Positions 1 through 64,000 of a stretch of 64,000 nucleotides of DNA are shown here, in pieces. The translations under genes and the position numbers were made by a program. Under the pieces are notes generated by a model. It saw nothing but the letters and a program-made list of their open reading frames with translations, was not told the DNA's origin and searched no databases. This stretch comes from Azolla caroliniana (lineage: Eukaryota > Plantae > Polypodiophyta), in assembly GCA_043228905.1 (NCBI GenBank), contig JBHGNT010000006.1, forward strand, positions 12,028,001 through 12,092,000, in the 5' to 3' direction. How positions within the stretch are numbered: position 1 is the stretch's first letter; every line of letters begins with the position of its first letter.

Positions 1-280
1 GATCCAAGGTGGTGATATCCGCTGATTTCCTCACCGAAATACACACTCCACCTCTCCTTTCTAACATGTCGTGAGCCGGAGCCCACCATGTGTACCAATC
101 CCCTGGCAACGGGTCTTTGAAAAGTTTCGTTCTTTCTCGGCCAAGGTGATGCTCTTGTAAGAGCAAAATATCAATCGTTTTACAAAGGCCATCAACTTCC
201 CATTCTCTCCTAAACTGACGCTTCTCTAGCGGATGTTGAGACCCACCAAGTCCTTGCACATTCCAAGAACAAATTCTCAT
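1..280 (-). CDS. LINE ORF2 N-terminus (APE-type endonuclease), partial
   Basis: My translation from ATG at 280: MRICSWNVQGLGG...IDILLLQEHHL...RGGVCISVRK. Contains the WNVxG and LQE endonuclease motifs and stays open to the window edge. Confidence 0.85.
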   Translation of the reverse strand, partial: MRICSWNVQGLGGSQHPLEKRQFRREWEVDGLCKTIDILLLQEHHLGRERTKLFKDPLPGDWYTWWAPAHDMLERRGGVCISVRKSADITTLD

Positions 281-290
281 TGACGTGGGT

Positions 291-2377
291 TCACAAAAAA
301 AGCCAAGGGGAGTCTCCCATGCTCGACAAATATGTCTCTACCATACGCCATATAAATTCCCACTCCATACTTATTTTCCATTCTTGATTCTTGGGTACTT
401 CAGCACAATGGAAGTGGAACAAACTAGGCTTTAGCCCTAGATCCTGTACCTTCCATATGCAAACCACTGGAACATCTTGAGCAAGTTCCATCAGCTCCCC
501 TTGTATCGGGGAGCTCTTCCATAATGTTTGCAGCCCCACAACCTCATTTTCAAATGTAAGGTATTGGAGACACAATGCCGCCCTGTTACAAAACGAATTC
601 AAGGACGAGTCTTCTCCCCTTTCATCTTTCAAATCAGGCTCCAAGTCAAAAGAATAACCAGTCTCCGGTCTACCTGAGTTGTTGTTGAAGAGGACCATGT
701 GTGCTCTAGTCCACCCGTGCACTCTTCCCCTTGGATTACCAATGTTCACCACGATCTTGGGTACCTGCGTATCTTGCATCCTCAATGCTTGCAACATAAC
801 AAACTCAACACCCACAGACAAGGGATTTCCAACCTCAATCCGTGTGAGCATTTTTTGCGATTCAGTATTCCTGATGTCCACTTCACTTTCCTTGTCCTTC
901 CCTTTCCTGATCCAGGCCTTAACCATTCTCAGGTTTGATGAAGATCGACTGCCACGGCCCTCAGAGGGCTCTACGAGTGTTTCGTGGGTCTCGACTCGTG
1001 GTAGTAAATCAAATGGAGTTGCTAAAATTATTTCGCCTTCCTGGGGTTCCATTTGTGATAGGATGTCAAATCTATTTGAAATGGAGCCTCCACTTGTAGG
1101 TGGGCCGATAAGACCATGGAGGCTAGGCTTGGCCACTTTCCTCGGCGATATCCATCCTTTTTCCTTTACTACTTGCTTCCCATTGTGAACCAGGACCATG
1201 TGGCTTGCCGTCCCTGAATTTGGGATATCCGGCAACTTGTTGTGTTGTTGTCCCCTATCCGCTCTTGTATTCCCATACCGGGGGCAGTGTTTGGCCATAT
1301 GGCCCATCTCCTTACATGCAAAGCATTGACCTGGCATGCCTTCATAACCAACCTTCACCACCCTTAGACCAAAATCCTCCGTGTGGACTCTAATCTCTGA
1401 TGGTAGTTTTTTAATGTCACTAACCAACACCTTCATCTTGGGCATTTCTGCTACCTTATCTGCAAATGAAGGTTTCGTTGTACATACCACCCCTATATTG
1501 TGTGTGAGCATACTGAAATGACCATTGGTGTGCCCGCTTTTTTATTCTCTTCCTTTGCATCGAAGTCTGGACTCCATTCCAAAATCATGGCTTTGCCATA
1601 CTTCAGTGTAATCCATTTGTGGTCCAGAATCTCTTGTACATTATGGCCTTCTTCTAAGATCACATGGTAATAGTTGAGGCCCATTCTCAAAATGTTCTGG
1701 ATTGGCGGCATTTTATCCAAAAGGGCTGCCTGCAACATGTCCCTTAACATCCCTTTACTTGGTCGTCCTCCTAACAACTGACATATGAACGATGAACACT
1801 TTAAACGGCCCACTTCTTCCATCAATCTTTGATTCTCTGCCGGAGAAAGATAAAGGTCGATCCCTTTTCTTTCATCAATGCCCTCCTCCACCTGCTTCTC
1901 TTGAACCTGGCCAATGTCATTAGTCTCCTTTACTATCAAGACATTGCCCAAGCCTTCCTTGGTGTACATTTCGGAATGTGCCATGGTCAGCCCCTCGCCT
2001 ATCTGCTCCTCATTCTGCGGGTCTGGATGCATACCTGTACCTAGTATTTCAGCTGGGGGGTACGAATCCATACCTGTTCCAACTATGTCCGTTGGAGGAA
2101 GGTTGAGCATATCCATCTCCAAAAGATTGTCGTCGCACTCGTTGATTGGGGAATGTGGCATGAGCATGTGGCGCCTTCCTAATGTTCTAGCCTCCAATGT
2201 TGCAGACCTGTCCAGTGCCTTCCCTGGTTGTCCTGATCTCAAGTGTGCGATCCGACGAGAGGTTTGTTGCCGCAAGGGAAGCGAAGGCCAACGAGGACAA
2301 TGGGAGGAAGCCTTTCCTTTTGTTGGAACACCGTCATTCACTTTCTGCATCTTCCCTGCCTCACAACGTCTCCTCAA
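291..2377 (-). pseudogene. LINE ORF1 (gag-like, DUF4283-type region plus CX2CX4HX4C knuckle), broken by one frameshift near 1500
   Basis: ORF 1493-2377 ends in ...KAMILEWSPDFD... Overlapping ORF 291-1511 carries VGYEGMPGQCFACKEMGHMAKHCP, typical of plant L1 ORF1. Confidence 0.8.
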
Positions 2378-5300
2378 AGTGATTCCCTGGCACTGTAGGG
2401 GTAGGGAGACTCATTCGATGCCCTTCGTGCAGCCGACAACCAATGACGAGCGGCCGAGACTCCCTCCTGCGATAGCCGCTGCGCGAGATCTTGGACAACG
2501 ACAACAACTATCCAGCGCAGGCGCTCCTCACCGTGCTCCTGTTCCTGCTCGTCATTTCCTCTTCACGCCATTCTCTGCTCCTGCTCCTCGCCCTGACCCT
2601 GACCCTCCAATTTAGACTCTTTACATGATGGCATTTATTTTGTACACCAAAAAACATTATTGTTAGTTTATGGTTTCATTCAATGGGGACTTCACATTTA
2701 TACAACACAAGTGGTGAACTTGATAGTAAAAGTGAGCAACAAGAGATATAAGAGAAATGAACCATTTATTCTTTATTGAAAAGATACAATACACCTTTTC
2801 TCTACGAAATTATAAACACACATATCAAATCATTCTAAAAAAGAAAACATGTAAAGAGATTGTGCATATATTTACTATGTATTGTCATCTCAAGTACATG
2901 GTTGTTTGCATCACATATTTTCACTAGTATTACTCGTTTTTGCTTCTTTTTTCATTACCTATACAAGAATCTCAAATAATGTTTTATATACATATATAGA
3001 GGTAGTTACAAAATTCATGGACGAGCTAATATGTAAGGTAAAGCATGTGCCACACATGTAAAGTGACTTCTATGCTGAAATGTTAAAACTAATATTTAAA
3101 ATTGTACAACTCTTATAAAGAGCTCCACAACTTTCTAATTTCAGGCTTGATGCTTGTACAAGTATACGTTTTATCTTGTCGCAATCACACTTATAGCATA
3201 GTAATCGCGTGTGTTTTTTTAACTTGTTTTTGTTGACATATATGATTGTCCCTTCTCCATTAAAGCACATATACACAAACACACATCCCTTGCACTTATA
3301 CCCACCCCCAAACCCATACATACTCACGAGTCACAATCAATCTTGTATTTACACATACACTACTTACCTTTGTAAGTTTAATACAATCGATGTATAAGTG
3401 TGGGAAACCTTAATGTAAGGTGAAAACTCCACAAATGTTGTTGACGATGAAACAAACAATATGTTCATCCTTATAAACTTCTTCAAACTAGAAAGCAAAG
3501 TGCATATGAATGCCCCTTCACATCATTCGACATATAGCAAGAATGTAATTATTGTTTAAGTAATATTGAAAAGTTTGATGTGCAAAAAATAGGTTGAGCC
3601 ATGATGCAACTGGTTGCTAAATATTCATGTTGTCACAAATCCTGAGGTCGAGTTTGTCCAATGAAAAAGGGTAATGGGTATAGAGATCAAGTTACACTGT
3701 TAAAAACCATAATAAAAACCATTTAACGTTGTCATGTTCATTTACAAATGCATGCATGCATGTCAAGGTAGACTCACTAAGGTTTTGAACCACGAGAATA
3801 TAGAAGAACAAGGCAAACCATAGTTATTATGATTAATTAGTTGAAATTTCAAGAGAGGATCCTCAAACTTAGCATAGGTAGATATTGAAGACATTAATTA
3901 GAAAGAAGAAAATGATAATAGGACAAAAACTATGTATTGGTAACCATTGATAATATGGTGTTGAAATATCCATTACAATATATGAAGGTAACTTAGCATC
4001 TTGAAAAACATGTTTACTCTCAAACCCTAATCTATAACATCCCTTAAAAGTTTTGAATCAATCCAACCCCCACCCTCAAAATAAGATCCTTCCCTTTTTA
4101 GGTGCATGCCATGTGATGCTTGTGCTTTATTTTCACCCTATTTGGGCAACCCTTTTGCCAAATTCTCTTTTCCATACACACCCTCACAAAGCCATACATT
4201 TGGCTAATTCGGCCATAGTGCTTATTCTATTACATGTGAGCGAACTTGTTAAAGCAACATGTTACATCTCCTACTATGTGGTAATGACATCATTGCATCA
4301 ATATATTGTCATTGTTATTGAGGTAAGTAGGCAGAAAAAGTAAGTAGTTGCAAGAACAATTAGTGTTTGATTGGGAATTACAACATTCCTAAGAAATATA
4401 TTGTCACAAACATGTCCGTGACATATATTATGTGTAATGAGGATCTATCCTAATGATACAAACAATCTAGATTTGATCAAATAGCAATTGACATGAGAGA
4501 GAATCCTCTACCCAACCAAACACCTTAGGCAAATGTTCAATTATAAATTGGGTAGAGTCTCCAAGTCAAGAGTACATCCCATTCTAATGTCCAAAGGTGT
4601 CTATTATGAAACGACTACGCTTATAATGGCTCTATTCCCAAACAATTGATTTCCCATTTGCCAAATTGGCATATGTCTTGCCTTAATTTGACCCCTTATT
4701 AATATTGAATGCATCCAAATGAGGTGTCTTTTTGTACTAGTGGATAAAAACTTAGCCTTCATTAACGTTTGCATCTTATACATATTAACCTCTTTCATTA
4801 TTATGATATTAAGTTTTGTTTGGAGAGTCAAAACCCATGTCACATGTTGAGTTAAGTGATCCTATCCTAGGGTGATAAATTGTCTTAATATTTATAGGCA
4901 TGAGTCATGAGAATGACTCCAAATCAAGTCGCACAGAAGGAACAAACTGGGCAAACATTATGACATGTTTTCTTGCCCCCACTTCTTTGTTATGTTTGTA
5001 AATTGTAATTATCAACATTTCAAGCAGCCATGAATCCACTTACATATATATTATTGTAACGGTTGATTGCATCAAGTTTTTCACTATTTTGTTTTAAAAA
5101 TGTGATAAAACTTCAATGAATGGACCAATCATTACACAATTTATTTAAACTCCCCACAAACATTTTGTGCTTATTAGAGGAAAATGAGTTTCAATTATGA
5201 GCTTTGCGTTACAACTTGATTGGACCATACACGTGTTTTTCATGTTTTGTTGGTAACCAAGTTCATTGAGAAAGATTAAGAAAGTTGACATGAATTGCAA

Positions 5301-5829
5301 CTGCAAGTATTCAAACCTTCAAAAGGGTGGCACAATTTTTGCATCCAATTTAAGTTAAAAGACTTGGTATTTGAAACCTTCAAAGCAAAATAAATACGCT
5401 TGGAAGTTCATGCATATGTATAAAAGCATTTTGGGGAATGTACCCATCTTGGCACATGTTACACTCTCCTTCACGAAGCTATACAAATCAAGGAACGTAC
5501 TCCCACTCAAAATGGGTGGTGTCTTTTGCTCGTAGTTGTGACAGACTAGAGTTGATAGTGGGCATCTTACCCTTGGAATGGACATATTTATACAATGAAG
5601 AAAGCGGTGAGACTTTTATACATAATGATGTGAGTCGAAGGGTTCCATGGACCATCAAGTCCATGAACATTGCATTATTTGCATATGCACCACCTAGAGG
5701 GTAATGAGGGTCATGTGGTGCATTCAAACTCACTTGATATACATCATATACATACATATATAAATATGTATATATCCATGAATCACTAATCCATCTTTTG
5801 TAGTTGGTGGCTTGATGAAGAAGAGTTTT

Positions 5830-6195
5830 TTTTCCCACGTGACATGATGTGACAGTGAGTGGAAACCACGTGGATTCCCAACAAGTCATTGCTTCTGAAC
5901 GTTCTTATGAAAAAAAACACATGAGGAGTGTGGTGCGTTCTAAATCGTTTTGCTTGTTCATTCATTTTGAGTTTTATTTGTATATGCCTGGCTATGTTTA
6001 GCATGGAATTCAATTGAAAGAGTGTTTCCATGAGAGATTGGAGGGGGGGGGGGGGGGGGGGGGGGGTGTGGTTTGGTTCATGCATCTGGCTCACTTTTGG
6101 GATGAACCCTCTCTCTCTCTTCTCTGTTTTTATTACTTTTTGCTTCTCCTTTCTCTCTCTTTTCTTTGTCACTTTCATTTATGTACCTATAAAAA
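5830..6195 (+). promoter_or_regulatory. Putative MGL promoter: two G-box/ABRE-like CACGTG motifs, G23 run, TATA-like box
   Basis: CCACGTGA (~5835), CCACGTGG (~5866), poly-G 6043-6065 and CTATAAAA (~6187), about 220 nt upstream of the ATG. Function is inferred from position only. Confidence 0.45.
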
Positions 6196-6406
6196 TAGAA
6201 ACCCAAAATAACGTTTTGTTGTATCATATGTATCCCACTCACCTCACCGCTTCTGAAATTTTAAGAAAAGAAAAGTCTTAACAAAAACACTTAGAAATAT
6301 ATACAAACAATTTAACAACAAAAGCAAGCAATCGGAGATTTGTGATTTTGTTCCCCTGATTGCTTGCATTGCCCATCCTTCTTCTTCTTCTTTTTCTTCA
6401 AGCACC

Positions 6407-7921
6407 ATGAAACAAAAAGAAGAAGAAGAAGAAGGTGTTGAAGAGCAGCTGCAGCTAGTAGAGGTCAATACCAACAACAAGGTCACATCAAAGAGACTTC
6501 GTACAATTGAAGAGGAAAGAGTAGTAGGAGGAGGAGGAGGATTAGAGGAGCAGGGTATGCTACTTCAGCAGAATGGCATGGGCAACAACTTAAAGTCGGG
6601 GGCGGGGGGGCCATACTGGCAAGACCCAGTTCATGCATTGGCATCAGTCCGGCATGAGTTTGGCGAACATGGCGGGGTTAACATGTCTATCGAAGCATCG
6701 GCGACTTTCACGGTCATGGAGCCCGAGACATTGGGGAAGCTTTTCTCGGGAGAGCTCGGCCCCAGCATGGATTTCTACATCTATAGCCGCCACTTCAACC
6801 CGACGATCCTCAATTTGAGCCGACAATTGGCGGCCTTGGAAGGCACCGAGGCGGCCTACTGCACCTCGAGCGGCATGTCGGCCATCTCCTCTGTCCTTCT
6901 CCAGCTTTGCGATCATGGGGACCATATAGTGGCTTCGAGCCACCTCTATGGGGGTACTTTTGCGCTGCTGTCTCACTTCCTCCCCAGGACATGTGGGATT
7001 ACGACTACTTTCATCGACATATTCGGCGAAGATGCGGAGGCGGAGATCCGTGCAGCTTTACCCTCGGCCCGGGTTCTTTACCTAGAGTCGATCTCGAACC
7101 CGACCCTCTCGGTGGCAGACATACCCCGCCTATCGGCCATAGCGAGGGAGGTGTCGGCTGCCCAACAGAAGGACAGGCGGCGGCCGATCACGGTGGTCGT
7201 GGACAACACATTCGCGCCCGTCATACTCTCCCCGGCCCACCTTGGAGCAGACATAGTAGTCCATAGCATCTCCAAGTACATAAGCGGGGGCGCTGACGTA
7301 ATCGCCGGGGCCGTGTGCGGGCCCGCCGCGCTCATCGACTCCATGATGGGGCTCCAGCAAGGTGCATTGATGCTCCTCGGCCCCACCATGAACCCGAATG
7401 TTGCGTTCAGCATCTCGGAGCGCATCCCGCACCTGGCGCTGCGGATGAAGGAGCATTGCCACAGGGCACTCACCTATGCCACAAGGCTTCAGACTCTGGG
7501 GCTCAAGGTTATTTACCCAGGCCTCGAGGAACATCCGCAACACCATCTTTTTAAGAGGCTCGCCAACGCCGGCTATGGCTATGGGGGCATGATGGGCATC
7601 CATCTGGGGACCAAGGAAAGAGCTTATAAGTTTATTCACTACCTTCAAAATAATGTGCAATTCGGATTCATGGCGGTGAGCTTGGGGTACTACGAGACGC
7701 TAATGTCGTGCCCAGGTTCGAGCACCAGCAGTGAGTTGAGTGTGGATGAGCAAGAGCGAACCGGCATTTCGCCTGGCCTCGTTCGCATGTCGGTGGGCTA
7801 CACGGGCACGTTGGAACAACGGTGGAACCAGTTGCTCGAGGCCCTTACTACCCTCGATCTCGTTCAACCCAACACGAAGAGGGTCCCTAGTTATAATGCT
7901 ACAACTACTTCAAATCATTGA
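6407..7921 (+). CDS. MGL: Methionine gamma-lyase (PLP-dependent, Cys/Met metabolism family), 504 aa, intronless
   Basis: Plant MGL signatures: RHEFGEHGGVNMSIEASATFTVMEP, YSRHFNPT, SSGMSAIS, VVDNTF, HSISKYISGG (PLP lysine), AVSLGYYETLMSC, GISPGLVRMSVGY. ORF is uninterrupted. Confidence 0.95.
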   Translation: MKQKEEEEEGVEEQLQLVEVNTNNKVTSKRLRTIEEERVVGGGGGLEEQGMLLQQNGMGNNLKSGAGGPYWQDPVHALASVRHEFGEHGGVNMSIEASATFTVMEPETLGKLFSGELGPSMDFYIYSRHFNPTILNLSRQLAALEGTEAAYCTSSGMSAISSVLLQLCDHGDHIVASSHLYGGTFALLSHFLPRTCGITTTFIDIFGEDAEAEIRAALPSARVLYLESISNPTLSVADIPRLSAIAREVSAAQQKDRRRPITVVVDNTFAPVILSPAHLGADIVVHSISKYISGGADVIAGAVCGPAALIDSMMGLQQGALMLLGPTMNPNVAFSISERIPHLALRMKEHCHRALTYATRLQTLGLKVIYPGLEEHPQHHLFKRLANAGYGYGGMMGIHLGTKERAYKFIHYLQNNVQFGFMAVSLGYYETLMSCPGSSTSSELSVDEQERTGISPGLVRMSVGYTGTLEQRWNQLLEALTTLDLVQPNTKRVPSYNATTTSNH

Positions 7922-10900
7922 CAGTTATTCAAAAAAACATTTGCTTTTTGTTTGTTCAAACATGTAGCTCTTCTAGAGTGTATCTCACATTGGAAAGCTA
8001 ACCTTTGAATGTTTCTGCATAATCTTAATAATAAACTTGCTTCAGCTTCTCTCCCACACCAATGGAAGAGAAAGAGGCATGCATTGCTTTTTACTCCATG
8101 AGATTGGAGCATAGTAGTGTCGTGTTCCAATGGGTTTTAATGGGTTTTTTTCGGTGCCATACCACTCTTAAGACATAGATGATAGTGAATAATTTGTTTT
8201 ATCTCCTGGGATGCTACTACAATTGATGAATTGTTACTATTTTGTTGGTTCCTTTTAAATATTATATGCAGTGCCTTTCTCTTTGTTGGATGCAAATTGA
8301 AATAAGGTCTTGAACGGCCGAGATGCAAAACAGTTAAGATTTTGAATTCGTGGCTCGGCTTTTTGGCAATTGGGTCCTTCCTACGCACAAAATAACACCA
8401 AGCTGCTTCCTTCCACGTAAGACAGAAAATGAGATCACATGATCCCGTCCTACCGAGTAGCTCCACTTGGGATCAGATTTAACCTTTTTCTTTGCAATAT
8501 AAGAAATTGTTTGTGTTGTAGTTAAGTGTACATTAGTGGTACTATTCCCTCATGGAGATTATCCAAACAAAAAAAAACACTTCTAGGGTTCTCATATTTC
8601 CGACTCTAAATGTGACCTTTTCTAGATTTATGTGCAGCATGGAGGTCTTGTTTCAATTTGTAGGTCCTCCTTATTCAGGTATCAAACAAAGGAAAAAATA
8701 CACTGCAGACAAAACTTCAAGAAAAATGTTAAAAGAATTATTTTTAATAAAAAGAAGTGAACAAACTTTAGAAAAATAGATTACCCTTCCTTCCTAGTAA
8801 ATTTGAGATTGTTGCGTCCTATTTGAGATATATATATATATACATAATATATATACACGAGTATATTTTAGAGGTTTTTAACGAAGACTTATATGGTGCC
8901 CACATAGACTTGATGGTACATTCAAAGCAATGCATGATGCAAGAAAAACCCAAGGTCGATGTTGTTTTCTACATAGACTCTACCAAGTACACGCTCAACT
9001 AAAAATTGGAAGAAAAGACAAAACATATTTCCAACAAGGGAGAAAAGGGTCACGAATCACAATCCCTCTCTCTCCGTCCAAATATTGATCTTGTACTTTG
9101 GGGTATGATATGTCATTCTTGGATCCCATTCAGATACATTGATATGTATTTAATCTTTTACCACCCTTTTATCCATTCATGTCTATGCTGCTGCATTCTA
9201 CATCTTTATCCATTCTTGTCTCTTCTTGTCCATTTGTCGTTTGCACACTTTCACAATATGTCCTTTAATTGTGTTTTGCACTCTTTTTTCACTTTATTCT
9301 TCTCTTGCCTTTAGTACTAATTTTCGTTATTGTTTCCTTTCTCAGGTCAATGCTACCACTTTACGATCCCCTTGGAACAACTCCTCCTTTATCTCCATCC
9401 TTGTCTGTTCGTCTTTAATACTTAACCGTGTGATATTCATCCATGTCACCAACCAACATAAGTAGGGAACCTCAAGCCCTCATTTTCATTATCACTTGAC
9501 CTACCACTCTCTATATATGGAAGAACACAAACCATCTTTTAAATTGCCAAAACAAAAGATTCATGTGTTGTCCAGTCATCGAAAAGGTCTATGGGTCTAT
9601 TGTGTGTGTCAAGAACACATGTATATAGTTCCTGTCTTGCAAAAGTAGCAACAACAAACCAAATTAAGCATAAACAAATTTAGCGTTGCATTTCAAGTCA
9701 TTGTTCATCGGCCCAAGTCAAGAAGTCGATTAACACATTGCTTTAACATATTAAATTGAAGATCTTGAATTGAGCACATGCATAAGTTCTTCCAAATAGT
9801 GTTCCAACACTATAAATCATTGCCCCTAACTAGTTCAAAACACCATAGAACTCATATAATCTAGAATATGGGTACATATCCCATAACCCACTAAAGATAT
9901 AACCCAATTTACAGCCCACTATCCATGCTTCATGAAGAAGAATCCTCACACAATCTCACGGTCATCGAGCAAAAATTCAGGATCTGTAATCCATGACGAA
10001 GAACAACCGTAAAGCATAGAAGACATAGAGAAATCTGATACAACACAAAAACGAAGAAGAACAGAATCAACCAAATATCAACAACTCTAGGCCATGATTC
10101 GTATACCCACAATATTTCCCACATTAGATAAGCTAAATCTCTCACTCTAGTTGGCTTGGGCATTACTGATCTGGAGATGCAGAGTATAATCTAGACTCGA
10201 GACTCTAGAGCCTGGTTAAGAAACAAGGGAAGGCCAATCCACCACGACATTCAAAAATCTCCTGAGGTTCCGGATTAAGTGTTTGGGATTGATGTGTGAA
10301 TCTGAGTACAAAAAATGATGCTAAAAAAACACAACATCCACAGAAACCCTAAACCATATGCCTAATCACCGATTCAATCATCCACCCAGAAGCCATGATT
10401 CATAAATAAGAAACCTAAACATAAACAAATATCCATAAAAGTCAAATAACACGAATCCACACGATAAGCTACAATCATAGTCCATAGATCTACTATTACT
10501 GAACAACCCCATCTGGAATTCTTCCTTCTAGCTACTTGTAGTTAGAGAGACACATTCATCTTTTAAACAAATATAGAGCTATGGCATTGATCCTTTCTTG
10601 TCATACCTCGCTTTCTCACGTCTATAAATTTTAAGATTCATGAAGGATTCTTATATGAATAATGAAATACCCTCATATAAATTTTCAGTAGTGTCCATAT
10701 ACTTGGACTGAACCAGGTATTTATGAAAGAAAATACTTCAGGACATCTATGCATCAAGATTCCCTTCTTGCTTCTTAAAGAACCCCGAGTACTTTTTGAA
10801 CTCATTCACTAGGTGTTGAAAACCCCATTCAAAAATTCATGAGATCACATTACCATCCTCATATCAGTAAAAGATTGCCATAAAGTCCATCCCAAGTATT

Positions 10901-10959
10901 CTCGGAATATCTCATTCATTATATCACATCACATTAGTCATCATCAGTCCAAAATCTTT

Positions 10960-11233
10960 TGGAATACATATCTAACTTAGATGACATTACTGAAGTCATC
11001 CAGATGATCAATCACAGTGAACTCATTCTAAATACTCTTCGAATATATATCTAATCTAGGTCACATTACTAAAGCACGTAGGTAAAAATCACCGTGGAAT
11101 CATTCCAAATACTGATGGGAATACTGTTTGAACATATACCTAATTTAGAACACATTAACAAACAATCACAATCTGAAATAATCCAAAATATTATGGTTTA
11201 GGAGTACATCCTCCTGTACTCCTAAACCATAAT
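10960..11233. repeat. Degenerate ~75-90 bp tandem repeat (about 3 units) ending in a perfect 19-bp inverted repeat
   Basis: Recurring CATATCTAA-TTAGA-CACATTAC...ATCAC..TG-A-TCATTC-AAATACT. Hairpin ATTATGGTTTAGGAGTACA / TCCTCC / TGTACTCCTAAACCATAAT at 11190-11233. Confidence 0.6.
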
Positions 11234-12076
11234 CCTTTAATAAAGTGAATGTATCGAGGTTCAAACCATTTTCCTTCACCAATGTAGCCAAACTTATTCA
11301 CATTTGTATCTTCTAAACAATGAATATTTCACCTATTGGTTCTTTCTACCTATATCACATCTTTCATCAATTTAGTTCTTCTGAACCATTCTACTTCAGA
11401 ATCAGAGGAAGGAGATCTAGATTTCCCAGGACACCAAAAAGCATTGCAAAACAAAAGAAAAGGGACAAATGAATGCAGGTCATGTAAGTAGCGAAGCTAT
11501 TGTAGAGTTTGCGAAGCGTCAAGGATTGAATATATTACAGAGCAACAAAAAGAGATTTCAGTTACAATTTAGAGCTTCTTACCCACATTTGTGTGTGAGG
11601 AGTAAAACACTTAAACTGACAGTTCAGCGAGTGAGAGCTTCCATGGTGGAGACTTTGTGAGGTATGAGAGGAACAGGATATGTATTGGGGGGCGGTGTTA
11701 TCTTGTGGCTCAAGTTTTGGCCATGTATACATACATTATAAATTATAATACATACTTGTCCCCACAATTCCCAAACCAAACATGATATGTGGTCCACTAG
11801 AGCTGGCTGGTTGGCAAATACATAGACACACATGTGCATCGTTTTACTCACGAAAACCGATTTATGGGCATGTCTTGCCACGCCACACCATTGCTGTGCT
11901 TGCCAACCAATGCCTGCTTGCATCTAGCAATTGACAACGGTTCGGTTCGGTTTGAGGGGGTCCAAACCGAACTGTTTAGAGATGTTGAAACTTGAACCGA
12001 ACCGAACCGAACCGAACCACAAAACTGTTAAACCGAACCATTAAAAAATTGTCAAACCGTTAAGCCATTAAACCGG

Positions 12077-12767
12077 TGTCATGGAGAAAACTGTCCCTAG
12101 GCGGAATCGGAGAATGATGTGCGCGAACCGGCCCTTACACGCGGGCACAAGTTTTGTTGTAATGTACATATTTGGGTACAAGTCGGCTAATGTGAATATC
12201 GTAGGTCGCACGGATTTGATAGGTAGGAAATCAAGGCATATCTCTGTCTGAAAGGACAGAGAATAAAGATGATGTAACAAGTTGTAACGGCCTCCCTCCT
12301 TGGGCTATAAAAGAGAGGGAGAGGAATCGTAAAGGGGATCGCTTTTGTCGAGGGCGAAGTGCTGTCGGACTGGGACCGAGCTCTTCTCCTCCGTCTTTCT
12401 CTGTATTTTGCTCTGTGCAGGTTTTGGAGAGGCTGACTCTGCTCCGCGGAACGCCCGAGTGCTTCTGGCAGAGTCTCCATCTCGCTCTTCTGTGTGTGTG
12501 TGCGTAGGCGTGGGAGATTCGTCGCTTACCGACCTGCCGGTTGTAACCCCTTATTCATTAGAATATATATATATATATATATATACATATACGCATTTGT
12601 CTCGTTTCCGTTGTTTCATTCGGTTGCGATTTCTGTGTACCTGTGTGTGTGTGTGTGTGGAAGCACGACCGTTGTCTTTCTTGCTCCTACTCCTGATCGG
12701 TTATTCCTCAGTCCAAGTCCCCCATGGTCCAGCCTCGTTCTATACGCACGCACGTAACAACGCGACA
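12077..12767 (+). repeat. 5' LTR of G1 (691 bp)
   Basis: Direct repeat of 18334-19022; contains CTATAAAA and TA/TG microsatellites. Confidence 0.95.
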
Positions 12768-12771
12768 TATT

Positions 12772-12789
12772 TGGTGAACCCGATGTGAA
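12772..12789 (+). promoter_or_regulatory. Primer-binding site complementary to the tRNA-Trp 3' end
   Basis: TGGTGAACCCGATGTGAA. One C>T change from the complement of the plant tRNA-Trp 3' end (...UUCACGUCGGGUUCACCA, from memory). Confidence 0.85.
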
Positions 12790-12812
12790 AAGGCGGCAGA
12801 GGAATAGAAAAT

Positions 12813-15800
12813 ATGAGGGGATCCGAGCTTGTTGAAGCTATGGCAGTAGTTGTCGACTGGCTAGTGAGTGCTCGTGAGGGAACGGGTGCCCTTAATAGGG
12901 CCATAGAATCGATTGTCGGCACCATAGCCTGATTCGGTGGGAAGAATGCCACGAGCTATTTGGAGGCCTATTGGGCTGAAATGATCATGAGGGACATCCC
13001 GGAGGACAGACGACTGTCTGGATTCCCTCGAGTGGTGACGCCGAGCATCCACGTGGAGGTGCTCGAGGTGCTAGCTGGATGCCAGGCTTGGGTGGAGCTC
13101 GAGGGGCGGCTCCTCGAGAAGTATGGGTACGACGATTCGCTTCAACTATCGAAGCGGGACTTCATGGCTTGGGCCTGGGAAGGGGAGGATCGGGAGAAGG
13201 TCGCTCTCCTATTGGAGACGGATGACGGCCTCACGGCCGACTAGGCTGTGGTCAAAGGGGTCTGCGCCCGCTTTGACAAGTGGCGCGAGGAGGTCTCGAC
13301 GGCGTCGGAGCCGGTCCCGGCAAGGAAGCTCGAGGAGCCGGTATCGGTGCCGGCTGGGAAGGAAGAGACTCGGAATTGGCTCGAGATGGGCCCAGCCTCA
13401 AGCGGAGTGGTCCAAGGCTCTTCTGGAGGAGCGGCTCTGGAAGAGCTGACGCAAATGGTGCGCGACCTCCAGATCGCACAAGCATGGAGGGACAACGGCG
13501 ATCAACCTCGTGATCGGAGGCCGCGGACGGGGCAACGATGCATGTGGTGTGACGCGGTCGGTCACATCCGGAAAAAATGCGCGGATTTCATAGAGGCACT
13601 TCGGGCCAACGTGGTGTACCTCTGGAATGGGCGGGTGCATGCCGGCGACACGCTGAAAGCCCTAGAGTTGAACAACGGGCGCGGCGGGATGAAGCGCTTG
13701 ATGGAAGAAGCCGCGACGCGACATGTAGAGGCCGTCCACTACTCCGGGTCGGGGGCGACGAGGGTCGAAAGGCGAAAGACCCCGGATTCTGGCTGCTGGT
13801 GCTGGAAGGCCTCTCCGGGGTACAGTTAAAGAAGGAGGAGGCGGACCGCGTGGAATAGCGGATCCGGGGGGTCACCGGATGGGACGATCCAGTTGAAGAG
13901 AAGATTGGCTTCGTGGAAGCCGCATGCCAGAACTACGGGGTTTTGGTAGAAGACAAGCGCGCGGGAAGGGCTAGAGAGGCCGGTCCCTCACAGCGGTACG
14001 AGACCCGGTTCAGACCAAAGCAGAACGATGCTGGCAACACCGGGGTGCCGAATAGAACGAAACGGGCCGGTTACCGGTTGAGCACGGAGATTGAAAGGTC
14101 AACGGACCTGCGGAAGGTCCTCGAGGAGCGGATTCTCGACAGCAAGGTGGAGCTGTCGCTGAGGAAGGTGCTCGGAATCGCCAAGAAGGAGTTCCACGAC
14201 TCCATTGTGGACTTCGTGAAGCAAAAGCGGTTCTCGATGGAATCGGGGCCGGAGAAGTTCGTGGAGGTGCGGATGACGCGCCTAGAAGACACAGCCCTAG
14301 AGGATGAGTTGGCGGACAGCTACTACGTGAAGCCACATTGGGCCAAAGCCACTATGGAGACCCCTGTTTGGGTTGGGGACGTGCAGGAGCCGGTGGTGGC
14401 ATTGATAGACCACGGCTCGAAGATCAACTAGTCCATGGACTTCTACAAAATGGGGAAGTGGCCGATCAACACCAAGCATGGGTGGAAGATACGCATGACG
14501 ACACACGCTACGAAGGAGCTGCATGGTGCGTGCCCGAATGTACGCATAAAGATCAACGACGTTGAGATAGATCAACACTTCTTTGTGCAGGAGACCTCCT
14601 CGCACCCGGTGATACTCGGCGAGCCATACATTACCGCGGCACGGATGGAAACGAAGGTGCTTGACAACGGATCGGCGTATTGTGCGCGTGAAGAGCCAAG
14701 ACGGACAACGCTCCGTTCAATTTTTGACGGTGAGGCCGAACCATGAGCGTAATCGTGAGACCCTCGGCGGCGAGAGCCGAGGGGATTTTTAGAGAGGGCT
14801 ATCAAGGCGTGGGGCCGGGCCGAGATAGTCCGGACTCCTTGGAAGAACCCCACGCATGTACCATAAATAGGAAATTTTGGTTCTCCGATAACGGAGGTTG
14901 TACTATAGCCGGCCTCAGTGGCCAGGAAAAGAAGCGAGTGGAAGAAAGACTCAGAGCGTACAGAGTCCTCGCCCCTGGCGAAGAGATTGGCGGTGCCGTG
15001 GAGGCAGTTTCCTTCGATGACACCTTGGGGGAATTACGCGAGGTTGTCGAGGGAGGCCTTAGTGAAGACCAGGCAGTTCTGGTTAGTTCAGTGGAGATGT
15101 ACGAAGTCATCGCTGACTTCGGGGAAAGGGTCGGGTTCGATCGGACGGCCCGAGTGGATACGAAGTACAAGATTGTGGACCGGAAGGCGAGACCAGTCGC
15201 GGCACCCTTGCTGGAGGGCAGCGAGTTACGGATGAAAGGGGTCGCGTCAGACCCAAGTTTAGGAGATCCGGCTGGCATAGGACACCGATTCACCGACATA
15301 ACGTTACGAGAGCTCAAGGTCGGTGGGGGTGGCTTTCTACTGCTGGCGGAGGAGGACCGGTTTCGGAGAATGCTCGAGAGGCACGGAAAGGCCTTCGCAT
15401 TCTCGCCGGAGGAGATCGGGTGCGTAGACCCGACGATTGTGGAACCAATGGTGATCTTCACGGTACCGCATGTACCGTGGAATCTCAAACCGATTCTAGT
15501 ACCCAGAGCTCACATCCCGAAGTTGATGGAGCTATTGAAACAGAAGGTGGATATGGGCATCCTCGAACCGTCGAGGGCCCCGTATTCTAATCAGTGGCTT
15601 ACCGTGCCCAAGAAGAACGACACATTGTGCTTCATCTAGGACCTACAACCGGTCAACAAGGTGACCATTCGGAACGCAGGAACCAGACCGACCATAGACG
15701 AGTTCGTGGAGGCCTTCGCCGGAAGGTCAATTTACTCGGTTGGTGATCTGTACTCGGGATACGATCAGTTCTAGCTAGCTGTGGAGAGTAGGGACATTAC

Positions 15801-18260
15801 GACGATGCAGACTCCTCTCGGCCTAGTACATATGTGTACCCTTCCGCAAGGAGGGACGAACTCGGTAGCCCACATGGTGAACGCAATGAACAAAGTGCTA
15901 AGGGATTGTATCCCAGACATCACCATGCCATTCTTAGACAACATCCCGATCAAAGGATGCCCGATGGAGGATAAGGACGAGACAATCGGACCGGACGGAT
16001 GCCGGAAGTTCGTGGCGGACCACGTCGATGACTGGGAGAAGGTGCTGCAAAGGCTAGAGGGCGCAAGGCTCACCTTCTCTGGGGAAAAATCGGCCTTCGG
16101 GAAATCGGAGATCATGGTCATCGAACACCTATGCGGGCCATTCGGTCAAAAACCGTCGCTGGCCAAGGTAGAGGCCATCTCCGCAATGAAGCGCAATTGC
16201 AATTCGGTCACGGAAGTCCGGAGATTCTTGGGAGCATGCGCGTTCTACCATATCTGGATCCCGCATTATGCCCATGTTGCGGAGCCGCTCTATGGATTGC
16301 TGAAGAAAGGGTGTAAAGTCGAGTGGAGAGAGGAGCATACGGAGTCAGTCCGAAAAATGAAAGGAGCACTTGTTGTGGCGCCGACACTCCGGAAAGTGGT
16401 CTACGGTAAAGACATTCCGATTTACGTGACCATAGACACGAGTCCGACCAGAATTGGATGGGTGATCAACCAAGAGGATGAGAATGGCACGAGGTTCCCC
16501 ATCCGGTTCGGCGCAAAAGTCCTCAGTGAACGACAGCGAGGGTATGCCCAGGTTAAACGCGAACTCTAGGGTATCGTTTCGGCGGTCAAGGCCGACAAAG
16601 ACTATCTGATTGGGATGGAGGTGATAATTGAGACGGACTGCCTGCCGATTCTCGGTATGGTTTCAAGATGTGTGATGCCGGACCTGGCAATGCTCAGGTG
16701 GATAGCGTACATCAAGTCCCTGAATCCGGAAATACGACACATTTCCGGAAAAGACAACGCCATGGCCGACATGCTTTCGAGGGCGAGATTCGATGATGAG
16801 GACAACATGGTTTTGGAGGACGAAGAAGTCGGCGTGGACTTCTTCGAGACGACTTACGTAACAACAAGGAAGGGGAGCACTCCGGCGCTTAACGAGTTCG
16901 ACGAGAGTAAGTATGACGGGGAGTGGCTCCAGACGGCGGGTTCCTGAAGACAATGACATTGGACATGGCGTGGACGAAGGAAGAGACCAACCGGATTCGG
17001 AAGAAAGCGTACCGATTCTTCTTACGGGATGGGTGCATATGGAAGCACCCGAAGAAGAGAAACGACATCCCGCTCCGGGTTGTGGCGAACAAAGAGGAAC
17101 AGGTGGAACTGTTGACAACGTACCATGAGAGTCCTTGGGCTGAATACTGCGGGACGTGGGCCACATTCGAGAAGCTAAAGGGGAAGTACTGGTGGCGGGG
17201 ACTATACCGGGACGTGCATCGGTTCATGACGGCTTGTGAAAGCTGTCAGATGCACTCCATAGTCCGACGTCGGGATGAGCTCCACCCGACCTACCCTCCG
17301 ACTATCCACTTCAAGTGGATTGTGGATATGGTGACGATGCCGATGGGGGTAGGGCAGATGCGATATCTGGTGCTGGCCCGAGAGGACCTGACAAACCAGG
17401 TGGAAGGCCGAGCATTGCCGAACAAAACGACCGCGGTCGTGTGCCGATTTCTGATCGAAGAAGTGGTATGTCGGTACGGGTGCGTAGGAAAGATCGTAGC
17501 CGACCACGGAGAACTGGATGCAAAGGAGGCTGAAGAGTTGTTTGACCGGCTAGGGGTTAAACTCTCGCTCACCACGGCGTACAATCCGGAGGCGAACGGG
17601 AAGGTGGAATGCGGACACGGGCCGATTGTCAAAGCGTTAGTGCGGGCATATGGAGGCCAAGTCGAAAATTGGCCGCGGCTCTTACCCTATGCGTTGTGGG
17701 CCGACCGAACTATGCATAGTTCGGTAACCGGGTTCATGCTGGCGGAGCTGATGTACGGGCAGAAGCCGGTCATGCCAATGGAGCGAACGATCTCCTCATG
17801 GGCCACGGTGGACTGGAGAGACGAGATGAGCCGGGAAGAGCTGTTAGCGGTGCGGATTCGACAGCTCGAGCGAAGACCGGAGGATGTGGAACGAGCCGCG
17901 GAAAAGCTGCGGGCCGCGAGTGTAAAGAACAAGGGGTGATTCGACCGGACTCACAGACTAAGGCCGAAGAAAATCGAGGAAGGCGACTGGGTTCTGGTAT
18001 ATGACAACAACTTCGACAACCAGCACAAGGCGATGTAGAAGTTCGCAAGGAGGTGGTTCGGGCCTTACGTGGTTACAAGCGCCAATGACAATGGGACCTA
18101 CCATCTCGCGGAGCTTGACGGGACGAGGATGGGAGTACCAGTGGCCGAGAAAAGGATCAAAGCGTTCAAAAAGCGGCACAAGGATGAACCGGACCTGGAT
18201 GACTTGGATAGCGAGGACGATTGGTTCGGAGCGAATGGCGATCCGGAGGACGAAGGGTAA
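12813..18260 (+). pseudogene. G1 gag-protease and RT-RNaseH-integrase coding region, degenerate
   Basis: ORF pieces 12960-13244, 13248-13829, 13913-14431, 14435-14746, 14743-15639, 15781-16569, 16615-16947, 16923-17939, 18069-18260 are colinear with G2. Confidence 0.9.
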
Positions 18261-18333
18261 GCGCGGGCCGGTCTTCTCCGGCAAGAGTTTATTTTGGTGC
18301 ATACCGGTGGATGCGCGGTTAGGTGGGGGCGGA

Positions 18334-19022
18334 TGTCGTGGAGAAAACTGTCCCTAGGCGGAATCGGAGAATGATGTGCACGAACCGGCCCTTACACGCA
18401 GGCACAATTTTTGTTGTAATGTACATATTTGGGTACAAGTCGGCTGATGTGAATATCCTAGGTCGCACGGATTTGATAGGTAGGAAATTGAGGCATATCT
18501 CTGTTCGAAAGGATAGAGAATAAAGATGATGTAACAAGTTGTAACGGCCTCCCTCCTTGGGCTATAAAAGAGAGGGAGAGGAATCGTAAAGGGGATCGCT
18601 TTTGTCGAGGAGGAAGTGCTATCGGACTGGGACCGAGCTCTTCTCCTCCGTCTTTCTCTGTATTTTGCTCTGTGCAGGTTTTGGAGAGAGTGACTCTGCT
18701 CCGCGGAATGCCCGAGTGCTTCTGGCAGAGTCTCCATCTCGCTCTTTTGTGTGCATGTGCATAGGCGTAGGAGATTCATCGCTCACCGTCCTGCTAGTTG
18801 TAACCCCTTATTCATTAGAATATATATATATATATATATACATATACACATTTGTCTCGTTTTCGTTGTTTCATTCGGTTGTGGTTTCTGTGTACCTGTG
18901 TGTTTGTGTGTGTGGACACATAACTGTTGTCTTTCTTGCTCCTACTCCTGATCAGTTATTCCTCGGTCCAATACCCCCGTGGTCCCGCCTCGTTCTATAC
19001 GCACGCGCGTAACAACGCGACA
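18334..19022 (+). repeat. 3' LTR of G1 (689 bp)
   Basis: Direct repeat of 12077-12767, preceded by the PPT and followed by TSD CCGG. Confidence 0.95.
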
Positions 19023-20828
19023 CCGGTAAACAACGGTTTCGTGGTTGGGTTTCGGTTTTTTGCGTAGGTCAAATTTTAAACTTTAAAAATTTCCCCAAAA
19101 TGTGAGAATAAGGCATGAAAATGAAAAGATTAATTGAAAACAAAATTAATTAATTAATTAATTATTTATTTATATTTTTTTGAATTAAAAAAAACCGTTT
19201 AAATCGTGGTTTCTAACTATTGAAACCAAACCGAACCGTTAAAACAACCCGAACCTGAACCGAACCGTTAAAACCATTAAGTTGCGGTTTCGCAGTTCAG
19301 TTCGGTTCAAACCGAACCATTGCCGATTGCTACTTGCATCGTCTCTTCGCACGTAGTCTCGACTCAAATGCTTCATCTCAAGCACCTCGTGTTGTTCGCC
19401 TAGAGTATGCACTCAGTCTTGCCATCAACATGTTTGTCATCGTCAGCATCTCCTTACCTCTTAGGCTTCTACGAGTCATCGGTCCATTCACATCTACGAT
19501 GTCTTTCGGATTTTAGCCATGCATATATGAGCATCTGTTTGTGTGAGCATTTTGATGCATGCGTGCAAAGCAAAATCCTCATTTGTTGGGAAAATCCTTG
19601 ACAACTCGAAACACTACTTGTGTTAATGTATAATGGTTATGCAAACAAAGAGTCAACACCTATCCATAATGTTGCGCCAAATGAGATTTGAACACACAAA
19701 GTTGAAAATTATCTAGTAGACTAGCACATGCTTTACATCTAAATCATCATGAAGAAAATACAAATTTATGTTATATATTTCTACAAAATATAAATGTCAT
19801 ATTTGTCCTTGAATTTTCTAATTAATCATGGAAGAATGACCTAGAATATACATCCACAAATGCCAACTCCATTGGCCTTATGGTGATTGTTAGATTCTAG
19901 ACATTAATGGCATACATTCACTATTCCTTACTAGCAAAGTGGGTAAATTTGATGGGTATATTCTACTTATCATATTTGTTGAGGGACCACCTAGAAACTT
20001 GATGCAGAACAAAGGGGAGCAAGACGAGAGCGATTGATAACATTTGAATGAAAAGATAATGCACTAGCAAACAAAACATCTCTCTCAGAGAGTTGTCTTT
20101 GTTGCTCTAGTGCAAGCTCAAAAAAGAGAAGTCTCCTGGATTATGCACAATCCCTACTTTTACATGTTCACACGTAAAAACTAATGGTCTCAATTATTAG
20201 AGCCTTTGGACCTCCGAAAGCCCTAGAGGTAGACAACATCTCATTCCACAAGATGGAATCTAATGAGATTTTGGGATGATAGCATCTTGGAATCAATTTT
20301 GGAATCGTCGACGTGGATGCATGTTGTTCGCTCCCATTGCCCACAAAGGAATTTTGGGCTTATGAGTTATGTGATCCTCCAAAAGCTTCATCTAATGAAT
20401 TTTACAAGTCAGCATCTTGAATTGATTTTTTGGAATAGTTAATGTGGAAGTGACCTAGTCGCTTTAGTTACCAACAAAATAATGGCATGGCTTACAAATT
20501 TGTGAATCTCTCTAGCAAATTTCATATTGCTAAATTCTGACAAGTCAACATATTGGAATCCATTTTGCAAGTGTTGATGTTGAAGTACACTAGATCCCAT
20601 CACACATAAAAGGGAACTAGAGTTAGTGATCCTCACCTCCCACCAATGCTTTGAGCATGCAAATTGAATTTTAGAACATGGGCTATTCACTTCCCCCTCC
20701 CTCTTTGACTTTCTTTTATCATGTTCAGGCTATATACCTTAGCGTGTTAAATCTCACTATTTTACAACATGATCACAAAAAATGTAGATGTTGAACGCAT
20801 CATCTTTTGATCAATCTTAGTGATAATT

Positions 20829-20997
20829 CTCTCTCTTTCTCTCTCTCTAATTAGCTTATCCTACTGGTAAGTTGTTACACTATTAACACCATGTCTTGGG
20901 TTCGAAACCCAATCTCTCATCTCTCTATTACTTCACATATATCTCTTGTTTGACTAGATGCCTCTATGGAATGTAGGGGTTGAACCCATGACCACTA

Positions 20998-21040
<43 letters not shown>

Positions 21041-21130
21041 TTAGCTTACCCTAGTGGTAAGTTATTCTATTAACATTGTGTCTTAGGTTCAAAACCCAAA
21101 TTTCTCACTTTCCTAGTACTCCACACATAT
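20829..21130 (+). repeat. Two direct copies of a ~80-bp tRNA-like (SINE-head-like) unit, each preceded by a (CT)n tract
   Basis: TAATTAGCTTA-CCTA-TGGTAAG...GGTTCGAAACCC (B-box 20899-20910) is repeated at ~21038-21100 (GGTTCAAAACCC). Confidence 0.5.
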
Positions 21131-24100
21131 CATGGGCCATCAAAAGCAATAATAAAGCATTAAGCACCTTTTATAGATCTAATTCAAAAGTTATGTCTAG
21201 CTACAAGCATGCTAATAAATATCCTCGATAGTGGACACTATCAATTTGAATTACATGCTCATTGTTGTACAAATGGATCTAAAACTTAATGTACTAACAA
21301 AGAAGATAAAAATACATCATTCGTCTCCTTGGAAGAAAGCCAACAACTTCAAGATAAAAATCTCAACAATCCTATATCTCCCTGAGGCTCCCTTCATCTT
21401 CACAGAATTCTGCTCTATTAATGGTGGCAACATTGAGCACTATTTTTACTTGAAGATATCAATTTCATATTTGTTTTTATGATGTATAAAATGGTTAATT
21501 TTATTTCAAGATGTGTATAAATCTATTTGCCACTTTTTAAAAAGGTTCCTTCCATATCCATGGTGTTATTGGCTCAGGGGATTGGCCCACATAGATGTGA
21601 TAAGATCCAATAAGTGTCCTTTTTGTTTTACAGATGTGTTGTCATTGGAAAACTTGAATGATGTTGCTTCAACAACATCATAACAGAGAAAGTTGAACTC
21701 TAACACACCCTAAAGGCAATGTTTTTATTTGCATCATCTCTAAAAACCAAGTTGCCATCATGCAACATCTCCAGCTAACAAGCCCATAATTTTGTTGTGA
21801 TGAATTACCGAGGTTATGAGGTTTGCATCCACTCATTGCTTTATTCTCGTACTAGGTACCTCACCATGAAACAAAAATAACAAAATTGCATGTCCCATAG
21901 ATGCTAAGTCATCACTATCGTTCGACTTACTTAACCTTGCTTGGTTAATAAACTAATTGTATTTCTCTTAAGTTTAGCCAGCCACAAAATAGAAATCATA
22001 GTATACACTTGAAAATTACACATATGCATGTGGGCACACACAATTAATGTTCATTTTGTCTAGGAAATATTTTACAACAATTACAAATTATGCAACAAGT
22101 GATGGAAGGTGGATAAATTTGCCAATGAGTGTTCAATTTGTTGGGGAATTTTTTTACAGGAATTACCAATTGAGCTACAAGTGATGAAAGTCGGATACAT
22201 TTGTTGATGAACTTTGTTTTGCAACACACGTGAAAGATGTCTCGAAGAGAATCAAATGGATATTTAGATAAGAAATAGCTTGATATGGGTAGAGATTTGA
22301 GTTTAATGTAATGCTTTGACAAGATAGTTCATTTTATAATATCTCGCTTGTACTCTTTCAATCATTATGTAGTCAATCATAAATACTTCAGAAAGTTAAA
22401 CTACTCCTCGTGAAGGGAAATTTGTATAATGTACCAATTATATGTTCATGGTGATATCATGACTCACACTAGTGACTATATATACTCTTTCATTGACTTA
22501 CCTTTGGAACTGATCATTTATTCTTACGTATGGAATTGCAGTTCAATTCCTCGATTGGGTTACAGTTTTGGGAACTCGCGAATCTGATAGAGAAATTCGA
22601 AATTCGAAATCGAAAAATCACTTTTACTACATATATTCCAACATGCATATAGATGCAAGTTATACATTTATATTTATATGTATATACATAAACACACACT
22701 CACATGATGGATGAAAACATATGTATGGGTGCACTACACACACGTATATGCATGCACACACACACACACACACACACATCTTGTTGGCTACTATGTAAAG
22801 CCTTTCATTTACAGGTTGATGGCAATTCACAAGATGCTTAATTGAGGTTATACAAAGGGAAGAAGCTCCTTGAGATACATTATCCAACATTACACTAAAA
22901 ACATTATTGCCTAGAAGTTTATTTTGACGATGGTCCATCTAATTACGTAGTTCGTCACAAGTAAGAAAATACTTAACATGTAAATTTGTAACTAGCTACG
23001 CATATTTGACCGAAGATGAGACATCTCCATCAACCAAAATTTTGGTGTTGAGACCATACATAAGTTGTGCCATACAAAAGCAAGATATATTCATGCATTG
23101 TTTATTATACATTGCCTAGGTAAAGGCTTCATTAATTAGTATTACATATACGATCATCACATTTACCTTAGCATTGTGGACAATTTCTTGTTGAGATACG
23201 CAATGGAAAATATGATCCATTCAAATTAGTGTCTTTGAGAGGAGCATCTTGGTTATAAATAACTAAAATTTGATGCTTCATTCAACACTCTCATCAAATC
23301 GACTTAGAATGCATTGGAAGCATATGTGTTGATGGTGAATTCCAATTTCCTATAAATGTCTTGCAACAATGTAGCGTGCAACACTAATTTTTGACAAAAT
23401 ATTTCCTATACATGTCTTGCAACAAAGTGTGCAACATTAATTTTGGTTTATGTAGGCATTAAATAGTTTGGTAAAAATATTTCACTTCCACATTTGTCAC
23501 AAGGACTTTGTCAATAGATGCCAATATATTGTTTAAAAATGTTAGTAGTGTGTATGCATGTGTTGGGGTCCAAGTTTGTACTCTAAAACATTTGACTTGG
23601 ATAAACTTGTAGCCAATGGAGAATCCAAATATTAAATAGTTTTCTATAGACGAGATTTTCAAAACACCTTTACCTTGAAGAACATTGAAGAACACAATGC
23701 TCACATTGGTAATAGACGCTGAATATTTATGGCTCTTATCAAGTAATCTGGAATTTGAAACGAACAACATCCCTCGCTCTCATGCACTTAAAACACCCTT
23801 GAATATGCTCGATTCATTGTTCTTTAACAAGTTTTCCTAGCTTTTTCTATACCTAAGTGTTCATGAGTACAACATTGTTATAGGGGTATTGGGTTAAAGC
23901 CAATAGAAGTTGCACGTCATGAGTTGCTTCTCTACTTTCTTTGGTTTGCTAATACATACAATATGTATACACACATGTATGCATACATTATACATGTATA
24001 CTATGTCAATCTGACTACCCATTTTGTTGTGTGTACCAGAGAGCACTTTGTTTTTCTTTCTCTTTGTCTAAATCAAAGCCAAAAAACAAGTGTAAGTGGG

Positions 24101-25233
24101 CAAATAGGGCCACGTCGAGCACTTTTCAACGACACAATTTACAGAACAAAAGATAAGAGAAAAGGAAACCTTTATTTTTTCTTTTCTTGGCATGGGTTTT
24201 AGATGGGGGGGAAATTAGAGTTGATCCGCAACCTCACCTGGAGAAAAGTAGAAAATGTCAAAAATGATAAGGGTCCGTTAAGATGGGGACAAGCCTTACA
24301 TTGATTAGGTTGCGTGAAGTCATGTAACAGTTAATCATTTGGAGAATGTTAAAAAACCATTCATGCGTTGCACATACCATGGAGTTCAAGGAGGCTTAAA
24401 TTCAAGGATGGTTTGCGGTTTCACAATTCCATTCACCTCCAAAACTCTGACTAAATCCCTCCCTATTTGTTTATCCATGATCGATATAGTTTCTTGGTTC
24501 CCTCTTGTACCACAATCAACATATGTTTGCGAACTTTTCCAAGTGTCTCATTAGTGCTATGGCATCATTAGATGTGTGCGAATTTGAAACTCTACTAATA
24601 TGTTTATTGATAGAGTTTCAAACTCAAGCAATAAGCATTTTAGTAGAGTTTCGCGGGCCTTCACGTTTGAGCTAAAGAATTTGGTATATGGACTTCAATA
24701 ATGCTCCCAAACTCTTGTATCAATTAGCTCACAAAAACTTAGAATCATAAACAATACGATGCATCACCTTTGTGTTCACCTTGGGTTAAGTTTGTCCAAA
24801 TTTGACGTACTTTATATGCTTTTTTGTCCATCTTTTGAAGACGGATCCACTCGTTTCTAGCTTGGCAAACACATTTCAGACTGTCCCTTGTATCCGACCA
24901 CTTTTGGCCATAAAGGCACCTTTTGACATACTAATTGTTGGAAGTTCTTGGATCCTCGCTCCAACGTGCTTTGTGGCTCTCGGCCCAATCGTGTTTCGTA
25001 GTGTATGTAACAAGTGTATTCACGACGTATACAATAACAATGTCTGGTTTTGAGAAGAGGGGAACAGAAAATGGAAAATGGTGACGAAGTTTTGCAGATG
25101 GAGGAAATACACACTTGCATATGTGGTGGGGGGGGGTAAAGCAGAAGCAGCCGTGTTGGGAGAGGAAGGGTGGTGGTGCGAAACAAGAATGGTTAAAAAG
25201 AAATAGAAATAAAGAAAAGGCCGTTTGGCTGGT

Positions 25234-25236
<3 letters not shown>

Positions 25237-25296
<60 letters not shown>

Positions 25297-25528
25297 TAAA
25301 AAAAAAGAGAAAAAAAAGGAAGAAGAGGAGGAGAAAGAAGCTGAAGTTGATGAATGATGATGAAGAGGAGGGCCAGGCCAGGTAAAAAAAATAAAAAAGG
25401 AAGAAAAACATACAAGAGATAAAACAAAAGAGAAAGAGAAAAAGCAAAAAACAAACAAAAGAGTACCCCCCCCCCCCCCCACCCCCAACAAAACCCCAAA
25501 AAACAAAAGAAGAAAAAGGAAAAAGGGC

Positions 25529-25571
<43 letters not shown>

Positions 25572-25884
25572 GGAGTGAGATAAGCATTTCAGGAGAAGGG
25601 ATGGGAGGGTGGATGAACCAATTGACTTCTTCCACGTGGAAAGTGCTGGTGACGTGGAGATAAGATTTTCGGGCCCGACCAATCGTTCTCCTCTCTCCCC
25701 CCATTTCGCTTTTCTTTTTCCTTTTTCTCCTTTTTCTCCTTTCCTCTGCAGACACCCTCTCCTCTCCTCTCCTCTCCTCTGTTCCTCTTCTCTCTCTCTC
25801 TCTCTCCCAAATCTCTCTATTATCTCTACCCAACTCTTCTCTCATCTCTCTCTAGTCTTACCAAATCTCTCTCTCTCTCTCTCT

Positions 25885-25915
<31 letters not shown>
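25237..25915. repeat. Microsatellite-rich upstream region of the CCT gene: (GA)n at 25237-25293 and ~25532-25565, C-run, (CT)n, (CA)n
   Basis: Directly visible simple repeats. CCACGTGG G-box at ~25632. GA/CT tracts are common in plant promoters and 5' UTRs. Confidence 0.85.
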
Positions 25916-25917
<2 letters not shown>

Positions 25918-26622
25918 TGTATATATTACAAGGTCCGTCTAGATTCTTTAATTGCCAAAATTAATTGCTCCTATTCCCATATAATTTGTGTATGTGCCTC
26001 AGCTCTCCTCTGCTCAACTACGCCCTTAATTTGATGCCTACCCTACCCTGGGATTCCTTCTACCAAGTGCTAATTCCAGCATGTACTTCTTCTTCTGCCC
26101 AAACCACCTATCCATTTTTCCTTCAAAGTCTGACCCCTTCCTTGCTATATATACACACACACACACACACACATAACTAACTCTCTTATGATCCTATAAA
26201 TCTACTGCTCTGCATCAATTAAGCTCCTCCTCCTACTGCGACTACTACTAACACAAATCAATCTGCTATGGAAGTGTACTTGCACTTTGCTTGATATCAG
26301 TCCTTTCAGAGAGGTGCTACTGAATCTGTTATTAAGTCCTCAGGAATAGTTAACTAAATTAATTAATTTGTGTCAGTCACTATTGCCGAGTGTCCTCTAC
26401 AGGATACTGGTTCATCTTAGAACTATACTAATTATTGTTACTTATTTTGAATTGTGACTTGGTAATCTTCTATACTGCCTCTTCCAAGCACTGCTGAAGA
26501 AGCTCTCCATTAATCCTTCCATAAGCCTACATGGGTATTACAGATCCCCTACCATAAGTGCCTCTCAAGGAAATACTAAAATTTTCGACCCCAAACAAAT
26601 AAACATCTAATAAGTTAAAATC

Positions 26623-28616
26623 ATGGGTGGAGGTCGTGAAGGGGGTGGGCAAGTTAACAGTAGCAAAATGAGTTCTGCAATGGCTCTAGTAGTGAGTTCC
26701 CGAAGAATCATGGCAAGCGCAAGCAGTAGTAGTAGTACTACTACTAGCAACACTGCAACAAATTCTTCGGGAACAGGAACTGTGACCCCTCAGAAACGCC
26801 GCTCATTGGCCGAGTGTGTGAGTGGCGGCACCACCACCACCTCTTCCTCTAACTCCTCCTCTGCCCACAACCACCAGAGAGGCAGCTCACCACATAACAA
26901 ATACTCTCTCCACAAACGGCCCCGCACAAGCTGGGGCAAACCTCACTCCAACCCGTCTCTCCTCCTCTGTTCCCCTTTACTATCCTCCACCCACACCAAC
27001 TCCCCTCCACCCACACCAACCGATCATGATCGCCAATCCTTCTCCAATTCACACTTCATCGTTCCCACTACTCCTTCCTCCGTTTTCTTCGTTAAAACTG
27101 AACCCCTGCAAAACCTCGCTGTCTTTAGACTGCCTGGCTACACTGACCAAACCTATGGTGATTTCGAAGATGACTTCGACGAGCCTCGGCTTCACCAAGT
27201 TCCTTCATTCTTCCCTATCGAGCATCTCCTCCTTGACATGAGTGGCCAAAATAATGCACACACCTCGGCTGCTCTTCCTCTTTCACCCACTTCACCAGGC
27301 TGCTTTCCACCATCACTTTCTGGTTCGGCATGTGTCTCCACTAGCTCACCCATATCACCTCTCTCTGTATCCGCTGCCAGCTCTCCAATCTACTCCTCTG
27401 CCACTGATGAGTATAGCATTTCTGGTGATTTGAGGTGGCCGGAGGGCACCAATTGCCTCGAGGATGAATCATGTGATTTCCTGAGCGATCGCTTCTATGA
27501 GATCGAGACAGAGATGAGATGCATCATGGGTGAGAGTGCATCCTTGGATCATCATCATGACCATGAACATGATCTAATCACTGAGCTGCCAAACACTTTG
27601 ATTGGTTCGGCACAGTGTGTAGTGAAATTGGTGGTGCCCAAGCTTGAGGAGGTAGCTCCAGGTGATTATAGCCAGAGCACAAGTGCGATCTGGGAGTTGA
27701 GCAGCACAAGCCGGACAACACAAGAATCCGATGAAGAGTATCGAATCGATCTCACAGATTTTGAGCTGGAACAGGGTGACTCTGGTAGTGAGCTCAACGA
27801 TATTTACGAGCAAAAACCATCCGTGAGCAATGCTGGAAAGCTGGCACTGATGCTAAACTATGAGGACGTGATCAATGCGTGGTCAGATCGAGGGCCACCA
27901 TTTTCAGGTACAAGTTGGCCAGAGACCACAGCATCACCAGAGGAGGTAGAGCTAGATTTGGCGGTGAGTACTAAAGACTAACTTGTTAAATCCAATCTTT
28001 GAACATTAAAACTTCAACCATAAATTATAAAATGTACACTCTATGCTAGACCTTAGAACCTAAACCCTAATAACGAACGCATAAACTAAGTCCTAAAACT
28101 AAACACCCTATATGAAAACCTAGGACCTAAAAGTACCCTACACCTCACACTTAACCTTAAACTAGATCTGGATCAATACGTCAATGACGATACGATTGAT
28201 GCTGTAGGCATGGGAGCCTGAGAATCAACTAATAGCAGCAGCTCAAAGCTTCGACATGAGCTTGAATGTGGCAGGGACGATGATACAGCTGCCAGAAGCC
28301 GGTGGAGCTTTGGCAGTGATGCTCATGGAGGGTGGCGGAGATCACCCACCCACACCAACATCCGCAGTACGTCAGGCAAGCGTGCTTCGCTACCGTGAGA
28401 AGCGGCGGACTCGACTCTTCTCAAAGAAGATTCGTTATGAAGTTCGCAAACTCAATGCGGAGAGAAGACCTCGCATGAAGGTATTAAATGGTTGCAAATA
28501 AGTTCTTCTGATGGATTCATTCGCACCTCCATTGTTTCTATATGAATCAAACATCAAAGCCTAAATACATTTTGGCTTCGCAGGGGCGCTTTATCAAGAG
28601 GTCTTCCCTCGACTGA
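26623..28616 (+). CDS. CCT-domain transcription regulator, CIA2/CIL-like (no B-box); exons 26623-27963, 28208-28480, 28584-28616; ~548 aa
   Basis: Ser-rich N-terminus, [16 protein letters not shown] motif, CCT domain [37 protein letters not shown]|GRFIKR. Introns GTGAGT...TGTAG and GTATT...CGCAG are both phase 0 and keep the frame. Confidence 0.9.
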
Positions 28617-29699
28617 TGCCTAAAACACACTGCTCTGTTTGAGGCCTCCGCCATGATTTTTGATAGCAAGTAGTAGGATATATATAAGTTTGAGCTTCAA
28701 TTAGTACTAGCACTGAGCTTAAAAAGATCAGTCCCTTGAGCCATTCTATGCCACCTCAGTATGTGAAAGTGTTCAATTTTTTCCTTTATTTTCGATTTTG
28801 AGATGTTGGTGCATATTACTGGAGAATCTTTTTTTCCTAATGGATTCAGTTTTCATGAGGCCTATGATCCATTATTTTGATCTATAGTGCAATTCAACTC
28901 GTTTGGGTCACCAAGAGCCTCTTTTTGTTTTCTCACCTGATAACATAAAAAGCAAATGGAGTCAGCTTAATTCTGAGAAGATACACGAGTTCTGTATTTG
29001 TCAAACAAATTTACTTCTAGACAAACCGAAGTTTGGGAAACTTGTAATATGTTACACCATGTCCACGTAATTGGTATATAACTAGTGAGTAAACCAGATG
29101 ATTTTCAGTATATCGTCCTGAATGTGACACAATGCAACCTACAGTATATTACACCACGACCTTTAAATACTGCGTATGCGACAATGTGACAAAGCATTGT
29201 CTTCTTTGCATAAATGATTCAACTTCTCTATTAATCCCATTGCAAATGTCGCTCTCTATCCGTAATGTATTTATGGTAGGATGATATAAGATGATTAATC
29301 TGTTTGCTGAATAATATTCAACAATAAAGATATTACTACCTTGCTCTTCTAGGCAGAAAGGGTGTGTCCTTGTTTCTCCTTGTATGTTATAGATTAGGTA
29401 TTACAACATCTTTGCAATATAAATGCTATCCTTCAACAGAACTACATTTGCTTATATTTCCCTACTGTAGAAACTGGATTTTAGATACCACATATTGATA
29501 TTTTGCTTCGAAACTCTGAATCCGTTCTTCTTTTGTTTTTGTCAACCAGACTTGACACCACAAAAACTAACCCAAATCTTAAACCATAATAGTAAATGAG
29601 GAAACTTCTTAAAATCCTATCAAAATCAATGCAAAAGAACTGAGAAGACAAAATATTGACTGCCACATTCCATGGTGTTGTATTCCAATGCATCTCCGG

Positions 29700-30300
29700 C
29701 TTAGTTATACATTCAGTTTTCCATCTCATGACAGCAGCATGTCTTTAGTAACCAATGCTAAACCATTAATTCCTAAGAATTCAGTTTCAAGAGTAACCAT
29801 TACAAGATACATTTTCCATCCGGAACTGATCATTTATAAATATACAGTTGAGTTTTCTAACATGTCATACATATGCTAAACCATTCTCTTGAGAGCTCAG
29901 TATCAAAAGTGATCATTATAAGATCAAGTTTCTATCCTGAAACTGGTCAGATATATATATATATATCCAGTACATTGAGTTTTATATATAATGAATCCAA
30001 CATGTCTTACTTTAGTAAACAATGGCAAATCGTGGAATCTTGAAATTAAGTATCAAGAATAATCGTGACAACTACATCTCTAGAGTACATTGAATTTTAC
30101 ATCTGATGGCTCCAAGATGTCTTACATTAGTAAACAATGCCAAACCATTAAGTCTACAAGTTCCACACCAAGGATAATCATCACAAAACTCATTTTTCAT
30201 CCTGAAATGGTTCAACTATAAGCCAATAGTGTGTTAAGTTTTACGCCTGATAATTCCAATATATCTTACATTAGTGATGGATGTCAAACAGTTCATTCTT
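29700..30300. repeat. Old degenerate tandem repeat
   Basis: ATGTCTT(AC)(A/T)TTAGT recurs at ~29740, 30001, 30118 and 30262; CATCC(T/G)GAA-type motif recurs at ~29815, 29935 and 30200. Confidence 0.5.
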
Positions 30301-30639
30301 GAAATTCAAAATCCATGGCCATCGTCAGAAAAATAGATGTTTGTGCCAAACCTTGGGAACAAATACTGAGTTCTGTACCATTGATACATGTGACAGCCAA
30401 TGTATTAATCAGGTAGCTGAAACAACCAACTTCTCACTACGTTTACCCATAATGCATACCAAAATCTTGAATTTTTTCACTCTTAAAGTCCAGCATCAAT
30501 AATAATCATCACATATGCAGCATGATCACGAATTGTGTCATTTCGTTGAATCCTGCACTTCTCTATCATGGATACAAGAACACCAGAATGACAGTTACCA
30601 CAAATCTATATCATATTGACAATATGTATAGGCACACCT

Positions 30640-31780
30640 TCTGTCATACTAAACAGAGCAAATGCAACTGCCATATTCTCACTCTGCCACACACCATGCC
30701 TTCGATCATCTTGAATAAATCAGTGCACATTCCCATAGACATTGTTTCACCAATATCCTGCCATCGTGTCATATCCATAATTCTATCAGGTTCTGTTTGC
30801 ATTCCTGCTGCAGCTTACATATTTCTCATTACGCATATGACAACACAGTTCTCATTTAACTGTATCCTTTGCTCAGATGCCCCCAAACAGATAACTAAAA
30901 TAAGCATAGAGTTCTATCTCAGGACTGGGACAATGGGAAAACAAATTTCTAGAAATGGTTTCCACCTTTTCTACTAGACCTACATAACTGCATGCAGCTA
31001 GCAAATAACATAAATAACCAAATCTGGAGCAACATTTGTAATCCACATTTTCGAATATGGCTTGACCAAGCTGACTATATCCAGAAATCAGAGCATTCCA
31101 AGACACAATGTATCAGTCCGAAAGCTTCTTAGGCATCGCAAGGGCTTTTCACATTGACTCGCACTTCAAATCCAAGTCCATCAATGCAGTGCCAATTACA
31201 ACATTGTTTTCTACACACCAACAATACCACATTATTTAGAACACCAGCATAAGTTACTGCATTGGATGGATTCCAGCATTTTGTTTTCATTTTAATGCAT
31301 TATAATGTTTTATCGCCGACCCCATGTTGAGCATATTCACCAATTAGAATGCTCCCAGACACAAGATTCTGGTGTGGGAGCTGCTCAAACACTTTGTGTG
31401 CTCTTCAATGCACTCCATTTTGAGTGCATGTCATCCAATGTCATGACAAGCACCGCACCATTGTGCAACAATCGTGCTTTAAAGCATCGGCATTTACTTC
31501 TTGCTTGTTCTTTAGAACCCCAACGATGCCTCTACCTTTCAAGATGAAATATATGTCACCACAGGGGCAGAAGTTGCCCTCTTTCATCTCTACAAAGCAT
31601 TTTAGAGTGCCATTACGAATTCAATTTGCACATACCCAGATATGAGGTCACTTCACGACACTGCATCTTGCACCAGAATCTGATCAAACACTTGCAGAGC
31701 TTCCTTGAGAGCTCCACATCTCACATAGGTTCTAAGGAGGGCAGTAGCAATCTTGACATTCTTCAAGAACAAGATCCTAT
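30640..31780 (-). pseudogene. Degenerate PLS-class pentatricopeptide repeat (PPR) gene, probably with E-domain
   Basis: Minus-strand fragments VSWNALISGYSQLG, LLAACSYVGLVEK, VIGTALMDL and MRNMYAAAGMQ lie in different frames with deletions. Boundaries approximate. Confidence 0.75.
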
Positions 31781-32999
31781 CAACTTGTTACTTTATAAAA
31801 TAAATAATAGCAGTGGGATCCTGCAGATGGAGTCGTTTTTTTGGTCTCCCTAATGCAAGATGGGTTGAGCCATCCATCAATCCATACCCTGTCTGCGTGT
31901 AACTGAACACTGGCAATATAAGAATCCAGTGTGAAGAGACGCACGCCAGAGACAAAAAGCGAAACACACACAATGAACCAGAACCTCCGGCCTAACACTA
32001 ACCCTAACACACAAAAATGCAAAAATCCTAACCCTAAGCCCAAGTCTGAGTCAAAACACAGCACAGAAACCTGATTCAGAACCGTTAGCTTACCCTAAAT
32101 CCAACGCTAACCAAGAACTGGAGCCCTAATCCTAGAAGTAGCGGGAGCGTACCTTAATGGAGACAGAATTGAGAGGGAGGGGTGGATCCGTGAAGAACGA
32201 ACACGCGCTACTGTTGTGTGGGTGGGTGTGGTCCTTTTCTCCAACAAGTTTCTCCAATATGAATGGAATGGGTTTCAATTGACATACATAATGTACATAT
32301 AAATATGTAATGTAATGTAATGTACATTATTTATACATACATATAATGTATGTATGGAGGGAGAGGGTGCCGTGTGGCATGTGGCCGCCGGTTCCAATTT
32401 CTCACATAATTGTGTCGGGGTTGCATGGATTCTTGTATCTGCTCCCCTCGCCCTCGCCCAGGGATCCCCCTAGGCCATCCGCACACCTAAAGAAAAACCT
32501 GATGGTATATGACAAATCTACATAATGCTCCTTGATTCGCAGGATGCTTGGCTCTGAAATACAATGTATGTTGTTGAAATCCTCTAAAAATAGCTGAGGA
32601 TATTTTGACGTTTGGAAAAGTGAGGGTACTTATGGGAGCTTTTCGAATTCATAGAGGGAGTAGTTTTTTGGGGATTCCAAACAATGTGGATTGTTTGGAT
32701 AATCTTGAAAATATTAGGGGACACTTCAGGAAGTTCGTGGGAAAATGATTGGTAATTTTGTTATTCATCTTGTAGGACAAATTCTTAGCCAAAGGCCAAT
32801 GACTTGCTCCATTTGATGACCTCTGGACAATTGTGTGGCATTGCACAATAATGTATCAAATATCGTCCACGGACAAGTCATATTACTACTTTCGAAGTTG
32901 GTAGATCTTGTATCTATCTTTTCATGTACCCACAATGAATCAAAAATGTTTTTATTCATATCTAATAATAATTGCCTCTTACCCGGTGTGAGGTATCAC

Positions 33000-33339
33000 A
33001 TTGTTGAACATTAGCTGTTATGGGTGTGCACTAGATAGAATAACATATAACAATGTTTTGATGTAGTAATGTTGAACATTGTGCTCGATGTCGTTGCCTC
33101 CGAGGCTCTTATTGTACCTTTCTCCTATAGTGCTAGTTGGAGTCTGTGGGCTCCCGTGATTTTTCCCACTTAGGGTTTTCCACATAAACATCCTGTGTAT
33201 TTCCTTGTGTGCTCTTCATTTCCCATTTCTGTGTTTCATTCTCATTGAAGTGATTCAAGACTCGGTTGTGGCTGAGCAATATTCCGCGCGTTTTCTCTTC
33301 ATATTGATGGTCTCAATTTTCAACATCTGGTATCAGAGC
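33000..33339 (+). mobile_element. LTR 3' part plus tRNA-Met(i) PBS of a truncated (probably Copia) element
   Basis: ...TTTCAACA-tc-TGGTATCAGAGC (PBS 33328-33339) preceded by GGGTTTTCCAC, an LTR-like U5. Left edge uncertain. Confidence 0.65.
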
Positions 33340-33914
33340 TTGGTTTTGTATTCTACTGTCGGTCGTCTTCTGTCTTCAACAATATTGTTGCCTTCACCCC
33401 CTTGGAGATCTCCTAGTTGATTTTACTTGATAGAATAAAATTTGAGATTTCGACCAGACTGAAATCTCTCAACCGGCAACTTCCACAAGATCACACTTTG
33501 TAAGAAGAAACACTTGAAAAACTGCACTCCACTGAGCTAGATCACCCTTGAACTTCCCCTAGGTCCTTCATGTCAAATGATGCTGTGAGCTGGAACTTTA
33601 CGCGGCCAATTTCTTCTAGGTCGGCGCAGGCGATTACTAAATCATATCAACATAGAGTAAAATACTAACTGGTCCACGTCAACCTTGCCGGATGAACAAT
33701 GAAGAGTCCGATTTGGACATCGCAAACTCCATCCGACAAAGACGATGTGTGATCTTCGCGTTCCACGTGCGTGGGGCTTGCTTTAGTCCGTAGAGAGACT
33801 TCTTTGGTCGGCATACTGCTGAGGTGTTCTTTCCGGACTGAAATCCAGGGGGTTGTACCATGTACACTTGTTCCTCAAGTTCTCCTTGCAGGAACACATT
33901 CTTTAAATCCATCT

Positions 33915-34176
33915 GATGTAAATGCCACCCCTTTACCACGACTACTGCAAGCATGACACGGACGATTGTCATCTTCGTGATAGACGCAAAGGTCTCATCA
34001 TAGTCGATGCCATGTTGCTGTGCGTAACCCTTCGCCACATACTGGGATGTAAATGCCACCCCTTTACCACGGCTATTGCAAGCATGACACAGACGATTGT
34101 CATCTTCGTGATAGATGCAAAGGTCTCATCATAGTCGATGCCATGTTGCTATGCGTAACCCTTCGCCACATACCGG
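33915..34176. repeat. 131-bp tandem duplication inside the Copia RT
   Basis: Units 33915-34045 and 34046-34176 both start GATGTAAATGCCACCCC and differ by a few transitions. Confidence 0.9.
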
Positions 34177-34611
34177 GCCTTGTAGCGGTTGACAGAGCCA
34201 TCGGTGTTGTACTTGACCTTGTACACCCACCTGCATCCAATCGGCTTTACACCCTTCGGAGCGTCAACCAGGTCCTAGGTTTCATTTTCCGCTAATGCGT
34301 GCATCTCTTCCTCCATTGCGGCATGCCAAGTTGCGTCCTCCACTGCTTCTGTGTAGCTCTCCAGCTCACACATTTCTGCCACTCACGTCATGTACGCATA
34401 ATGATGCGCCATGTACTCATTGTATCCAAACCGCACCACGAGGTTCTTTTGGCGCGTAGATCGGCGTAATTGCTCATTAGCCGATTTTGAGGCCCTCTCG
34501 GCCGACGCGGACTTTGTTTTCAAAGGTCCGTCTTCGTTCTTCTCTAAGTTAGATTCACTTCGATCTGACTCCTCTTTATCGGTGCCGTTGTCGTGGAAAT
34601 CCGTGTGTGCG

Positions 34612-36073
34612 TGTTAGATCCGGGCGGAACCACTGGGGTCTTGAACTAGGGAGTAAACGAAGGAGCTTACACCGTGGAGTCTGATTTCGGCCCCTTTATT
34701 CGTGGGTTCACGACTGATAGTTCCCATACAAACACAAAACACCGAAGGCCTAGCGACTCTAGGACTTCGACGAGAATGCCTCCGAACACAAAAATGGATG
34801 GCTTGACATCCAACACGACGATAACAAAAGGGGTCGAGATCTAGACACCATAGTATATATACCAAAACAATTTCTTTATATAAGGCTCAAAGCCTCAATA
34901 GATTTACAACGATGGTGCTTAGGCCGGCCTCAACTATGCTAGACAAACAAAAGTGGTACAATAGAGAGGGGCAAAGATGGGAATTCGTGACGACGACGAC
35001 CACGTAACACGAGCACACCAAGCGTAACCTCAAATACAACGGGCGCACGAGCACACCACCGCACACCACATGAACCTCGAACCATGTACCATGAGAGCTG
35101 ACCACACCAACACCATAAACCTCGAACCACTCGAACTAAGAGCTCACATGCTCACAACGACGAACGCGGCACCAACACCATAAACCTCGAACCATGCGAA
35201 CGGCAAACTCACGAACTTGCAACGACGAACATGGGCACCGACACCATCGACAGAGAACCACCCGAACGGGGAGAGCACACGGGCTTGCAACGACAAACAA
35301 GGGTGAAGCAACGCCGGACCAACGAGCCTCGGGCTCACGAGCTCCACAAATGACCCGACCACCTCAAGCGCCAACACCAACACAAGTTCATAGACACACC
35401 TCAAAGATTAGAGTGTGTGTGACAGAGATCAAGAACCCATAAGAACCTCCAAATGACCAAAAAAAAGAAGACGCATCAAACCCTTAAACTCAAGCTAGAA
35501 GAAGATGAGAAAGAACTCATTAGCTCTAAACCCAAGAGGAAGTAGAAGGAAAGAAAACAAGGAAACCCTAAAACCGAAACCCAAATGGAGCACTTCCCAA
35601 AACCCTAGAAATCAAAGAGAAGAAGAAGAACCTCAAAACCCTAAAGGTCTACCTCTAAAACCCAAAATGGCCAACCCCAATGAGCCCCCCTCGACCTCCT
35701 TTTATAGGAAAAAAAGGAAAGGGGTTCGCCACATTGTCTTCAATGCAAAAAGGAATAAAATTCCTTAAATCACTCTACATTGCCAAATCGGATTTGAACT
35801 ATGCGCCTTTAACTAAGAGTCAATATGTCTATCCACTAGCCCATTAACTCTCTATTATTATATATTCCTATTAATCTAGACATGGATAGTCTATCTCCTC
35901 TCTACTTTCCATCTCTCCTCTCTCTTTTACACGAGTTTCTATACCTCCTTTGCACCCTTCCTTTTTCCTTTTCTTTTCCATGTGCACAATTAATTGACTT
36001 TGTGTGCACACACATTGCACATACACATTTTGATCCCCTTCGACCACATTTTTCCCACACTCGGCACACCACA
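34612..36073 (-). mobile_element. ~1.46-kb non-coding insertion, probable solo LTR
   Basis: Interrupts the Copia INT-RT linker. Has TG...CA ends (TGTTAGATCC...CACCACA), a minus-strand CTATAAAA near 35705 and internal short repeats. No clean TSD; right boundary uncertain. Confidence 0.55.
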
Positions 36074-38579
36074 TGACGACACCGTACTTCGGCATCTTCT
36101 TCTTTCCCTTCTCTTCGCGCATAAGCTGTGTCCTAGACTTCCGATGCGGGGATTGCACGACCGAGTCTCCACTACTCGCCAACTTTGCGTTTGATTGGTC
36201 ATGCTGACTCGGTCACTCATTCAGCCCACTTAGCCTGAATGAGATCAGACTCTCTTCAGGAGCTCCGATGTTTGCTTCATCCCGAGGCATTTTAGCCTCG
36301 CTGACCTCTTCGTCAGAGATCGGAATGGAGTCGTCAGGGGTTGGAGGCGAGGGCAAGTACCACCACGCAGACTCGTCAAACACAACATCACGACTTACGT
36401 GAGCTTGTTTGGTTCGGGGGTTATAACACTTTTAACCCTTCAGTTCGTCGAGTAGCCAACCAAGATACACTTCTTGGCTTTGGCGTCCAGCGTCCTCCAT
36501 TTCCCCTTCGGCACATGCACATACGTGATGCTACCGAAAACCCTCAAGTGTGCCAAGTTCGGCTTCTTCTTGAAGTACAACTCATGTGGAAACACTCCTC
36601 CATTGGTAGATGCCCAATTCTGGAGGTAGACGACTGTTCTGATCACTTTGGCCCAATAGAACTTTGGCAGATGCTTCTCTTCAAGCATTGCCCTTCCCGC
36701 CTCCTCTATCGTCTGATTCTTCCTCTCGGCCACATTGTTCTGCTATGGCATGTATCTAAACCAGAATTCGCGTCGAATTCCCTCCTTTTGTAGATATCTC
36801 GAGAATTGGTTGGAGAAGTACTCCTTCCCACCATCGGACCTTAGGCACTTGATCTTTCTCCTAGTTTCCCTTTCCGCAAGGCTCTTTACTAGTAGGAAAC
36901 ACGCGAAGACATCTCTCTTTTTCGTGATCAAGTATGCCCAAGTGTGCCGAGTGAAGTCCTCGATGAAGGTTACGAAGTAACAACTTCCTCCGATGCTCAC
37001 GTTCTATGCCGGTACCCATACATTGGAATGCATCACATCGAGCGTATTTCGACTCCGATTACGCTCGTTGGGGAATGGAAGTCGACTCCAACAGATCACC
37101 GATAATCCATGACTGATGCATTTGCCAACGAGATTCGAAATAGTCTACAAAATCCCTCCAAGTTGCTCAAAAGGAGATGGACCTTGACCACTTCACCATA
37201 CAAGATGGTTTGTTATTCCACGATCATCTCTTATATGTCTCGGGGGGCTTGTGTCGCACCCGAGTATTGCGGGAATGCCACGATGACCCCCTTGCAGGTC
37301 ACTTCAGAGTTGCAAAAACCCTCGAGCTAATCTCTCGGGGGTACTAGTGGCCAAAACCATGGAAGTTGGTCAAAGAATACATCAAGACTTGTGAGGTTTG
37401 TGGTCGCTCCAAAGTGGCTCATCATTGCCCATATGGCTTGGTTCACCCGCTTCCATGTCCTAGTCGTCCCAGGGCCTCTATCTCTAGGACCTCATAACTG
37501 ATCTACCCTTGGTCAATAGCTATGACTCAGTGTTGGTCGTTGTTGATTGGTTTACAAAGATGGCTCACTTCACTCCATGCTCAAAAACCATTTCCAGCAA
37601 AGGAATGGCGCATCTACTCCTCAATAATGTCGTATGTTTTCATGGCCTCCCTGATGATGTCATCTCTGATCGCGGACCCCAATTTGTCTCTCACTTCTAG
37701 CAGCGCCTTCTGCAAACTTTAGGCATCTTGGTCAAGTTTTCCTCCGCCTATCACCCTCAGACTGACGGTAAGACGGAGTGCGTCAACCAAATCCTTGACC
37801 AATCACATTTGCTAACCCTTCGGCAGAGGGTTGAGCCCGGGTTTTAGAAGAGCTACATCATGACTTATCCTTGGAGCTTCGTCTCGTTGGTGAACAATAC
37901 AAGAAGCACGTCGATCGCCATCGCTCTGTGACTCCCCCCTTTGCCGTTGGCGACATGGTCTGGTGGTTATGATGGCACATCCCTACTACCCGTCCATGTG
38001 TGAAATTTGATTATAAGAAGTTGGAACCATTCTATATAGTTGAGCGCATTAATTCCATCGCCTTGTTGTCTGCCGGAATAGTAACCGATGGACAGAAGCA
38101 AAGAAGTATTATAATATAGTAAAAGCGTAAGAAACGTATGTAACGGTTCATGCAGGAAGCGTGAACGGCTAAAAGACCCTGTGTATATAAAGGGCAGATA
38201 TCCTCTATAAGAGGTAGTGTGTAATTTTGGTGCATAGAGCGTTATTTTAATAGAGTACTATCTTCTCTGATTTCTGTGCATATCTGTGGTTGATCTATTG
38301 TGTTCTTTGATTCTCGGCCACGTATTGTAATTGTAAGGGCGTAGGCGTAAGTGCGGTTACTAGTGCACTATCTAAGGAGTTCGGTTGTAGCCGTCTCCCT
38401 TATACACTACTAGGATACAGGGAAGTATCCCATTATGTATTACGGTACGACGATACCATTCTTTGCAACGTAGTCACCTTGAGGTCTAGGTTGAAGGACT
38501 GACCGTAGACCGTGTTCCTAATCAGTAACACTTTTGGCACGCAGACTGGTGATCTGTGTCTTCTCACAGATGAACAACG

Positions 38580-41500
38580 ACGAATGGATGTTTAGCCGTA
38601 GACGTCCCAAACAAGACCGACCAATCACAAGGTCCATCACACGCTAGGCAGAGGAGCGCGCAAGGTAAAAACCTCGCCTCAGTGACCTCAATGATATCTG
38701 TCAGGACCACAAAGTCGATTTCCCGCTCAACAAATACCTCGGCGACAAGCAGGAAGTTCGCTCACCACATAAGCATTCTGGTCTTTCCCTGCCCACCGTA
38801 GCGTCCAACATGGCTTTCTCTTATCCCCGGTTCAACGGCGAAACAGACGCTGCAACCCACATTCGCTTGTTCCTGAATGTCTGGAATGCAAATCACATGG
38901 CGCAGAGACTTCTCGAAGAGGTAGCACACTAGTCCAAAATGACAGATTTCAGATTAACTTTGGATGGGAGAGCGGCATTTTGGCATTCGCAGATGGATCT
39001 GCTAGCAATCACGACCTGCGACTAGCTGCAGTCGGCGTTTCTGCGTTTCTTCTATCAGAGAATGCCGTAACGCGAAATCCTCGGGCAGTTCTATACAATC
39101 AAATAGTTGCTGGCCGAGACTGTAGTGGACTTCAATTTATGCTTCCAAAATCTGTAGCGGAAATTAGAATGGGGCCCGACAGAGGACTAGGCTCGGGAGA
39201 CATTTCTGGCAGCTTTACAACGACCGATACGGTCGACGCTCAACAACAATAGTGTGAAAAGAGAAACATTTGATATGGTCATAGAATGAGCGCTACAGCT
39301 CGAGCTGGACGAAGAAGAGGAAAGGTTTTCCATGTCCTCATTACGACAAGCGTTAGCTCAGGACGAGGAACGACATTTTTGCTAGGCAATCCAGTGCATG
39401 ATTTGCCTCAATTCTGGGCATTTCGTAGTGGAATGCAACATGCGAATCCATTGCCCAATCTGTCACTCGAAAGCACTCACGGTCGAGTAGTGTGAGTAAA
39501 ATATGTTGAACAGACCCACGCCCATAGTACGAAGCGTAGAAACACAGCGCTGACGTCGTTGTAATGAGTAAAGGCGCCAAGAAGAACGACCCCGGTATAC
39601 GGATCGGAACCCACGCGATGACCGGCACTACCGAAATCTCTGGAATAACAATGATTCCGAGGAAGAAGACTACCGGGGCAACCATAGATATAATAAAGGA
39701 GGCCGACGCTACGAGAATTACCGTCCGATGAACAAACGTGGCAGCTTCAATGGGTCTCGTGGGAAACATCGTCAGTATCGGGAACAACGGCGGTATGACG
39801 AAAGTTCGGACGATGACTGACACCAGGAGCCGTGAGGGGACCAACAACAACCACCACGAACGCTCAGAAGAATGAACCAAGACCGGGAGGAGCAAGTCAC
39901 ACTTGGGGATAGGAACACACCACCAACTGCCAAGAAAGACAAATCCAACGTCCATTTTTTCGTTTGCCAACAACATGGAAATTACGCCACGCAATGTCCA
40001 CTAAGCAAGGGCAAGGGGCTCATCGTCAATATGATTATGGCGGAAGTTCAGCAAGTTACGACAAGACAGCAAACAAAAAATGTTGATTGGGCCGCGCAAG
40101 ATGAGATACGTCAGACGACCCAAGCATGGGTCGAAAAAGCGAACGCAGCAAATACGGAATGCATGCAGGAGTCCGCGAACAATGTGGGGCCAGTGGAGGA
40201 AGATGTAATATCTCCGGATCCCATATGGCAAGCACTGGCAGGCTGCGAGATAACACTGACCATGGAGAAGCTACTTCAACTAGTCCCACAGTTTCGCCAG
40301 GCCGTAGAGGATCGCATAACGGGCAGACCTAGGGTAAGTGTCTCCGCCAACTTTACGGACACCAGCGTCGGACCAACGGTGGTGGATTACCACAATCCGG
40401 CTATTAAGTTGATATTACACGGTCAGGAAATCACAGGATGCGTAATCGACGACGGCTCTGGCGTCAATGTAATTAGCGCGAATACATTCGAACAATTGAG
40501 AATTTCAGAATGGGAAGCTTGCCCGTTTTGGCTTCGCATGGTGGATACCCGCTCAGTAAGGCCTTTAGAATTAATACGAAAATTAGGCATTATCGTTGGC
40601 GGACATCGCTTCGACATCTCGGTGGTAGTCCTCGCCCTCGACGCCCCAGGAGCGTATCTTATGCTGCTTGGTAGACATTGGCTTCGTTCAGCGAATCTCA
40701 AACAGAGCTGGCAACATAAGTGCATCAGCTTTCGACGCGGACGCACCAAGGTTCACGTACCCACAAGGGAAATGGCGGCACAACCCAAGGGCCTAACACC
40801 GTTATATGTGGAAGATATAAATATGTTGGTTGGGGTGGATGATATAGAATTAGCAGTATACCTCGACGAGCACCCCCAAATCTTTCCGCTATTCGAAATC
40901 GACGTCATAGAAACCGCGGCGGAGTATGCCACGCCCACTGCGCTCCACGATGAGGCTTACGAACCAGACCTAGAGTCAATTTTAGAATTAAGCAGAGCAT
41001 GGGCGTAGTTTGAGAGGGAAATGGAAATTTCACGACGAGTCGCTGCCTCAGCCCTAGAAGAAGTAAACGTCGGTACGACGTCAGACCCTAATTCCTCTCC
41101 ATCGCAAAAGAATTACTGCCGGATCAGAGAGAGGTGATGATAGCACTACTCAGGAAGTATAAAGATGTGTTCGCTTGGTCCCATGAGGATATGAAGGGAT
41201 TAGATCCGAAGTTCTATCAACATAAGATCAATTTAGTGACCGATGCGAAACTGGTCCAGCAACGTCCATACCGCATGAACCCAAATTATGTGGCTCACGT
41301 AAAAGAGGAAATTGACAAACTCCTCAAGGCCGGATTCATTCGACTAGTCAAACAAGCTACATGGCTAAGCCCGATAGTAGTCGTACCAAAGAAAAATGAC
41401 AAAATACGTGTGTGCGTGGACTACCGAAAATTGAACGTCGTAACCATTACAGGCGCGTTCCCTTTACCTTTCACCGACAGCGTACTGGATGCTGTCGTAG

Positions 41501-43763
41501 GGCATGACATGTACAACTTTTTAGATGACTTCAGTGGGTACAATCAAGTACGCATGCACCCCAACGACCAAGAGAAGATGACGTTTGTCATAGACTAGGG
41601 AATCTATGTCGCGGTCGTCATGATGTTTGGGCTAAAGACGGTGCCGGCTACATTTCAACGGACAATCACGGGAATTTTTGGGGAATATATAACTGCCTTC
41701 ATGCAGGTCTTTTTACATGATTTTGCGGTATATGGGACAGGAGCCGAACATTTTACGCATCTACAGCTTTGCCCGGAGTGTTGCCGAACTGCATGCTTAA
41801 GCCTAAATCCCGCCAAATGCGCCTTTGGCGTCACCAATGGGGCCCTCCTCGGCCACCTAGTTAGTAAGGAGGCGATAGCGGTCGATCCGAACAAAATCTC
41901 CGTGATTACTCATGCAAAAACACCGACAAACGCGAAAGTACTCAGCCGGTTTTTGGGACAAATACAATGGCACAACCGGATGATACGCTATTTGGCGGAT
42001 TTCGCCACACCATTACATGTCGTTGTTCACCGTACTCCTTTTAAATGGACAACAATGGAGGAGAAGGCGTATGATGCACTAAAAATAATGCTAACGTAGG
42101 AACCAGTGTACAGCCACTAGTTTGGGCGAAACCATTTCACGTGTTTGTGGATGCCTCAGATATAGCGATAGGTAGTGCGCTGATGCAACTCACAAAGCCG
42201 AATTGGTACTGACCAGTGTACTATGCTAGTCAGAAACTATCAAAGGCTGAGCGTAACTATTCCACAACGGAACGTGAAGCGTTGGGTATGATATACAACA
42301 TCAATAAATTAGGGCATTATCTGCTAGGGCAAAAATTCACGTTTCACGTGGATCATACGACATTGCTATATCTGGTGGGGAAACAGGTACTGACGGGAAA
42401 ATTGGCTAGATGGATGTTGTTGCTCCAAGAATTTGACTTTGTAATTCAACACTGACCAGGTACGCAACACGTGGTGGCGGATTTCTTGAGCAGACTAGAT
42501 AATGGAGAAATGGCGCAAAAAGATGACGATAATTTCCGGACGTGGACATTCTGCGTATAGCAACTTTAGTAGCAAGAACAGAAAAGACTTTTCCGGATCG
42601 GTGGTTGATGGAAATGACCTACTTTCTAACCACAGGGTTACCGCCACCAAAATTAAGGACGGACGAGAAAAAACGGCTAGCCGTACGGAGTCGTAATTTC
42701 TATTTAGTTGAAGACGTCCTATATCACAAAGGCAGTGACGACATTTGGAGGCGCGGAATACAGCAGGATGAGAAGGCAACGGTTTTATGTGAAGCCCACT
42801 ATGGTATGGCGGGAGGACATTATGCGGGCGATGTTACGGCTCGAAAAATCTGGCAAGCAGGACTTTGGTGGCTGACTACGCAAAAAGATGCGTATGAATA
42901 TTGCAAACAGTGCGATTTATGCCAACGGATGGGCCAATCCACGGAAGTTGCGAGAATGCCACATCAATTGGTGTTGCCGTTGGATCCTTTCCAAAAGTGG
43001 GGGCTGGATTTTGTGGGACCCTTTACCCCGACAACTGCTCGAACAGGCAATAAGTATATCCTGGTGGCTATGGATTACTGCACCAAGTGGGTAGAAGCGA
43101 AAGCACTATGCGAAAATACCGCGGCAGTCACGACGAAATTCCTTTGCGAACATATCTGGTGTCGTTTTGGCTGCCCTATCGAGCTCATTAGTGTCCAAGG
43201 GAGTTCCTTTTTGAATACAGTCATCCGTAAACTAACCCAACACTACGCTGTGGTTCACAAAAAGAGTACGCCGTATTACCCATAGGCAAATGGCTTGGCC
43301 GAATCCACGAACAAAACATTACAAACTATCCTAAAAAAGATAGTCAATGAGAACAGTACGAGACCGGCTGCTAGAGGGCAAATCTGAACAAATGCGACTA
43401 CAACAATTGCTAGAACTAGGCATAACCCGGGTACGCAGTATGGCCATATTGGAACAAGAACAACGGTGGCGCAAAGCATTCGTGGACCGACATTGGCATG
43501 CGCGTGAAAAGGATTTTATGGTCAGGAAGGCGGTATTAGTTTTTCAAACACACATGGGGCAAATGCTAGGAAAATTAAGATTCCACTGGACAGGCCCATA
43601 CTTGATAGTTGGAGCGGAAAATGACACGTTTCAACTTGGCACCTTGGCCGGAGAGGTGCTCCGGCAAAAGGTGAATGGGTTTTGCTTAAAACCCTACCTG
43701 GGGCCTAAGACACTTAACTCGTTCCCCGCCGAACAGGACAAAGCCAGCGAATCCGTGGAGTAA
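38580..43763 (+). pseudogene. G3 gag-pol, degenerate
   Basis: ORF pieces 39872-41008 (knuckle remnant + PR), 41134-42099 (RT), 42216-42455 (RH), 42542-43763 (INT). Start coordinate approximate. Confidence 0.88.
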
Positions 43764-43820
43764 GTATAGGGCTCTACTTGTACTGTAGTGTACAAATAAT
43801 ATTGTATGTAACTGTTATGA

Positions 43821-43890
43821 AAGAAGAAGAAGAAGAAGAAGAAGAAGAAGAAGAAGAAGAAGAAGAAGAAGAAGAAGAAGAAGAAGAAGA
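43821..43890. repeat. (GAA)n microsatellite, about 23 units, between pol and the extra ORF of G3
   Basis: Directly visible. Confidence 0.95.
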
Positions 43891-45203
43891 TAGCGACGCT
43901 ATTAAAAGGACTTGATGCATGCACAAACTTCTAGAGCAAGAACACACGACACCACGATGGCTCACAGACCAATGAACCCTAGGCCACAAAAAGAAGAAAA
44001 TAGAAGGTTTTCTGCACAGTACAGAAACCAACCTTCTAACTCTCATCGCTCTCATCACTCCCCTCACTCACCTTCCTCTCCATCCTACCATAGAGCCCAA
44101 GTTCGCCATAACCAACATACCTCACCCACTATCCACGAGTCTCACCCTCCTACGGTGCCGATCCCTATTTCCTGCCACCTTGCGTAGATGGCTCGTCGAG
44201 AAGCGTCTGGATGGATACATCAAAGTCGCCGAGGTACCCACTCATCTTAAAGCCCTGGACATCGTCAAGAAACTCAATATAGACACGGTCACCAACTCAT
44301 CAATTCGGAAGAAGCTTGACCTATCATCGTTCGGAGAAAGACATTTTGACATTCCTCCAGCGGAAACCTTGTAGAGATATTTTGAGGCATATTCAGCGTC
44401 CGCCAAGGCATACAGGACGAAGGAAATCCCCGATCCCTTCTTCTGCGAAATAGCCAAGTTCTTGTTGGAAGTCGGATGCTTGCATGTAAATTGCCTATGG
44501 GATGCCAAAACAGAAGGCATGCAGCATCATTGATACCTTCGAAGGGCGCGCGGTCGATTAGGGGGTCATTACGGGACCAATGTTACAGGAAGGCCTGCAC
44601 GCGTATCAAGGCGGCAAAAAGCTAAGGCCGATCATACAATAGTATCTGATGATACTATTCCCACCCCAGGGTCTGCCTGCACCACAACCCAGCAAGCCCA
44701 CACCGCCGCCACGTTTTGCGAAACGGAGGTTAGCGGAATTGGTCACCAAAAAATGGGAGGATGAACCCCAATCGGCCCAACCCAGCATGCGGACAACACA
44801 TGAAGAATGGCCGGAGCGCAGGGAAGAAGCCCCGCAGGAGCAGGAAGCCGAGCAACGTCAGGAAAGCCCGAGGTTGAAACGGCAGAGGTTGGACAGGAAA
44901 GATGGGCGCGGATTAGTTAAAGACACACTAGCGGCCGTAGCTACGGAGCCCAACACCACTTTCGAAATAATCCGGGAACCACGACCGATCATTATGGCCC
45001 AGTCTCAGCGGGGGAAGGCGTATTTACAGCAGAAAGCGAGTTCCTGAAGTATCCGGATATTCCGGACACAGGCCACGAGTTCGGTGCACTATTACAGTTC
45101 GGCACTACTTACGAACTCATGGAATTTTTGGCAACACAACAAATAAAAGTCTCACAACGAATGGCCGAGGAGCACGCGGAGCAACAAATGATTGAGTGCA
45201 CGT

Positions 45204-48200
45204 TGTCGTGAAGAAAACCGTCCACAAGCGGAATCGGTGCACCGGAGCGTAGGAACCGGCTCTTCATGCACGTACACCTTATGTTGTACATAAGAGAGAA
45301 TTAGGTACATAGAAGATCCTAGGTAGGTAGATTCGGTAGGTAGGAAGTTAATGGGAAACAGCTCCTTTCTTGCCTATAAAAGGAGGGAGACGGGGAGGAG
45401 GAAAAGGGGGGATCGCGGTTAGAGAAGACGAAGTGCTGTCGGGTTGTCGGCCGAAGGCTTCTCTCTCTTCCATACTCCGTAGCTTCTTCTTGTGCAGGTT
45501 TTCGGGGAGGCTCGCGCTGCTCTGAGGAATGCCCAAGTGCTTCCGGCAGCACCTCCAACCTACTCCTTTCTTTCTGAGTGTTTACGAACAGGCATCGACA
45601 TCTGTTCGCCGGCCTTTTCGGTTGTAACCGACTTCGGGCTTCTTGTTGTTTGTCCTTGTTAATATATATATACATACATTCGTGTCTCTCTGCGTCGGTG
45701 TCCCACTCGCGTCTTTGTGTCGAAGGGCCGTGTCCCTGTGAATCTACGCCCACACGTAGTGGGTCCCTTCCCTTCTCCTTTGTCTCTTGCTCTTCGGTAC
45801 AAGACCCCCGAGCCCCCGCCTCATTCCACGCATCCATGAGGAATACCTCGACATCTTGGTGAACCCGACGTGAAAGAGGCGGCAGAAGAGCAGAAGATGA
45901 AGGGGTCGGATCTTGCGGAGGCCATGGCTTCGGCCGTGGATCGGATATTGAGCGCACGCAAGGGCACCGACGCCCTCTATAGAGCCATTGAGGTGGTCGT
46001 CGGTACGATTGGCCGGTTCAGCGGAAAGGATGCCACGAAGTATTTGGCGTCCTACGGGGCAGAAATGTTGATGCGGGGCATTCCGGAAGAGAGGCGTCTT
46101 GCCAGGTTCCCTCGAGTGGCGATGCCGAGCATCCATGCGGAGGTGCTCGAGGTACGGGTGGAGAGCCGTACCTGGGAGGAGTTCGAAGGCCGACTCCTAG
46201 AAAAATACGGGCTGGATGACGCGCTCCGGCTTGCGAAACGGGACTTCATGGAATGGGTGGAGTCCCCCCCGGCAAGGGAAGAAACGCGTCGGCACTCCTC
46301 CGGGAGTTTGAGGAACGCTTTGCGCGCCTTTCGGCGCTTGACCGAACCGTTCTGGATACGAGCCGGGTCCTACTGTTCGTCAAGTCGGTGGACGAGCGGG
46401 ACCGGGATCAAGTCGGCTCCTTGCTGGAAACCAAAGACGGGCTGACGACCGACTGGACTGCGGTTAAGAGAGTCTGTGGCCGTTTCGACAAACGGCGAGA
46501 ATGGGCTGATAACGGGGCGGCCGGTGCGGGCTCTGTCACAGCAAGGAGGCTTGAACCGGCCCCGCAAGGGCGAAGGGAAGAGACCCGGGAGTGGCTCGAA
46601 ACCGGTTCGGCTTCGACCGGCATGGTCAATGGCTCGTCCGGAAGAGCAGCGCTGGAGGAGTTGACGTGGGCGATAAAGGATCTCCAGATCGCCCAGGCTC
46701 GAAGGGAAGGCGGCGAACCGGCTCGTGACCAGCACTTCTTTGTGCAGGAGACGTCCTCGCACCCGGTCATATTAGGGGATCCATACATCACGGCGGCGCG
46801 GATGGAGAACAAGCTGCTAGACAACGGTTTGGCCTACGTGAGGGTCAAAAGCCAGGACGGGCGCCATTCGGTCCAATTTCTGACGGTGCGACCGAACCAC
46901 GAGAGAAACCGCGAATCCCTCGGTGGTGAGAACCGGGAGGTTTTTTAGAGAGGGCTGCCAAGGCATGGGGCCGAGACAGTCCGGACACTCGGGAAAGACC
47001 CCACAACTGTACGATAGAACCGAAACCGAAGAAACCTTGTACGATAGGTAGAAAATTTTTCTTCTCCAACGACGGTGGGTGTATGATAGTCGGCATCGTT
47101 GGCCGAGAAAAGGCAAGGGCGGAGGAGCGACTTCGAGCGTGCGGAGTTCTCGGCCCGGACGAGGAAATCAGCGGAGCCGTGGAGGTGGTCTCCTTCGACG
47201 ACACCTTGGGGATACTGAGGGAGGTAGCTGGAGAAGACCTTAACGAAGACCGGACGATACCGGTATGTTCTGAAGAGATGTACGAAGTCATCGCGAACTT
47301 CAGTCAGGGGCTCGGGTCGGATCGGACGGCCCGGGTTAGCACGAAGTACAAGACTGTGGACCGGAAGGTAAGGCCAGTCGCAGCACCCTTACCGGAGGGC
47401 AGCGAGTCCCGGATCAGAGGGGTTGCGACGGACCCCAGTTTGCGAGATCTGGTCTGCATAGGACACACCTTCACCGACGGGACGCTCTGGGAGCTCAAAA
47501 TCGGTGGGGGCGGGTTCCTACTGCCAGCGGAGGAAGACCGGTTTCGGAGAATGCTCGGAAGGCACGGGAAAGCCTTCGCATTCTCACCATAAGAGATCGG
47601 GTGCGTAGACTCGACAATCCTGGAGCCGATGGTGATATTCACGGTACCGCATGTGCCGTGGAATCTCAAGCCGATTCCAGTACCGAGAGCTCACATCCTG
47701 AAGTTGATGGAGCTATTGAGGTAGAAAGTCGATATGGGCATTCTCGAACCGTCGAGTGCCCCATACTCGAACCGGTGGTTTACCGTACCAAAGAAAAACG
47801 GAACATTGCGCTTCATTCGAGACCTGTAGCTGGTCAACAGAGTGACCATTCGGAACGCAGGAATCAGACCGACCATAGACGAGTTCGCGGAGGCCTTCGC
47901 CGGAAGGTCGATTTACTCGGTCGGTGACCTGTACTCGGGGTACGACCAGTTCCAGCTAGCCGTTGAGAGCAGAGACATTACGACCATGCGAACTCCCCTT
48001 GGCCTAGTGCGAATGTGTACCCTGCCACAAGGAGGGACCAATTCGGTGGCCCACATGGTGAATGCAATGAACAAGGTACTGAGGGATTGCATCCCGGACA
48101 TCACCATGCCATTTCTAGACGACATCCCGATCAAGGGGTGCCCGGTGGAAGAGAAGGACGAGACACTCGGGCCGGACGGATGCCGACGATTCGTGGCAAC

Positions 48201-51165
48201 ACACATCGACGACTGTGAGAAGGTGCTACGAGGGCTAGAGGTTGCGAGGCTCACCTTCTCCGGGGAGAAATCGGCCTTCGGTCAATCAGAAATCCTGGTG
48301 GTCGGACACCTATGTGGACCATATGGCCGGAAGCCGTCCCCGGCAAAGGTAGAAGCCATCTCCGCGATGAAGACCGACTGTAGCTCGGTTACGGAAGTTC
48401 GGAGGTTCCTGGGGGCGTGCGCATTCTACCACATATGGATCCCGCATTACGCCCACGTTGCGGAGCCGCTATACGGGTTGCTGAAGAAGGGGCGAAAATT
48501 CGAGTGGCGAGACGAGCACACAGAGTCGGTCCGGAAGCTGAAGGAAGCTCTTGCGGCAGCACCGGCGCTCCGGAAGGCTGTCTACGAGAAGGGTACCCCG
48601 GTATACGTAACGGTGGATACGAGTCCGACCGGGATCGGATGGGTCATCAACCAAGAAGACGAGGACGGCATTCGGTTCCTGATCCGATTCGGCGCAAAGG
48701 TCCTCAGTGAGCGACAACGAGGGTACGCCCGGGTTAAACGCGAACTCTAGGGTATCGTTTCGGCAGTAAAGGCCGACAAAGACTACTTGATCGGGACAGA
48801 AGTGATTATCGAGACGGATTGCCTGCCAATTCTCGGCATGGTCTCCGGATGCGCGACACCGGACCTGGCGATGCTCAGGTGGATAGCGTACATCAAGTCC
48901 TTGGACCCGGAAATACGACACATTTCCGGAAAGGACAACGCCATGGCCGACATGCTTTCGAGGGCGAGGTTTGATGACGAGGGCGTCATGGTTTCGGAGG
49001 ACGAAGAAGTCGGCGTGGACTTCTTCGAGGCGGCGAACGTGACGACCGATGGGGCGAGCACTCCGGCACTTAACGGCTTCGACGAGAGCAAGTACGACGG
49101 CGAGTGGCTACAGATCGGTGGTATTTTGAGGACAATGACGCCGGATGCGTCATGGACGAGGGACGAGGCCAACCAGATCCGGAAGAAAGCATACCGATTC
49201 TTTCTCCGGGACGGATACTTATGGAAGCACCCAAAGAAGAGGAACGACGTCCCGCTCCGGGTGGTGGAGATGAAGGAAGAACAAGAGGAGCTGCTGACGG
49301 CCTACCACGACAGCCCTTGGGCTGGACACCGTGGAACGTGGGCCACGTTCGAGAAGATAAAGGGGAAGTACTGGTGGCCGGGACTGTACCAGGACGTGCA
49401 TCGGTTCGTGACAACTTGCGAGAGCTGTCAGATGCACTCCATAGTCCGACATCGGGACGAGCTTCACCATACGTACCCTCCGACCATCCACTTCAAATGG
49501 ATGGTAGATCTGGTGACGATGCCGATGGGAGTAGGACAGATGCAGTATCTGGTTCTGGCTCGGGAAGATCTGACGAACTAGGTGGAAGGCCGAGCCCTTC
49601 AGAACAAAACGACCGCGGCCGTATGTCGGTTCCTGATCGAGGACGTGATATGCCGGTACGGGTGCGTCGGGAAGATCGTGGCTGATCGCGGGGAGTTGGA
49701 CGCCGAAGAGGCCGAGGAGCTGTTCGACCGGCTAGGAGTCAAGCTGTCGCTTACCACTGCGTACAATCCGGAGGCGAATGGGAAGGTGGAGCACGGACAC
49801 GGACCGATCGTCAAGGCGTTAGTTAGGGCATGCGGAGGTCAAGTCGGGAACTGGCCGCGGCTGCTGCCTTACGCGTTGTGGGCTGACCGAAGTACGCACA
49901 ATTCGGTAACCGGATTCATGCCGGCAGAGCTCTTGTTTGGGCAGAAGCCGATCATGCCGATGGAACGTACAATCTCCTCATGGGCAGCCGTGGATTGGAG
50001 AGACGAGATGAGCCGGGAGGAACTGTTGGCGGCGCGCATACGACAGCTCGAGCGAAGACCGGAGGACGTGGAGCAGGCTGCGGGAAAGCTTCGGGTGGCA
50101 AGGACGAGGAACAAAGCCCGGTTCGATAGGACGCACCGGCTCCGACCAAAGAAGATTGAGGAAGGCGACTGGGTGCTAGTCTACGACATCAGCCTCGACA
50201 ACCAGCACCGAGCGACACGGAAGTTCGCAAGAAGGTGGTTCGGGCCTTACGTGGTACAAAGCGCCAACGACAACGGGACGTACCATCTGGCAGAACTTGA
50301 CGGCACGAGAATGGCGATACCGGTAGCTGGGAAGCGGATCAAAGCGTTCAAGAAGTGTCACGACGACGAGCCGGATCCGGTTAACCTGGACCGCGACGAC
50401 GAACGATCCGAAACCGAGGAAGAACCGACGGGCGGGGAATGAAGGCTGGACCGGTTTTCTCCGTCCCAACTCAATTTGGCGCATGCCGGTGGATGCGCGG
50501 TTAGGTGGGGGCGGATGTCATGAAGAAAACCGTCCACAAGCGGAATTGGTGCACCGGAGCGTAGGAACCGGCTCTTCATGCACGTACGCCTTATGTTGTA
50601 CATAAGAGAGAATTAGGTACATAGAAGATCCTAGGTAGGTAGATTCGGTAGGTAGGAAGTTAATGGGAAACGGCTCCTTTCTTGCCTATAAAAGGAGGGA
50701 GACGGGGAGGAGGAAAAGGGGGGATCGCGGTTAGAGAAGACGAAGTGCTGTCGGGTTGTCGGCCGAAGGCTTCTCTCTCTTCCATACTCCGTAGCTTCTT
50801 CCTGTGTAGGTTTTCGGGGAGGCTCGTGCTGCTCTGAGGAATGCCCAAGTGCTTCCGGCAGCACCTCCAACCTACTCCTTTCTTTCTGAGCGTTTACGAA
50901 CAGGCATCGGCATCTGGTCGCCGGCCTGTTCGGTTGTAACCGACTTCGGGCTTCTTGTTGTTTGTCCTTGTTAATATATATATACATACATTCGTGTCTC
51001 TCTGCGTCGGTGTCCCACTCACGTCTTTGTGTCGAAGGGCCGTGTCCCTGTGAATCTACGCCCACATGTAGTGGGTCCCTTCCCTTCTCCTTTGTCTCTT
51101 GCTCTTCAGTACAAGACCCCTGAGGCCCCGCCTCATTCCACGCATCCGCGAGGAATACCTCGACA
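45204..51165 (+). mobile_element. Gypsy element G2 (relative of G1), internally deleted, nested in G3
   Basis: 650-bp LTRs 45204-45853 and 50516-51165, roughly 3% different by my manual count. TSD ACGT/ACGC, PBS 45857-45874, PPT AGGTGGGGGCGGA. RT DLYSGYDQF / FLDDI, RH and INT colinear with G1. Confidence 0.95.
45857..45874 (+). promoter_or_regulatory. PBS, 18-nt complement of the tRNA-Trp 3' end
   Basis: TGGTGAACCCGACGTGAA, 3 nt after the LTR end. Confidence 0.88.
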
Positions 51166-53922
51166 ACGCTAACACAAACAACGGAAAGCGATGATGAGGG
51201 GCCGCTAGCCAGACTAGGCAGACAACAGAATGTCAGGATACACCGAATGGGAATTGAACTACCCCCATTCAACGCGGCCCTCGTCGAGGTTCATAGGGAA
51301 CTAGCAAAGGTCAGTCTTGGAGTCAAGGATATGGTGATTAAAAATGAAAATTCTGGAAAACGGTTAAACAGACCCAAGCTGAGCTACAAAAGGCCAACGA
51401 ATGCATCACGGAGTTAGAACGTAACGCGACTACGGCACAACAGGCATCTCGACCAATAGACAATGCCGCCGAGGCCTAGTCCCTGAGAGAAGAGGTTGAA
51501 GCACAGACCGCCATTGCCTCGAAAGCAAAGAGGGCCGTGCAGCTGGCGGAATTGGAGATTGACCGCCTCCGCTCTGAACTTCGCCAATCCGCTGACAGAG
51601 AAAAGGACATTCGGGCCAACGGCCGAAAGGCAGTGAAGACCCTTGAAGAGAAACTTATAGCGGAGGCAACACAACACACCTGCGCGAAAGAAGAAAACTC
51701 CAAACTACGGGAGGAAGTGCAGAAATCGGAAACAATGATCACGGGACTCCGGGCGTTATTGGAAAAGAAGAAAGCATGGTTCGATGAGTAGCCTGTACGG
51801 GAACAGGAAAGGCGGCATCAGCTCGAAATCCGCTTGAACAATGAAATGGGAAATCTGGAGGAGTTACATTCGAAGAAATCTCCGCTATGGGCAGGAATGA
51901 GGAGCAATTATGAGGAAGCGGCGGCAGTCAGTAAACAAGAAATCGAAAACCTCAAGAAAACCGTGGAAGAAGCACACAACCGCTGCCAAGCAATAACCGA
52001 CAACGTGTGCATACTTCTTCAAACAAATCGGGAGAGGTTTAGGACGCAATTACAAGCGGCTCTAGAGAAAGGATGGATGGCGTGGGCTGCACAAGTGGCG
52101 GAGTTGCATACTTACCGGTCGGACTGGGAGAACCGAAGAAAAGATGGCTGAGGTTTCTACAAACTCAATGAGGAAAGCATTGCGGCAGTACGCGAGGACC
52201 TAGTGCAGGATTATCACACGCTAGCGGACCAACACTCCGAGGAACTCGCGCAACTACTAGACGATTTTGGCGAAAGTCAGGAGGACATGTTTCACCAAAT
52301 CATGCAAGCCGGCAACACGCGACCAAATGAGGAATCCATCCTGATACCAGTAAAGGATACTGTTGAACGAGAGGAACCTCAACCCACGTCATCGGAAATA
52401 ACCACTACGGTGGGCAGCACAGAACAAGAAGCGGAGCCCCCCACGATACCCGAAAGTGAGACTGCCGAACAGGACGAACCTCAGCCCCATTCACTGGAGC
52501 GTACAACCACGATTGGCAACACGGAGGAAGTTACGGACAGGACAAAGCCTCAACCTCCCGAGAGCCCACAGGTGGATGAGCCAGCTGCAGTAGAATGGGA
52601 GGAGCCAATAGAGCCCGGACCGCCCACACCAGGAGACCTTAACACCATGGAAAGCCCCACCGAGCACGTACAAGACATGGAACCGCGTAACAACGCATCT
52701 ACGGACACTACCCCGTCCCCGGACTAGGACATCAGGGCGGAACCAAACATCCGTGCCATTTTGGAGGAAGATTAAAGGAGTGGGTTTGACGTGCCATGGC
52801 ACTGTCCCATAGGCGTGCCAGGTGTTGTCCGTTGGAATAGTAACCGACGGACAGAAGCGAAGAAGTATTATAATATAGTAAAAGCATAAGAAACGTATGT
52901 AACGGTTCACGCGGGAAGCGTGAATGGCTAAAAGACCCAGTGTATATAAAGGGCATAAATCTTCTGTAAGAGGTAGCGTGTAATTTTGGTGCATAGAGTG
53001 TTATTTTAATAGAGTACTATCTTCTCTAATTTCTGTGCATATCTGTGGTTGATCTACCGTGTTCTTTGATTCTCAGTGACGTATTGTAATCGTAAGGGCG
53101 TAGGTGTAAGTGCAGTTACTAGTGCATTGTCTAAGGAGTTCGGTTGTAGCCATCTCCCTTATACGCTACTAGGATACGGGGAAGTATCCCTTTATGTATT
53201 ACGGTACGATGGTACCATTCTTTGCAACGTAGTCACCTTGAGGTCTAGGTCGAAGGACTGACTATAGACCATGTTCCTAATCGGTAACACGCTTTCCGGC
53301 TAGCCCTTCTGTCCCACTTCCGGATTCATGATGTTTTCATGTCTCCCTCCTCGAGCCCCATTATCCTTCACAAATCCCAGGATGCCAGGCCCCTCCACAA
53401 TCCCCTGTGGAATTGACGACAGGCGAGGAATACGAGGTCGACCAAATACTTGACTCACGTTTGCATCATCGACACCTGCCTCAAGATTTTCATCGCTGAT
53501 ATCCCCACAAACCGGTGACAGGTTTGGGAAGGCGGCGTAGGAGGGGGGATAATGTCACATCTAGGATGTGACTTGAAACTGTGACCTGTGACACACCCAA
53601 TATGTAGTATTAGATAAACCATTTGGAAACCCTTAAGTTATATGTAAGTTTGTATATGGTGCATATTGTACAACATAGCATATAGAATATTCTAGTCTTT
53701 AGTTTATTCTAGAAATATTCTATGGTATATTCTAGATGAGTATATTCTAGAGATATTTCTTAGGTATATTCTAGAGATTTTCAATCTCAAAACTTGTATA
53801 AATATGTGTGTTCATCTATATTATAATCAAGGTGAACAATACCAATTAGGGAGTCTTTCGATTAATCAACTCATCCCTCTGATTATCTTGTACTCTCTTG
53901 TGTATATTTTCTACCCGTGACA

Positions 53923-56594
53923 CTCTCCCATTCTCTCTCTATCTATACAACGATAATAACATCATTATGAACATTTTTGTCCTAGTTATATTTATACTTA
54001 TATAACTTTAGGGCTATTTACAAATATGACTTCAACGGTCACATCTGAACATATTTACTAATATGTTCCTATTTGCTGGTTCATACCGGATCCATCCGAT
54101 CTGGTATCCGGATACCTTCCGAACCCATCCGTTCTGGTTCCTTCGTTCGGCTCGTCCGATTCGGCTCATTCGGATCCCATTTGGAGGGACGAAATTCCCA
54201 ACAAACTCCCCCTTCACTCTGGCATGGGATGTCTCGTCAATCCGATCCGTTTCCGGCACACGTCCAGCTTCTTAGTTGACAACACCTTGGTCAGCATGTC
54301 CGACCCGTTCTCCTCCATATAGATCTTCGTCAATGAAAACTGTTTATCTTCTACTTTCTCCTGGAGCCAATGGTATCTCCTTTGGATGTGCTTGGTCCGG
54401 GAATGGTAGGCCGCGTTCTTCACAAGATGACTAGCACTTTGATTGTTGCAGTAGAGCTGAAATTCCTCCTGGAGGATGCCTAATTCTCTGATGAAGTCCT
54501 TTATCTAGATTATATCTTTGCCGGCTTCCACAACAACCATATACTGCACTTCCATTGTCAACAGGGCAACAGACTTGTGCAGCCTCGACTGCCACGATAC
54601 GACCCCCCTACATATGCCATGACATATCCGGATGTAGACCGGTTGGTATCCGCATCAGTCGACATATCCGAATCCGTGAATCCTTCAAGTTGGGGTTTAC
54701 CTGAGCCGAATTAGAGGCACATGTTCGAGGTGCCTTTCAAGTACCGGAGTGTCCACTTGACAACGACCTAGTGTTCTTTTCCCGGATTGCTCATAAACCG
54801 GCTGACCACTTCGATAGCCTAATCGATATCCGGTCGTGTATATACCATTGCGTACATGAGGCTTCCGACTGTAGAGGCATACAATATCTTGTTCATTTCC
54901 GACTTCTTAGCCTTAAAGTTTGTCTTCGGGCTCTGTTTTCTAGACAACTTGCAATTTGCTGGAAGTATTGACCGGACCGGCTTAGCATCCGACATGTTGA
55001 ACCTTTGAAGTACCTTTGTCACATACTTCTCCTATGACAACCAAAACTGCTTCTTCGTCCGGTCCCAGACTATATGCATTCCTAGGATCTGTCTCATCGG
55101 GCCCAAATCTTTCATTGAGAAGGTCTGGCTCAAGGCCTTCTTTTGCATCCCGATTTTGATTTGGTCCGGTCTGACGATCAGCATGTCGTCCACATACAAC
55201 AAGAGTATCAAGAAGTCACCTCCATCAAATTTCTTCACGAATACGTTGTGGTCGGCCCGCGTCTTGTGGTTCCTTGAAAGGTCATGAAGGAGTCGAACTT
55301 CCGGTACCATTGCCGGGGAGCTTGCTTCAGTCCGTATAAGATCTTTGTCAACCGGCGCACCAAGTGCTCCTTCCCTTTCTTGACAAATACTTCTGGTTGC
55401 TGCATGTAGATCTCCTCATCAAGGTCTCCATGAAGGAATGCCGTCTTCACATCTAGCTGTTTGACCTCGAGGTCCATGCTTGCCGCTATGCTCAACACAG
55501 TCCGGATGAATGTCATCTTTACTACCGGGGCAAAGATTTCATCGAAATCCACTAGTTTCTTCTGCTGGAAACCCTTCACCACAATGCGAGCTTTGTACCT
55601 TGGTGGATTTCCGTTGTCTCCTGGTTTTAGGTTGTACACCCACTTGTTCTGAAGCACCCTTTTTCCTTTCAGCAACTTTATCAATTCATGTGTGGTTCTC
55701 GTGCAAGGAATCCATCTCATCCTGCATGGCAGTTAGCCACTTGCGGTTGTGGGTGTCCTTCATTGCTTCTTCAAGGCATTCCGGCTCCCCCTCGTTGGTT
55801 AGTCAAACATGCTTTGCATTCGAAAATCTCCGAGGGGCCCTCTCTCTTAGAGGGTATCTCCATCCTTGGTCCTCAATCACCGGTTCCAGTGTCTAGATCT
55901 TCTTCTTTGGTCGATTTGGTTTCTTGTCGGAATCCGGCCAGTTCCCCGAGTGTCATCCGGCTTCCGGCCAGATGGGTCATTGTATCTTCTGACCGATCTT
56001 TGTTGGTCGACCCGGAGTCCCAGTCGACTTGGAGTCCTTGTATTATCTTCTTCTTCGACTCCTAGTTGACAATGTTCTTGTGTTTCATGAAGACTATGTT
56101 TCCACTTCAGAAGACCTTCTTGTCGACCAAGTCTGACAGTCGATAGCCGAACTCATCATCGTTGTATCCAAGGAATATGCATGGCCGGTACTTCGGATCC
56201 AACTTTTCTCTCTTGTCCTTTGCAACATGCACATAAGCAAGAAAACCGAACACCTTCAGATGCCGGTAAGACACGTCTTTACTGGTCCATACTCTTTGTG
56301 GTGTGTCTCCGTCCAAGGGTGTTGACGATGATCGATTTATCATGTAAGTCGCCGTCATCAATGCCTCAACCCAAAACGTCTTGGACAACTTAGCATGTGC
56401 CAGCATGCTCCGGACTCTCTCCATCACAGTCTGGTTCATCCTTTTGGCCAATCCGTTCAATTTTGGTTTCTTCGACACGGTGAATTTGAGCCGGATTCCC
56501 TTTGATCGGTAGTACTCCTCGGACTGCCCCCTGTATTCGCCCCCGTTGTCCGGTCGAGCCGCCTTCAGCTTCAGGCCAGTTTCCCTTTCCACTC
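53923..56594 (-). mobile_element. Ty1/Copia 3' half (INT, RT, RNase H, PPT, partial 3' LTR 53923-54203)
   Basis: RPDNGGEY, HLKVFG, YKARIVVKGF, QLDVKTAFLHGDL, LLYVDDML, YTRPDI, HSRTKHIQRRYHW. Minus-strand AAGGGGGAG-tt-TGTTGGG gives the PPT/LTR junction at 54203. Confidence 0.92.
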
Positions 56595-57574
56595 TGTTGA
56601 GCAAGCAAGCTCAACCGGATCCGGATTGGCTGAATAAACCTGAGCCGGATTGACATCTGGAAGATGAGTCGGATCGGTATCCGGAAACAACCGGTCGGAT
56701 CGGGGAGCTGGATTCGAGCGGGAACCGGAAGCCTAGTCGTAGCATAGACTACTAGGTAATCATTGTCTGATAGTTAGTGTCAGTCGCATGTGTGAGCATT
56801 GAAGTACCTGCCAGTACTTCTGTTAGTCCTTTATGGACTTGTATAAATAGTGCTGTAGAAGCGGTTTTTCAAAAGTAGATAAAAATAGAAAAAGTAAGAG
56901 AAAAAAAGAAACGCAAGGCGTGGAATTGAGGAGCAAGGTAGAGAAAAAAGCTCATAATTTCCTCATCCGATGTCCAAATTAGACAAGAAAAGATCCATAA
57001 AAAAGCTAACTCAAAGGGCTTTCCAAAAATAATTTATATGTCTAATTTGGACTTACACCGTGATAGCAAGGGAGTTGAGAAAGGCTACATGAGTAGACAA
57101 GCCGGCTGAAATGATCGATGCGCGCGGAATCGGACTGGTCGAGGAGTGCGAGCGAGGCGTGAAGCTAGGAGAAGCCGGAGCGAAGATCCGAAAAAGCATA
57201 TGGAACCTCAAGTTGAGCTTGAGGGGGAGTCTTGAGAGACAAACTCAACATTGGGTGCGTAAATGGGTGCATAACCCAGTGTGTAGTCTGGGTGCGTAAA
57301 ACCATACGCAAAATATTGTCGTGGCGGTGTTTAAACCGAAAGGCCGTTAGAACTATATTCCTTGTAAGGAATAGTGTAGAAGGCTCATTTATGAGTGGTC
57401 AAGTACTGTCAGTACTTGTGTCAGCCTGATAGTCAGGGCTTTATTAAAAGGTGCTCATTGAGCACGAAATATGTATAGAGAACATACAGAGAATTATTTT
57501 TTGAATATAGTTTTGTATTTTTGCAAAGTCTGTCTCTCCCTCTCCTTCTCTGTGATTTCTGTGTTTTATCCAAC
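56595..57574 (+). mobile_element. LTR-like sequence (~1 kb), probable solo or orphan LTR
   Basis: Starts TGTTGAGCAAGCAAGCTCAACCGGATCCGG, interrupts the Copia INT, contains TATAAATA. A related start occurs at 62458. Right end approximate. Confidence 0.6.
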
Positions 57575-58521
57575 TGTCCTACTTCCGAACCGTGTACTTT
57601 GTGCTCTTACACATACGCTTCCGCACACATATTCTATTACAGCTTCATTGACGATCATAGTCGTAAGTTGTGGGCTTACATGCTAGAGACAAAGGATCAA
57701 GCACTGAGTGTCATCAAGGAGTTCCAGGCTAGAGCCGAGAGAGAAACAGGTCGGAAATTGAAGGCGGTCCGAACGAACAATGGAGGAGAATACCGAGGGT
57801 AATTGAAGAGTACTATCGAACGCAAGGTAGTCGGCTAGAGTACACAGTGTCGAAGACGCCAGAGTTAAACGGTATGGCCAAGAGAATGAACCGTTACGAT
57901 ACCATTATGGAGAGAGTTCGATGTATGTTGGCACATGCCAAGTTGCCGAAGATATATTGGGCCGAGGCGTTGATGACATATGTTTTCATTATAAACAGAT
58001 CTCCCTCAGTTCCATTGGATGGTGACATACCACAAAGGGTATGGTCCAGCAAGGAGGTGTCATGCAAGCATTTGAGAGTGTTTGGTTGCTTGGCCTATGT
58101 GCTTATAACTAAGGACCAGAGGGGGAAACTCGATCCCAAGAGCCGACCGTACCTATTTCTCGGCTATGACGAAGATGAATTCGGCTATTGGCTATGGGAC
58201 CTAATCAACGAAAAGGTGATTAGGAGCAACGATATTGTCTTTATGGAAGAGAAGACAATAGTTGATTGGGAGATTGAAAATAGGTCTCTAGTTGCCGATT
58301 CGAGCCGAGTCGATTGTTATGGCATGACCATATAATATCCCGTGGTAAAATTGTACCGTAGTATTCTATACACATGAATAAAGTACTACGGTACAATTTT
58401 ACCACGGGATATTATATGGCCATGCCCATAACATCGATGATCGGCTCGGTCGATTCGACTGAAATCAGATACGAACCAGTTGGCCAACTCAATAAATGTG
58501 AAAATTGAGAACCGACTAAGG
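57575..58521 (+). mobile_element. Copia integrase fragment, same family as 56107-56594 but inverted
   Basis: FIDDHSRKLW, RTNNGGEY, TPELNGMAKRMN, HLRVFGCLAYV, KLDPKSRP. Confidence 0.88.
58315..58433. mobile_element. 119-bp foldback insertion with TGT...ACA ends and 5-bp TSD
   Basis: TSD TCGAT at 58310-58314 and 58434-58438. Arms of ~55 bp are near-perfect inverted repeats (TGTTATGG...CCATAACA). Confidence 0.9.
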
Positions 58522-60400
58522 TGTTAGGAATATGTCCCTCCTATGGGAGCAACCAATTGGTCGGACTGAAAGCCGACAGTTGAAGACAAGCTAAGAATCG
58601 ACAGTCGGGCTAAGCGTCGACTGTCGAAAACAAGGGAGAGTCAATAGCAGATGATCCAAGTCGAAGATAAGCGCGACTAGTTGAGCTGACCGGAGGGCCA
58701 ATGGACAAGGCCGACTGGACAGTCAACACTGGAGTCGACTAGTCGATCAGTCGGCCGACTAACTATTATTGTTATTTGGTATAATAATAGGAATGATAGT
58801 TGTCGTGGCTACATTTGTAAATAGCCCATAGTGTATAAATACAAATACACTTAGGGAAAACAGAGAATGATATTGAACAATAGATATGTATTAGAGTTTC
58901 TGTAGTTGAGAGTTGTAGAGTGAAGTGAGTGCGTGAGAGAGAGCGATGACAGAGTTTAGTGAACTTGCCAAGAACCCTAAGTGGTTATCCTCTAAATATC
59001 AGCGAAGAGTTGTAACTGGTTCTGTACTCTCTATTGTATAGTGGAAGATCTATGCTCTCGTGGTTTTCCCCGTAAAGGGTTTCCACGTATTTTGTGTGCA
59101 TGGTGCATCTTGTTTATTTGTTGTTTTCTGTTCCGACTTCTGTATTTTCTGCATGTCTTTCTCATGGATATTCGATTTGAGCTCATCAAACTGGTATCAG
59201 AGCTTGAGGTGCAAGCATGGAAGGAGGTGTGAGCGGTTTCCCAAGTATGATAGTTCTAAACTCACAGAAACTACGCAGACTCGAAGATAAAGATGGAAGA
59301 CCTTCTCATAGTCAAAGACCTGTACGAGCCCATCGACTGAGCAGAAATACCCACGGGGGTATTAGAGTCTGAATGGAAATTTCTGAACAAAAAGGCGGTG
59401 TCCACCATCGGACAATGTGTCGACGTAAATGTCCTTCAGCATGTGGCGAATAACACAAATGCCTATGAGATGTGGCATAAACTGTCAGGTCTATATGAGA
59501 GGAAGAACGCCCCCAACAAAACATCATTGATGAGAAAGATTGTGAGGCTGAAATATAGGGACGGAGAAAGCATAGTGGAGCATGTAAGCACATTCATGGG
59601 GTATGCATGCCATCTTGCTACTGCGTACCCTACCAGACAGCTGGGAGAACCTGGTGGTGACTCTCATCACCTCGTGTCAAGAAGAGAACTTGTCCTCACA
59701 AAAGGTAAAAACAAGCATCTTGAACGAGGAGATTGGAAGGACAAGGGTGTCTTAGCCCAGTCGGAGTCAAAGTTGACTCAACATACCGACAGAAGAAGGA
59801 ACCGGCAAAGAAGTCCACTGAGGAGAGAAAAGTCCCAACCAAGATCCAAGTCCAGAGGTAAGCTAACATGCTTCTATTATGGAAATCCTAGACACTTTCA
59901 GAAGAACTGTTGACATATGAGGGAGGACAAAGTTGTCGGTAATGGTGTCGAACCCAGGAAGATTCCTGATGAAAAGGGCACATCAACTGTAGCTACAAGT
60001 GCAGAGGAGATCCTGTTCATTTGTGAATAGGCAACCACAAATCTTGCAAGTGAAGAGTGCACATGGGTGATCGACTCTAGTGCATCATTTCATATAACTC
60101 CGATGAGGGAGTTCTTCTCGACTTATACAACTGGAGACCATGCCTATGTAAAGATGGGAGACAATGGCGAGTGCAAGATAGTCGGCATAGGAAATGTAAG
60201 CCTGATGATGTTGATAGGCTATCGACTGACTTTGAGGGAAGTTCGACATTTCCCCGATATCAGATTGAATCTGATATTCACTAAAAGGCTGGATGATGAA
60301 GGCTATAGTGGTAGCTTCCAAAATGGCAAGTGGAAGTTCTGCCGAGGAAACCTCATAGTGGCCTGAGCGTAGAAAGAAGGCACATTATATATGATGCATG
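58522..60400 (+). mobile_element. Copia 5' part: LTR 58522-59188, Met PBS 59192-59203, gag, protease
   Basis: TGTTAGG...CATCA then TGGTATCAGAGC. Gag AYEMWHKLSGLYE, knuckle remnant CFYYGNPRHFQKNC, PR WVIDSSASFHIT. Confidence 0.9.
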
Positions 60401-62348
60401 CCCCACTGTGCTTGTCTCGGTTTAGATAACTTTGGCATACATGGCCAATTTGACCTCGTTAGAATTGAGGATGAACATTCGGCCTTCTCTCCGTCCCCTA
60501 GCTATGAGTCAACCATCTTTTTCTATAAAGCATCCTTCGTTGTTGAAACGAACTTGCATGCCTTGCTCCATGATTTGGCCAACCGAGACCAAATTCTATG
60601 TTATTGTCGGTACATGCAAGACATTTTTGAGGCAAGTTTGTTCCCCTTATTTCCCAAATGAGACATTGTTGATGTGCCGAATGGGATGTGTGGTGTCGTC
60701 TCCCGTCTCTATGTAGCCGAGTCGATCCGGCGTTCTTAAGTCACGGTACCACTCTTGGTGTGACGGCATATGATGTGAGCCGCCGAAGTCGACGAACTAC
60801 ACGTCTTCTGAGTTGGAGGTGTTTGTGGAGTCGAAGGCCGACATAGAGTTCGCTCTATGTATCATTACGAATAGTCCACCGTAGTCGTTGTATTCGGAGT
60901 TGGTGGCGTAGTTTGTGAGTTGTTGGCTTGTCAAAGCCAACTCACTTCTCTTCTTCCGATACTCCTCTTCAGGATGGCCGATCTTCCCACAATAGTTGCA
61001 AGTGGCGGGCCTCGTTTGCTGACTTTGATCGGCATGCAAGCTCCCTTCTTCCGAAGGTTCCTCGATGGTTTCTGTCTGGTTGTTGAAGTTTTGAGTTCCC
61101 TTTGTGAAATGGGTCGAATCGACCTCTTCCACTGCCACGACCTCGTCCTCGGCCACCATCCGAATTCGAGAATAACATTTGTCCTTGTGATGTCTTGATC
61201 TTGGTTCAGACATAGTTCTCTTCGACCAATAACATTGATTGGAGGTCGAAGAACGAAGGAGAGTTTTCTCTCACTAAGATAACTGCCCTTATCGGGTCGA
61301 ATTGATGTGCGAGGCTGCCCAAGCATACTTGAACCATCTTGTCTTTGTCGATGTTTACGTTTATGTTGATAGAGCCAAGCGAGTCGCAAATTCTCTTGAT
61401 CTTGGCGGTGTAGTCCGACACGAGCATACCTTTTTGTTGTATGTTGTTCAACTCTTGCTGGAGTTGAAGCTTGCGGACGGTCGTGTAGGTGACGAACATT
61501 TTCTTTAAGTTCGCCCACACTTCTTTAGGCGTCTTGGCGTTTGGAATGTGGCTAAGCATGTGGTCATGGACACATGTTTCCAAGCAATACATTACTCGAT
61601 TCGCTCCTTGCGCCCACTTTGGGTAGTTGGCGTTTGTGATGTCGGGTTTGTTTTTTAGTGCACCGGTGATGTAGCTTCAATAACCTTGGCCGACTAGGTA
61701 TTGGTTCATCTCGTACTCCCAAGATGAAAAATTGCTCCGGTCTAGCTTTTCACTAGGGAGCGAGCTACATTTGTGTGTTCATGTTGATGTAGTGTCTTCC
61801 TTTTTGGTTTTTCTTCCTTCGGTCACGTAAACGTGCTACACAACGGCACTATAGTAGTGGATAGTCGAATTTGTGGATGGGCTTAGTGGATGTGCTAAAC
61901 CACACACTCTGATACAATATTAATAATTAGGTAATTAACTAGGGTCTAATTATGTGAATATTGATAAAGCAACGGAAGATTACGTGATTTGTGTGTGAGA
62001 GGAAGAGAGAGAGGATGATACACTTATAAACAATAATATAAATGGGGGATGATTAACAAGAGTGTAGCTAAAGACCGTTCTCTATATTAATAAGCATCAA
62101 AATACAACGATATCCACAATGTGGTATATATACATCTCATGTGCGAGGGTGCACATGTGTGAGGAGAATAGAAGTGTAAGTCCTATATTAAAAGAACATG
62201 TGAGTGGAGGATCTAGAATGTATCCTACTCCAGACAAAATCCTATTTAAGGCTTTAAGGTCAACACACTACCTAGATTCTATCTAGGTAACTACTAAGTT
62301 ACGTGTTTAACTAAATGACTAAACTAAGTTGAGCTTGACATCTCAACA
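60400..62348 (-). mobile_element. Second Copia 5' part in opposite orientation: LTR ~61918-62348, degenerate Met PBS, gag, protease
   Basis: KTPKEVWANLKK, CNYCGKIGH, (W)FVDFGGSHHM on the minus strand. ACTCTGATACA at ~61906-61916 is a degenerate complement of TGGTATCAGAGC. Confidence 0.85.
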
Positions 62349-62457
62349 CTTTTATTACCGAAAAATGCTCAGTACTCAACTACATACAATGTGCTCACAA
62401 AACAGTTTTTATACAAGCCCATCTTTCAGGGCCATTAAGAAGTATTGACATGTACTT

Positions 62458-62745
62458 TGTTGAGCGGGCAAGCTCAACTGGATCCGGATCGGCTGAATAA
62501 GCTAGAGTCGGATTGGTGTCCGGATAGATCGGTATTCGGAACCTAGAGCCCGACTGGAGAACCAGATCGTACTCTAGAATAGTGAGAACCGGTAGGCCAT
62601 TGGAGCCTACGATCCGAGCCTAGTACGTAGGCATATTCTTTGGAGTTAGTGTCAGTCCCTCGTATGAGCATTGAAGTACATGTCAGTACTTCTGTCTGTA
62701 CAGAAGGGTCACAAAGAAAGCGAGTGCTAGAAGAAAAGAGCCGAT
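62458..62745 (+). repeat. Truncated relative of the 56595 LTR-like sequence
   Basis: TGTTGAGCGGGCAAGCTCAACTGGATCCGGATCGGCTGAATAA...GTTAGTGTCAGTC...GAGCATTGAAGTAC is shared with 56595-56830. Confidence 0.75.
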
Positions 62746-64000
62746 TTGGACAAAGTCGGATCAGGCCGGAAAGACGTAGACAGGCGTCACCGATCACACT
62801 ATGCTGGAAGCTCGGAGAGAACCGAGTTGGGACAGGCCCTCGTAATGAAGCATAAGGCCAATTGGATGGGAGTATCCAACTCGAAGTCAAAAGAATATTG
62901 GTACGTGGACTCTGGAGCTTCAAATCACATGACAAACCACAAAGAGTGGTTCTCCTTTTCTAAGAAGCCGGGGGTAGTCAAAACTGGAGACGACATCCCA
63001 CATCCCATCGAGCACATCAGAGATATCCCTCTGAGCCATGTCGACCGGAAAAGGGTCATGAGGAATGTCCTGCATGTCCCGATGATCACCAAGAACTTGG
63101 TGTTGGTTGGCCAGATCGTAGATCAAGGAATGCAGGTCCAATTTACTCACCACGGTTGCTTCATCGAGGAGGAAGGCTGGATCATTGCACAAGGGCACCG
63201 GGATGGAAGAATGCGCATCCTCAAAACCAATGATGTAGGCATTGATATGTTTGCAAAAGGGCATAAGGTCGAGTCAGACATCGACCTCTGGCATAAGCAG
63301 ATCGGCCACATCAATTTCTAGAAGCTTCAGGAGATGCAATCAGAACAAGTGGTTTCCGGACTTCCGAAGTTCAGTGGCCGGAAAGGCCAAGTATGTGAAG
63401 CTTGCCCATTCGGGAAGCAGCATAGGCTTCCATTCCCAAATGAGAAGAATCGGAGCTGGAATCGGCTCGATCTCATCCATTCAGATGTGTGGGGATTGGC
63501 TCAAAATGTGAGCATCGACGGGAGTTGATATTTCGTCTCCTTCATCGACGATTTCAGCCGGCACACCTGGATCTACTTAATCGAGAAAAAGAGAGAAGTC
63601 TTCTCGTGCTTCCGAGACTTAAAGAATCATGTAGAACGAGAAACCTGAAGGAAGATCAAGTGTTTGAGATCGGATAGTGGAAAAGAGTACTTTTCTAGCC
63701 AGTTCACGAGTTATCTATAGACGAAGGGAATCCGACGAGAGTTCTCCTGTAGATACACGCCAGAGCAGAATGGCGTGGCCGAACATTGGAATTGGACGCT
63801 GGTAGAAGCGGCAAGGGTGATGCTAGAAGAGAAATGCATGCCCCAGATTTATTGAACCAAAGCAATTCTGATTGCCATCTACATACAAAATCGGACATCT
63901 ACCTCAAGGACAAAGTGTGTCGCCGCACGAGCTGTATTTTGAGTGGAAGCCCAATTTGGCGCACCTTCGGGTATTCAGCAACATTGCCTGTGTGCATGTG
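62746..64000 (+). mobile_element. Copia pol fragment (protease, pre-integrase zinc finger, integrase core); runs off the window
   Basis: WYVDSGASNHMT, LWHKQIGH, CEACPFGKQHR, LIHSDVWG, FIDDFSRHTW, YTPEQNGVAE. Confidence 0.92.

Follow-up and report, generated by a model that had tools for sequence, protein, structure and literature searches.

A slippery heptamer, stop codon and predicted pseudoknot at the protease-reverse transcriptase junction of Phygy-like LTR retrotransposons

In a decayed LTR retrotransposon (copy 1) residing in a 64,000-nt stretch of Azolla caroliniana DNA (the window), the Gag-protease (Gag-PR) reading frame closes at a slippery heptamer that is followed by a stop codon and a hairpin (stem 1), and comparison with related elements confirms that this cassette of heptamer, stop and stem 1 is real and lineage-wide. 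With high probability, the junction constitutes a programmed -1 ribosomal frameshift between protease and reverse transcriptase (RT) that would be stimulated by a predicted H-type pseudoknot. Copy 1 itself is a dead relic of this conserved junction design. Its features are given below in window positions, with + denoting the forward strand.

12077..19022 (+): copy 1, a decayed Ty3/gypsy non-chromovirus LTR retrotransposon (Phygy-like), 6,946 bp
12077-12767 and 18334-19022: LTRs of copy 1, 93.6% identity
12073-12076 and 19023-19026: target duplication, 4 bp, CCGG
12772..12788 (+): primer-binding site (PBS), assigned from its sequence
12813..14792 (+): Gag (CCHC-like knuckle, DUF4100 region)-protease ORF, broken, with the C-terminus G-D-F-stop
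near 14402-14419: protease motif LIDHGS, within the Gag-protease ORF
14783..14789 (+): slippery heptamer G_GAU_UUU (GGATTTT)
14790..14795 (+): 6-nt spacer, containing the Gag-PR stop TAG at 14790-14792
14796..14803 (+): stem 1, 5' strand GGGCTATC
14807..14814 (+): predicted stem 2, 5' strand GCGTGGGG, of which 14809-14814 is the portion common to close relatives
14812-14816 and 14817-14821 (+): GGGCC duplication, the second unit being private to copy 1
14824..14831 (+): stem 1, 3' strand GATAGTCC
14848..14855 (+): predicted stem 2, 3' strand CCCCACGC, of which 14848-14853 is common to relatives while G14854 is private
14824..18260 (+): pol, consisting of a linker of about 130 aa, RT, RNase H (RH) and integrase (INT), broken in copy 1
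18321..18333 (+): polypurine tract

The positions that the initial annotation had given for heptamer, stop, spacer and both stems were all recovered on re-reading the sequence. Pfam domains found in copy 1 (RVT_1, RT_RNaseH, Integrase_H2C2 and rve) follow the order typical of gypsy elements, the interior is filled by the coding region with neither an extra RNase H nor an extra ORF, and no chromodomain was found among the families of 54 pol homologues and the scanned window ORFs (for copy 1, all but the last 100 codons). The PBS of copy 1, like that of a second copy described below, is presumably of the tRNA-Trp type, and no tRNA gene was found in the 64,000-nt window. At least eight premature stops and four frame breaks, one of which is an extra base near 14680-14683, interrupt copy 1 and therefore leave only 57 in-frame codons upstream of its heptamer; intact Gag-protease homologues comprise about 660-900 aa.

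The GGGCC duplication lies inside the predicted knot, between the 5' strand of stem 2 and the 3' strand of stem 1. In copy 1, pol is found in the +1/-2 frame and the -1 frame is closed after 27 codons, and it is because of this private duplication that copy 1 is devoid of a -1-frame pol. The duplication, which had been proposed to be a later event that hides a -1-frame RT-pol, is missing from the second copy in the window as well as from 28 out of 28 aligned relatives, and in L131, a natural locus lacking it, the -1 frame gives GFLERAIKAWGRDSPD without any correction. Stem 1 of copy 1 comprises 8 bp including one G-U pair. The exact 8-bp complementarity described for stem 2 is likewise present in copy 1 but does not hold as a family trait, as relatives have 4-8 bp and the closest ones 6 bp. 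Since position G14854 is an A in 5071/5223, 2658/2807, 1542/1604 and 108/108 depth units in four runs (95-100% of depth), the full 8-bp length of stem 2 is in part fortuitous and peculiar to copy 1. Moreover, matches to the combined heptamer and stop motif in the window (four versus 3.5 expected) are not above chance, and the copy 1 stretch does not fold better than its shuffles by pseudoknot-free folding (z -0.73); the case therefore rests on comparison.

The window itself offers one such comparison in the form of copy 2, which belongs to a sister family:

45204..51165 (+): copy 2, LTRs 97.2% identity, target duplication ACGT/ACGC
46939..47003 (+): cassette of copy 2, with G_GUU_UUU at 46939-46945, then TAG
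46952-46959 and 46975-46982: stem 1 of copy 2, with one compensated pair and one mismatch
46966-46970 and 46999-47003: predicted stem 2 of copy 2, 5 bp

Copy 2 has suffered an internal deletion from Gag to protease. Its -1 frame is open for 217 codons, and its pseudoknot-free folding is no better than that of shuffles.

At the protein level, two Gag-protease searches yielded 126 new proteins (68 from the first, and 58 from the second, for which the best 120 of 178 matches were taken), of which 99 are ORF calls and were counted, and 27 are eukaryotic gene models and were set apart. Identity of the first-search proteins to the window region is 32-79%. Among the matches listed, 95 of the 99 ORF-called Gag-PR proteins display a slippery-compatible C-terminal pattern, the 99 ends being DF* in 68, GF* in three, NF* in three, D/GF plus five residues in 19, VFx* in two and other sequences in four. 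The residue preceding DF, GF or VF can be encoded by a G-ending codon in 92 out of 92 proteins listed, which are related and hence do not amount to 92 independent trials; 30% of nearby residues cannot be encoded in this way. The Gag-PR tail ahead of the terminal pair varies in both length and sequence. The GF and NF ends, which are known from protein ends alone, would fit the canonical heptamers G_GGU_UUU and A_AAU_UUU, respectively. The same ending occurs in 12 of the 27 gene models, which span all three species named among the homologues, Physcomitrium, Riccia and Adiantum. A fusion of protease and RT domains was not found among the ORF-called matches listed. In a library clustered at 50%, 15 out of 39 anchored proteins extend more than 45 residues past the anchor; several of these resemble gene models in which the junction has been skipped, and at least one (e.g., P0190) could be a true single-ORF relative.

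At the nucleotide level, loci were fetched with protease peptides and without using the motif, and the best 80 of 183, all from one group of assemblies and 69-92% identical to the query peptide, were combined with the two window copies to give 82 sequences. In 71 of these 82, G_GAU_UUU/C or G_GUU_UUU follows the protease (62 GGATTTT, five GGATTTC and four GGTTTTT; 69 in the anchor frame), the anchor is missing in two, and the heptamer is missing in nine of the 80 anchored sequences, mostly by visible point changes or truncation. A stop codon lies immediately 3' of the heptamer in 62 of the 71, and TAG, TGA and TAA all occur in relatives. Among the 63 heptamer-bearing sequences that have at least 400 nt downstream, the frame that stays open for at least 120 codons is -1 in 44, +1/-2 in three and zero in none, and no frame is long in 16 (one locus with a probably wrong site, L199, chosen about 340 nt from its protease match, is counted within both the 71 and the 63). 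A continuous gag-pol ORF, which the initial annotation had named as the arrangement contradicting its proposal, is thus seen in none of these 63 sequences, and stop-codon readthrough was rejected as pol is never in the zero frame (0/63). The post-protease stop, RT-RH-INT in the -1 frame, the heptamer and stem 1 turn out to be conserved far beyond the family of copy 1.

The long loci consist of a Gag-PR of about 710-770 codons and a pol of about 1,150 codons, and since the two ORFs overlap by only 10-55 nt in most of them, the space left for a shift is narrow. The distance from the stop to the pol anchor takes more than 10 values between 353 and 395 nt in one frame throughout, the linker varying by whole codons, and upstream of the first conserved Met the -1 frame shows an excess of third-position changes (674 vs 371 and 397). 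This coding-type change and the whole-codon linker argue against an intron or re-initiation. Windows of synonymous sites at codons 21-28 are as low as the cassette, in a test that is confounded by uneven divergence. Contig depth, a measure of words shared among copies and not of copy number, is maximal over the stretch from heptamer to stem 1 in seven out of seven depth profiles with cover there.

The RNA structure was assessed in a sequence-only alignment of 28 cassettes picked from loci with long open frames. In the 8-bp stem 1, 218 of 224 cells are paired and four of the eight pairs show two-sided changes, so that the stem covariation which the initial annotation had suggested looking for in aligned copies is present for stem 1. 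The score of a 9-pair helix was reached by 0 of 500 shuffles, a significance that relatedness may inflate, and slid registers are 25-42% paired. The stem starts 6 nt 3' of the heptamer, inside the 5-9 nt range for frameshift structures, and is well supported as a predicted helix. An H-type pseudoknot at the cassette is likely, with support below that for stem 1. Stem 2 would be formed by a G-run and a C-run; the length of loop 3 changes and the register slides between families, which prevents a column-wise count of covariation. Pseudoknot-free folding yields z scores of -1.7 to -2.4 in four relatives, and Rfam returned no match for three loci.

Whether the frameshift would employ the complete knot or stem 1 alone, perhaps as a hairpin with a bulged extension, bears directly on these data, and a hairpin-only stimulator is a minor and rather unlikely possibility. 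It draws on the shortness of stem 2 (4-6 bp in most sequences, and made of G and C runs), on weak single-sequence controls, in which more than 5% of shuffles matched stem 2 in 11 of 17 representatives, and on folding, which in locus L131 and copy 2 finds a rival 3-bp extension of stem 1 competing for the loop. However, when strands were swapped among the 17 hand-picked representatives, loops paired with their own downstream strand better than with foreign ones (p=0.003), and stem 2 pairs of different sequence recur across distant families (GGGACA/UGUCCC, GGGGCU/AGCCCC, GAGGGU/ACCCUC and CAAGG/CCUUG). Furthermore, when positions were sampled with a simple knot scanner, the site following the heptamer outranked 93-100% of them in each of 18 representatives, placing it within the top 7%. 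Explanations dispensing with a ribosomal slip fare far worse. Ogre-like splicing, which would remove the stop and join protease to RT, is very improbable: eukaryotic gene models do span the junction by skipping sequence, and close relatives carry a donor-like AG/GTAG about 75-80 nt 3' of the stop, but the skipped stretches differ from copy to copy and the gap is not intron-like, with a -1 frame open from the heptamer on in 44 of 63 loci, stop-to-anchor distances of many lengths in a single frame, and the third-position excess in the linker. Three sequencing runs were guessed to contain RNA; of these, one probably consists of DNA, another yielded a single contig away from the junction, and the third showed no joint.

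Equally hard to sustain is the translation of pol by re-initiation or internal initiation, with the hairpin serving that purpose or packaging. ORF callers place the start of pol at downstream Met or near-cognate codons, and a downstream Met at about 300 nt is widely retained; against this, there is no conserved AUG near the stop, the roughly 100 codons ahead of the retained Met change in the -1 frame the way coding sequence does, and neither the fixed heptamer nor its constant distance from the stem is accounted for by initiation. The least credible of these readings has the polymerase rather than the ribosome slipping on the U run and thereby restoring the frame. Most copies do contain five to six consecutive T, yet two loci with long pol ORFs (L185 and L187) have G_GAU_UUC with only three T, no indels at the U run are listed among the contigs, and the fixed spacer and stem suit the geometry of a ribosome.

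For the preferred reading, a pseudoknot-stimulated -1 frameshift, most ribosomes would terminate at the Gag-PR stop and release Gag-protease as the abundant product. A minority would slip back by one base, moving from GAU UUU onto GGA UUU; the tRNA-Phe in the A site would regain all of its pairs and the tRNA-Asp in the P site some of them, and translation would continue to a scarce Gag-PR-linker-RT-RH-INT fusion. From the sequences we infer the slip itself, the formation of stem 2 in the cell, and the Gag-PR excess with its product ratio. Heptamers starting with G_GA and G_GU are listed exceptions to the X_XXY_YYZ rule in a 2016 review. As the initial annotation had noted for some plant RNA viruses, -1 shifting can be driven by G_GAU_UUU. 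It does so in pea enation mosaic virus (PEMV), as described for wheat-germ extract, where the adjacent stop aids and where re-pairing is full for the A-site and partial for the P-site tRNA (PMC4737148).

Two related loci, L193 and L196, depart from this scheme. Both have AG_GUU_UUU followed by one codon and then the stop, with a spacer of 5 nt to the conserved G-C pair of stem 1 as opposed to 6 nt in the other 26 aligned rows; the predicted knot is kept, the -1 frame is closed within 2-7 codons, and pol runs for 1,101 and 1,154 codons, respectively, in the -2/+1 frame. Gag-PR is unbroken in L193 (761 codons) and has one stop in Gag in L196, for which five cluster members listed end in QVFD, four of them full length. 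With 82% identity to each other, the two pols group in a clade that is supported at 100/100 and nested among -1 elements, and in the midpoint-rooted pol tree the Riccia elements lie outside this clade, of which two families are known. AG_GUU_UUU is the -2 site of the arterivirus PRRSV (PMC7618472), and in engineered U6A constructs -2 shifting was favoured by a spacer shorter by 1-2 nt (PMC3458567). With odds slightly better than even, a seed-free-plant lineage with a pseudoknot-driven post-protease -1 shift might contain one branch that has switched naturally to -2 by two linked changes, from G_GAU_UUU to AG_GUU_UUU together with the loss of one spacer base, while the knot was kept. Copy 2, however, combines G_GUU_UUU and a 6-nt spacer with a -1 pol, so that the heptamer cannot by itself decide the frame.

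For this clade, entry into pol by a +1 shift (at UUU_U or UUU_G) or from an upstream AUG instead of a -2 shift is less likely than not, yet a possibility to be taken seriously. Shifts of -2 and +1 reach the identical frame and cannot be separated by DNA, L193 and L196 have an in-frame AUG 17 and 26 nt upstream of the stop, the known families are only two, and several -1 families would have an effective 5-nt spacer too if one extra pair were counted, as 13 of the 28 aligned rows can gain such a pair and shorten the spacer likewise. On the other hand, AG_GUU_UUU is kept in both families and equals the PRRSV -2 sequence (PMC7618472), the A-to-U change permits A-site tRNA-Phe to re-pair at -2, and the 3' knot is retained. 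In addition, the base following UUU differs between the two (U vs G), a poor fit for +1, and their AUGs do not align. A -2 switch, if true, would provide a natural test, driven by RNA structure, of whether the slip depends on spacer length for both its direction and its size, and the spacer-tension model could be examined with a natural pair of sister signals. The PRRSV nsp2TF -2/-1 signal has AG_GUU_UUU in common with L193 and L196; unlike there, where the stimulator is a protein and no RNA structure is involved (PMC7618472), the shift in L193 and L196 would be driven by RNA structure and derived from a -1 ancestor.

With respect to known retroelements, a post-protease shift is not unprecedented. 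In alpharetroviruses such as Rous sarcoma virus, Gag-PR is one ORF and a -1 shift after the protease leads into Pol. In HTLV-1 and MMTV, which stand for the delta- and betaretroviruses, the pro-pol shift of -1 past the protease also reaches RT, as proposed here (PMC7075266, PMC5009743), and the HTLV-1 stimulator is an H-type pseudoknot like the one predicted here (PMC7075266). However, HTLV and MMTV require a prior gag-pro shift (PMC7075266, PMC5009743), whereas Gag-PR is one ORF in the plant LTR retrotransposons described here. Umbraviruses and dianthoviruses, as exemplified by PEMV RNA2, have in common with the cassette the same heptamer, a stop at or beside the shift site, a 5-6 nt spacer and plant ribosomes, but shifting on PEMV RNA2 is stimulated by a long hairpin that contains bulges and has a long-distance partner (PMC4737148), in contrast to the compact local knot predicted for the retrotransposon.

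Amongst plant elements, Ogre is split at the same place, between protease and RT, but is spliced: the ORFs of Ogre and Bianca are on average 170-270 nt apart, a distance that is spliced out in Ogre (PMC6317226), whereas here they overlap by a few codons at the slippery site. A non-coding spacer of the Ogre type between protease and RT is not present, as the ORFs overlap and the linker is open and coding-like. The Phygy clade has been described by a 4-bp NCGN target duplication, a tRNA-Trp PBS in 81% and a polyprotein layout given as 'ND', with a length of 7,656-9,968 bp for 186 Physcomitrium elements, and is listed as restricted to a single moss (Neumann et al. 2019, PMC6317226). The window copies share with Phygy the NCGN duplication (CCGG/CCGG and ACGT/ACGC) and the lack of a chromodomain and of any extra domain or ORF, and Physcomitrium Gag-PR homologues share the DF ending with the copy 1 lineage. 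Unlike in the Phygy survey, the polyprotein layout is resolved here, the 6,946 bp of copy 1 fall below the listed range, which is descriptive and comes from one species, and homologues also occur in Riccia and Adiantum. Because of this length, and with homology to Physcomitrium proteins taken from Gag-PR, copy 1 is filed as Phygy-like.

According to published descriptions, most plant LTR retrotransposons have a single ORF and rely on splicing to balance Gag and Pol (PMC5580714), and a 2003 survey (Gao et al.), as summarised in the 2016 review, recorded separate frames in no more than two plant types, +1 in each case. ORF layout is not discussed in the available part of PMC7466625. The literature searched holds no description of the signal; subscription papers, Repbase/GyDB, and Figure 4 and the per-element tables of Neumann et al. 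2019 lie outside that search and could note it. A conserved pseudoknot-stimulated -1 site in moss, liverwort and fern elements would add a recoding strategy to those of plant retroelements, supply the layout that is 'not determined' for Phygy, and give a reason for the skipping of the junction by gene predictors. Dozens of naturally diverged cassettes would also become available for frameshifting studies on plant ribosomes.

Among viral contigs, a 14-mer had 120 matches, which were taken as chance, and there was one weak locus. In L185-L187, a twin heptamer is located upstream of the junction heptamer.

In the clade comprising the related loci L193 and L196, the junction carries AG_GUU_UUU, stem 1 lies one base nearer to it, and the pol ORFs are long and stand in the -2/+1 frame; judged from sequence, this clade is a candidate for -2 frameshifting. 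The features concerned here are:

L193:2498-2570 and L196:2836-2910, cassettes of the AG_GUU_UUU clade
L177:4246-4330, with 19 Gag-protease homologues ending in D/GF plus five residues, sub-lineage with a displaced stop
window 14860-14904 and L131:678-711, second contig-depth peak
window 45204-51165, within about 38064-53500, copy 2 (a sister family)
window 6407-7921, + strand, host ORF assigned by Pfam (E 4e-78) to the PLP-dependent enzymes of Cys/Met metabolism
window 26614-27981, + strand, Ser-rich host ORF (weak Pfam match only)

In the displaced-stop sub-lineage, five codons separate the heptamer from the stop, which falls within a stem 1 of 12-13 bp, and the stem 2 sequence is different. 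Three further loci (L185, L186 and L187) carry a tandem pair of in-frame G_GAU_UUC heptamers, spaced three codons, immediately 5' of the Gag-PR stop.

In annotated proteins of Riccia, Physcomitrium and Adiantum (e.g., P0017, P0257 and P0276), the protease is joined to RT and variable stretches around the junction are omitted; the introns in such gene models are probably invented.

Directly 3' of the knot, contig depth, which reflects words shared among copies and not copy number, reaches its second maximum, accompanied by a donor-like AG/GTAG; copy 2 and L131 show a short semi-duplication in this region. Copy 2, whose LTRs are 97% identical, has a deletion from Gag to protease and is enclosed by another, more decayed gypsy element.

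The PLP-dependent enzyme ORF runs uninterrupted for 504 codons; the Ser-rich ORF has 455, with a terminal motif presumably resembling CCT-domain/CONSTANS-like proteins.

Follow-up and report, generated by a model that had tools for sequence, protein, structure and literature searches.

The protease/RT junction of a Phygy-like Ty3/gypsy retrotransposon family carries a conserved cassette of slippery heptamer, spacer and stem that, judged from sequence comparison, is real and very likely programmed (probability roughly 0.85) and likely drives −1 frameshifting. The cassette was analysed in G2, a broken copy in a 64-kb stretch of Azolla caroliniana DNA, hereafter called the window, where the heptamer is a rare variant of the family form. 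For a sister clade of the −1 elements, a −2 shift is predicted.

The cassette in G2 and in related loci

In G2, the slippery heptamer G_GUU_UUU (46939-46945; G_GAU_UUY in the family) was found in frame of the gag-protease (gag-PR) ORF 46220-46948, followed by a 6-nt spacer (46946-46951) that begins with the gag-PR stop codon TAG (46946-46948). Stem 1 consists of a 5' arm at 46952-46959 and a 3' arm at 46975-46982. Its loop contains TGGGG (46966-46970), the 5' strand of a predicted stem 2, with the complementary CCCCA at 46999-47003 as 3' strand; stem 2 is shortened in G2 by A46965, where the family mostly has G. Heptamer, stop, spacer, stem arms and loop complementarity had been proposed in a first-pass annotation of the window, and all were recovered by direct reading of the forward strand, on which all strand-specific features of G1 and G2 lie.

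An Rfam search of 46800-47150 returned no matches at E 5. Folding of G2 compared with shuffled sequences gave z-scores of −0.51 for the 65-nt cassette and −1.66 for the hairpin, which alone is not beyond chance, and a loose heptamer-plus-stop pattern yielded 2 matches versus 2.63 expected. What raises the G2 cassette above chance is the evidence of the family, namely the fixed position, phase and spacer together with covariation.

Among 78 related loci, most of them from one assembly series in which assembled repeat contigs represent collapsed copies, scoring as far as the first gag-PR stop was possible in 72. With no structure filter applied, this stop was directly preceded by G_GAU_UUU in 33/72 loci and by G_GAU_UUC in 4/72 (37/72 together); the remaining scorable loci were mostly broken copies, had the stop a few codons further on or were deletion forms. 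Long frames on both sides were the basis for retaining 24 of the 78 loci; the other 54 had short frames or ran into contig ends and were left out. The retention filter also required 7 of the 8 stem pairs; frame lengths anchored at the stop selected the same 24 loci. In each of these, a heptamer of slip type stands in phase with gag, the spacer is fixed and the 8-bp stem is the same. The heptamer is GGAUUUU in 18 loci and GGAUUUC in four; all 22 have a 6-nt spacer, and their pol lies in the −1 frame. In the remaining two loci, GGUUUUU is followed by a spacer of 5 nt, and pol occupies the −2 frame. Absence of the stop from young copies, considered in the first-pass annotation, was not observed, the gag-PR frame ending 0-5 codons past the heptamer in all 24 long-frame loci. 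None of the 22 −1 loci had an upstream ATG in the pol frame, and no stop occurred in their −1 frame over 200+ codons or before the locus end; in L004, pol was open for 833 codons to the locus end.

Stem 1 pairs were found to covary across the family. In 16 distinct alignment rows, including G2, 124 of 128 cells were paired (96.9%), 4 of 8 pairs were changed on both sides and 15 cells showed changes on both sides. The observed value was reached by 0/500 shuffles, a count that is not a probability since the alignment rows are related, and slid controls were 25-44% paired. In several clades, stem 1 extends to 11-12 bp. As had been pointed out earlier, an A-T pair of the second copy in the window, G1, is replaced in G2 by G46957-C46977, with C46958·A46976 unpaired. 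At this pair, A-U was present in nine of the 16 rows, G·U in three and G-C in two, and two rows were unpaired. Both the G-C pair and the C·A mismatch are common to L004 and L005, and a G·U intermediate step is present in L001 and L002, which bears out the reading of G-C as a true compensatory change; judging by the alignment, it is inherited by G2 from its subfamily.

Homologous proteins ended in DF-stop in 42 of 63 cases. A second protein search (n = 120), which included proteins of Physcomitrium, Adiantum and Riccia, gave 42 DF-stop ends, 33 ends in DF plus five residues and three in VF[DY]-stop; in a broad search of representatives, many of which were fragments or gene models, 19/139 ended in DF. 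Ends in DF, some of them extended by the five residues, are repeatedly seen for gag-protease in proteins of Physcomitrium, Adiantum and Riccia (P0209, P0226, P0294, P0302 and others), and these protein ends suggest a signal spanning mosses, liverworts and ferns. Searches for relatives in viral contigs and prokaryote genomes found none.

Six loci (L058, L060, L061, L062, L065 and L072) are gag-protease-only forms lacking RT, RNase H and integrase, in which the LTR starts, mostly with a polypurine tract, at most about 80 nt from the protease-frame stop. From their sequences, these are likely non-autonomous deletion families.

In the proposed mechanism, ribosomes with tRNA-Asp and tRNA-Phe on G_GAU_UUY would be paused by an H-type pseudoknot whose stems 1 and 2 comprise 8-12 and 4-8 bp, respectively. 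Most ribosomes would run into the stop 0-5 codons past the heptamer and release Gag-protease, and a minority would slip by −1 to produce a Gag-PR-RT-RH-IN polyprotein. The signal sits 3' of the protease and not 3' of gag; because of this placement, the level of protease would follow that of Gag, and RT and IN alone would be limited.

A predicted −2 shift in the sister clade

The two GGUUUUU loci, L044 and L047, carry cassettes at L044:2497-2565 and L047:2739-2807 in which AG_GUU_UUU and 5 nt of spacer precede a stem of 10-12 bp; a stem 2 of 8 bp is possible. The gag-PR frame is open for 760 codons in L044 and 286 in L047, and pol for 819 and 817 codons, respectively, in the −2 frame, up to the locus end in both; the −1 frame closes after five codons in L044 and after zero in L047. 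In a midpoint-rooted pol tree of 20 rows, from which four loci were left out as too short, L044 and L047 form one clade (100/100 support; 76.9% nucleotide and 84.9% protein identity) that is sister to the −1 elements.

The L047 junction was covered by a single 292-nt contig of run X7 with a depth of 2431 and no gap, and no indel was listed there in 55 contigs of run X1; runs X21 and X22 had no contigs matching L047, a result that may be a false negative. In the P0212 cluster (35 members, 15 listed), all six listed members that reach the end finish in QVFD. In view of the X7 contig, the X1 contigs and the QVFD ends, a private deletion or an assembly slip is unlikely.

On the evidence of two loci and the protein ends, we lean towards the reading that RT of L044 and L047 is expressed by a pseudoknot-driven −2 shift at AG_GUU_UUU without a helper protein, and that this signal would have derived from the −1 signal via GAU to GUU and a spacer shortened from 6 to 5 nt. 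With GUU, tRNA-Phe in the A site could form new pairs two bases back, and a spacer of 5 nt would favour −2. According to passages of published work, the PRRSV −2 site matches the L044/L047 motif (PMC7618472), spacers 1-2 nt shorter favour −2 on U6A (PMC3458567), and a shorter spacer favours −2 on GG_GUU_UUU (PMC4937337). A −2 shift with a 5-nt spacer also keeps the junction length of a −1 shift with 6 nt.

That pol would instead be reached by +1 on UUU, or by reinitiation at an upstream ATG, we regard as less likely. A +1 and a −2 shift lead to the same frame, L044 has UUU_U, the pol frame of each locus has an ATG upstream, at a distance of 4 or 7 codons, and P-site re-pairing in −2 would be poor, as in PRRSV. 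However, +1 in L047 requires tRNA-Phe to re-pair on UUG, the upstream ATGs are at different places in the two loci, and the change from GAU to GUU is needed for −2 only. Taking together the GUU re-pairing, the PRRSV motif match, the short-spacer rule and the junction length, which a −2 shift would keep as in the −1 relatives, we infer −2 rather than +1. The idea of −2 products, raised in the first-pass annotation for G2, fits the sister clade and not G2, in which the −2 frame is open for just 35 codons.

The parallel drawn earlier with cardioviruses and arteriviruses holds in that G_GUU_UUU is a known shift site, but the signals of these viruses need a viral protein and differ in structure and spacer. 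With the nsp2 signal of the arterivirus PRRSV, L044 and L047 share the AG_GUU_UUU motif, an early or immediate stop in the −1 frame and a long −2 frame; RG_GUU_UUU combined with a long −2 frame was found in these two loci and not in G2. According to source passages, the arterivirus −2 signal has a protein-bound C-rich motif 10-11 nt downstream, and the PRRSV signal depends on nsp1β and a poly(C)-binding protein, lacks an RNA structure and has a spacer of 9-11 nt, whereas the structure in L044 and L047 starts 5 nt past the site. An arterivirus-type signal was rejected for these loci, the likeness being at the slip site only and a 10-12 bp stem lying 5 nt downstream. The cardiovirus 2B* type was discarded as well; according to the literature, it needs a stem-loop 13-14 nt downstream and the 2A protein, and the spacer here is 6 nt (G2) or 5 nt (L044/L047). 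Three natural −2 cases are given in passages of a 2016 review, namely phage Mu, arteriviruses and Trichomonas vaginalis virus 1 (PMC5009743). If the −2 reading is true, L044 and L047 would provide a naturally occurring example of the spacer-length rule, hitherto demonstrated with reporter constructs, and the sister clades would form a matched natural pair, with −1 and predicted −2 shifts on the same fold. Such a pair would make the mRNA-tension model of shift direction testable (80-nt insert).

Stem 2, the splicing alternative and the G2 heptamer

Stem 2 is possible in 19/19 distinct loci with 4-8 bp, at a score of 186 versus 140 ± 8 in shuffles, 0/2000 of which reached it. In a partner-swap test, 522/20000 swaps reached the observed score, and own loop-partner pairs ranked first in 3/12 loop families. 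Stem 2 is based on G/C runs and is less well supported than stem 1. Single folds of G2 and its relatives were mostly not better than shuffles (z −0.5 to −3.4); since single-sequence folding cannot score pseudoknots and was mostly non-significant, it was dropped as a test.

A stimulator made of a stem-loop or of two adjacent hairpins, with no pseudoknot, is a less probable but serious candidate: swap-test support for stem 2 is modest, and in three of the 19 loci (L024, L037 and L054) stem 2 scores below a local hairpin that directly follows stem 1. Against it, pairing of the loop with the downstream strand is possible in all 19 loci and better in 16 of them, and the downstream strand of stem 2 changes along with the loop in L024, L037, L039, L044 and L047, which speaks for the pseudoknot. 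As a side observation, the competing hairpin of L024, L037 and L054 lies in the 30 nt that follow stem 1 and might form a two-state switch with stem 2.

The main alternative to frameshifting as such is that pol is reached by splicing, with the U-run and AG serving as a 3' splice acceptor as in the Ogre intron; this we consider very improbable. An AG occurs within 7 nt of the heptamer in 20/24 loci, and in Ogre an intron separating GAG-PROT and RT provides a precedent (passages of PMC6317226). However, four of the 24 long-frame loci have no such AG, and the AGs fall into three pol-frame phases (13, 5 and 2). The pol frame has a protein-like sequence from the heptamer onwards, and splicing needs no fixed distance to a covarying stem. 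Gene-model proteins of Physcomitrium and Adiantum that read past DF are predictions and were not counted as evidence of splicing.

With −1 frameshifting retained as the preferred reading, the G2 heptamer itself was considered. Contigs of four sequencing runs, from three organisms and three studies, had A at 46941 in 100449/100498, 45518/45526, 40657/40716 and 251581/251637 depth units, corresponding to 99.85-99.98% of contig depth; G at 46965 made up 86-99% of depth in the same contigs. Of 185 variant rows, 40 were listed, and 46957, 46958 and 46977 were not among these; for this reason, the stem covariation was taken from the loci and not from reads. The first-pass annotation had regarded G_GUU_UUU of G2 as a functional alternative shift site. 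Selection for this site in a subfamily that is active, in the manner of cardioviruses and arteriviruses, would be in line with the known slipperiness of G_GUU_UUU, with the phase and spacer kept in G2 and with the fixation of this heptamer in L044 and L047. Nevertheless, we hold this to be highly unlikely: less than 0.15% of depth in the four runs was without A at 46941, L004 and L005, which share the G2 stem, carry G_GAU_UUU, G_GUU_UUU with a 6-nt spacer is otherwise present only in L028, which has short frames, and G2 itself is broken. From the contig depth and the heptamers of L004 and L005, it follows that G_GUU_UUU in G2 is a rare variant, found in a copy without protease or pol capacity; by analogy with the known site, it may still slip.

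Decay of dead copies as the origin of stop and frame offset, for which it could be said that G1 and G2 are both broken and that U-runs are indel-prone, is excluded at the family level by the same layout in 24/24 long-frame loci across the clades of the pol tree and by the covarying stem, in agreement with the earlier judgement of a programmed signal. For annotation, this means that stops and frame offsets at the protease/RT junction should not be scored as decay.

The elements in the window and their relation to known systems

G2 is a Phygy-like Ty3/gypsy LTR retrotransposon (45204-51165), a broken copy of 5.96 kb with a deletion. Its 650-nt 5' LTR (45204-45853) is 97.2% identical to the 3' LTR (50516-51165; K2P 0.028), and the element is flanked by a 4-bp target duplication (ACGT/ACGC). 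The polypurine tract at 50503-50515 was read directly. The primer-binding site (45857-45873), a putative tRNA-Trp site, has a motif common to related loci; it was found in 14/24 long-frame loci, including L044 and L047, and the other ten had no match, several ending before the LTR. ARAGORN detected no tRNA in the 64-kb window, and the literature search for the primer-site motif gave only unrelated matches.

The gag-protease remnant (45897-46948) was delimited by tblastn with P0006, a relative of 717 aa; its frame is broken near 46268, and it ends with the TAG at 46946-46948. In P0006, the protease motif is found at residue 590, and the protein terminates at the homologous stop. A deletion of ~1.06 kb at 46727-46730 removes the gag Cys motif, DUF4100 and the protease active site; G1 13513-14570 and P0006 residues ~288-645 have no match in G2, and family contigs of sequencing runs diverge from the window sequence at this junction. 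The pol frame (RT-RNase H-integrase; 46945-50442) is −1 relative to gag-PR and has stops at 47590, 47722, 47827, 48748 and 49579. The earlier statement that the −1 frame is open without correction applies to its first part, which reads as quoted there (46930-47592, 215-220 codons), but the frame closes at 47590, the first of these five in-frame pol stops. With the active site deleted and five stops in pol, G2, as read from its sequence, is unable to make protease or pol, and its signal is without a product to serve.

G1 (12077-19022, 6.95 kb) is 79.7% identical to G2 over 3.9 kb. The divergence of LTRs that had been noted before is true of G1 versus G2 (K2P 0.38) but not of G2's own two LTRs, which differ little. 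In G1, the homologous cassette (14783-14868) has G_GAU_UUU, and a 5-nt duplication in the stem loop shifts the pol frame; the −1 frame closes after 25 codons, and pol is in the −2 frame. This was read as decay and rejected as a programmed layout, since the loop duplication is present in no long-frame locus and the heptamer is G_GAU_UUU. Folding of the G1 hairpin gave z −3.76 against shuffles, and its loop can form 8 bp with a downstream strand. Just past stem 2, at 47003-47032, G2 is ~30 nt longer than G1, in frame and with a short repeated motif at both ends. Between gag and protease, the G1/G2 family has DUF4100 (PF13352; 13859-14428); a link between DUF4100 and retrotransposons was not found in the papers searched.

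A Pfam scan of the G1 and G2 frames revealed RT, RNase H and integrase domains in gypsy order and found no chromodomain. The order gag-PR-RT-RH-IN with neither chromodomain nor extra RNase H corresponds to Phygy, the moss Ty3/gypsy lineage of Neumann 2019, with which the family also shares a 4-bp NCGN duplication, a short non-chromovirus layout and close Physcomitrium homologues. Target duplications of ACGT/ACGC and CCGG/CCGG fit the NCGN rule, and Physcomitrium proteins match the protease end at 66-75%. In passages of PMC6317226, a typical length of 7.7-10 kb is listed for Phygy and its ORF organisation is given as not determined; we use the label 'Phygy-like' because G1 and G2, at 6.95 and 5.96 kb, are below that range. 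The family fills this gap in ORF layout: its −1 signal, which covaries, lies 3' of the protease. Ogre/Retand elements of the Tat clade likewise end the first ORF after the protease (PMC6317226, in part); they have a spacer/intron or a single in-frame stop and an extra RNase H, whereas the frames here overlap at the slip site.

Features expected of a −1 signal were found in the family, with an in-phase heptamer in 22/24 loci, a 6-nt spacer in 22/22 and a long −1 frame without its own start in 22/22. Spacers of 5-9 nt to the 3' structure are given for −1 signals in a passage of PMC7618472. G_GA heptamers are known from −1 signals of umbraviruses, dianthoviruses and insect flaviviruses, which, in the passages of PMC5009743, have the same G_GAU_UUY, 6-nt spacer, 3' structure and stop close behind; here, the signal is predicted and located in a plant LTR retrotransposon. 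In position, it is like the pro-pol shift of MMTV and HTLV (PMC5009743, in part), but with gag and protease in one frame there is one shift only. For plant LTR elements, passages of this review list only +1-frame cases from a 2003 survey (PMC5009743). A prior description of either signal was not found in the literature searched, including parts of PMC7466625 and PMC12786077, a search in which subscription papers were thinly covered and the 2003 survey was represented through the review.

The combined gag-PR frame followed by pol also recalls the avian retroviruses. In these, the protease is part of gag. The likeness is a lead only, as a review passage puts the avian protease in pol.

Several other features were observed in the window. 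G2 is inserted into the 3' part of an older, unrelated gypsy element (38064-53290), which has LTR-like repeats at 38064-38531 and 52823-53290 that are 91.9% alike and an RT about 24% identical to that of G2. Diverged repeats in inverted orientation, about 71% alike, at 36512-37081/63427-64000 and 56114-56595/57731-58217 are probably remnants of other mobile elements. A long open frame at 6257-7921 has a Cys/Met metabolism PLP-enzyme domain (E 3.7e-78), resembles methionine gamma-lyase and is probably a host gene.

What the first reader, a model, noticed from the sequence alone, without database searches (positions are those of the whole stretch)
52752..52822. tRNA-3'-end mimic / triple anti-PBS motif where the polypurine tract should be
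Seen: G3 has no purine tract next to its 3' LTR. The nearest purine-rich run (52763-52784) is ~40 nt away. Instead GTCCCATAGGCGTGCCA (52804-52820) lies 2 nt from the LTR, mirroring the PBS at the other end. GCGTGCCA is the exact complement of the element's own short PBS TGGCACGC (38535-38542). CGTGCCA occurs three times (52752, 52790, 52814), and a local TGGCAC (52797) allows alternative hairpins. Known, from memory: plant tRNA-Arg(UCU) ends roughly GUCCCACYGGGYGUGCCA. Inference: this could be an RNA cyclisation switch, an element-encoded primer, or tRNA-related plus-strand priming.
Basis: partly seen in the sequence, partly recalled or inferred. Interest (0 to 1): 0.78.

Follow-up and report, generated by a model that had tools for sequence, protein, structure and literature searches.

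The report
tRNA landing site replaces polypurine tract
A group of plant jumping genes lacks the purine tract that normally starts the second DNA strand and carries there a conserved, hairpin-split copy of a tRNA's end, so a second host tRNA likely starts that strand, a route I did not find in the papers searched.

Summary
The motif is real, conserved and larger than reported. This non-chromovirus Ty3/gypsy element has no PPT. Positions 52779-52820 copy tRNA nt 49-58, then a covarying 4-bp hairpin, then nt 59-76 minus one C, ending 2 nt before the 3' LTR. The 17-mer plus exactly 2 nt plus TGT occurs in 90 of 109 metagenome hits (about 25 sequence groups, some short non-autonomous elements) and dominates unselected contigs from runs holding this DNA. 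Position 58 is free, and the common substitutions at 49-57 are those that remain wobble pairs if a tRNA anneals to the minus strand. Two details are quirks of this decayed copy: the 'triple' repeat, and the 8-nt PBS (a private 3-nt insertion; relatives have 10-14 nt that follow the tRNA, not the motif). Best reading (about 0.6, inferred): a second host tRNA, probably tRNA-Arg, primes plus-strand DNA. Main rival (0.22): the element's own RNA piece is the primer. No cDNA or RNA data were available. The scan noted this before on many other pieces of this genome; those notes are not independent support.

The parts
38059..38063 (+). 5' target-site duplication CGCCT (3' copy CGCTT at 53290-53294)
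38064..38530 (+). 5' LTR, 467 bp, TG..CA
   Evidence: end supported by low-agreement loose ends behind 38530
38535..38551 (+). PBS, 4 nt after the LTR; 14 nt in relatives, broken here by a private 3-nt insertion at 38543-38545
38552..38575 (+). Hairpin behind the PBS, then CGAAC (TGAAC here; 38571 reads C in about 92% of depth), complementary to tRNA nt 53-57: predicted second half of the minus-strand primer site
   Evidence: pairing is inferred
38700..43800 (+). Decayed gag-pol (RT, RNase H with its four acidic residues present, integrase); no extra archaeal-type RNase H seen; limits approximate
43900..52776 (+). Decayed extra forward ORF after integrase, interrupted by a nested element at 45204-51165; its stop lies just before the tRNA-like block; limits approximate
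52779..52789 (+). Copy of tRNA nt 49-58 (T-stem 5' strand and T-loop) at 52780-52789; position 58 free
52790..52803 (+). Inserted C + 4-bp hairpin (GTGC-CATG-GCAC here) + invariant T; arms covary between families
52804..52820 (+). Copy of tRNA nt 59-76 lacking one C (65/66), ending in CCA; its minus strand reads as a PBS
52821..52822 (+). 2-nt spacer: length fixed, identity variable (TG 58, AG 11, GG 10, other 5 of 84)
52823..53289 (+). 3' LTR
   Evidence: start supported by low-agreement loose ends before 52823

Best explanation
This Ty3/gypsy lineage has no polypurine tract and carries, 2 nt before the 3' LTR, a conserved hairpin-split copy of tRNA nt 49-76, which likely lets a second host tRNA anneal to the new minus-strand DNA and prime the plus strand. 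Shown: absence of a PPT, conservation, spacing, hairpin covariation, and the match to a real tRNA 3' half. Inferred: (1) RNase H clears the RNA, so the minus strand exposes PBS-like 17 nt, hairpin, then a T-arm complement; (2) the tRNA pairs through nt 59-76 (one C bulged) and 49-57, with the hairpin looped out opposite unpairable m1A58; (3) RT extends the CCA end through 2 nt into U3; (4) RNase H removes the tRNA and integrase trims the 2 nt. The 5' PBS uses a similar split design (10-14 nt, hairpin, CGAAC) on the RNA for the first tRNA. The tRNA is probably cytosolic tRNA-Arg (identity recalled, host gene not seen).
For: Unselected contigs: summed depth rises from about 2-4k over the extra ORF to 120-200k over 52800-52849 in X1 (same shape in 4 of 4 runs; not a copy number). 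The only listed change in 52788-52831 is 52810 T>C (80-96% of depth), towards the tRNA. Pattern scan: 90 of 109 hits have 17-mer + 2 nt + TGT, though 0-4 nt were allowed. Features not in the pattern: T before the motif in 75 of 75; nt 50, 51, 52, 54 match the tRNA in 71-72 of 74, against a top base of 27-54 of 74 in the 12 columns upstream. Position 58 is A 30, G 23, T 11, C 10 of 74, and m1A58 cannot Watson-Crick pair (PMC13191261, passage). Group-level changes at 49-57: 23 G>A or T>C (wobble if the minus strand pairs with tRNA), 0 C>T, 11 other. Hairpin: 7 different perfect arm pairs; mean 3.44 pairs against 2.79+/-0.07 in 1000 arm swaps. Cofolding gives the predicted junction: nt 49-57 paired to the minus strand in 62-74 of 75 against 22-51 in the control. 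Binding is -24 to -35 kcal/mol against -10.5 to -17.5 for PBS-motif pairing (13 sites). Short elements with 508-924 nt interiors keep both sites, and L069 has no purine run of 9 or more. An Rfam-aligned tRNA (L110) carries the same 3' half with the extra C.
Against: No cDNA ends, particles or RNA were examined; everything mechanistic is comparative. The host tRNA gene was not seen: the stand-in L110 is bacterial, with CCA added. Invariant C56 with variable R57 is also what a plus-strand T-loop mimic would show, and G53>A is tolerated in a plus-strand fold by shortening the stem. Plus and minus strands fold about equally well (-13.5 vs -12.8 kcal/mol as RNA). Hairpin mismatch polarity is weak (A.C 21, G.T 11) and confounded by deamination. 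G>A is also the genome's commonest mutation class, and the 25 groups are not independent. The invariant missing C weakens tRNA pairing and instead lengthens an intramolecular stem in some families. Energies use RNA-RNA parameters. The 17-mer's invariance in the 109 hits is by construction, and 69 variant rows were hidden.
Confidence: 0.6

Rival explanations
1. The element's own RNA segment, a tRNA-like hairpin ending in CCA, resists RNase H and is the plus-strand primer: a non-purine PPT that RT reads with its tRNA-recognition surface.
For: Same position and 2-nt spacing as a PPT; needs no second tRNA or priming on a DNA template. The plus strand folds GTGGG/CCCAC with the small hairpin in many families. 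C56 and R57 fit a T-loop consensus. Ty3 PPT choice depends on hybrid geometry, not purines alone (PMC5371799, passages).
Against: A58, which pairs with U54 in a T-loop (PMC13191261), is A in only 30 of 74; T55 is C or A in 20 of 74; G53 is A opposite C61 in 27 of 74. An RNA fully hybridised to minus-strand DNA cannot fold at the time it primes (inference). The 5' PBS has the same split design where the partner must be tRNA.
Confidence: 0.22
2. The motif pairs with the PBS on the same RNA (cyclisation or PBS masking, a built-in 3'-tRF-like brake), and plus-strand priming occurs by some other signal.
For: 8-11 contiguous complementary nt between PBS and motif in 13 of 13 linked sites. In Ty3 the tRNA bridges the 5' and 3' ends (PMC5371799).
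Against: PBS-motif binding is weaker than tRNA binding to the minus-strand site at all 13 sites. nt 49-65 are kept in families whose PBS is only 10 nt. The common PBS C>T change has no listed partner change in the motif. It explains neither the missing PPT nor the fixed 2-nt spacer.
Confidence: 0.1
3. The motif is a true PBS for an antisense transcript, so the element can be copied from either strand's RNA.
For: The minus strand reads LTR-CA, 2 nt, PBS, hairpin, T-arm complement, a better tRNA match than the sense PBS; the wobble polarity is the same as in the best explanation.
Against: All coding frames and the TATA-like box are on the + strand; sense replication would still need a plus-strand primer at this exact place.
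Confidence: 0.05
4. A relic of one old copying accident (captured tRNA or inverted PBS) spread passively.
For: All family-type hits may come from one host or close relatives (near-identical LTR starts in L007, L106).
Against: Motif, spacing and hairpin pairing persist while LTRs and upstream sequence differ among about 25 groups, with compensatory changes.
Confidence: 0.03

Closest known systems
Canonical LTR-retroelement priming (Ty3, HIV-1; PMC5371799 and PMC13191261, passages read)
   Same: tRNA at the PBS for the minus strand; plus-strand primer ending just upstream of U3; RT, RNase H, integrase; TG..CA LTRs with TSD.
   Different: No RNase H-resistant purine tract; a tRNA-end copy occupies its place.
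Extended or bipartite tRNA sites: Ty1 and Ty3 bipartite PBS, HIV-1 primer activation signal
   Same: Acceptor end and T-arm of the tRNA pair with two separated segments; in Ty1 a small loop lies between them (PMC5371799).
   Different: Those segments are complementary to tRNA on the genomic RNA and serve minus-strand initiation. Here the 3' site is identical to tRNA on the RNA, complementary only on the minus strand, and sits at the plus-strand start.
Plant non-chromovirus Ty3/gypsy: Athila, Tat/Ogre/Retand, Phygy, Selgy (PMC6317226, passages and supplementary file 3)
   Same: RT falls in a 99/98 group with aRH-bearing and seed-plant rows; 5-bp TSD; extra forward ORF; PBS probably for tRNA-Arg, as in Ogre and TatIII.
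   Different: No aRH (not Tat); PBS not Asp/Asn and RT outside the seed-plant cluster; TSD and PBS unlike Phygy and Selgy. The passages seen mention no PPT-less group.
Self-priming elements (Tf1/Sushi, Tcn1, TAR; PMC6317226)
   Same: A standard primer is replaced by another nucleic acid.
   Different: They replace the tRNA for the minus strand and, as recalled, keep a PPT; here the PPT is what is replaced.

Membership tests
Ty3/gypsy LTR retrotransposon | Direct LTRs with TG..CA and TSD | tested here: met
Ty3/gypsy LTR retrotransposon | Domain order RT-RH-INT | tested here: met
   RVT_1 at 41092-42096 and rve/H2C2 at 42533-43282; RNase H motifs between
Ty3/gypsy LTR retrotransposon | tRNA PBS behind the 5' LTR | tested here: met
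   14-nt match to the tRNA end of L110 plus CCA in 5 of 11 linked loci, 8-11 nt in the rest
Ty3/gypsy LTR retrotransposon | PPT abutting the 3' LTR | tested here: not met
   longest purine run in the last 60 nt is 7 or less in 83 of 86 and 23 nt or more from the LTR in 86 of 86 (the last 19 nt are fixed by the search pattern); unselected contigs agree
Tat (TatI-III, Ogre, Retand) | Additional archaeal-type RNase H | tested here: not met
   no PF13456 in close relatives P0001-P0009 including the full polyprotein P0003; none seen in the window translation
Athila | RT clusters with Athila; PBS Asp/Asn/Ala | tested here: inconclusive
   no labelled Athila reference; seed-plant rows form a separate 100/100 cluster; PBS identity as Arg is recalled
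Phygy / Selgy | 4-bp TSD, no extra ORF, PBS Trp or Ala | tested here: not met
   5-bp TSD, extra ORF; definitions
tRNA gene or tRNA-derived SINE | Full cloverleaf | tested here: not met
   ARAGORN 0 genes in the window; no tRNA hit in 52000-53400
Dual tRNA-primed element (proposed) | Host tRNA covalently on the 5' end of plus-strand cDNA | not testable with these tools
   needs particles or a reconstituted reaction

The most novel reading that the evidence does not exclude
A high-copy plant LTR-retrotransposon clade has abandoned the polypurine tract and primes both cDNA strands with host tRNA, the second annealing to minus-strand DNA through a split site built around m1A58.
Probability: 0.6. 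Interest if true: 0.9.

Novelty: new variant of a known kind. Interest (0 to 1): 0.8.

Why it matters
PPT priming of the plus strand is treated as general for retroviruses and LTR retrotransposons. A successful clade that replaced it with a tRNA site, or with a tRNA-like RNA, shows that RT can define the U3 end another way. It gives a simple bench test of primer recognition, adds a second target for tRNA-fragment control of transposons, and means PPT-based annotation tools could miss or mis-orient these elements.

Tried and rejected
Own genome not held. Longer metagenome records behind L085, L087, L107 not held, so no intact second element with both flanks was read. No RNA holder listed: no evidence either way on expression or small RNAs. 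Viral contigs: no relatives by protein, no motif. ARAGORN and Rfam see no tRNA at the locus. Folding z-scores of this copy's motif are not significant (-0.13 to -1.70), so the structure rests on covariation. MAFFT misregistered the hairpin between families, so pairs were counted in a script anchored on the motif. Plus-versus-minus folding energy and hairpin mismatch polarity did not discriminate. Paper searches for the PBS or tRNA letters returned only unrelated listings, so the Arg identity stays recalled. Rejected: element on the minus strand (coding is +); the 52763-52784 purine run as a displaced PPT (it is the ORF end plus T-stem, not conserved); triple repeat as a feature. Rows dropped: 19 of 109 hits without 2 nt + TGT (16 look like chance hits, judged by eye; L072, L082, L086 are family-like with other spacing or a contig end), L078 and L083 (no upstream block), hits with under 60 nt upstream, and duplicates, leaving 84 rows and 75 distinct sequences including the window.

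Full report
Context. The window holds a decayed Ty3/gypsy element on the + strand. Its LTRs are 38064-38530 and 52823-53289 (38 differences in 467 bp; TSD CGCCT/CGCTT). It has RT and integrase Pfam hits in that order, RNase H motifs between them, and an extra forward ORF interrupted by a nested element. Its RT is 72% identical to unnamed proteins P0003/P0004 and lies in a 99/98 group with aRH-bearing and seed-plant rows. It is outside the seed-plant cluster (39 rows, 38 chosen by me plus window frames; no labelled lineage references). The host is a plant by inference from these relatives; no genome is held.

Observation. The two other LTR elements checked end in a G-rich tract flush with the LTR; this one does not.

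Unselected family evidence. Contigs of public runs laid at 80% likeness (4 runs, at most 3 samples, two organism labels) show summed depth of about 2-4k over the extra ORF and 120-200k over 52800-52849 in X1. Loose ends lie before 52780/52781 and behind 52853, so many subfamilies with different neighbours share just this block. Depth is not a copy number. Between 52788 and 52831 the only listed change is 52810 T>C (80-96% of depth) and no indel is listed; 69 rows were hidden. Position 52754 is G in 96-98%, so the first CGTGCCA is private. At the other end other copies lack 38543-38545, giving a 14-nt PBS with C or T at its ninth place, and 38571 reads C in about 92%.

Pattern scan. The 17-mer with 0-4 nt before TG gave 109 hits; 90 have exactly 2 nt then TGT (one search counts 91 with the window). 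After the exclusions listed under Tried and rejected, 75 distinct sequences form 25 single-linkage groups with different LTR starts. The invariance of the 17-mer here is by construction; what lies upstream is not. A T precedes the motif in 75 of 75. A 4-bp hairpin precedes that: 4 pairs in 43, 3 in 24, fewer in 8, with 7 different perfect arm pairs, mean 3.44 against 2.79 in swaps (maximum 3.05 in 1000). Before the hairpin lies a 10-nt block. Removing the insert gives a pattern that hit one real tRNA among the genome contigs (L110, bacterial, Rfam 53 bits). Its alignment identifies the block as T-stem 5' strand and T-loop (nt 49-58) and the 17-mer as nt 59-76 lacking one C. The identity as plant tRNA-Arg is recalled; the host gene was not seen.

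Which strand works. In 74 sequences nt 50, 51, 52 and 54 are 96-97% conserved. G53 is A in 27, T55 is C in 16, G57 is A in 21, C56 is T in 5, and position 58 takes all four bases. At group level there are 23 G>A or T>C changes, no C>T, and 11 others. G>A and T>C keep wobble pairs if a tRNA pairs with the minus strand, and the free position is the one that m1A blocks from pairing (PMC13191261). Cofolding with the L110 tRNA end reproduces a three-way junction with the hairpin looped out, A58 mostly unpaired and C66 bulged. The 5' site mirrors this on the RNA in the 14-nt PBS families: PBS, hairpin, CGAAC, and in one subfamily CGAGC, the wobble now on the plus strand. Against: C56 and R57 also fit a T-loop mimic, G>A is a common mutation here, the groups are related, and both strands fold about equally. 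The strand argument therefore favours, but does not prove, a real tRNA partner.

PBS follows the tRNA, not the motif. In 5 of 11 loci that also hold a 5' junction the PBS matches the tRNA over 14 nt, including the C the motif lacks, and matches the motif over 11; the others match 8-11 nt to both. This disfavours an element-encoded minus-strand primer. PBS-motif pairing is weaker than tRNA pairing with the minus-strand site at 13 of 13 sites. Short elements with 508-924 nt interiors keep both sites; L069 has no purine run of 9 or more, while the other five examined have runs 170 nt or more from the LTR.

Mechanism. I commit to tRNA priming of the plus strand on minus-strand DNA (0.6), with the 2-nt spacer as the end trimmed at integration; these steps are inferred. 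The element's own RNA as primer is the main rival (0.22). This copy is likely dead, with stops throughout and an insertion in the PBS.

Literature. Seen: PMC6317226 (passages, supplement search, supplementary file 3 whole), PMC5371799 and PMC13191261 (passages), PMC11963269 (one passage); all else as search listings only. Searches listed 0, 1, 1, 1 and 0 papers; by title and abstract start none describes a tRNA site in place of a PPT. The library lacks most subscription and older papers and matches exact words only, so absence from print is not established. Five supplementary files of PMC6317226 were held as text (17,418 characters in all) and no per-element table was among what I saw; it may bear on lineage placement.

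Earlier scan notes. At least 11 notes on other pieces of this genome reach the same or a similar reading, and two single fungal copies are noted. My reading was recorded before seeing them; they are not independent evidence.

Verdict. Real, conserved and structured; a new variant of LTR retrotransposon whose second-strand priming would be new if confirmed. Interest 0.8.

Noticed in passing
window 12077-19022 and 45204-51165: Two related LTR elements with 4-bp NCGN-type TSDs (CCGG; ACGT/ACGC), a normal G-rich PPT and a PBS starting TGGTGAACCCGA (tRNA-Trp, recalled). These features match Phygy as tabulated in PMC6317226, which was described from one moss only.
   Followed up: partly
window about 37100-38063 and 53290-53480: The element sits inside a decayed integrase and chromodomain-like remnant (read by eye, Tcn1-like; no tool run).
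   Followed up: no
window 52152-52776; L007, L063, L070 and others: The extra 3' ORF has tblastn matches in 26 loci and in several families ends in a similar acidic tail just before the tRNA-like block; no Pfam hit for 52152-52724.
   Followed up: partly
L018, L021, L023, L054, L069: Short, apparently non-autonomous elements (508-924 nt interior) with the PBS and the 3' tRNA-like site: minimal substrates for a priming assay.
   Followed up: partly
L110 200-274: Bacterial tRNA with a 9-nt anticodon loop, called Asp by ARAGORN; a neighbouring tRNA has an unassigned anticodon.
   Followed up: no
window about 43850-43895: Long GAA-repeat (poly-Glu or poly-Lys by frame) between integrase and the extra ORF.
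   Followed up: no
window 38531-38534: The LTR-PBS spacer is 4 nt in all 12 family sites seen, while the 3' spacer is 2 nt; the two cDNA ends would be trimmed differently.
   Followed up: no

What the first reader, a model, noticed from the sequence alone, without database searches (positions are those of the whole stretch)
58310..58438. 119-bp near-perfect palindrome with integrase-type ends (TGT...ACA) and a 5-bp TSD
Seen: almost the whole insertion is one hairpin (~55-bp arms, one indel, about three mismatches), flanked by TCGAT duplications, inside a Copia fragment. Known: common plant MITE classes make TA, TAA/TTA, 8-bp, 9-bp or 2-3-bp TSDs. TG...CA ends with 4-6 bp TSDs are the signature of retroviral-type integrases (LTR elements, Ginger, Polinton). 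Inference: it may be a minimal non-autonomous element moved by an integrase-like enzyme, or a fusion of two identical LTR ends. It is also a likely hairpin small-RNA source.
Basis: partly seen in the sequence, partly recalled or inferred. Interest (0 to 1): 0.72.

Follow-up and report, generated by a model that had tools for sequence, protein, structure and literature searches.

The report
Fern foldback transposon with integrase-type ends
This 119-base hairpin is one short copy of an abundant family of jumping DNA, likely from a fern, whose three fully seen copies all end in TGT...ACA and duplicate five bases of their target, so it is likely moved by an enzyme related to retroviral integrase that has not yet been found.

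Summary
Observation confirmed: 58315-58433 is a 119-bp hairpin (z -16.7) with TGT...ACA ends and a perfect TCGAT duplication, inside the integrase-to-RT linker of a decayed Copia; related Copia copies carry TCGAT once. The host is likely a fern. It is not a one-off: two relatives in metagenome contigs (178 and 261 bp) have the same terminus at both ends and 5-bp duplications (5/5, 4/5). In public DNA runs the terminus is very abundant in three organisms, ends sharply and has diverse flanks. Most family members continue inward for at least about 140 bp, so the 119-bp form is a short derivative of a longer, structurally mixed foldback family. Ends (TGTTA, relatives TGTTACGG) and a 5-bp duplication fit Ginger2/TDD transposons and LTR integrases, and exclude GingerRoot/IS3EU, Ginger1, Mutator, Tourist and Stowaway. 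Best reading: non-autonomous long-TIR DNA transposon moved by an unseen Ginger2/TDD-like transposase (0.5). Rivals: LTR-derived copy-back or integrase-in-trans (0.25), another DDE enzyme (0.2). No coding partner was seen; small RNAs were not testable. Plant 5-bp-TSD foldbacks are known (Arabidopsis Hairpin), so this is a new variant, not a new class.

The parts
58310..58314 (.). left 5-bp target site duplication (TCGAT)
   Evidence: related Copia copies carry the 5-mer once (loose end behind 58288 in X2, 17 contigs, agreement 0.81)
58315..58384 (+). left arm: first 70 bp of the family terminus; the first ~34 bp are the most conserved part
   Evidence: 27-33 of 34-36 columns identical among the six ends of three copies; relatives continue past 58384 into a further shared module (loose ends behind 58384 in X1 and X4, agreement 0.71-0.77)
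58385..58433 (-). right arm: inverted copy of the first 49 bp of the terminus, ending ...ATAACA
58434..58438 (.). right 5-bp target site duplication (TCGAT)
57733..58309 (+). host: decayed Ty1/Copia integrase C-terminal region with SH3-like domain, interrupted by the hairpin
   Evidence: PF25597 E 3.5e-25; translation
58522..59203 (+). neighbour, not part of the element: 5' LTR and primer site of another Copia, followed by gag
   Evidence: TGTTAGG start, primer-site motif at 59192; PF14223 in 59341-59910

Best explanation
The hairpin is a short, non-coding copy of an abundant foldback-type inverted-repeat element, likely of a fern, that inserted into a dead Copia with a 5-bp duplication and is likely cut and pasted by a Ginger2/TDD-like (retroviral-integrase-type) transposase encoded elsewhere. 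Shown: TGTTA...TAACA at both ends and a 5-bp duplication in 3 of 3 complete copies; unrelated target sequences; high abundance of the terminus; a longer shared arm in most members. Inferred: the parent has long TIRs (at least 107 bp in L003, at least about 140 bp in the common form); short forms such as this one arise when the interior is lost or one arm is copied onto the other by template switching or gap repair; an integrase-fold DDE enzyme binds both TGTTA ends, excises the element and joins it to target DNA with a 5-base stagger. The copy has no coding capacity and no sign of a host function; if transcribed it would fold into a long hairpin that could feed small-RNA silencing.
For: Three loci, same terminus at both ends, TSD only at length 5: TCGAT/TCGAT, AAGTC/AAGTC (L001:960-1137), GGTTA/GGTCA (L003:399-659); chance 0.0012, 0.0015, 0.020, and the last two were not picked for a TSD. 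Both true relatives among the 3 metagenome hits are TIR-type, none is a solo LTR. L003 has 107-bp arms at both ends. Contigs laid: 1316, 1387, 1130, 764 in four runs on the window stretch; 1307, 1439, 0, 459 on L003; terminal depth about 7.5e5 in X1 against 30-62 for single pieces; sharp edge at the terminus with flank agreement only 0.35-0.48. Ginger ends follow TGTNR, TIRs 45-297 bp, TDD-4/5 make 5-bp TSDs, and a 252-bp non-autonomous Ginger2 exists (PMC2836005). An insect Ginger2 MITE TIR begins with the same 8 bases as the relatives' end, TGTTACGG (PMC3845634 Table 1).
Against: No transposase or full-length parent was seen. Animal Ginger2 makes 4-bp TSDs at AT-rich RTATAY sites; the three targets here show no such preference. 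No Ginger2/TDD in land plants turned up in the papers read, and GingerRoot is reported absent from ferns. Ginger1 families are described as low in copy number. The three copies differ in length and inner layout (119, 178, 261 bp), unlike a homogeneous MITE family. A recurring minority of contigs has TAATCCC right behind the ACA end (4 of 4 runs; X1), i.e. a purine-rich tract before a terminus, as at a PPT-LTR junction. Short-read assemblies favour short copies, so the two relatives may not represent the main form. TGTTAC is also a common LTR start (own knowledge).
Confidence: 0.5

Rival explanations
1. The terminus is one end of an abundant LTR (or TRIM) family. Palindromic copies are copy-back products of reverse transcription, or foldback DNA with two identical att ends, inserted by an LTR retrotransposon integrase.
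For: TG...CA plus 5 bp is the usual LTR signature (window element C: TGTTG...TAACA, CGCCT/CGCTT). Each of the 3 copies has a different inner junction, as one-off products would. Purine-rich tract directly before some termini and at L003:480-506. A Solanaceae 5-bp-TSD 'MITE' (MiS5) was called a misannotated solo LTR (PMC3278479). Unreviewed notes report inverted-LTR insertions elsewhere in this genome.
Against: 2 of 2 true relatives found without regard to structure carry the terminus at both ends. No primer-site-like flank and no joint from the ACA end back into the purine-rich module is listed (9 joints shown). The arm matches none of 4 window LTRs better than shuffles (22-139 of 200 shuffles as good). 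Gap-free near-full-length hairpin pieces at other loci (X4 record 32, 104 bp, 17 differences; 5-11 contigs across 58383) suggest that short forms recur.
Confidence: 0.25
2. It is a foldback MITE of another DDE superfamily that happens to give 5-bp TSDs (hAT5-like, a CMCT/Plavaka variant, a Sola variant, or the unidentified enzyme behind Arabidopsis Hairpin).
For: hAT5 makes 5-bp TSDs, CMCT elements 2-5 bp, and PlavakaA has TGT..ACA ends (PMC12730594). Hairpin is an unclassified 238-bp foldback with a 5-bp TSD (PMC5172404). Unreviewed notes describe abundant Sola-like TIR elements in this genome.
Against: PlavakaA makes 2-bp TSDs, most CMCT ends are CA..TG, hAT5 lies in an animal lineage; Sola makes 4-bp TSDs; Hairpin's TSD is the specific CTWAR, which none of the 3 targets matches.
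Confidence: 0.2
3. The window copy is a local accident (a foldback made during repair of the Copia DNA) or a microRNA gene, not a transposed element.
For: Rfam gives sub-threshold miRNA matches (MIR5512, 70.6 bits against a cut-off of 139). The Copia target region is itself weakly palindromic.
Against: The sequence is unrelated to the host Copia, has dispersed relatives with their own TSDs and very high depth; all Rfam matches are below the gathering score and follow from the long hairpin.
Confidence: 0.03

Closest known systems
Ginger2/TDD DNA transposons (Bao et al. 2010, PMC2836005, passages and Discussion read; Ginger2_NA MITEs, PMC3845634, passages and Table 1 read)
   Same: TGTNR ends, long TIRs, non-autonomous short derivatives; TDD-4/5 give 5-bp TSDs; insect Ginger2_NA TIR starts TGTTACGG like the relatives here.
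   Different: Animal members give 4-bp TSDs at AT-rich sites; not reported from land plants in the papers read; low copy numbers; no transposase seen here.
Arabidopsis Hairpin foldback element (Ade and Belzile 1999; paper not held, seen only as a row in PMC5172404 Table 1 and a mention in PMC3814204)
   Same: Plant, almost wholly palindromic, non-coding, 5-bp TSD, unclassified.
   Different: About 10 copies, 238 bp, TSD specific for CTWAR; here abundant, mixed lengths, no target consensus in 3 sites. Its termini could not be compared.
Solo LTRs and TRIMs of Ty1/Copia and Ty3/Gypsy
   Same: TG...CA ends, 5-bp TSD, integrase chemistry.
   Different: Here the same end stands at both sides in long inverted repeat; no direct-repeat LTR pair and no PBS in 3 copies.
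GingerRoot/IS3EU (PMC6839031, PMC10045372, passages read)
   Same: Integrase-related TIR elements of non-seed plants.
   Different: 6-bp TSD, mostly TA..TA ends, reported absent from ferns.

Membership tests
MITE / non-autonomous TIR element | short, non-coding, TIRs, TSD | tested here: met
   119, 178, 261 bp; TIRs and 5-bp TSDs; no ORF of its own
MITE / non-autonomous TIR element | high copy number | tested here: met
   terminal depth about 7.5e5 against 30-62 for single pieces in X1; summed contig depth is no copy count, so only 'many, likely thousands' is claimed
MITE / non-autonomous TIR element | homogeneous size and structure | tested here: not met
   3 copies, 3 layouts; many low-depth joints
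Ginger2/TDD | TGTNR termini and TIRs of about 45-300 bp | tested here: met
   TGTTA at all 6 ends; 107-bp arms in L003
Ginger2/TDD | TSD 4 bp (animals) or 5 bp (TDD-4/5) | tested here: met
   5 bp in 3 of 3, the TDD value
Ginger2/TDD | AT-rich RTATAY target preference (animal Ginger2) | tested here: not met
   targets TCGAT, AAGTC, GGTTA
Ginger2/TDD | HHCC + DDE integrase-like transposase between the TIRs, no RT | not testable with these tools
Ginger1 | 4-bp CCGG/CCGT TSD | tested here: not met
GingerRoot/IS3EU | 6-bp TSD, TA..TA termini | tested here: not met
Solo LTR / TRIM | TG...CA ends with 5-bp TSD | tested here: met
Solo LTR / TRIM | two different ends, or two direct LTRs with PBS and PPT | tested here: not met
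   3 of 3 copies carry the same end inverted
Solo LTR / TRIM | terminus adjoins a PPT or PBS in other copies | tested here: inconclusive
   recurring TAATCCC behind the end in a minority of contigs; could be nested inner termini as at L003:516
Arabidopsis Hairpin | TSD CTWAR, uniform 238 bp | tested here: not met
Mutator-type foldback | 7-12 bp TSD | tested here: not met
   lengths 7-10 tested, none match; range from PMC10741241
microRNA gene | Rfam family score at cut-off; precise small-RNA duplex | tested here: inconclusive
   all matches below gathering score; no raw small-RNA reads offered

The most novel reading that the evidence does not exclude
A high-copy fern foldback family that grew out of an LTR end placed twice in inverted orientation and is now moved as DNA by a retrotransposon-type integrase, either borrowed from LTR elements or carried by a newly born plant Ginger-like transposon: the LTR-to-DNA-transposon transition that Bao et al. 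proposed only as a hypothesis.
Probability: 0.15. Interest if true: 0.82.

Novelty: new variant of a known kind. Interest (0 to 1): 0.5.

Why it matters
If the partner is a Ginger2/TDD-like transposase, it would place that superfamily in ferns, where the related GingerRoot was reported absent, and show that an integrase-type enzyme, thought to excise poorly, can drive a very abundant non-autonomous family. If the partner is an LTR integrase, it would be a case of inverted-repeat DNA hitch-hiking on retrotransposon machinery. Either way the family supplies a defined end sequence with which the enzyme can be found in one genome search. If another DDE enzyme is responsible, it is an unclassified fern foldback MITE of modest interest, useful for annotation and as a likely source of hairpin small RNAs in introns.

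Tried and rejected
No whole genome is held and the relatives' records are not searchable, so copy counts and long copies could not be read directly. No second copy and no other TGT...ACA element with a 14-bp TIR and 4-6 bp TSD in the window except one simple-repeat hit; the inner module seen is absent from the window (0 matches). Viral contigs: 0 hits with two patterns. Of 4 pattern hits, 2 were dropped as chance: L002 and L004 match only the 20-24 bases of the pattern. No RNA holder listed; this says nothing on expression. Nothing was laid from run X8 (organism C); no proof of absence. The arm is not similar to the four window LTRs. Earlier notes by sequence: none; by words and near: none. 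Literature searches gave no description of this family or of a fern Ginger2/TDD; 'MITE' does not occur in the main text of one fern genome paper (PMC6786969, passages; supplements not opened, they may list repeat families). PMC12810828 (passages) was not relevant. The Hairpin and MiS5 primary papers could not be read. Repbase and Dfam could not be searched. I did not search for fern Ginger-like proteins: no seed sequence was available from a tool and a hit could not have been tied to these ends. The Atlas gave no result for a neighbouring ORF.

Full report
Observation. The element is 58315-58433 (119 bp), TGTTAT...ATAACA, between two TCGAT copies. The arms pair over about 53 bp with one bulge and few mismatches; the fold is far beyond chance (z -16.65, 0 of 200 shuffles). 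Among duplication lengths 2-10 only 5 fits. It interrupts a Copia ORF just after the integrase SH3-like domain. A different Copia LTR starts at 58522.

It is an insertion. Contigs of related Copia copies follow the window up to 58314 and leave it there (table 8: 5 listed pieces end at 58314). In run X2, 17 contigs diverging at 58288 read on through a single TCGAT followed by GCTC, matching the GATC that follows the right duplication in the window. One X2 contig joins 58314 to 58449 (letters between not known), a probable empty site. Pieces across the left junction occur in X1, X3 and X4 (organism A), so the insertion is not an assembly artefact.

Host. The methionine gamma-lyase at 6257-7921 groups with Adiantum and three unnamed proteins (100/99) apart from lycophyte, liverwort and seed-plant sequences (31 of 121 proteins used): likely a fern.

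Relatives. One exact 20-mer scan of metagenome contigs gave 3 loci and one of prokaryote genomes 1 locus. L002 and L004 match only the pattern and were dropped. L001:960-1137 (178 bp) and L003:399-659 (261 bp) carry the same terminus at both ends, with AAGTC/AAGTC and GGTTA/GGTCA duplications (chance 0.0015 and 0.020). L001 lies 3' of an acetyltransferase exon that ends at a GT donor (PF00583 E 4.5e-4), likely in an intron. The first 34 bases of the six ends agree at 27-33 positions. The three copies differ inside: the window copy is 70 bp of terminus plus an inverted 49 bp; L003 has 107-bp arms around an inner partial terminus; L001 is a patchwork of both orientations with short shared letters at the joins (my reading of the printed sequence).

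Abundance and main form. On the window stretch, 764-1387 contigs per run were laid in 4 of 4 runs; summed depth is 2e5-4e5 over most of the arms in X1 and falls to 63 just right of the element. On L003:505-680, contigs were laid in 3 of 4 runs (organisms A, B, D; none in C), with about 7.5e5 on the terminal 36 bp against 30-62 for single pieces in X1. The tool warns that this is no copy number; I infer only that termini are very many, likely thousands. Loose ends at the terminus have agreement 0.35-0.48 (unrelated flanks); loose ends on the inner side agree at 0.71-0.89 and show that the common form runs on through a purine-rich module and a further module, an arm of at least about 140 bp. What lies beyond was not seen. 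Depth across the window's own junction is small (375 at 58383 against 63,897 at 58377 in X1), so the 119-bp layout is a minor form, though 5-11 contigs per run with a variant there and a gap-free 104-bp piece with 17 differences (X4 record 32) suggest that similar short hairpins exist elsewhere. Both window arms share letters that about 83-84% of the family depth lacks (58351, 58353), so one arm was likely copied from the other or the copy comes from a small subfamily.

How it likely works. Shown: identical ends in inverted orientation, a fixed 5-bp stagger, unrelated targets, no coding capacity. Inferred: a trans-acting DDE enzyme recognises the TGTTA ends. TG...CA ends with 4-6 bp duplications mark the retroviral-integrase group (PMC10045372, passages). 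Within it, Ginger1 (4 bp, CCGG/CCGT) and GingerRoot/IS3EU (6 bp, TA..TA) fail; Ginger2/TDD (TGTNR, TIRs 45-297 bp, 5 bp in TDD-4/5; PMC2836005) and LTR integrases remain. An insect Ginger2 MITE TIR shares its first 8 bases with the relatives' end (PMC3845634), which is suggestive only. Long TIRs at both ends of L003 and 2 of 2 unselected relatives being TIR-type favour a DNA transposon (0.5). Long-TIR elements are known to yield foldback derivatives by gap repair, microhomology joining and template switching (PMC3814204, passages).

Results against this reading. No transposase was seen; the targets lack the Ginger2 AT-rich preference; the copies are heterogeneous; a minority of contigs has a purine-rich tract directly before the terminus (TAATCCC behind the ACA end in 4 of 4 runs and in X1), which could be a PPT-LTR junction or nested inner termini like L003:516; short-read assemblies favour short copies; and a Solanaceae 5-bp-TSD 'MITE' was reinterpreted as a solo LTR (PMC3278479, passage). 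Unreviewed notes on this genome describe inverted-LTR insertions; I did not test them. Hence 0.25 for an LTR origin. hAT5, CMCT/Plavaka (PMC12730594, passages) and the unknown enzyme of Arabidopsis Hairpin keep 0.2.

Comparison and novelty. It works like a foldback MITE; it is not a homogeneous MITE family, and it cannot be filed as Ginger2/TDD until a coding parent is found. A plant foldback with a 5-bp TSD is already on record (Hairpin; seen only in PMC5172404 Table 1), but with about 10 copies and a specific target. Ten full-text searches showed no description of this family or of a fern Ginger2/TDD; Repbase, Dfam and subscription journals were not searchable. GingerRoot is reported absent from ferns (PMC6839031, passages). 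Verdict: real, abundant, new variant of a known kind; interest 0.5, rising if the partner proves to be a plant Ginger2/TDD enzyme or an LTR integrase.

Noticed in passing
window 12077-19022 and 45204-51165: Two related Gypsy elements have 4-bp, not 5-bp, target duplications: CCGG/CCGG and ACGT/ACGC. CCGG is also the Ginger1 target in PMC2836005.
   Followed up: partly
window 38064-53289: LTR element C (TGTTG...TAACA, TSD CGCCT/CGCTT) contains the Gypsy at 45204-51165 as a nested insertion.
   Followed up: partly
window 58522-59910: A second Copia (5' LTR, primer site at 59192, gag) starts 84 bp after the hairpin inside the same decayed Copia; relatives of this LTR are preceded by a GGGGGATT tract in the runs.
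   Followed up: partly
window 291-2410 (-): Two ORFs without Pfam hit; one has a CX2CX4HX4C knuckle and looks like a LINE ORF1 (recalled resemblance).
   Followed up: no
window 6257-7921 (+): Intronless methionine gamma-lyase ORF on a long branch among fern sequences.
   Followed up: yes
window 26614-27981 (+): 455-aa ORF without Pfam hit whose end resembles the region before a CCT domain in CONSTANS-like proteins (recalled).
   Followed up: no
window 33915-34177, 24586-24652, 11190-11233: A 132-bp tandem duplication (95%) and two small imperfect palindromes, unrelated to the element.
   Followed up: no
L003:399-659 and L001:960-1137: Family members hold inner copies of their own terminus (L003:516, L001 near 1060), which suggests self-insertion or template switching within the family.
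   Followed up: partly
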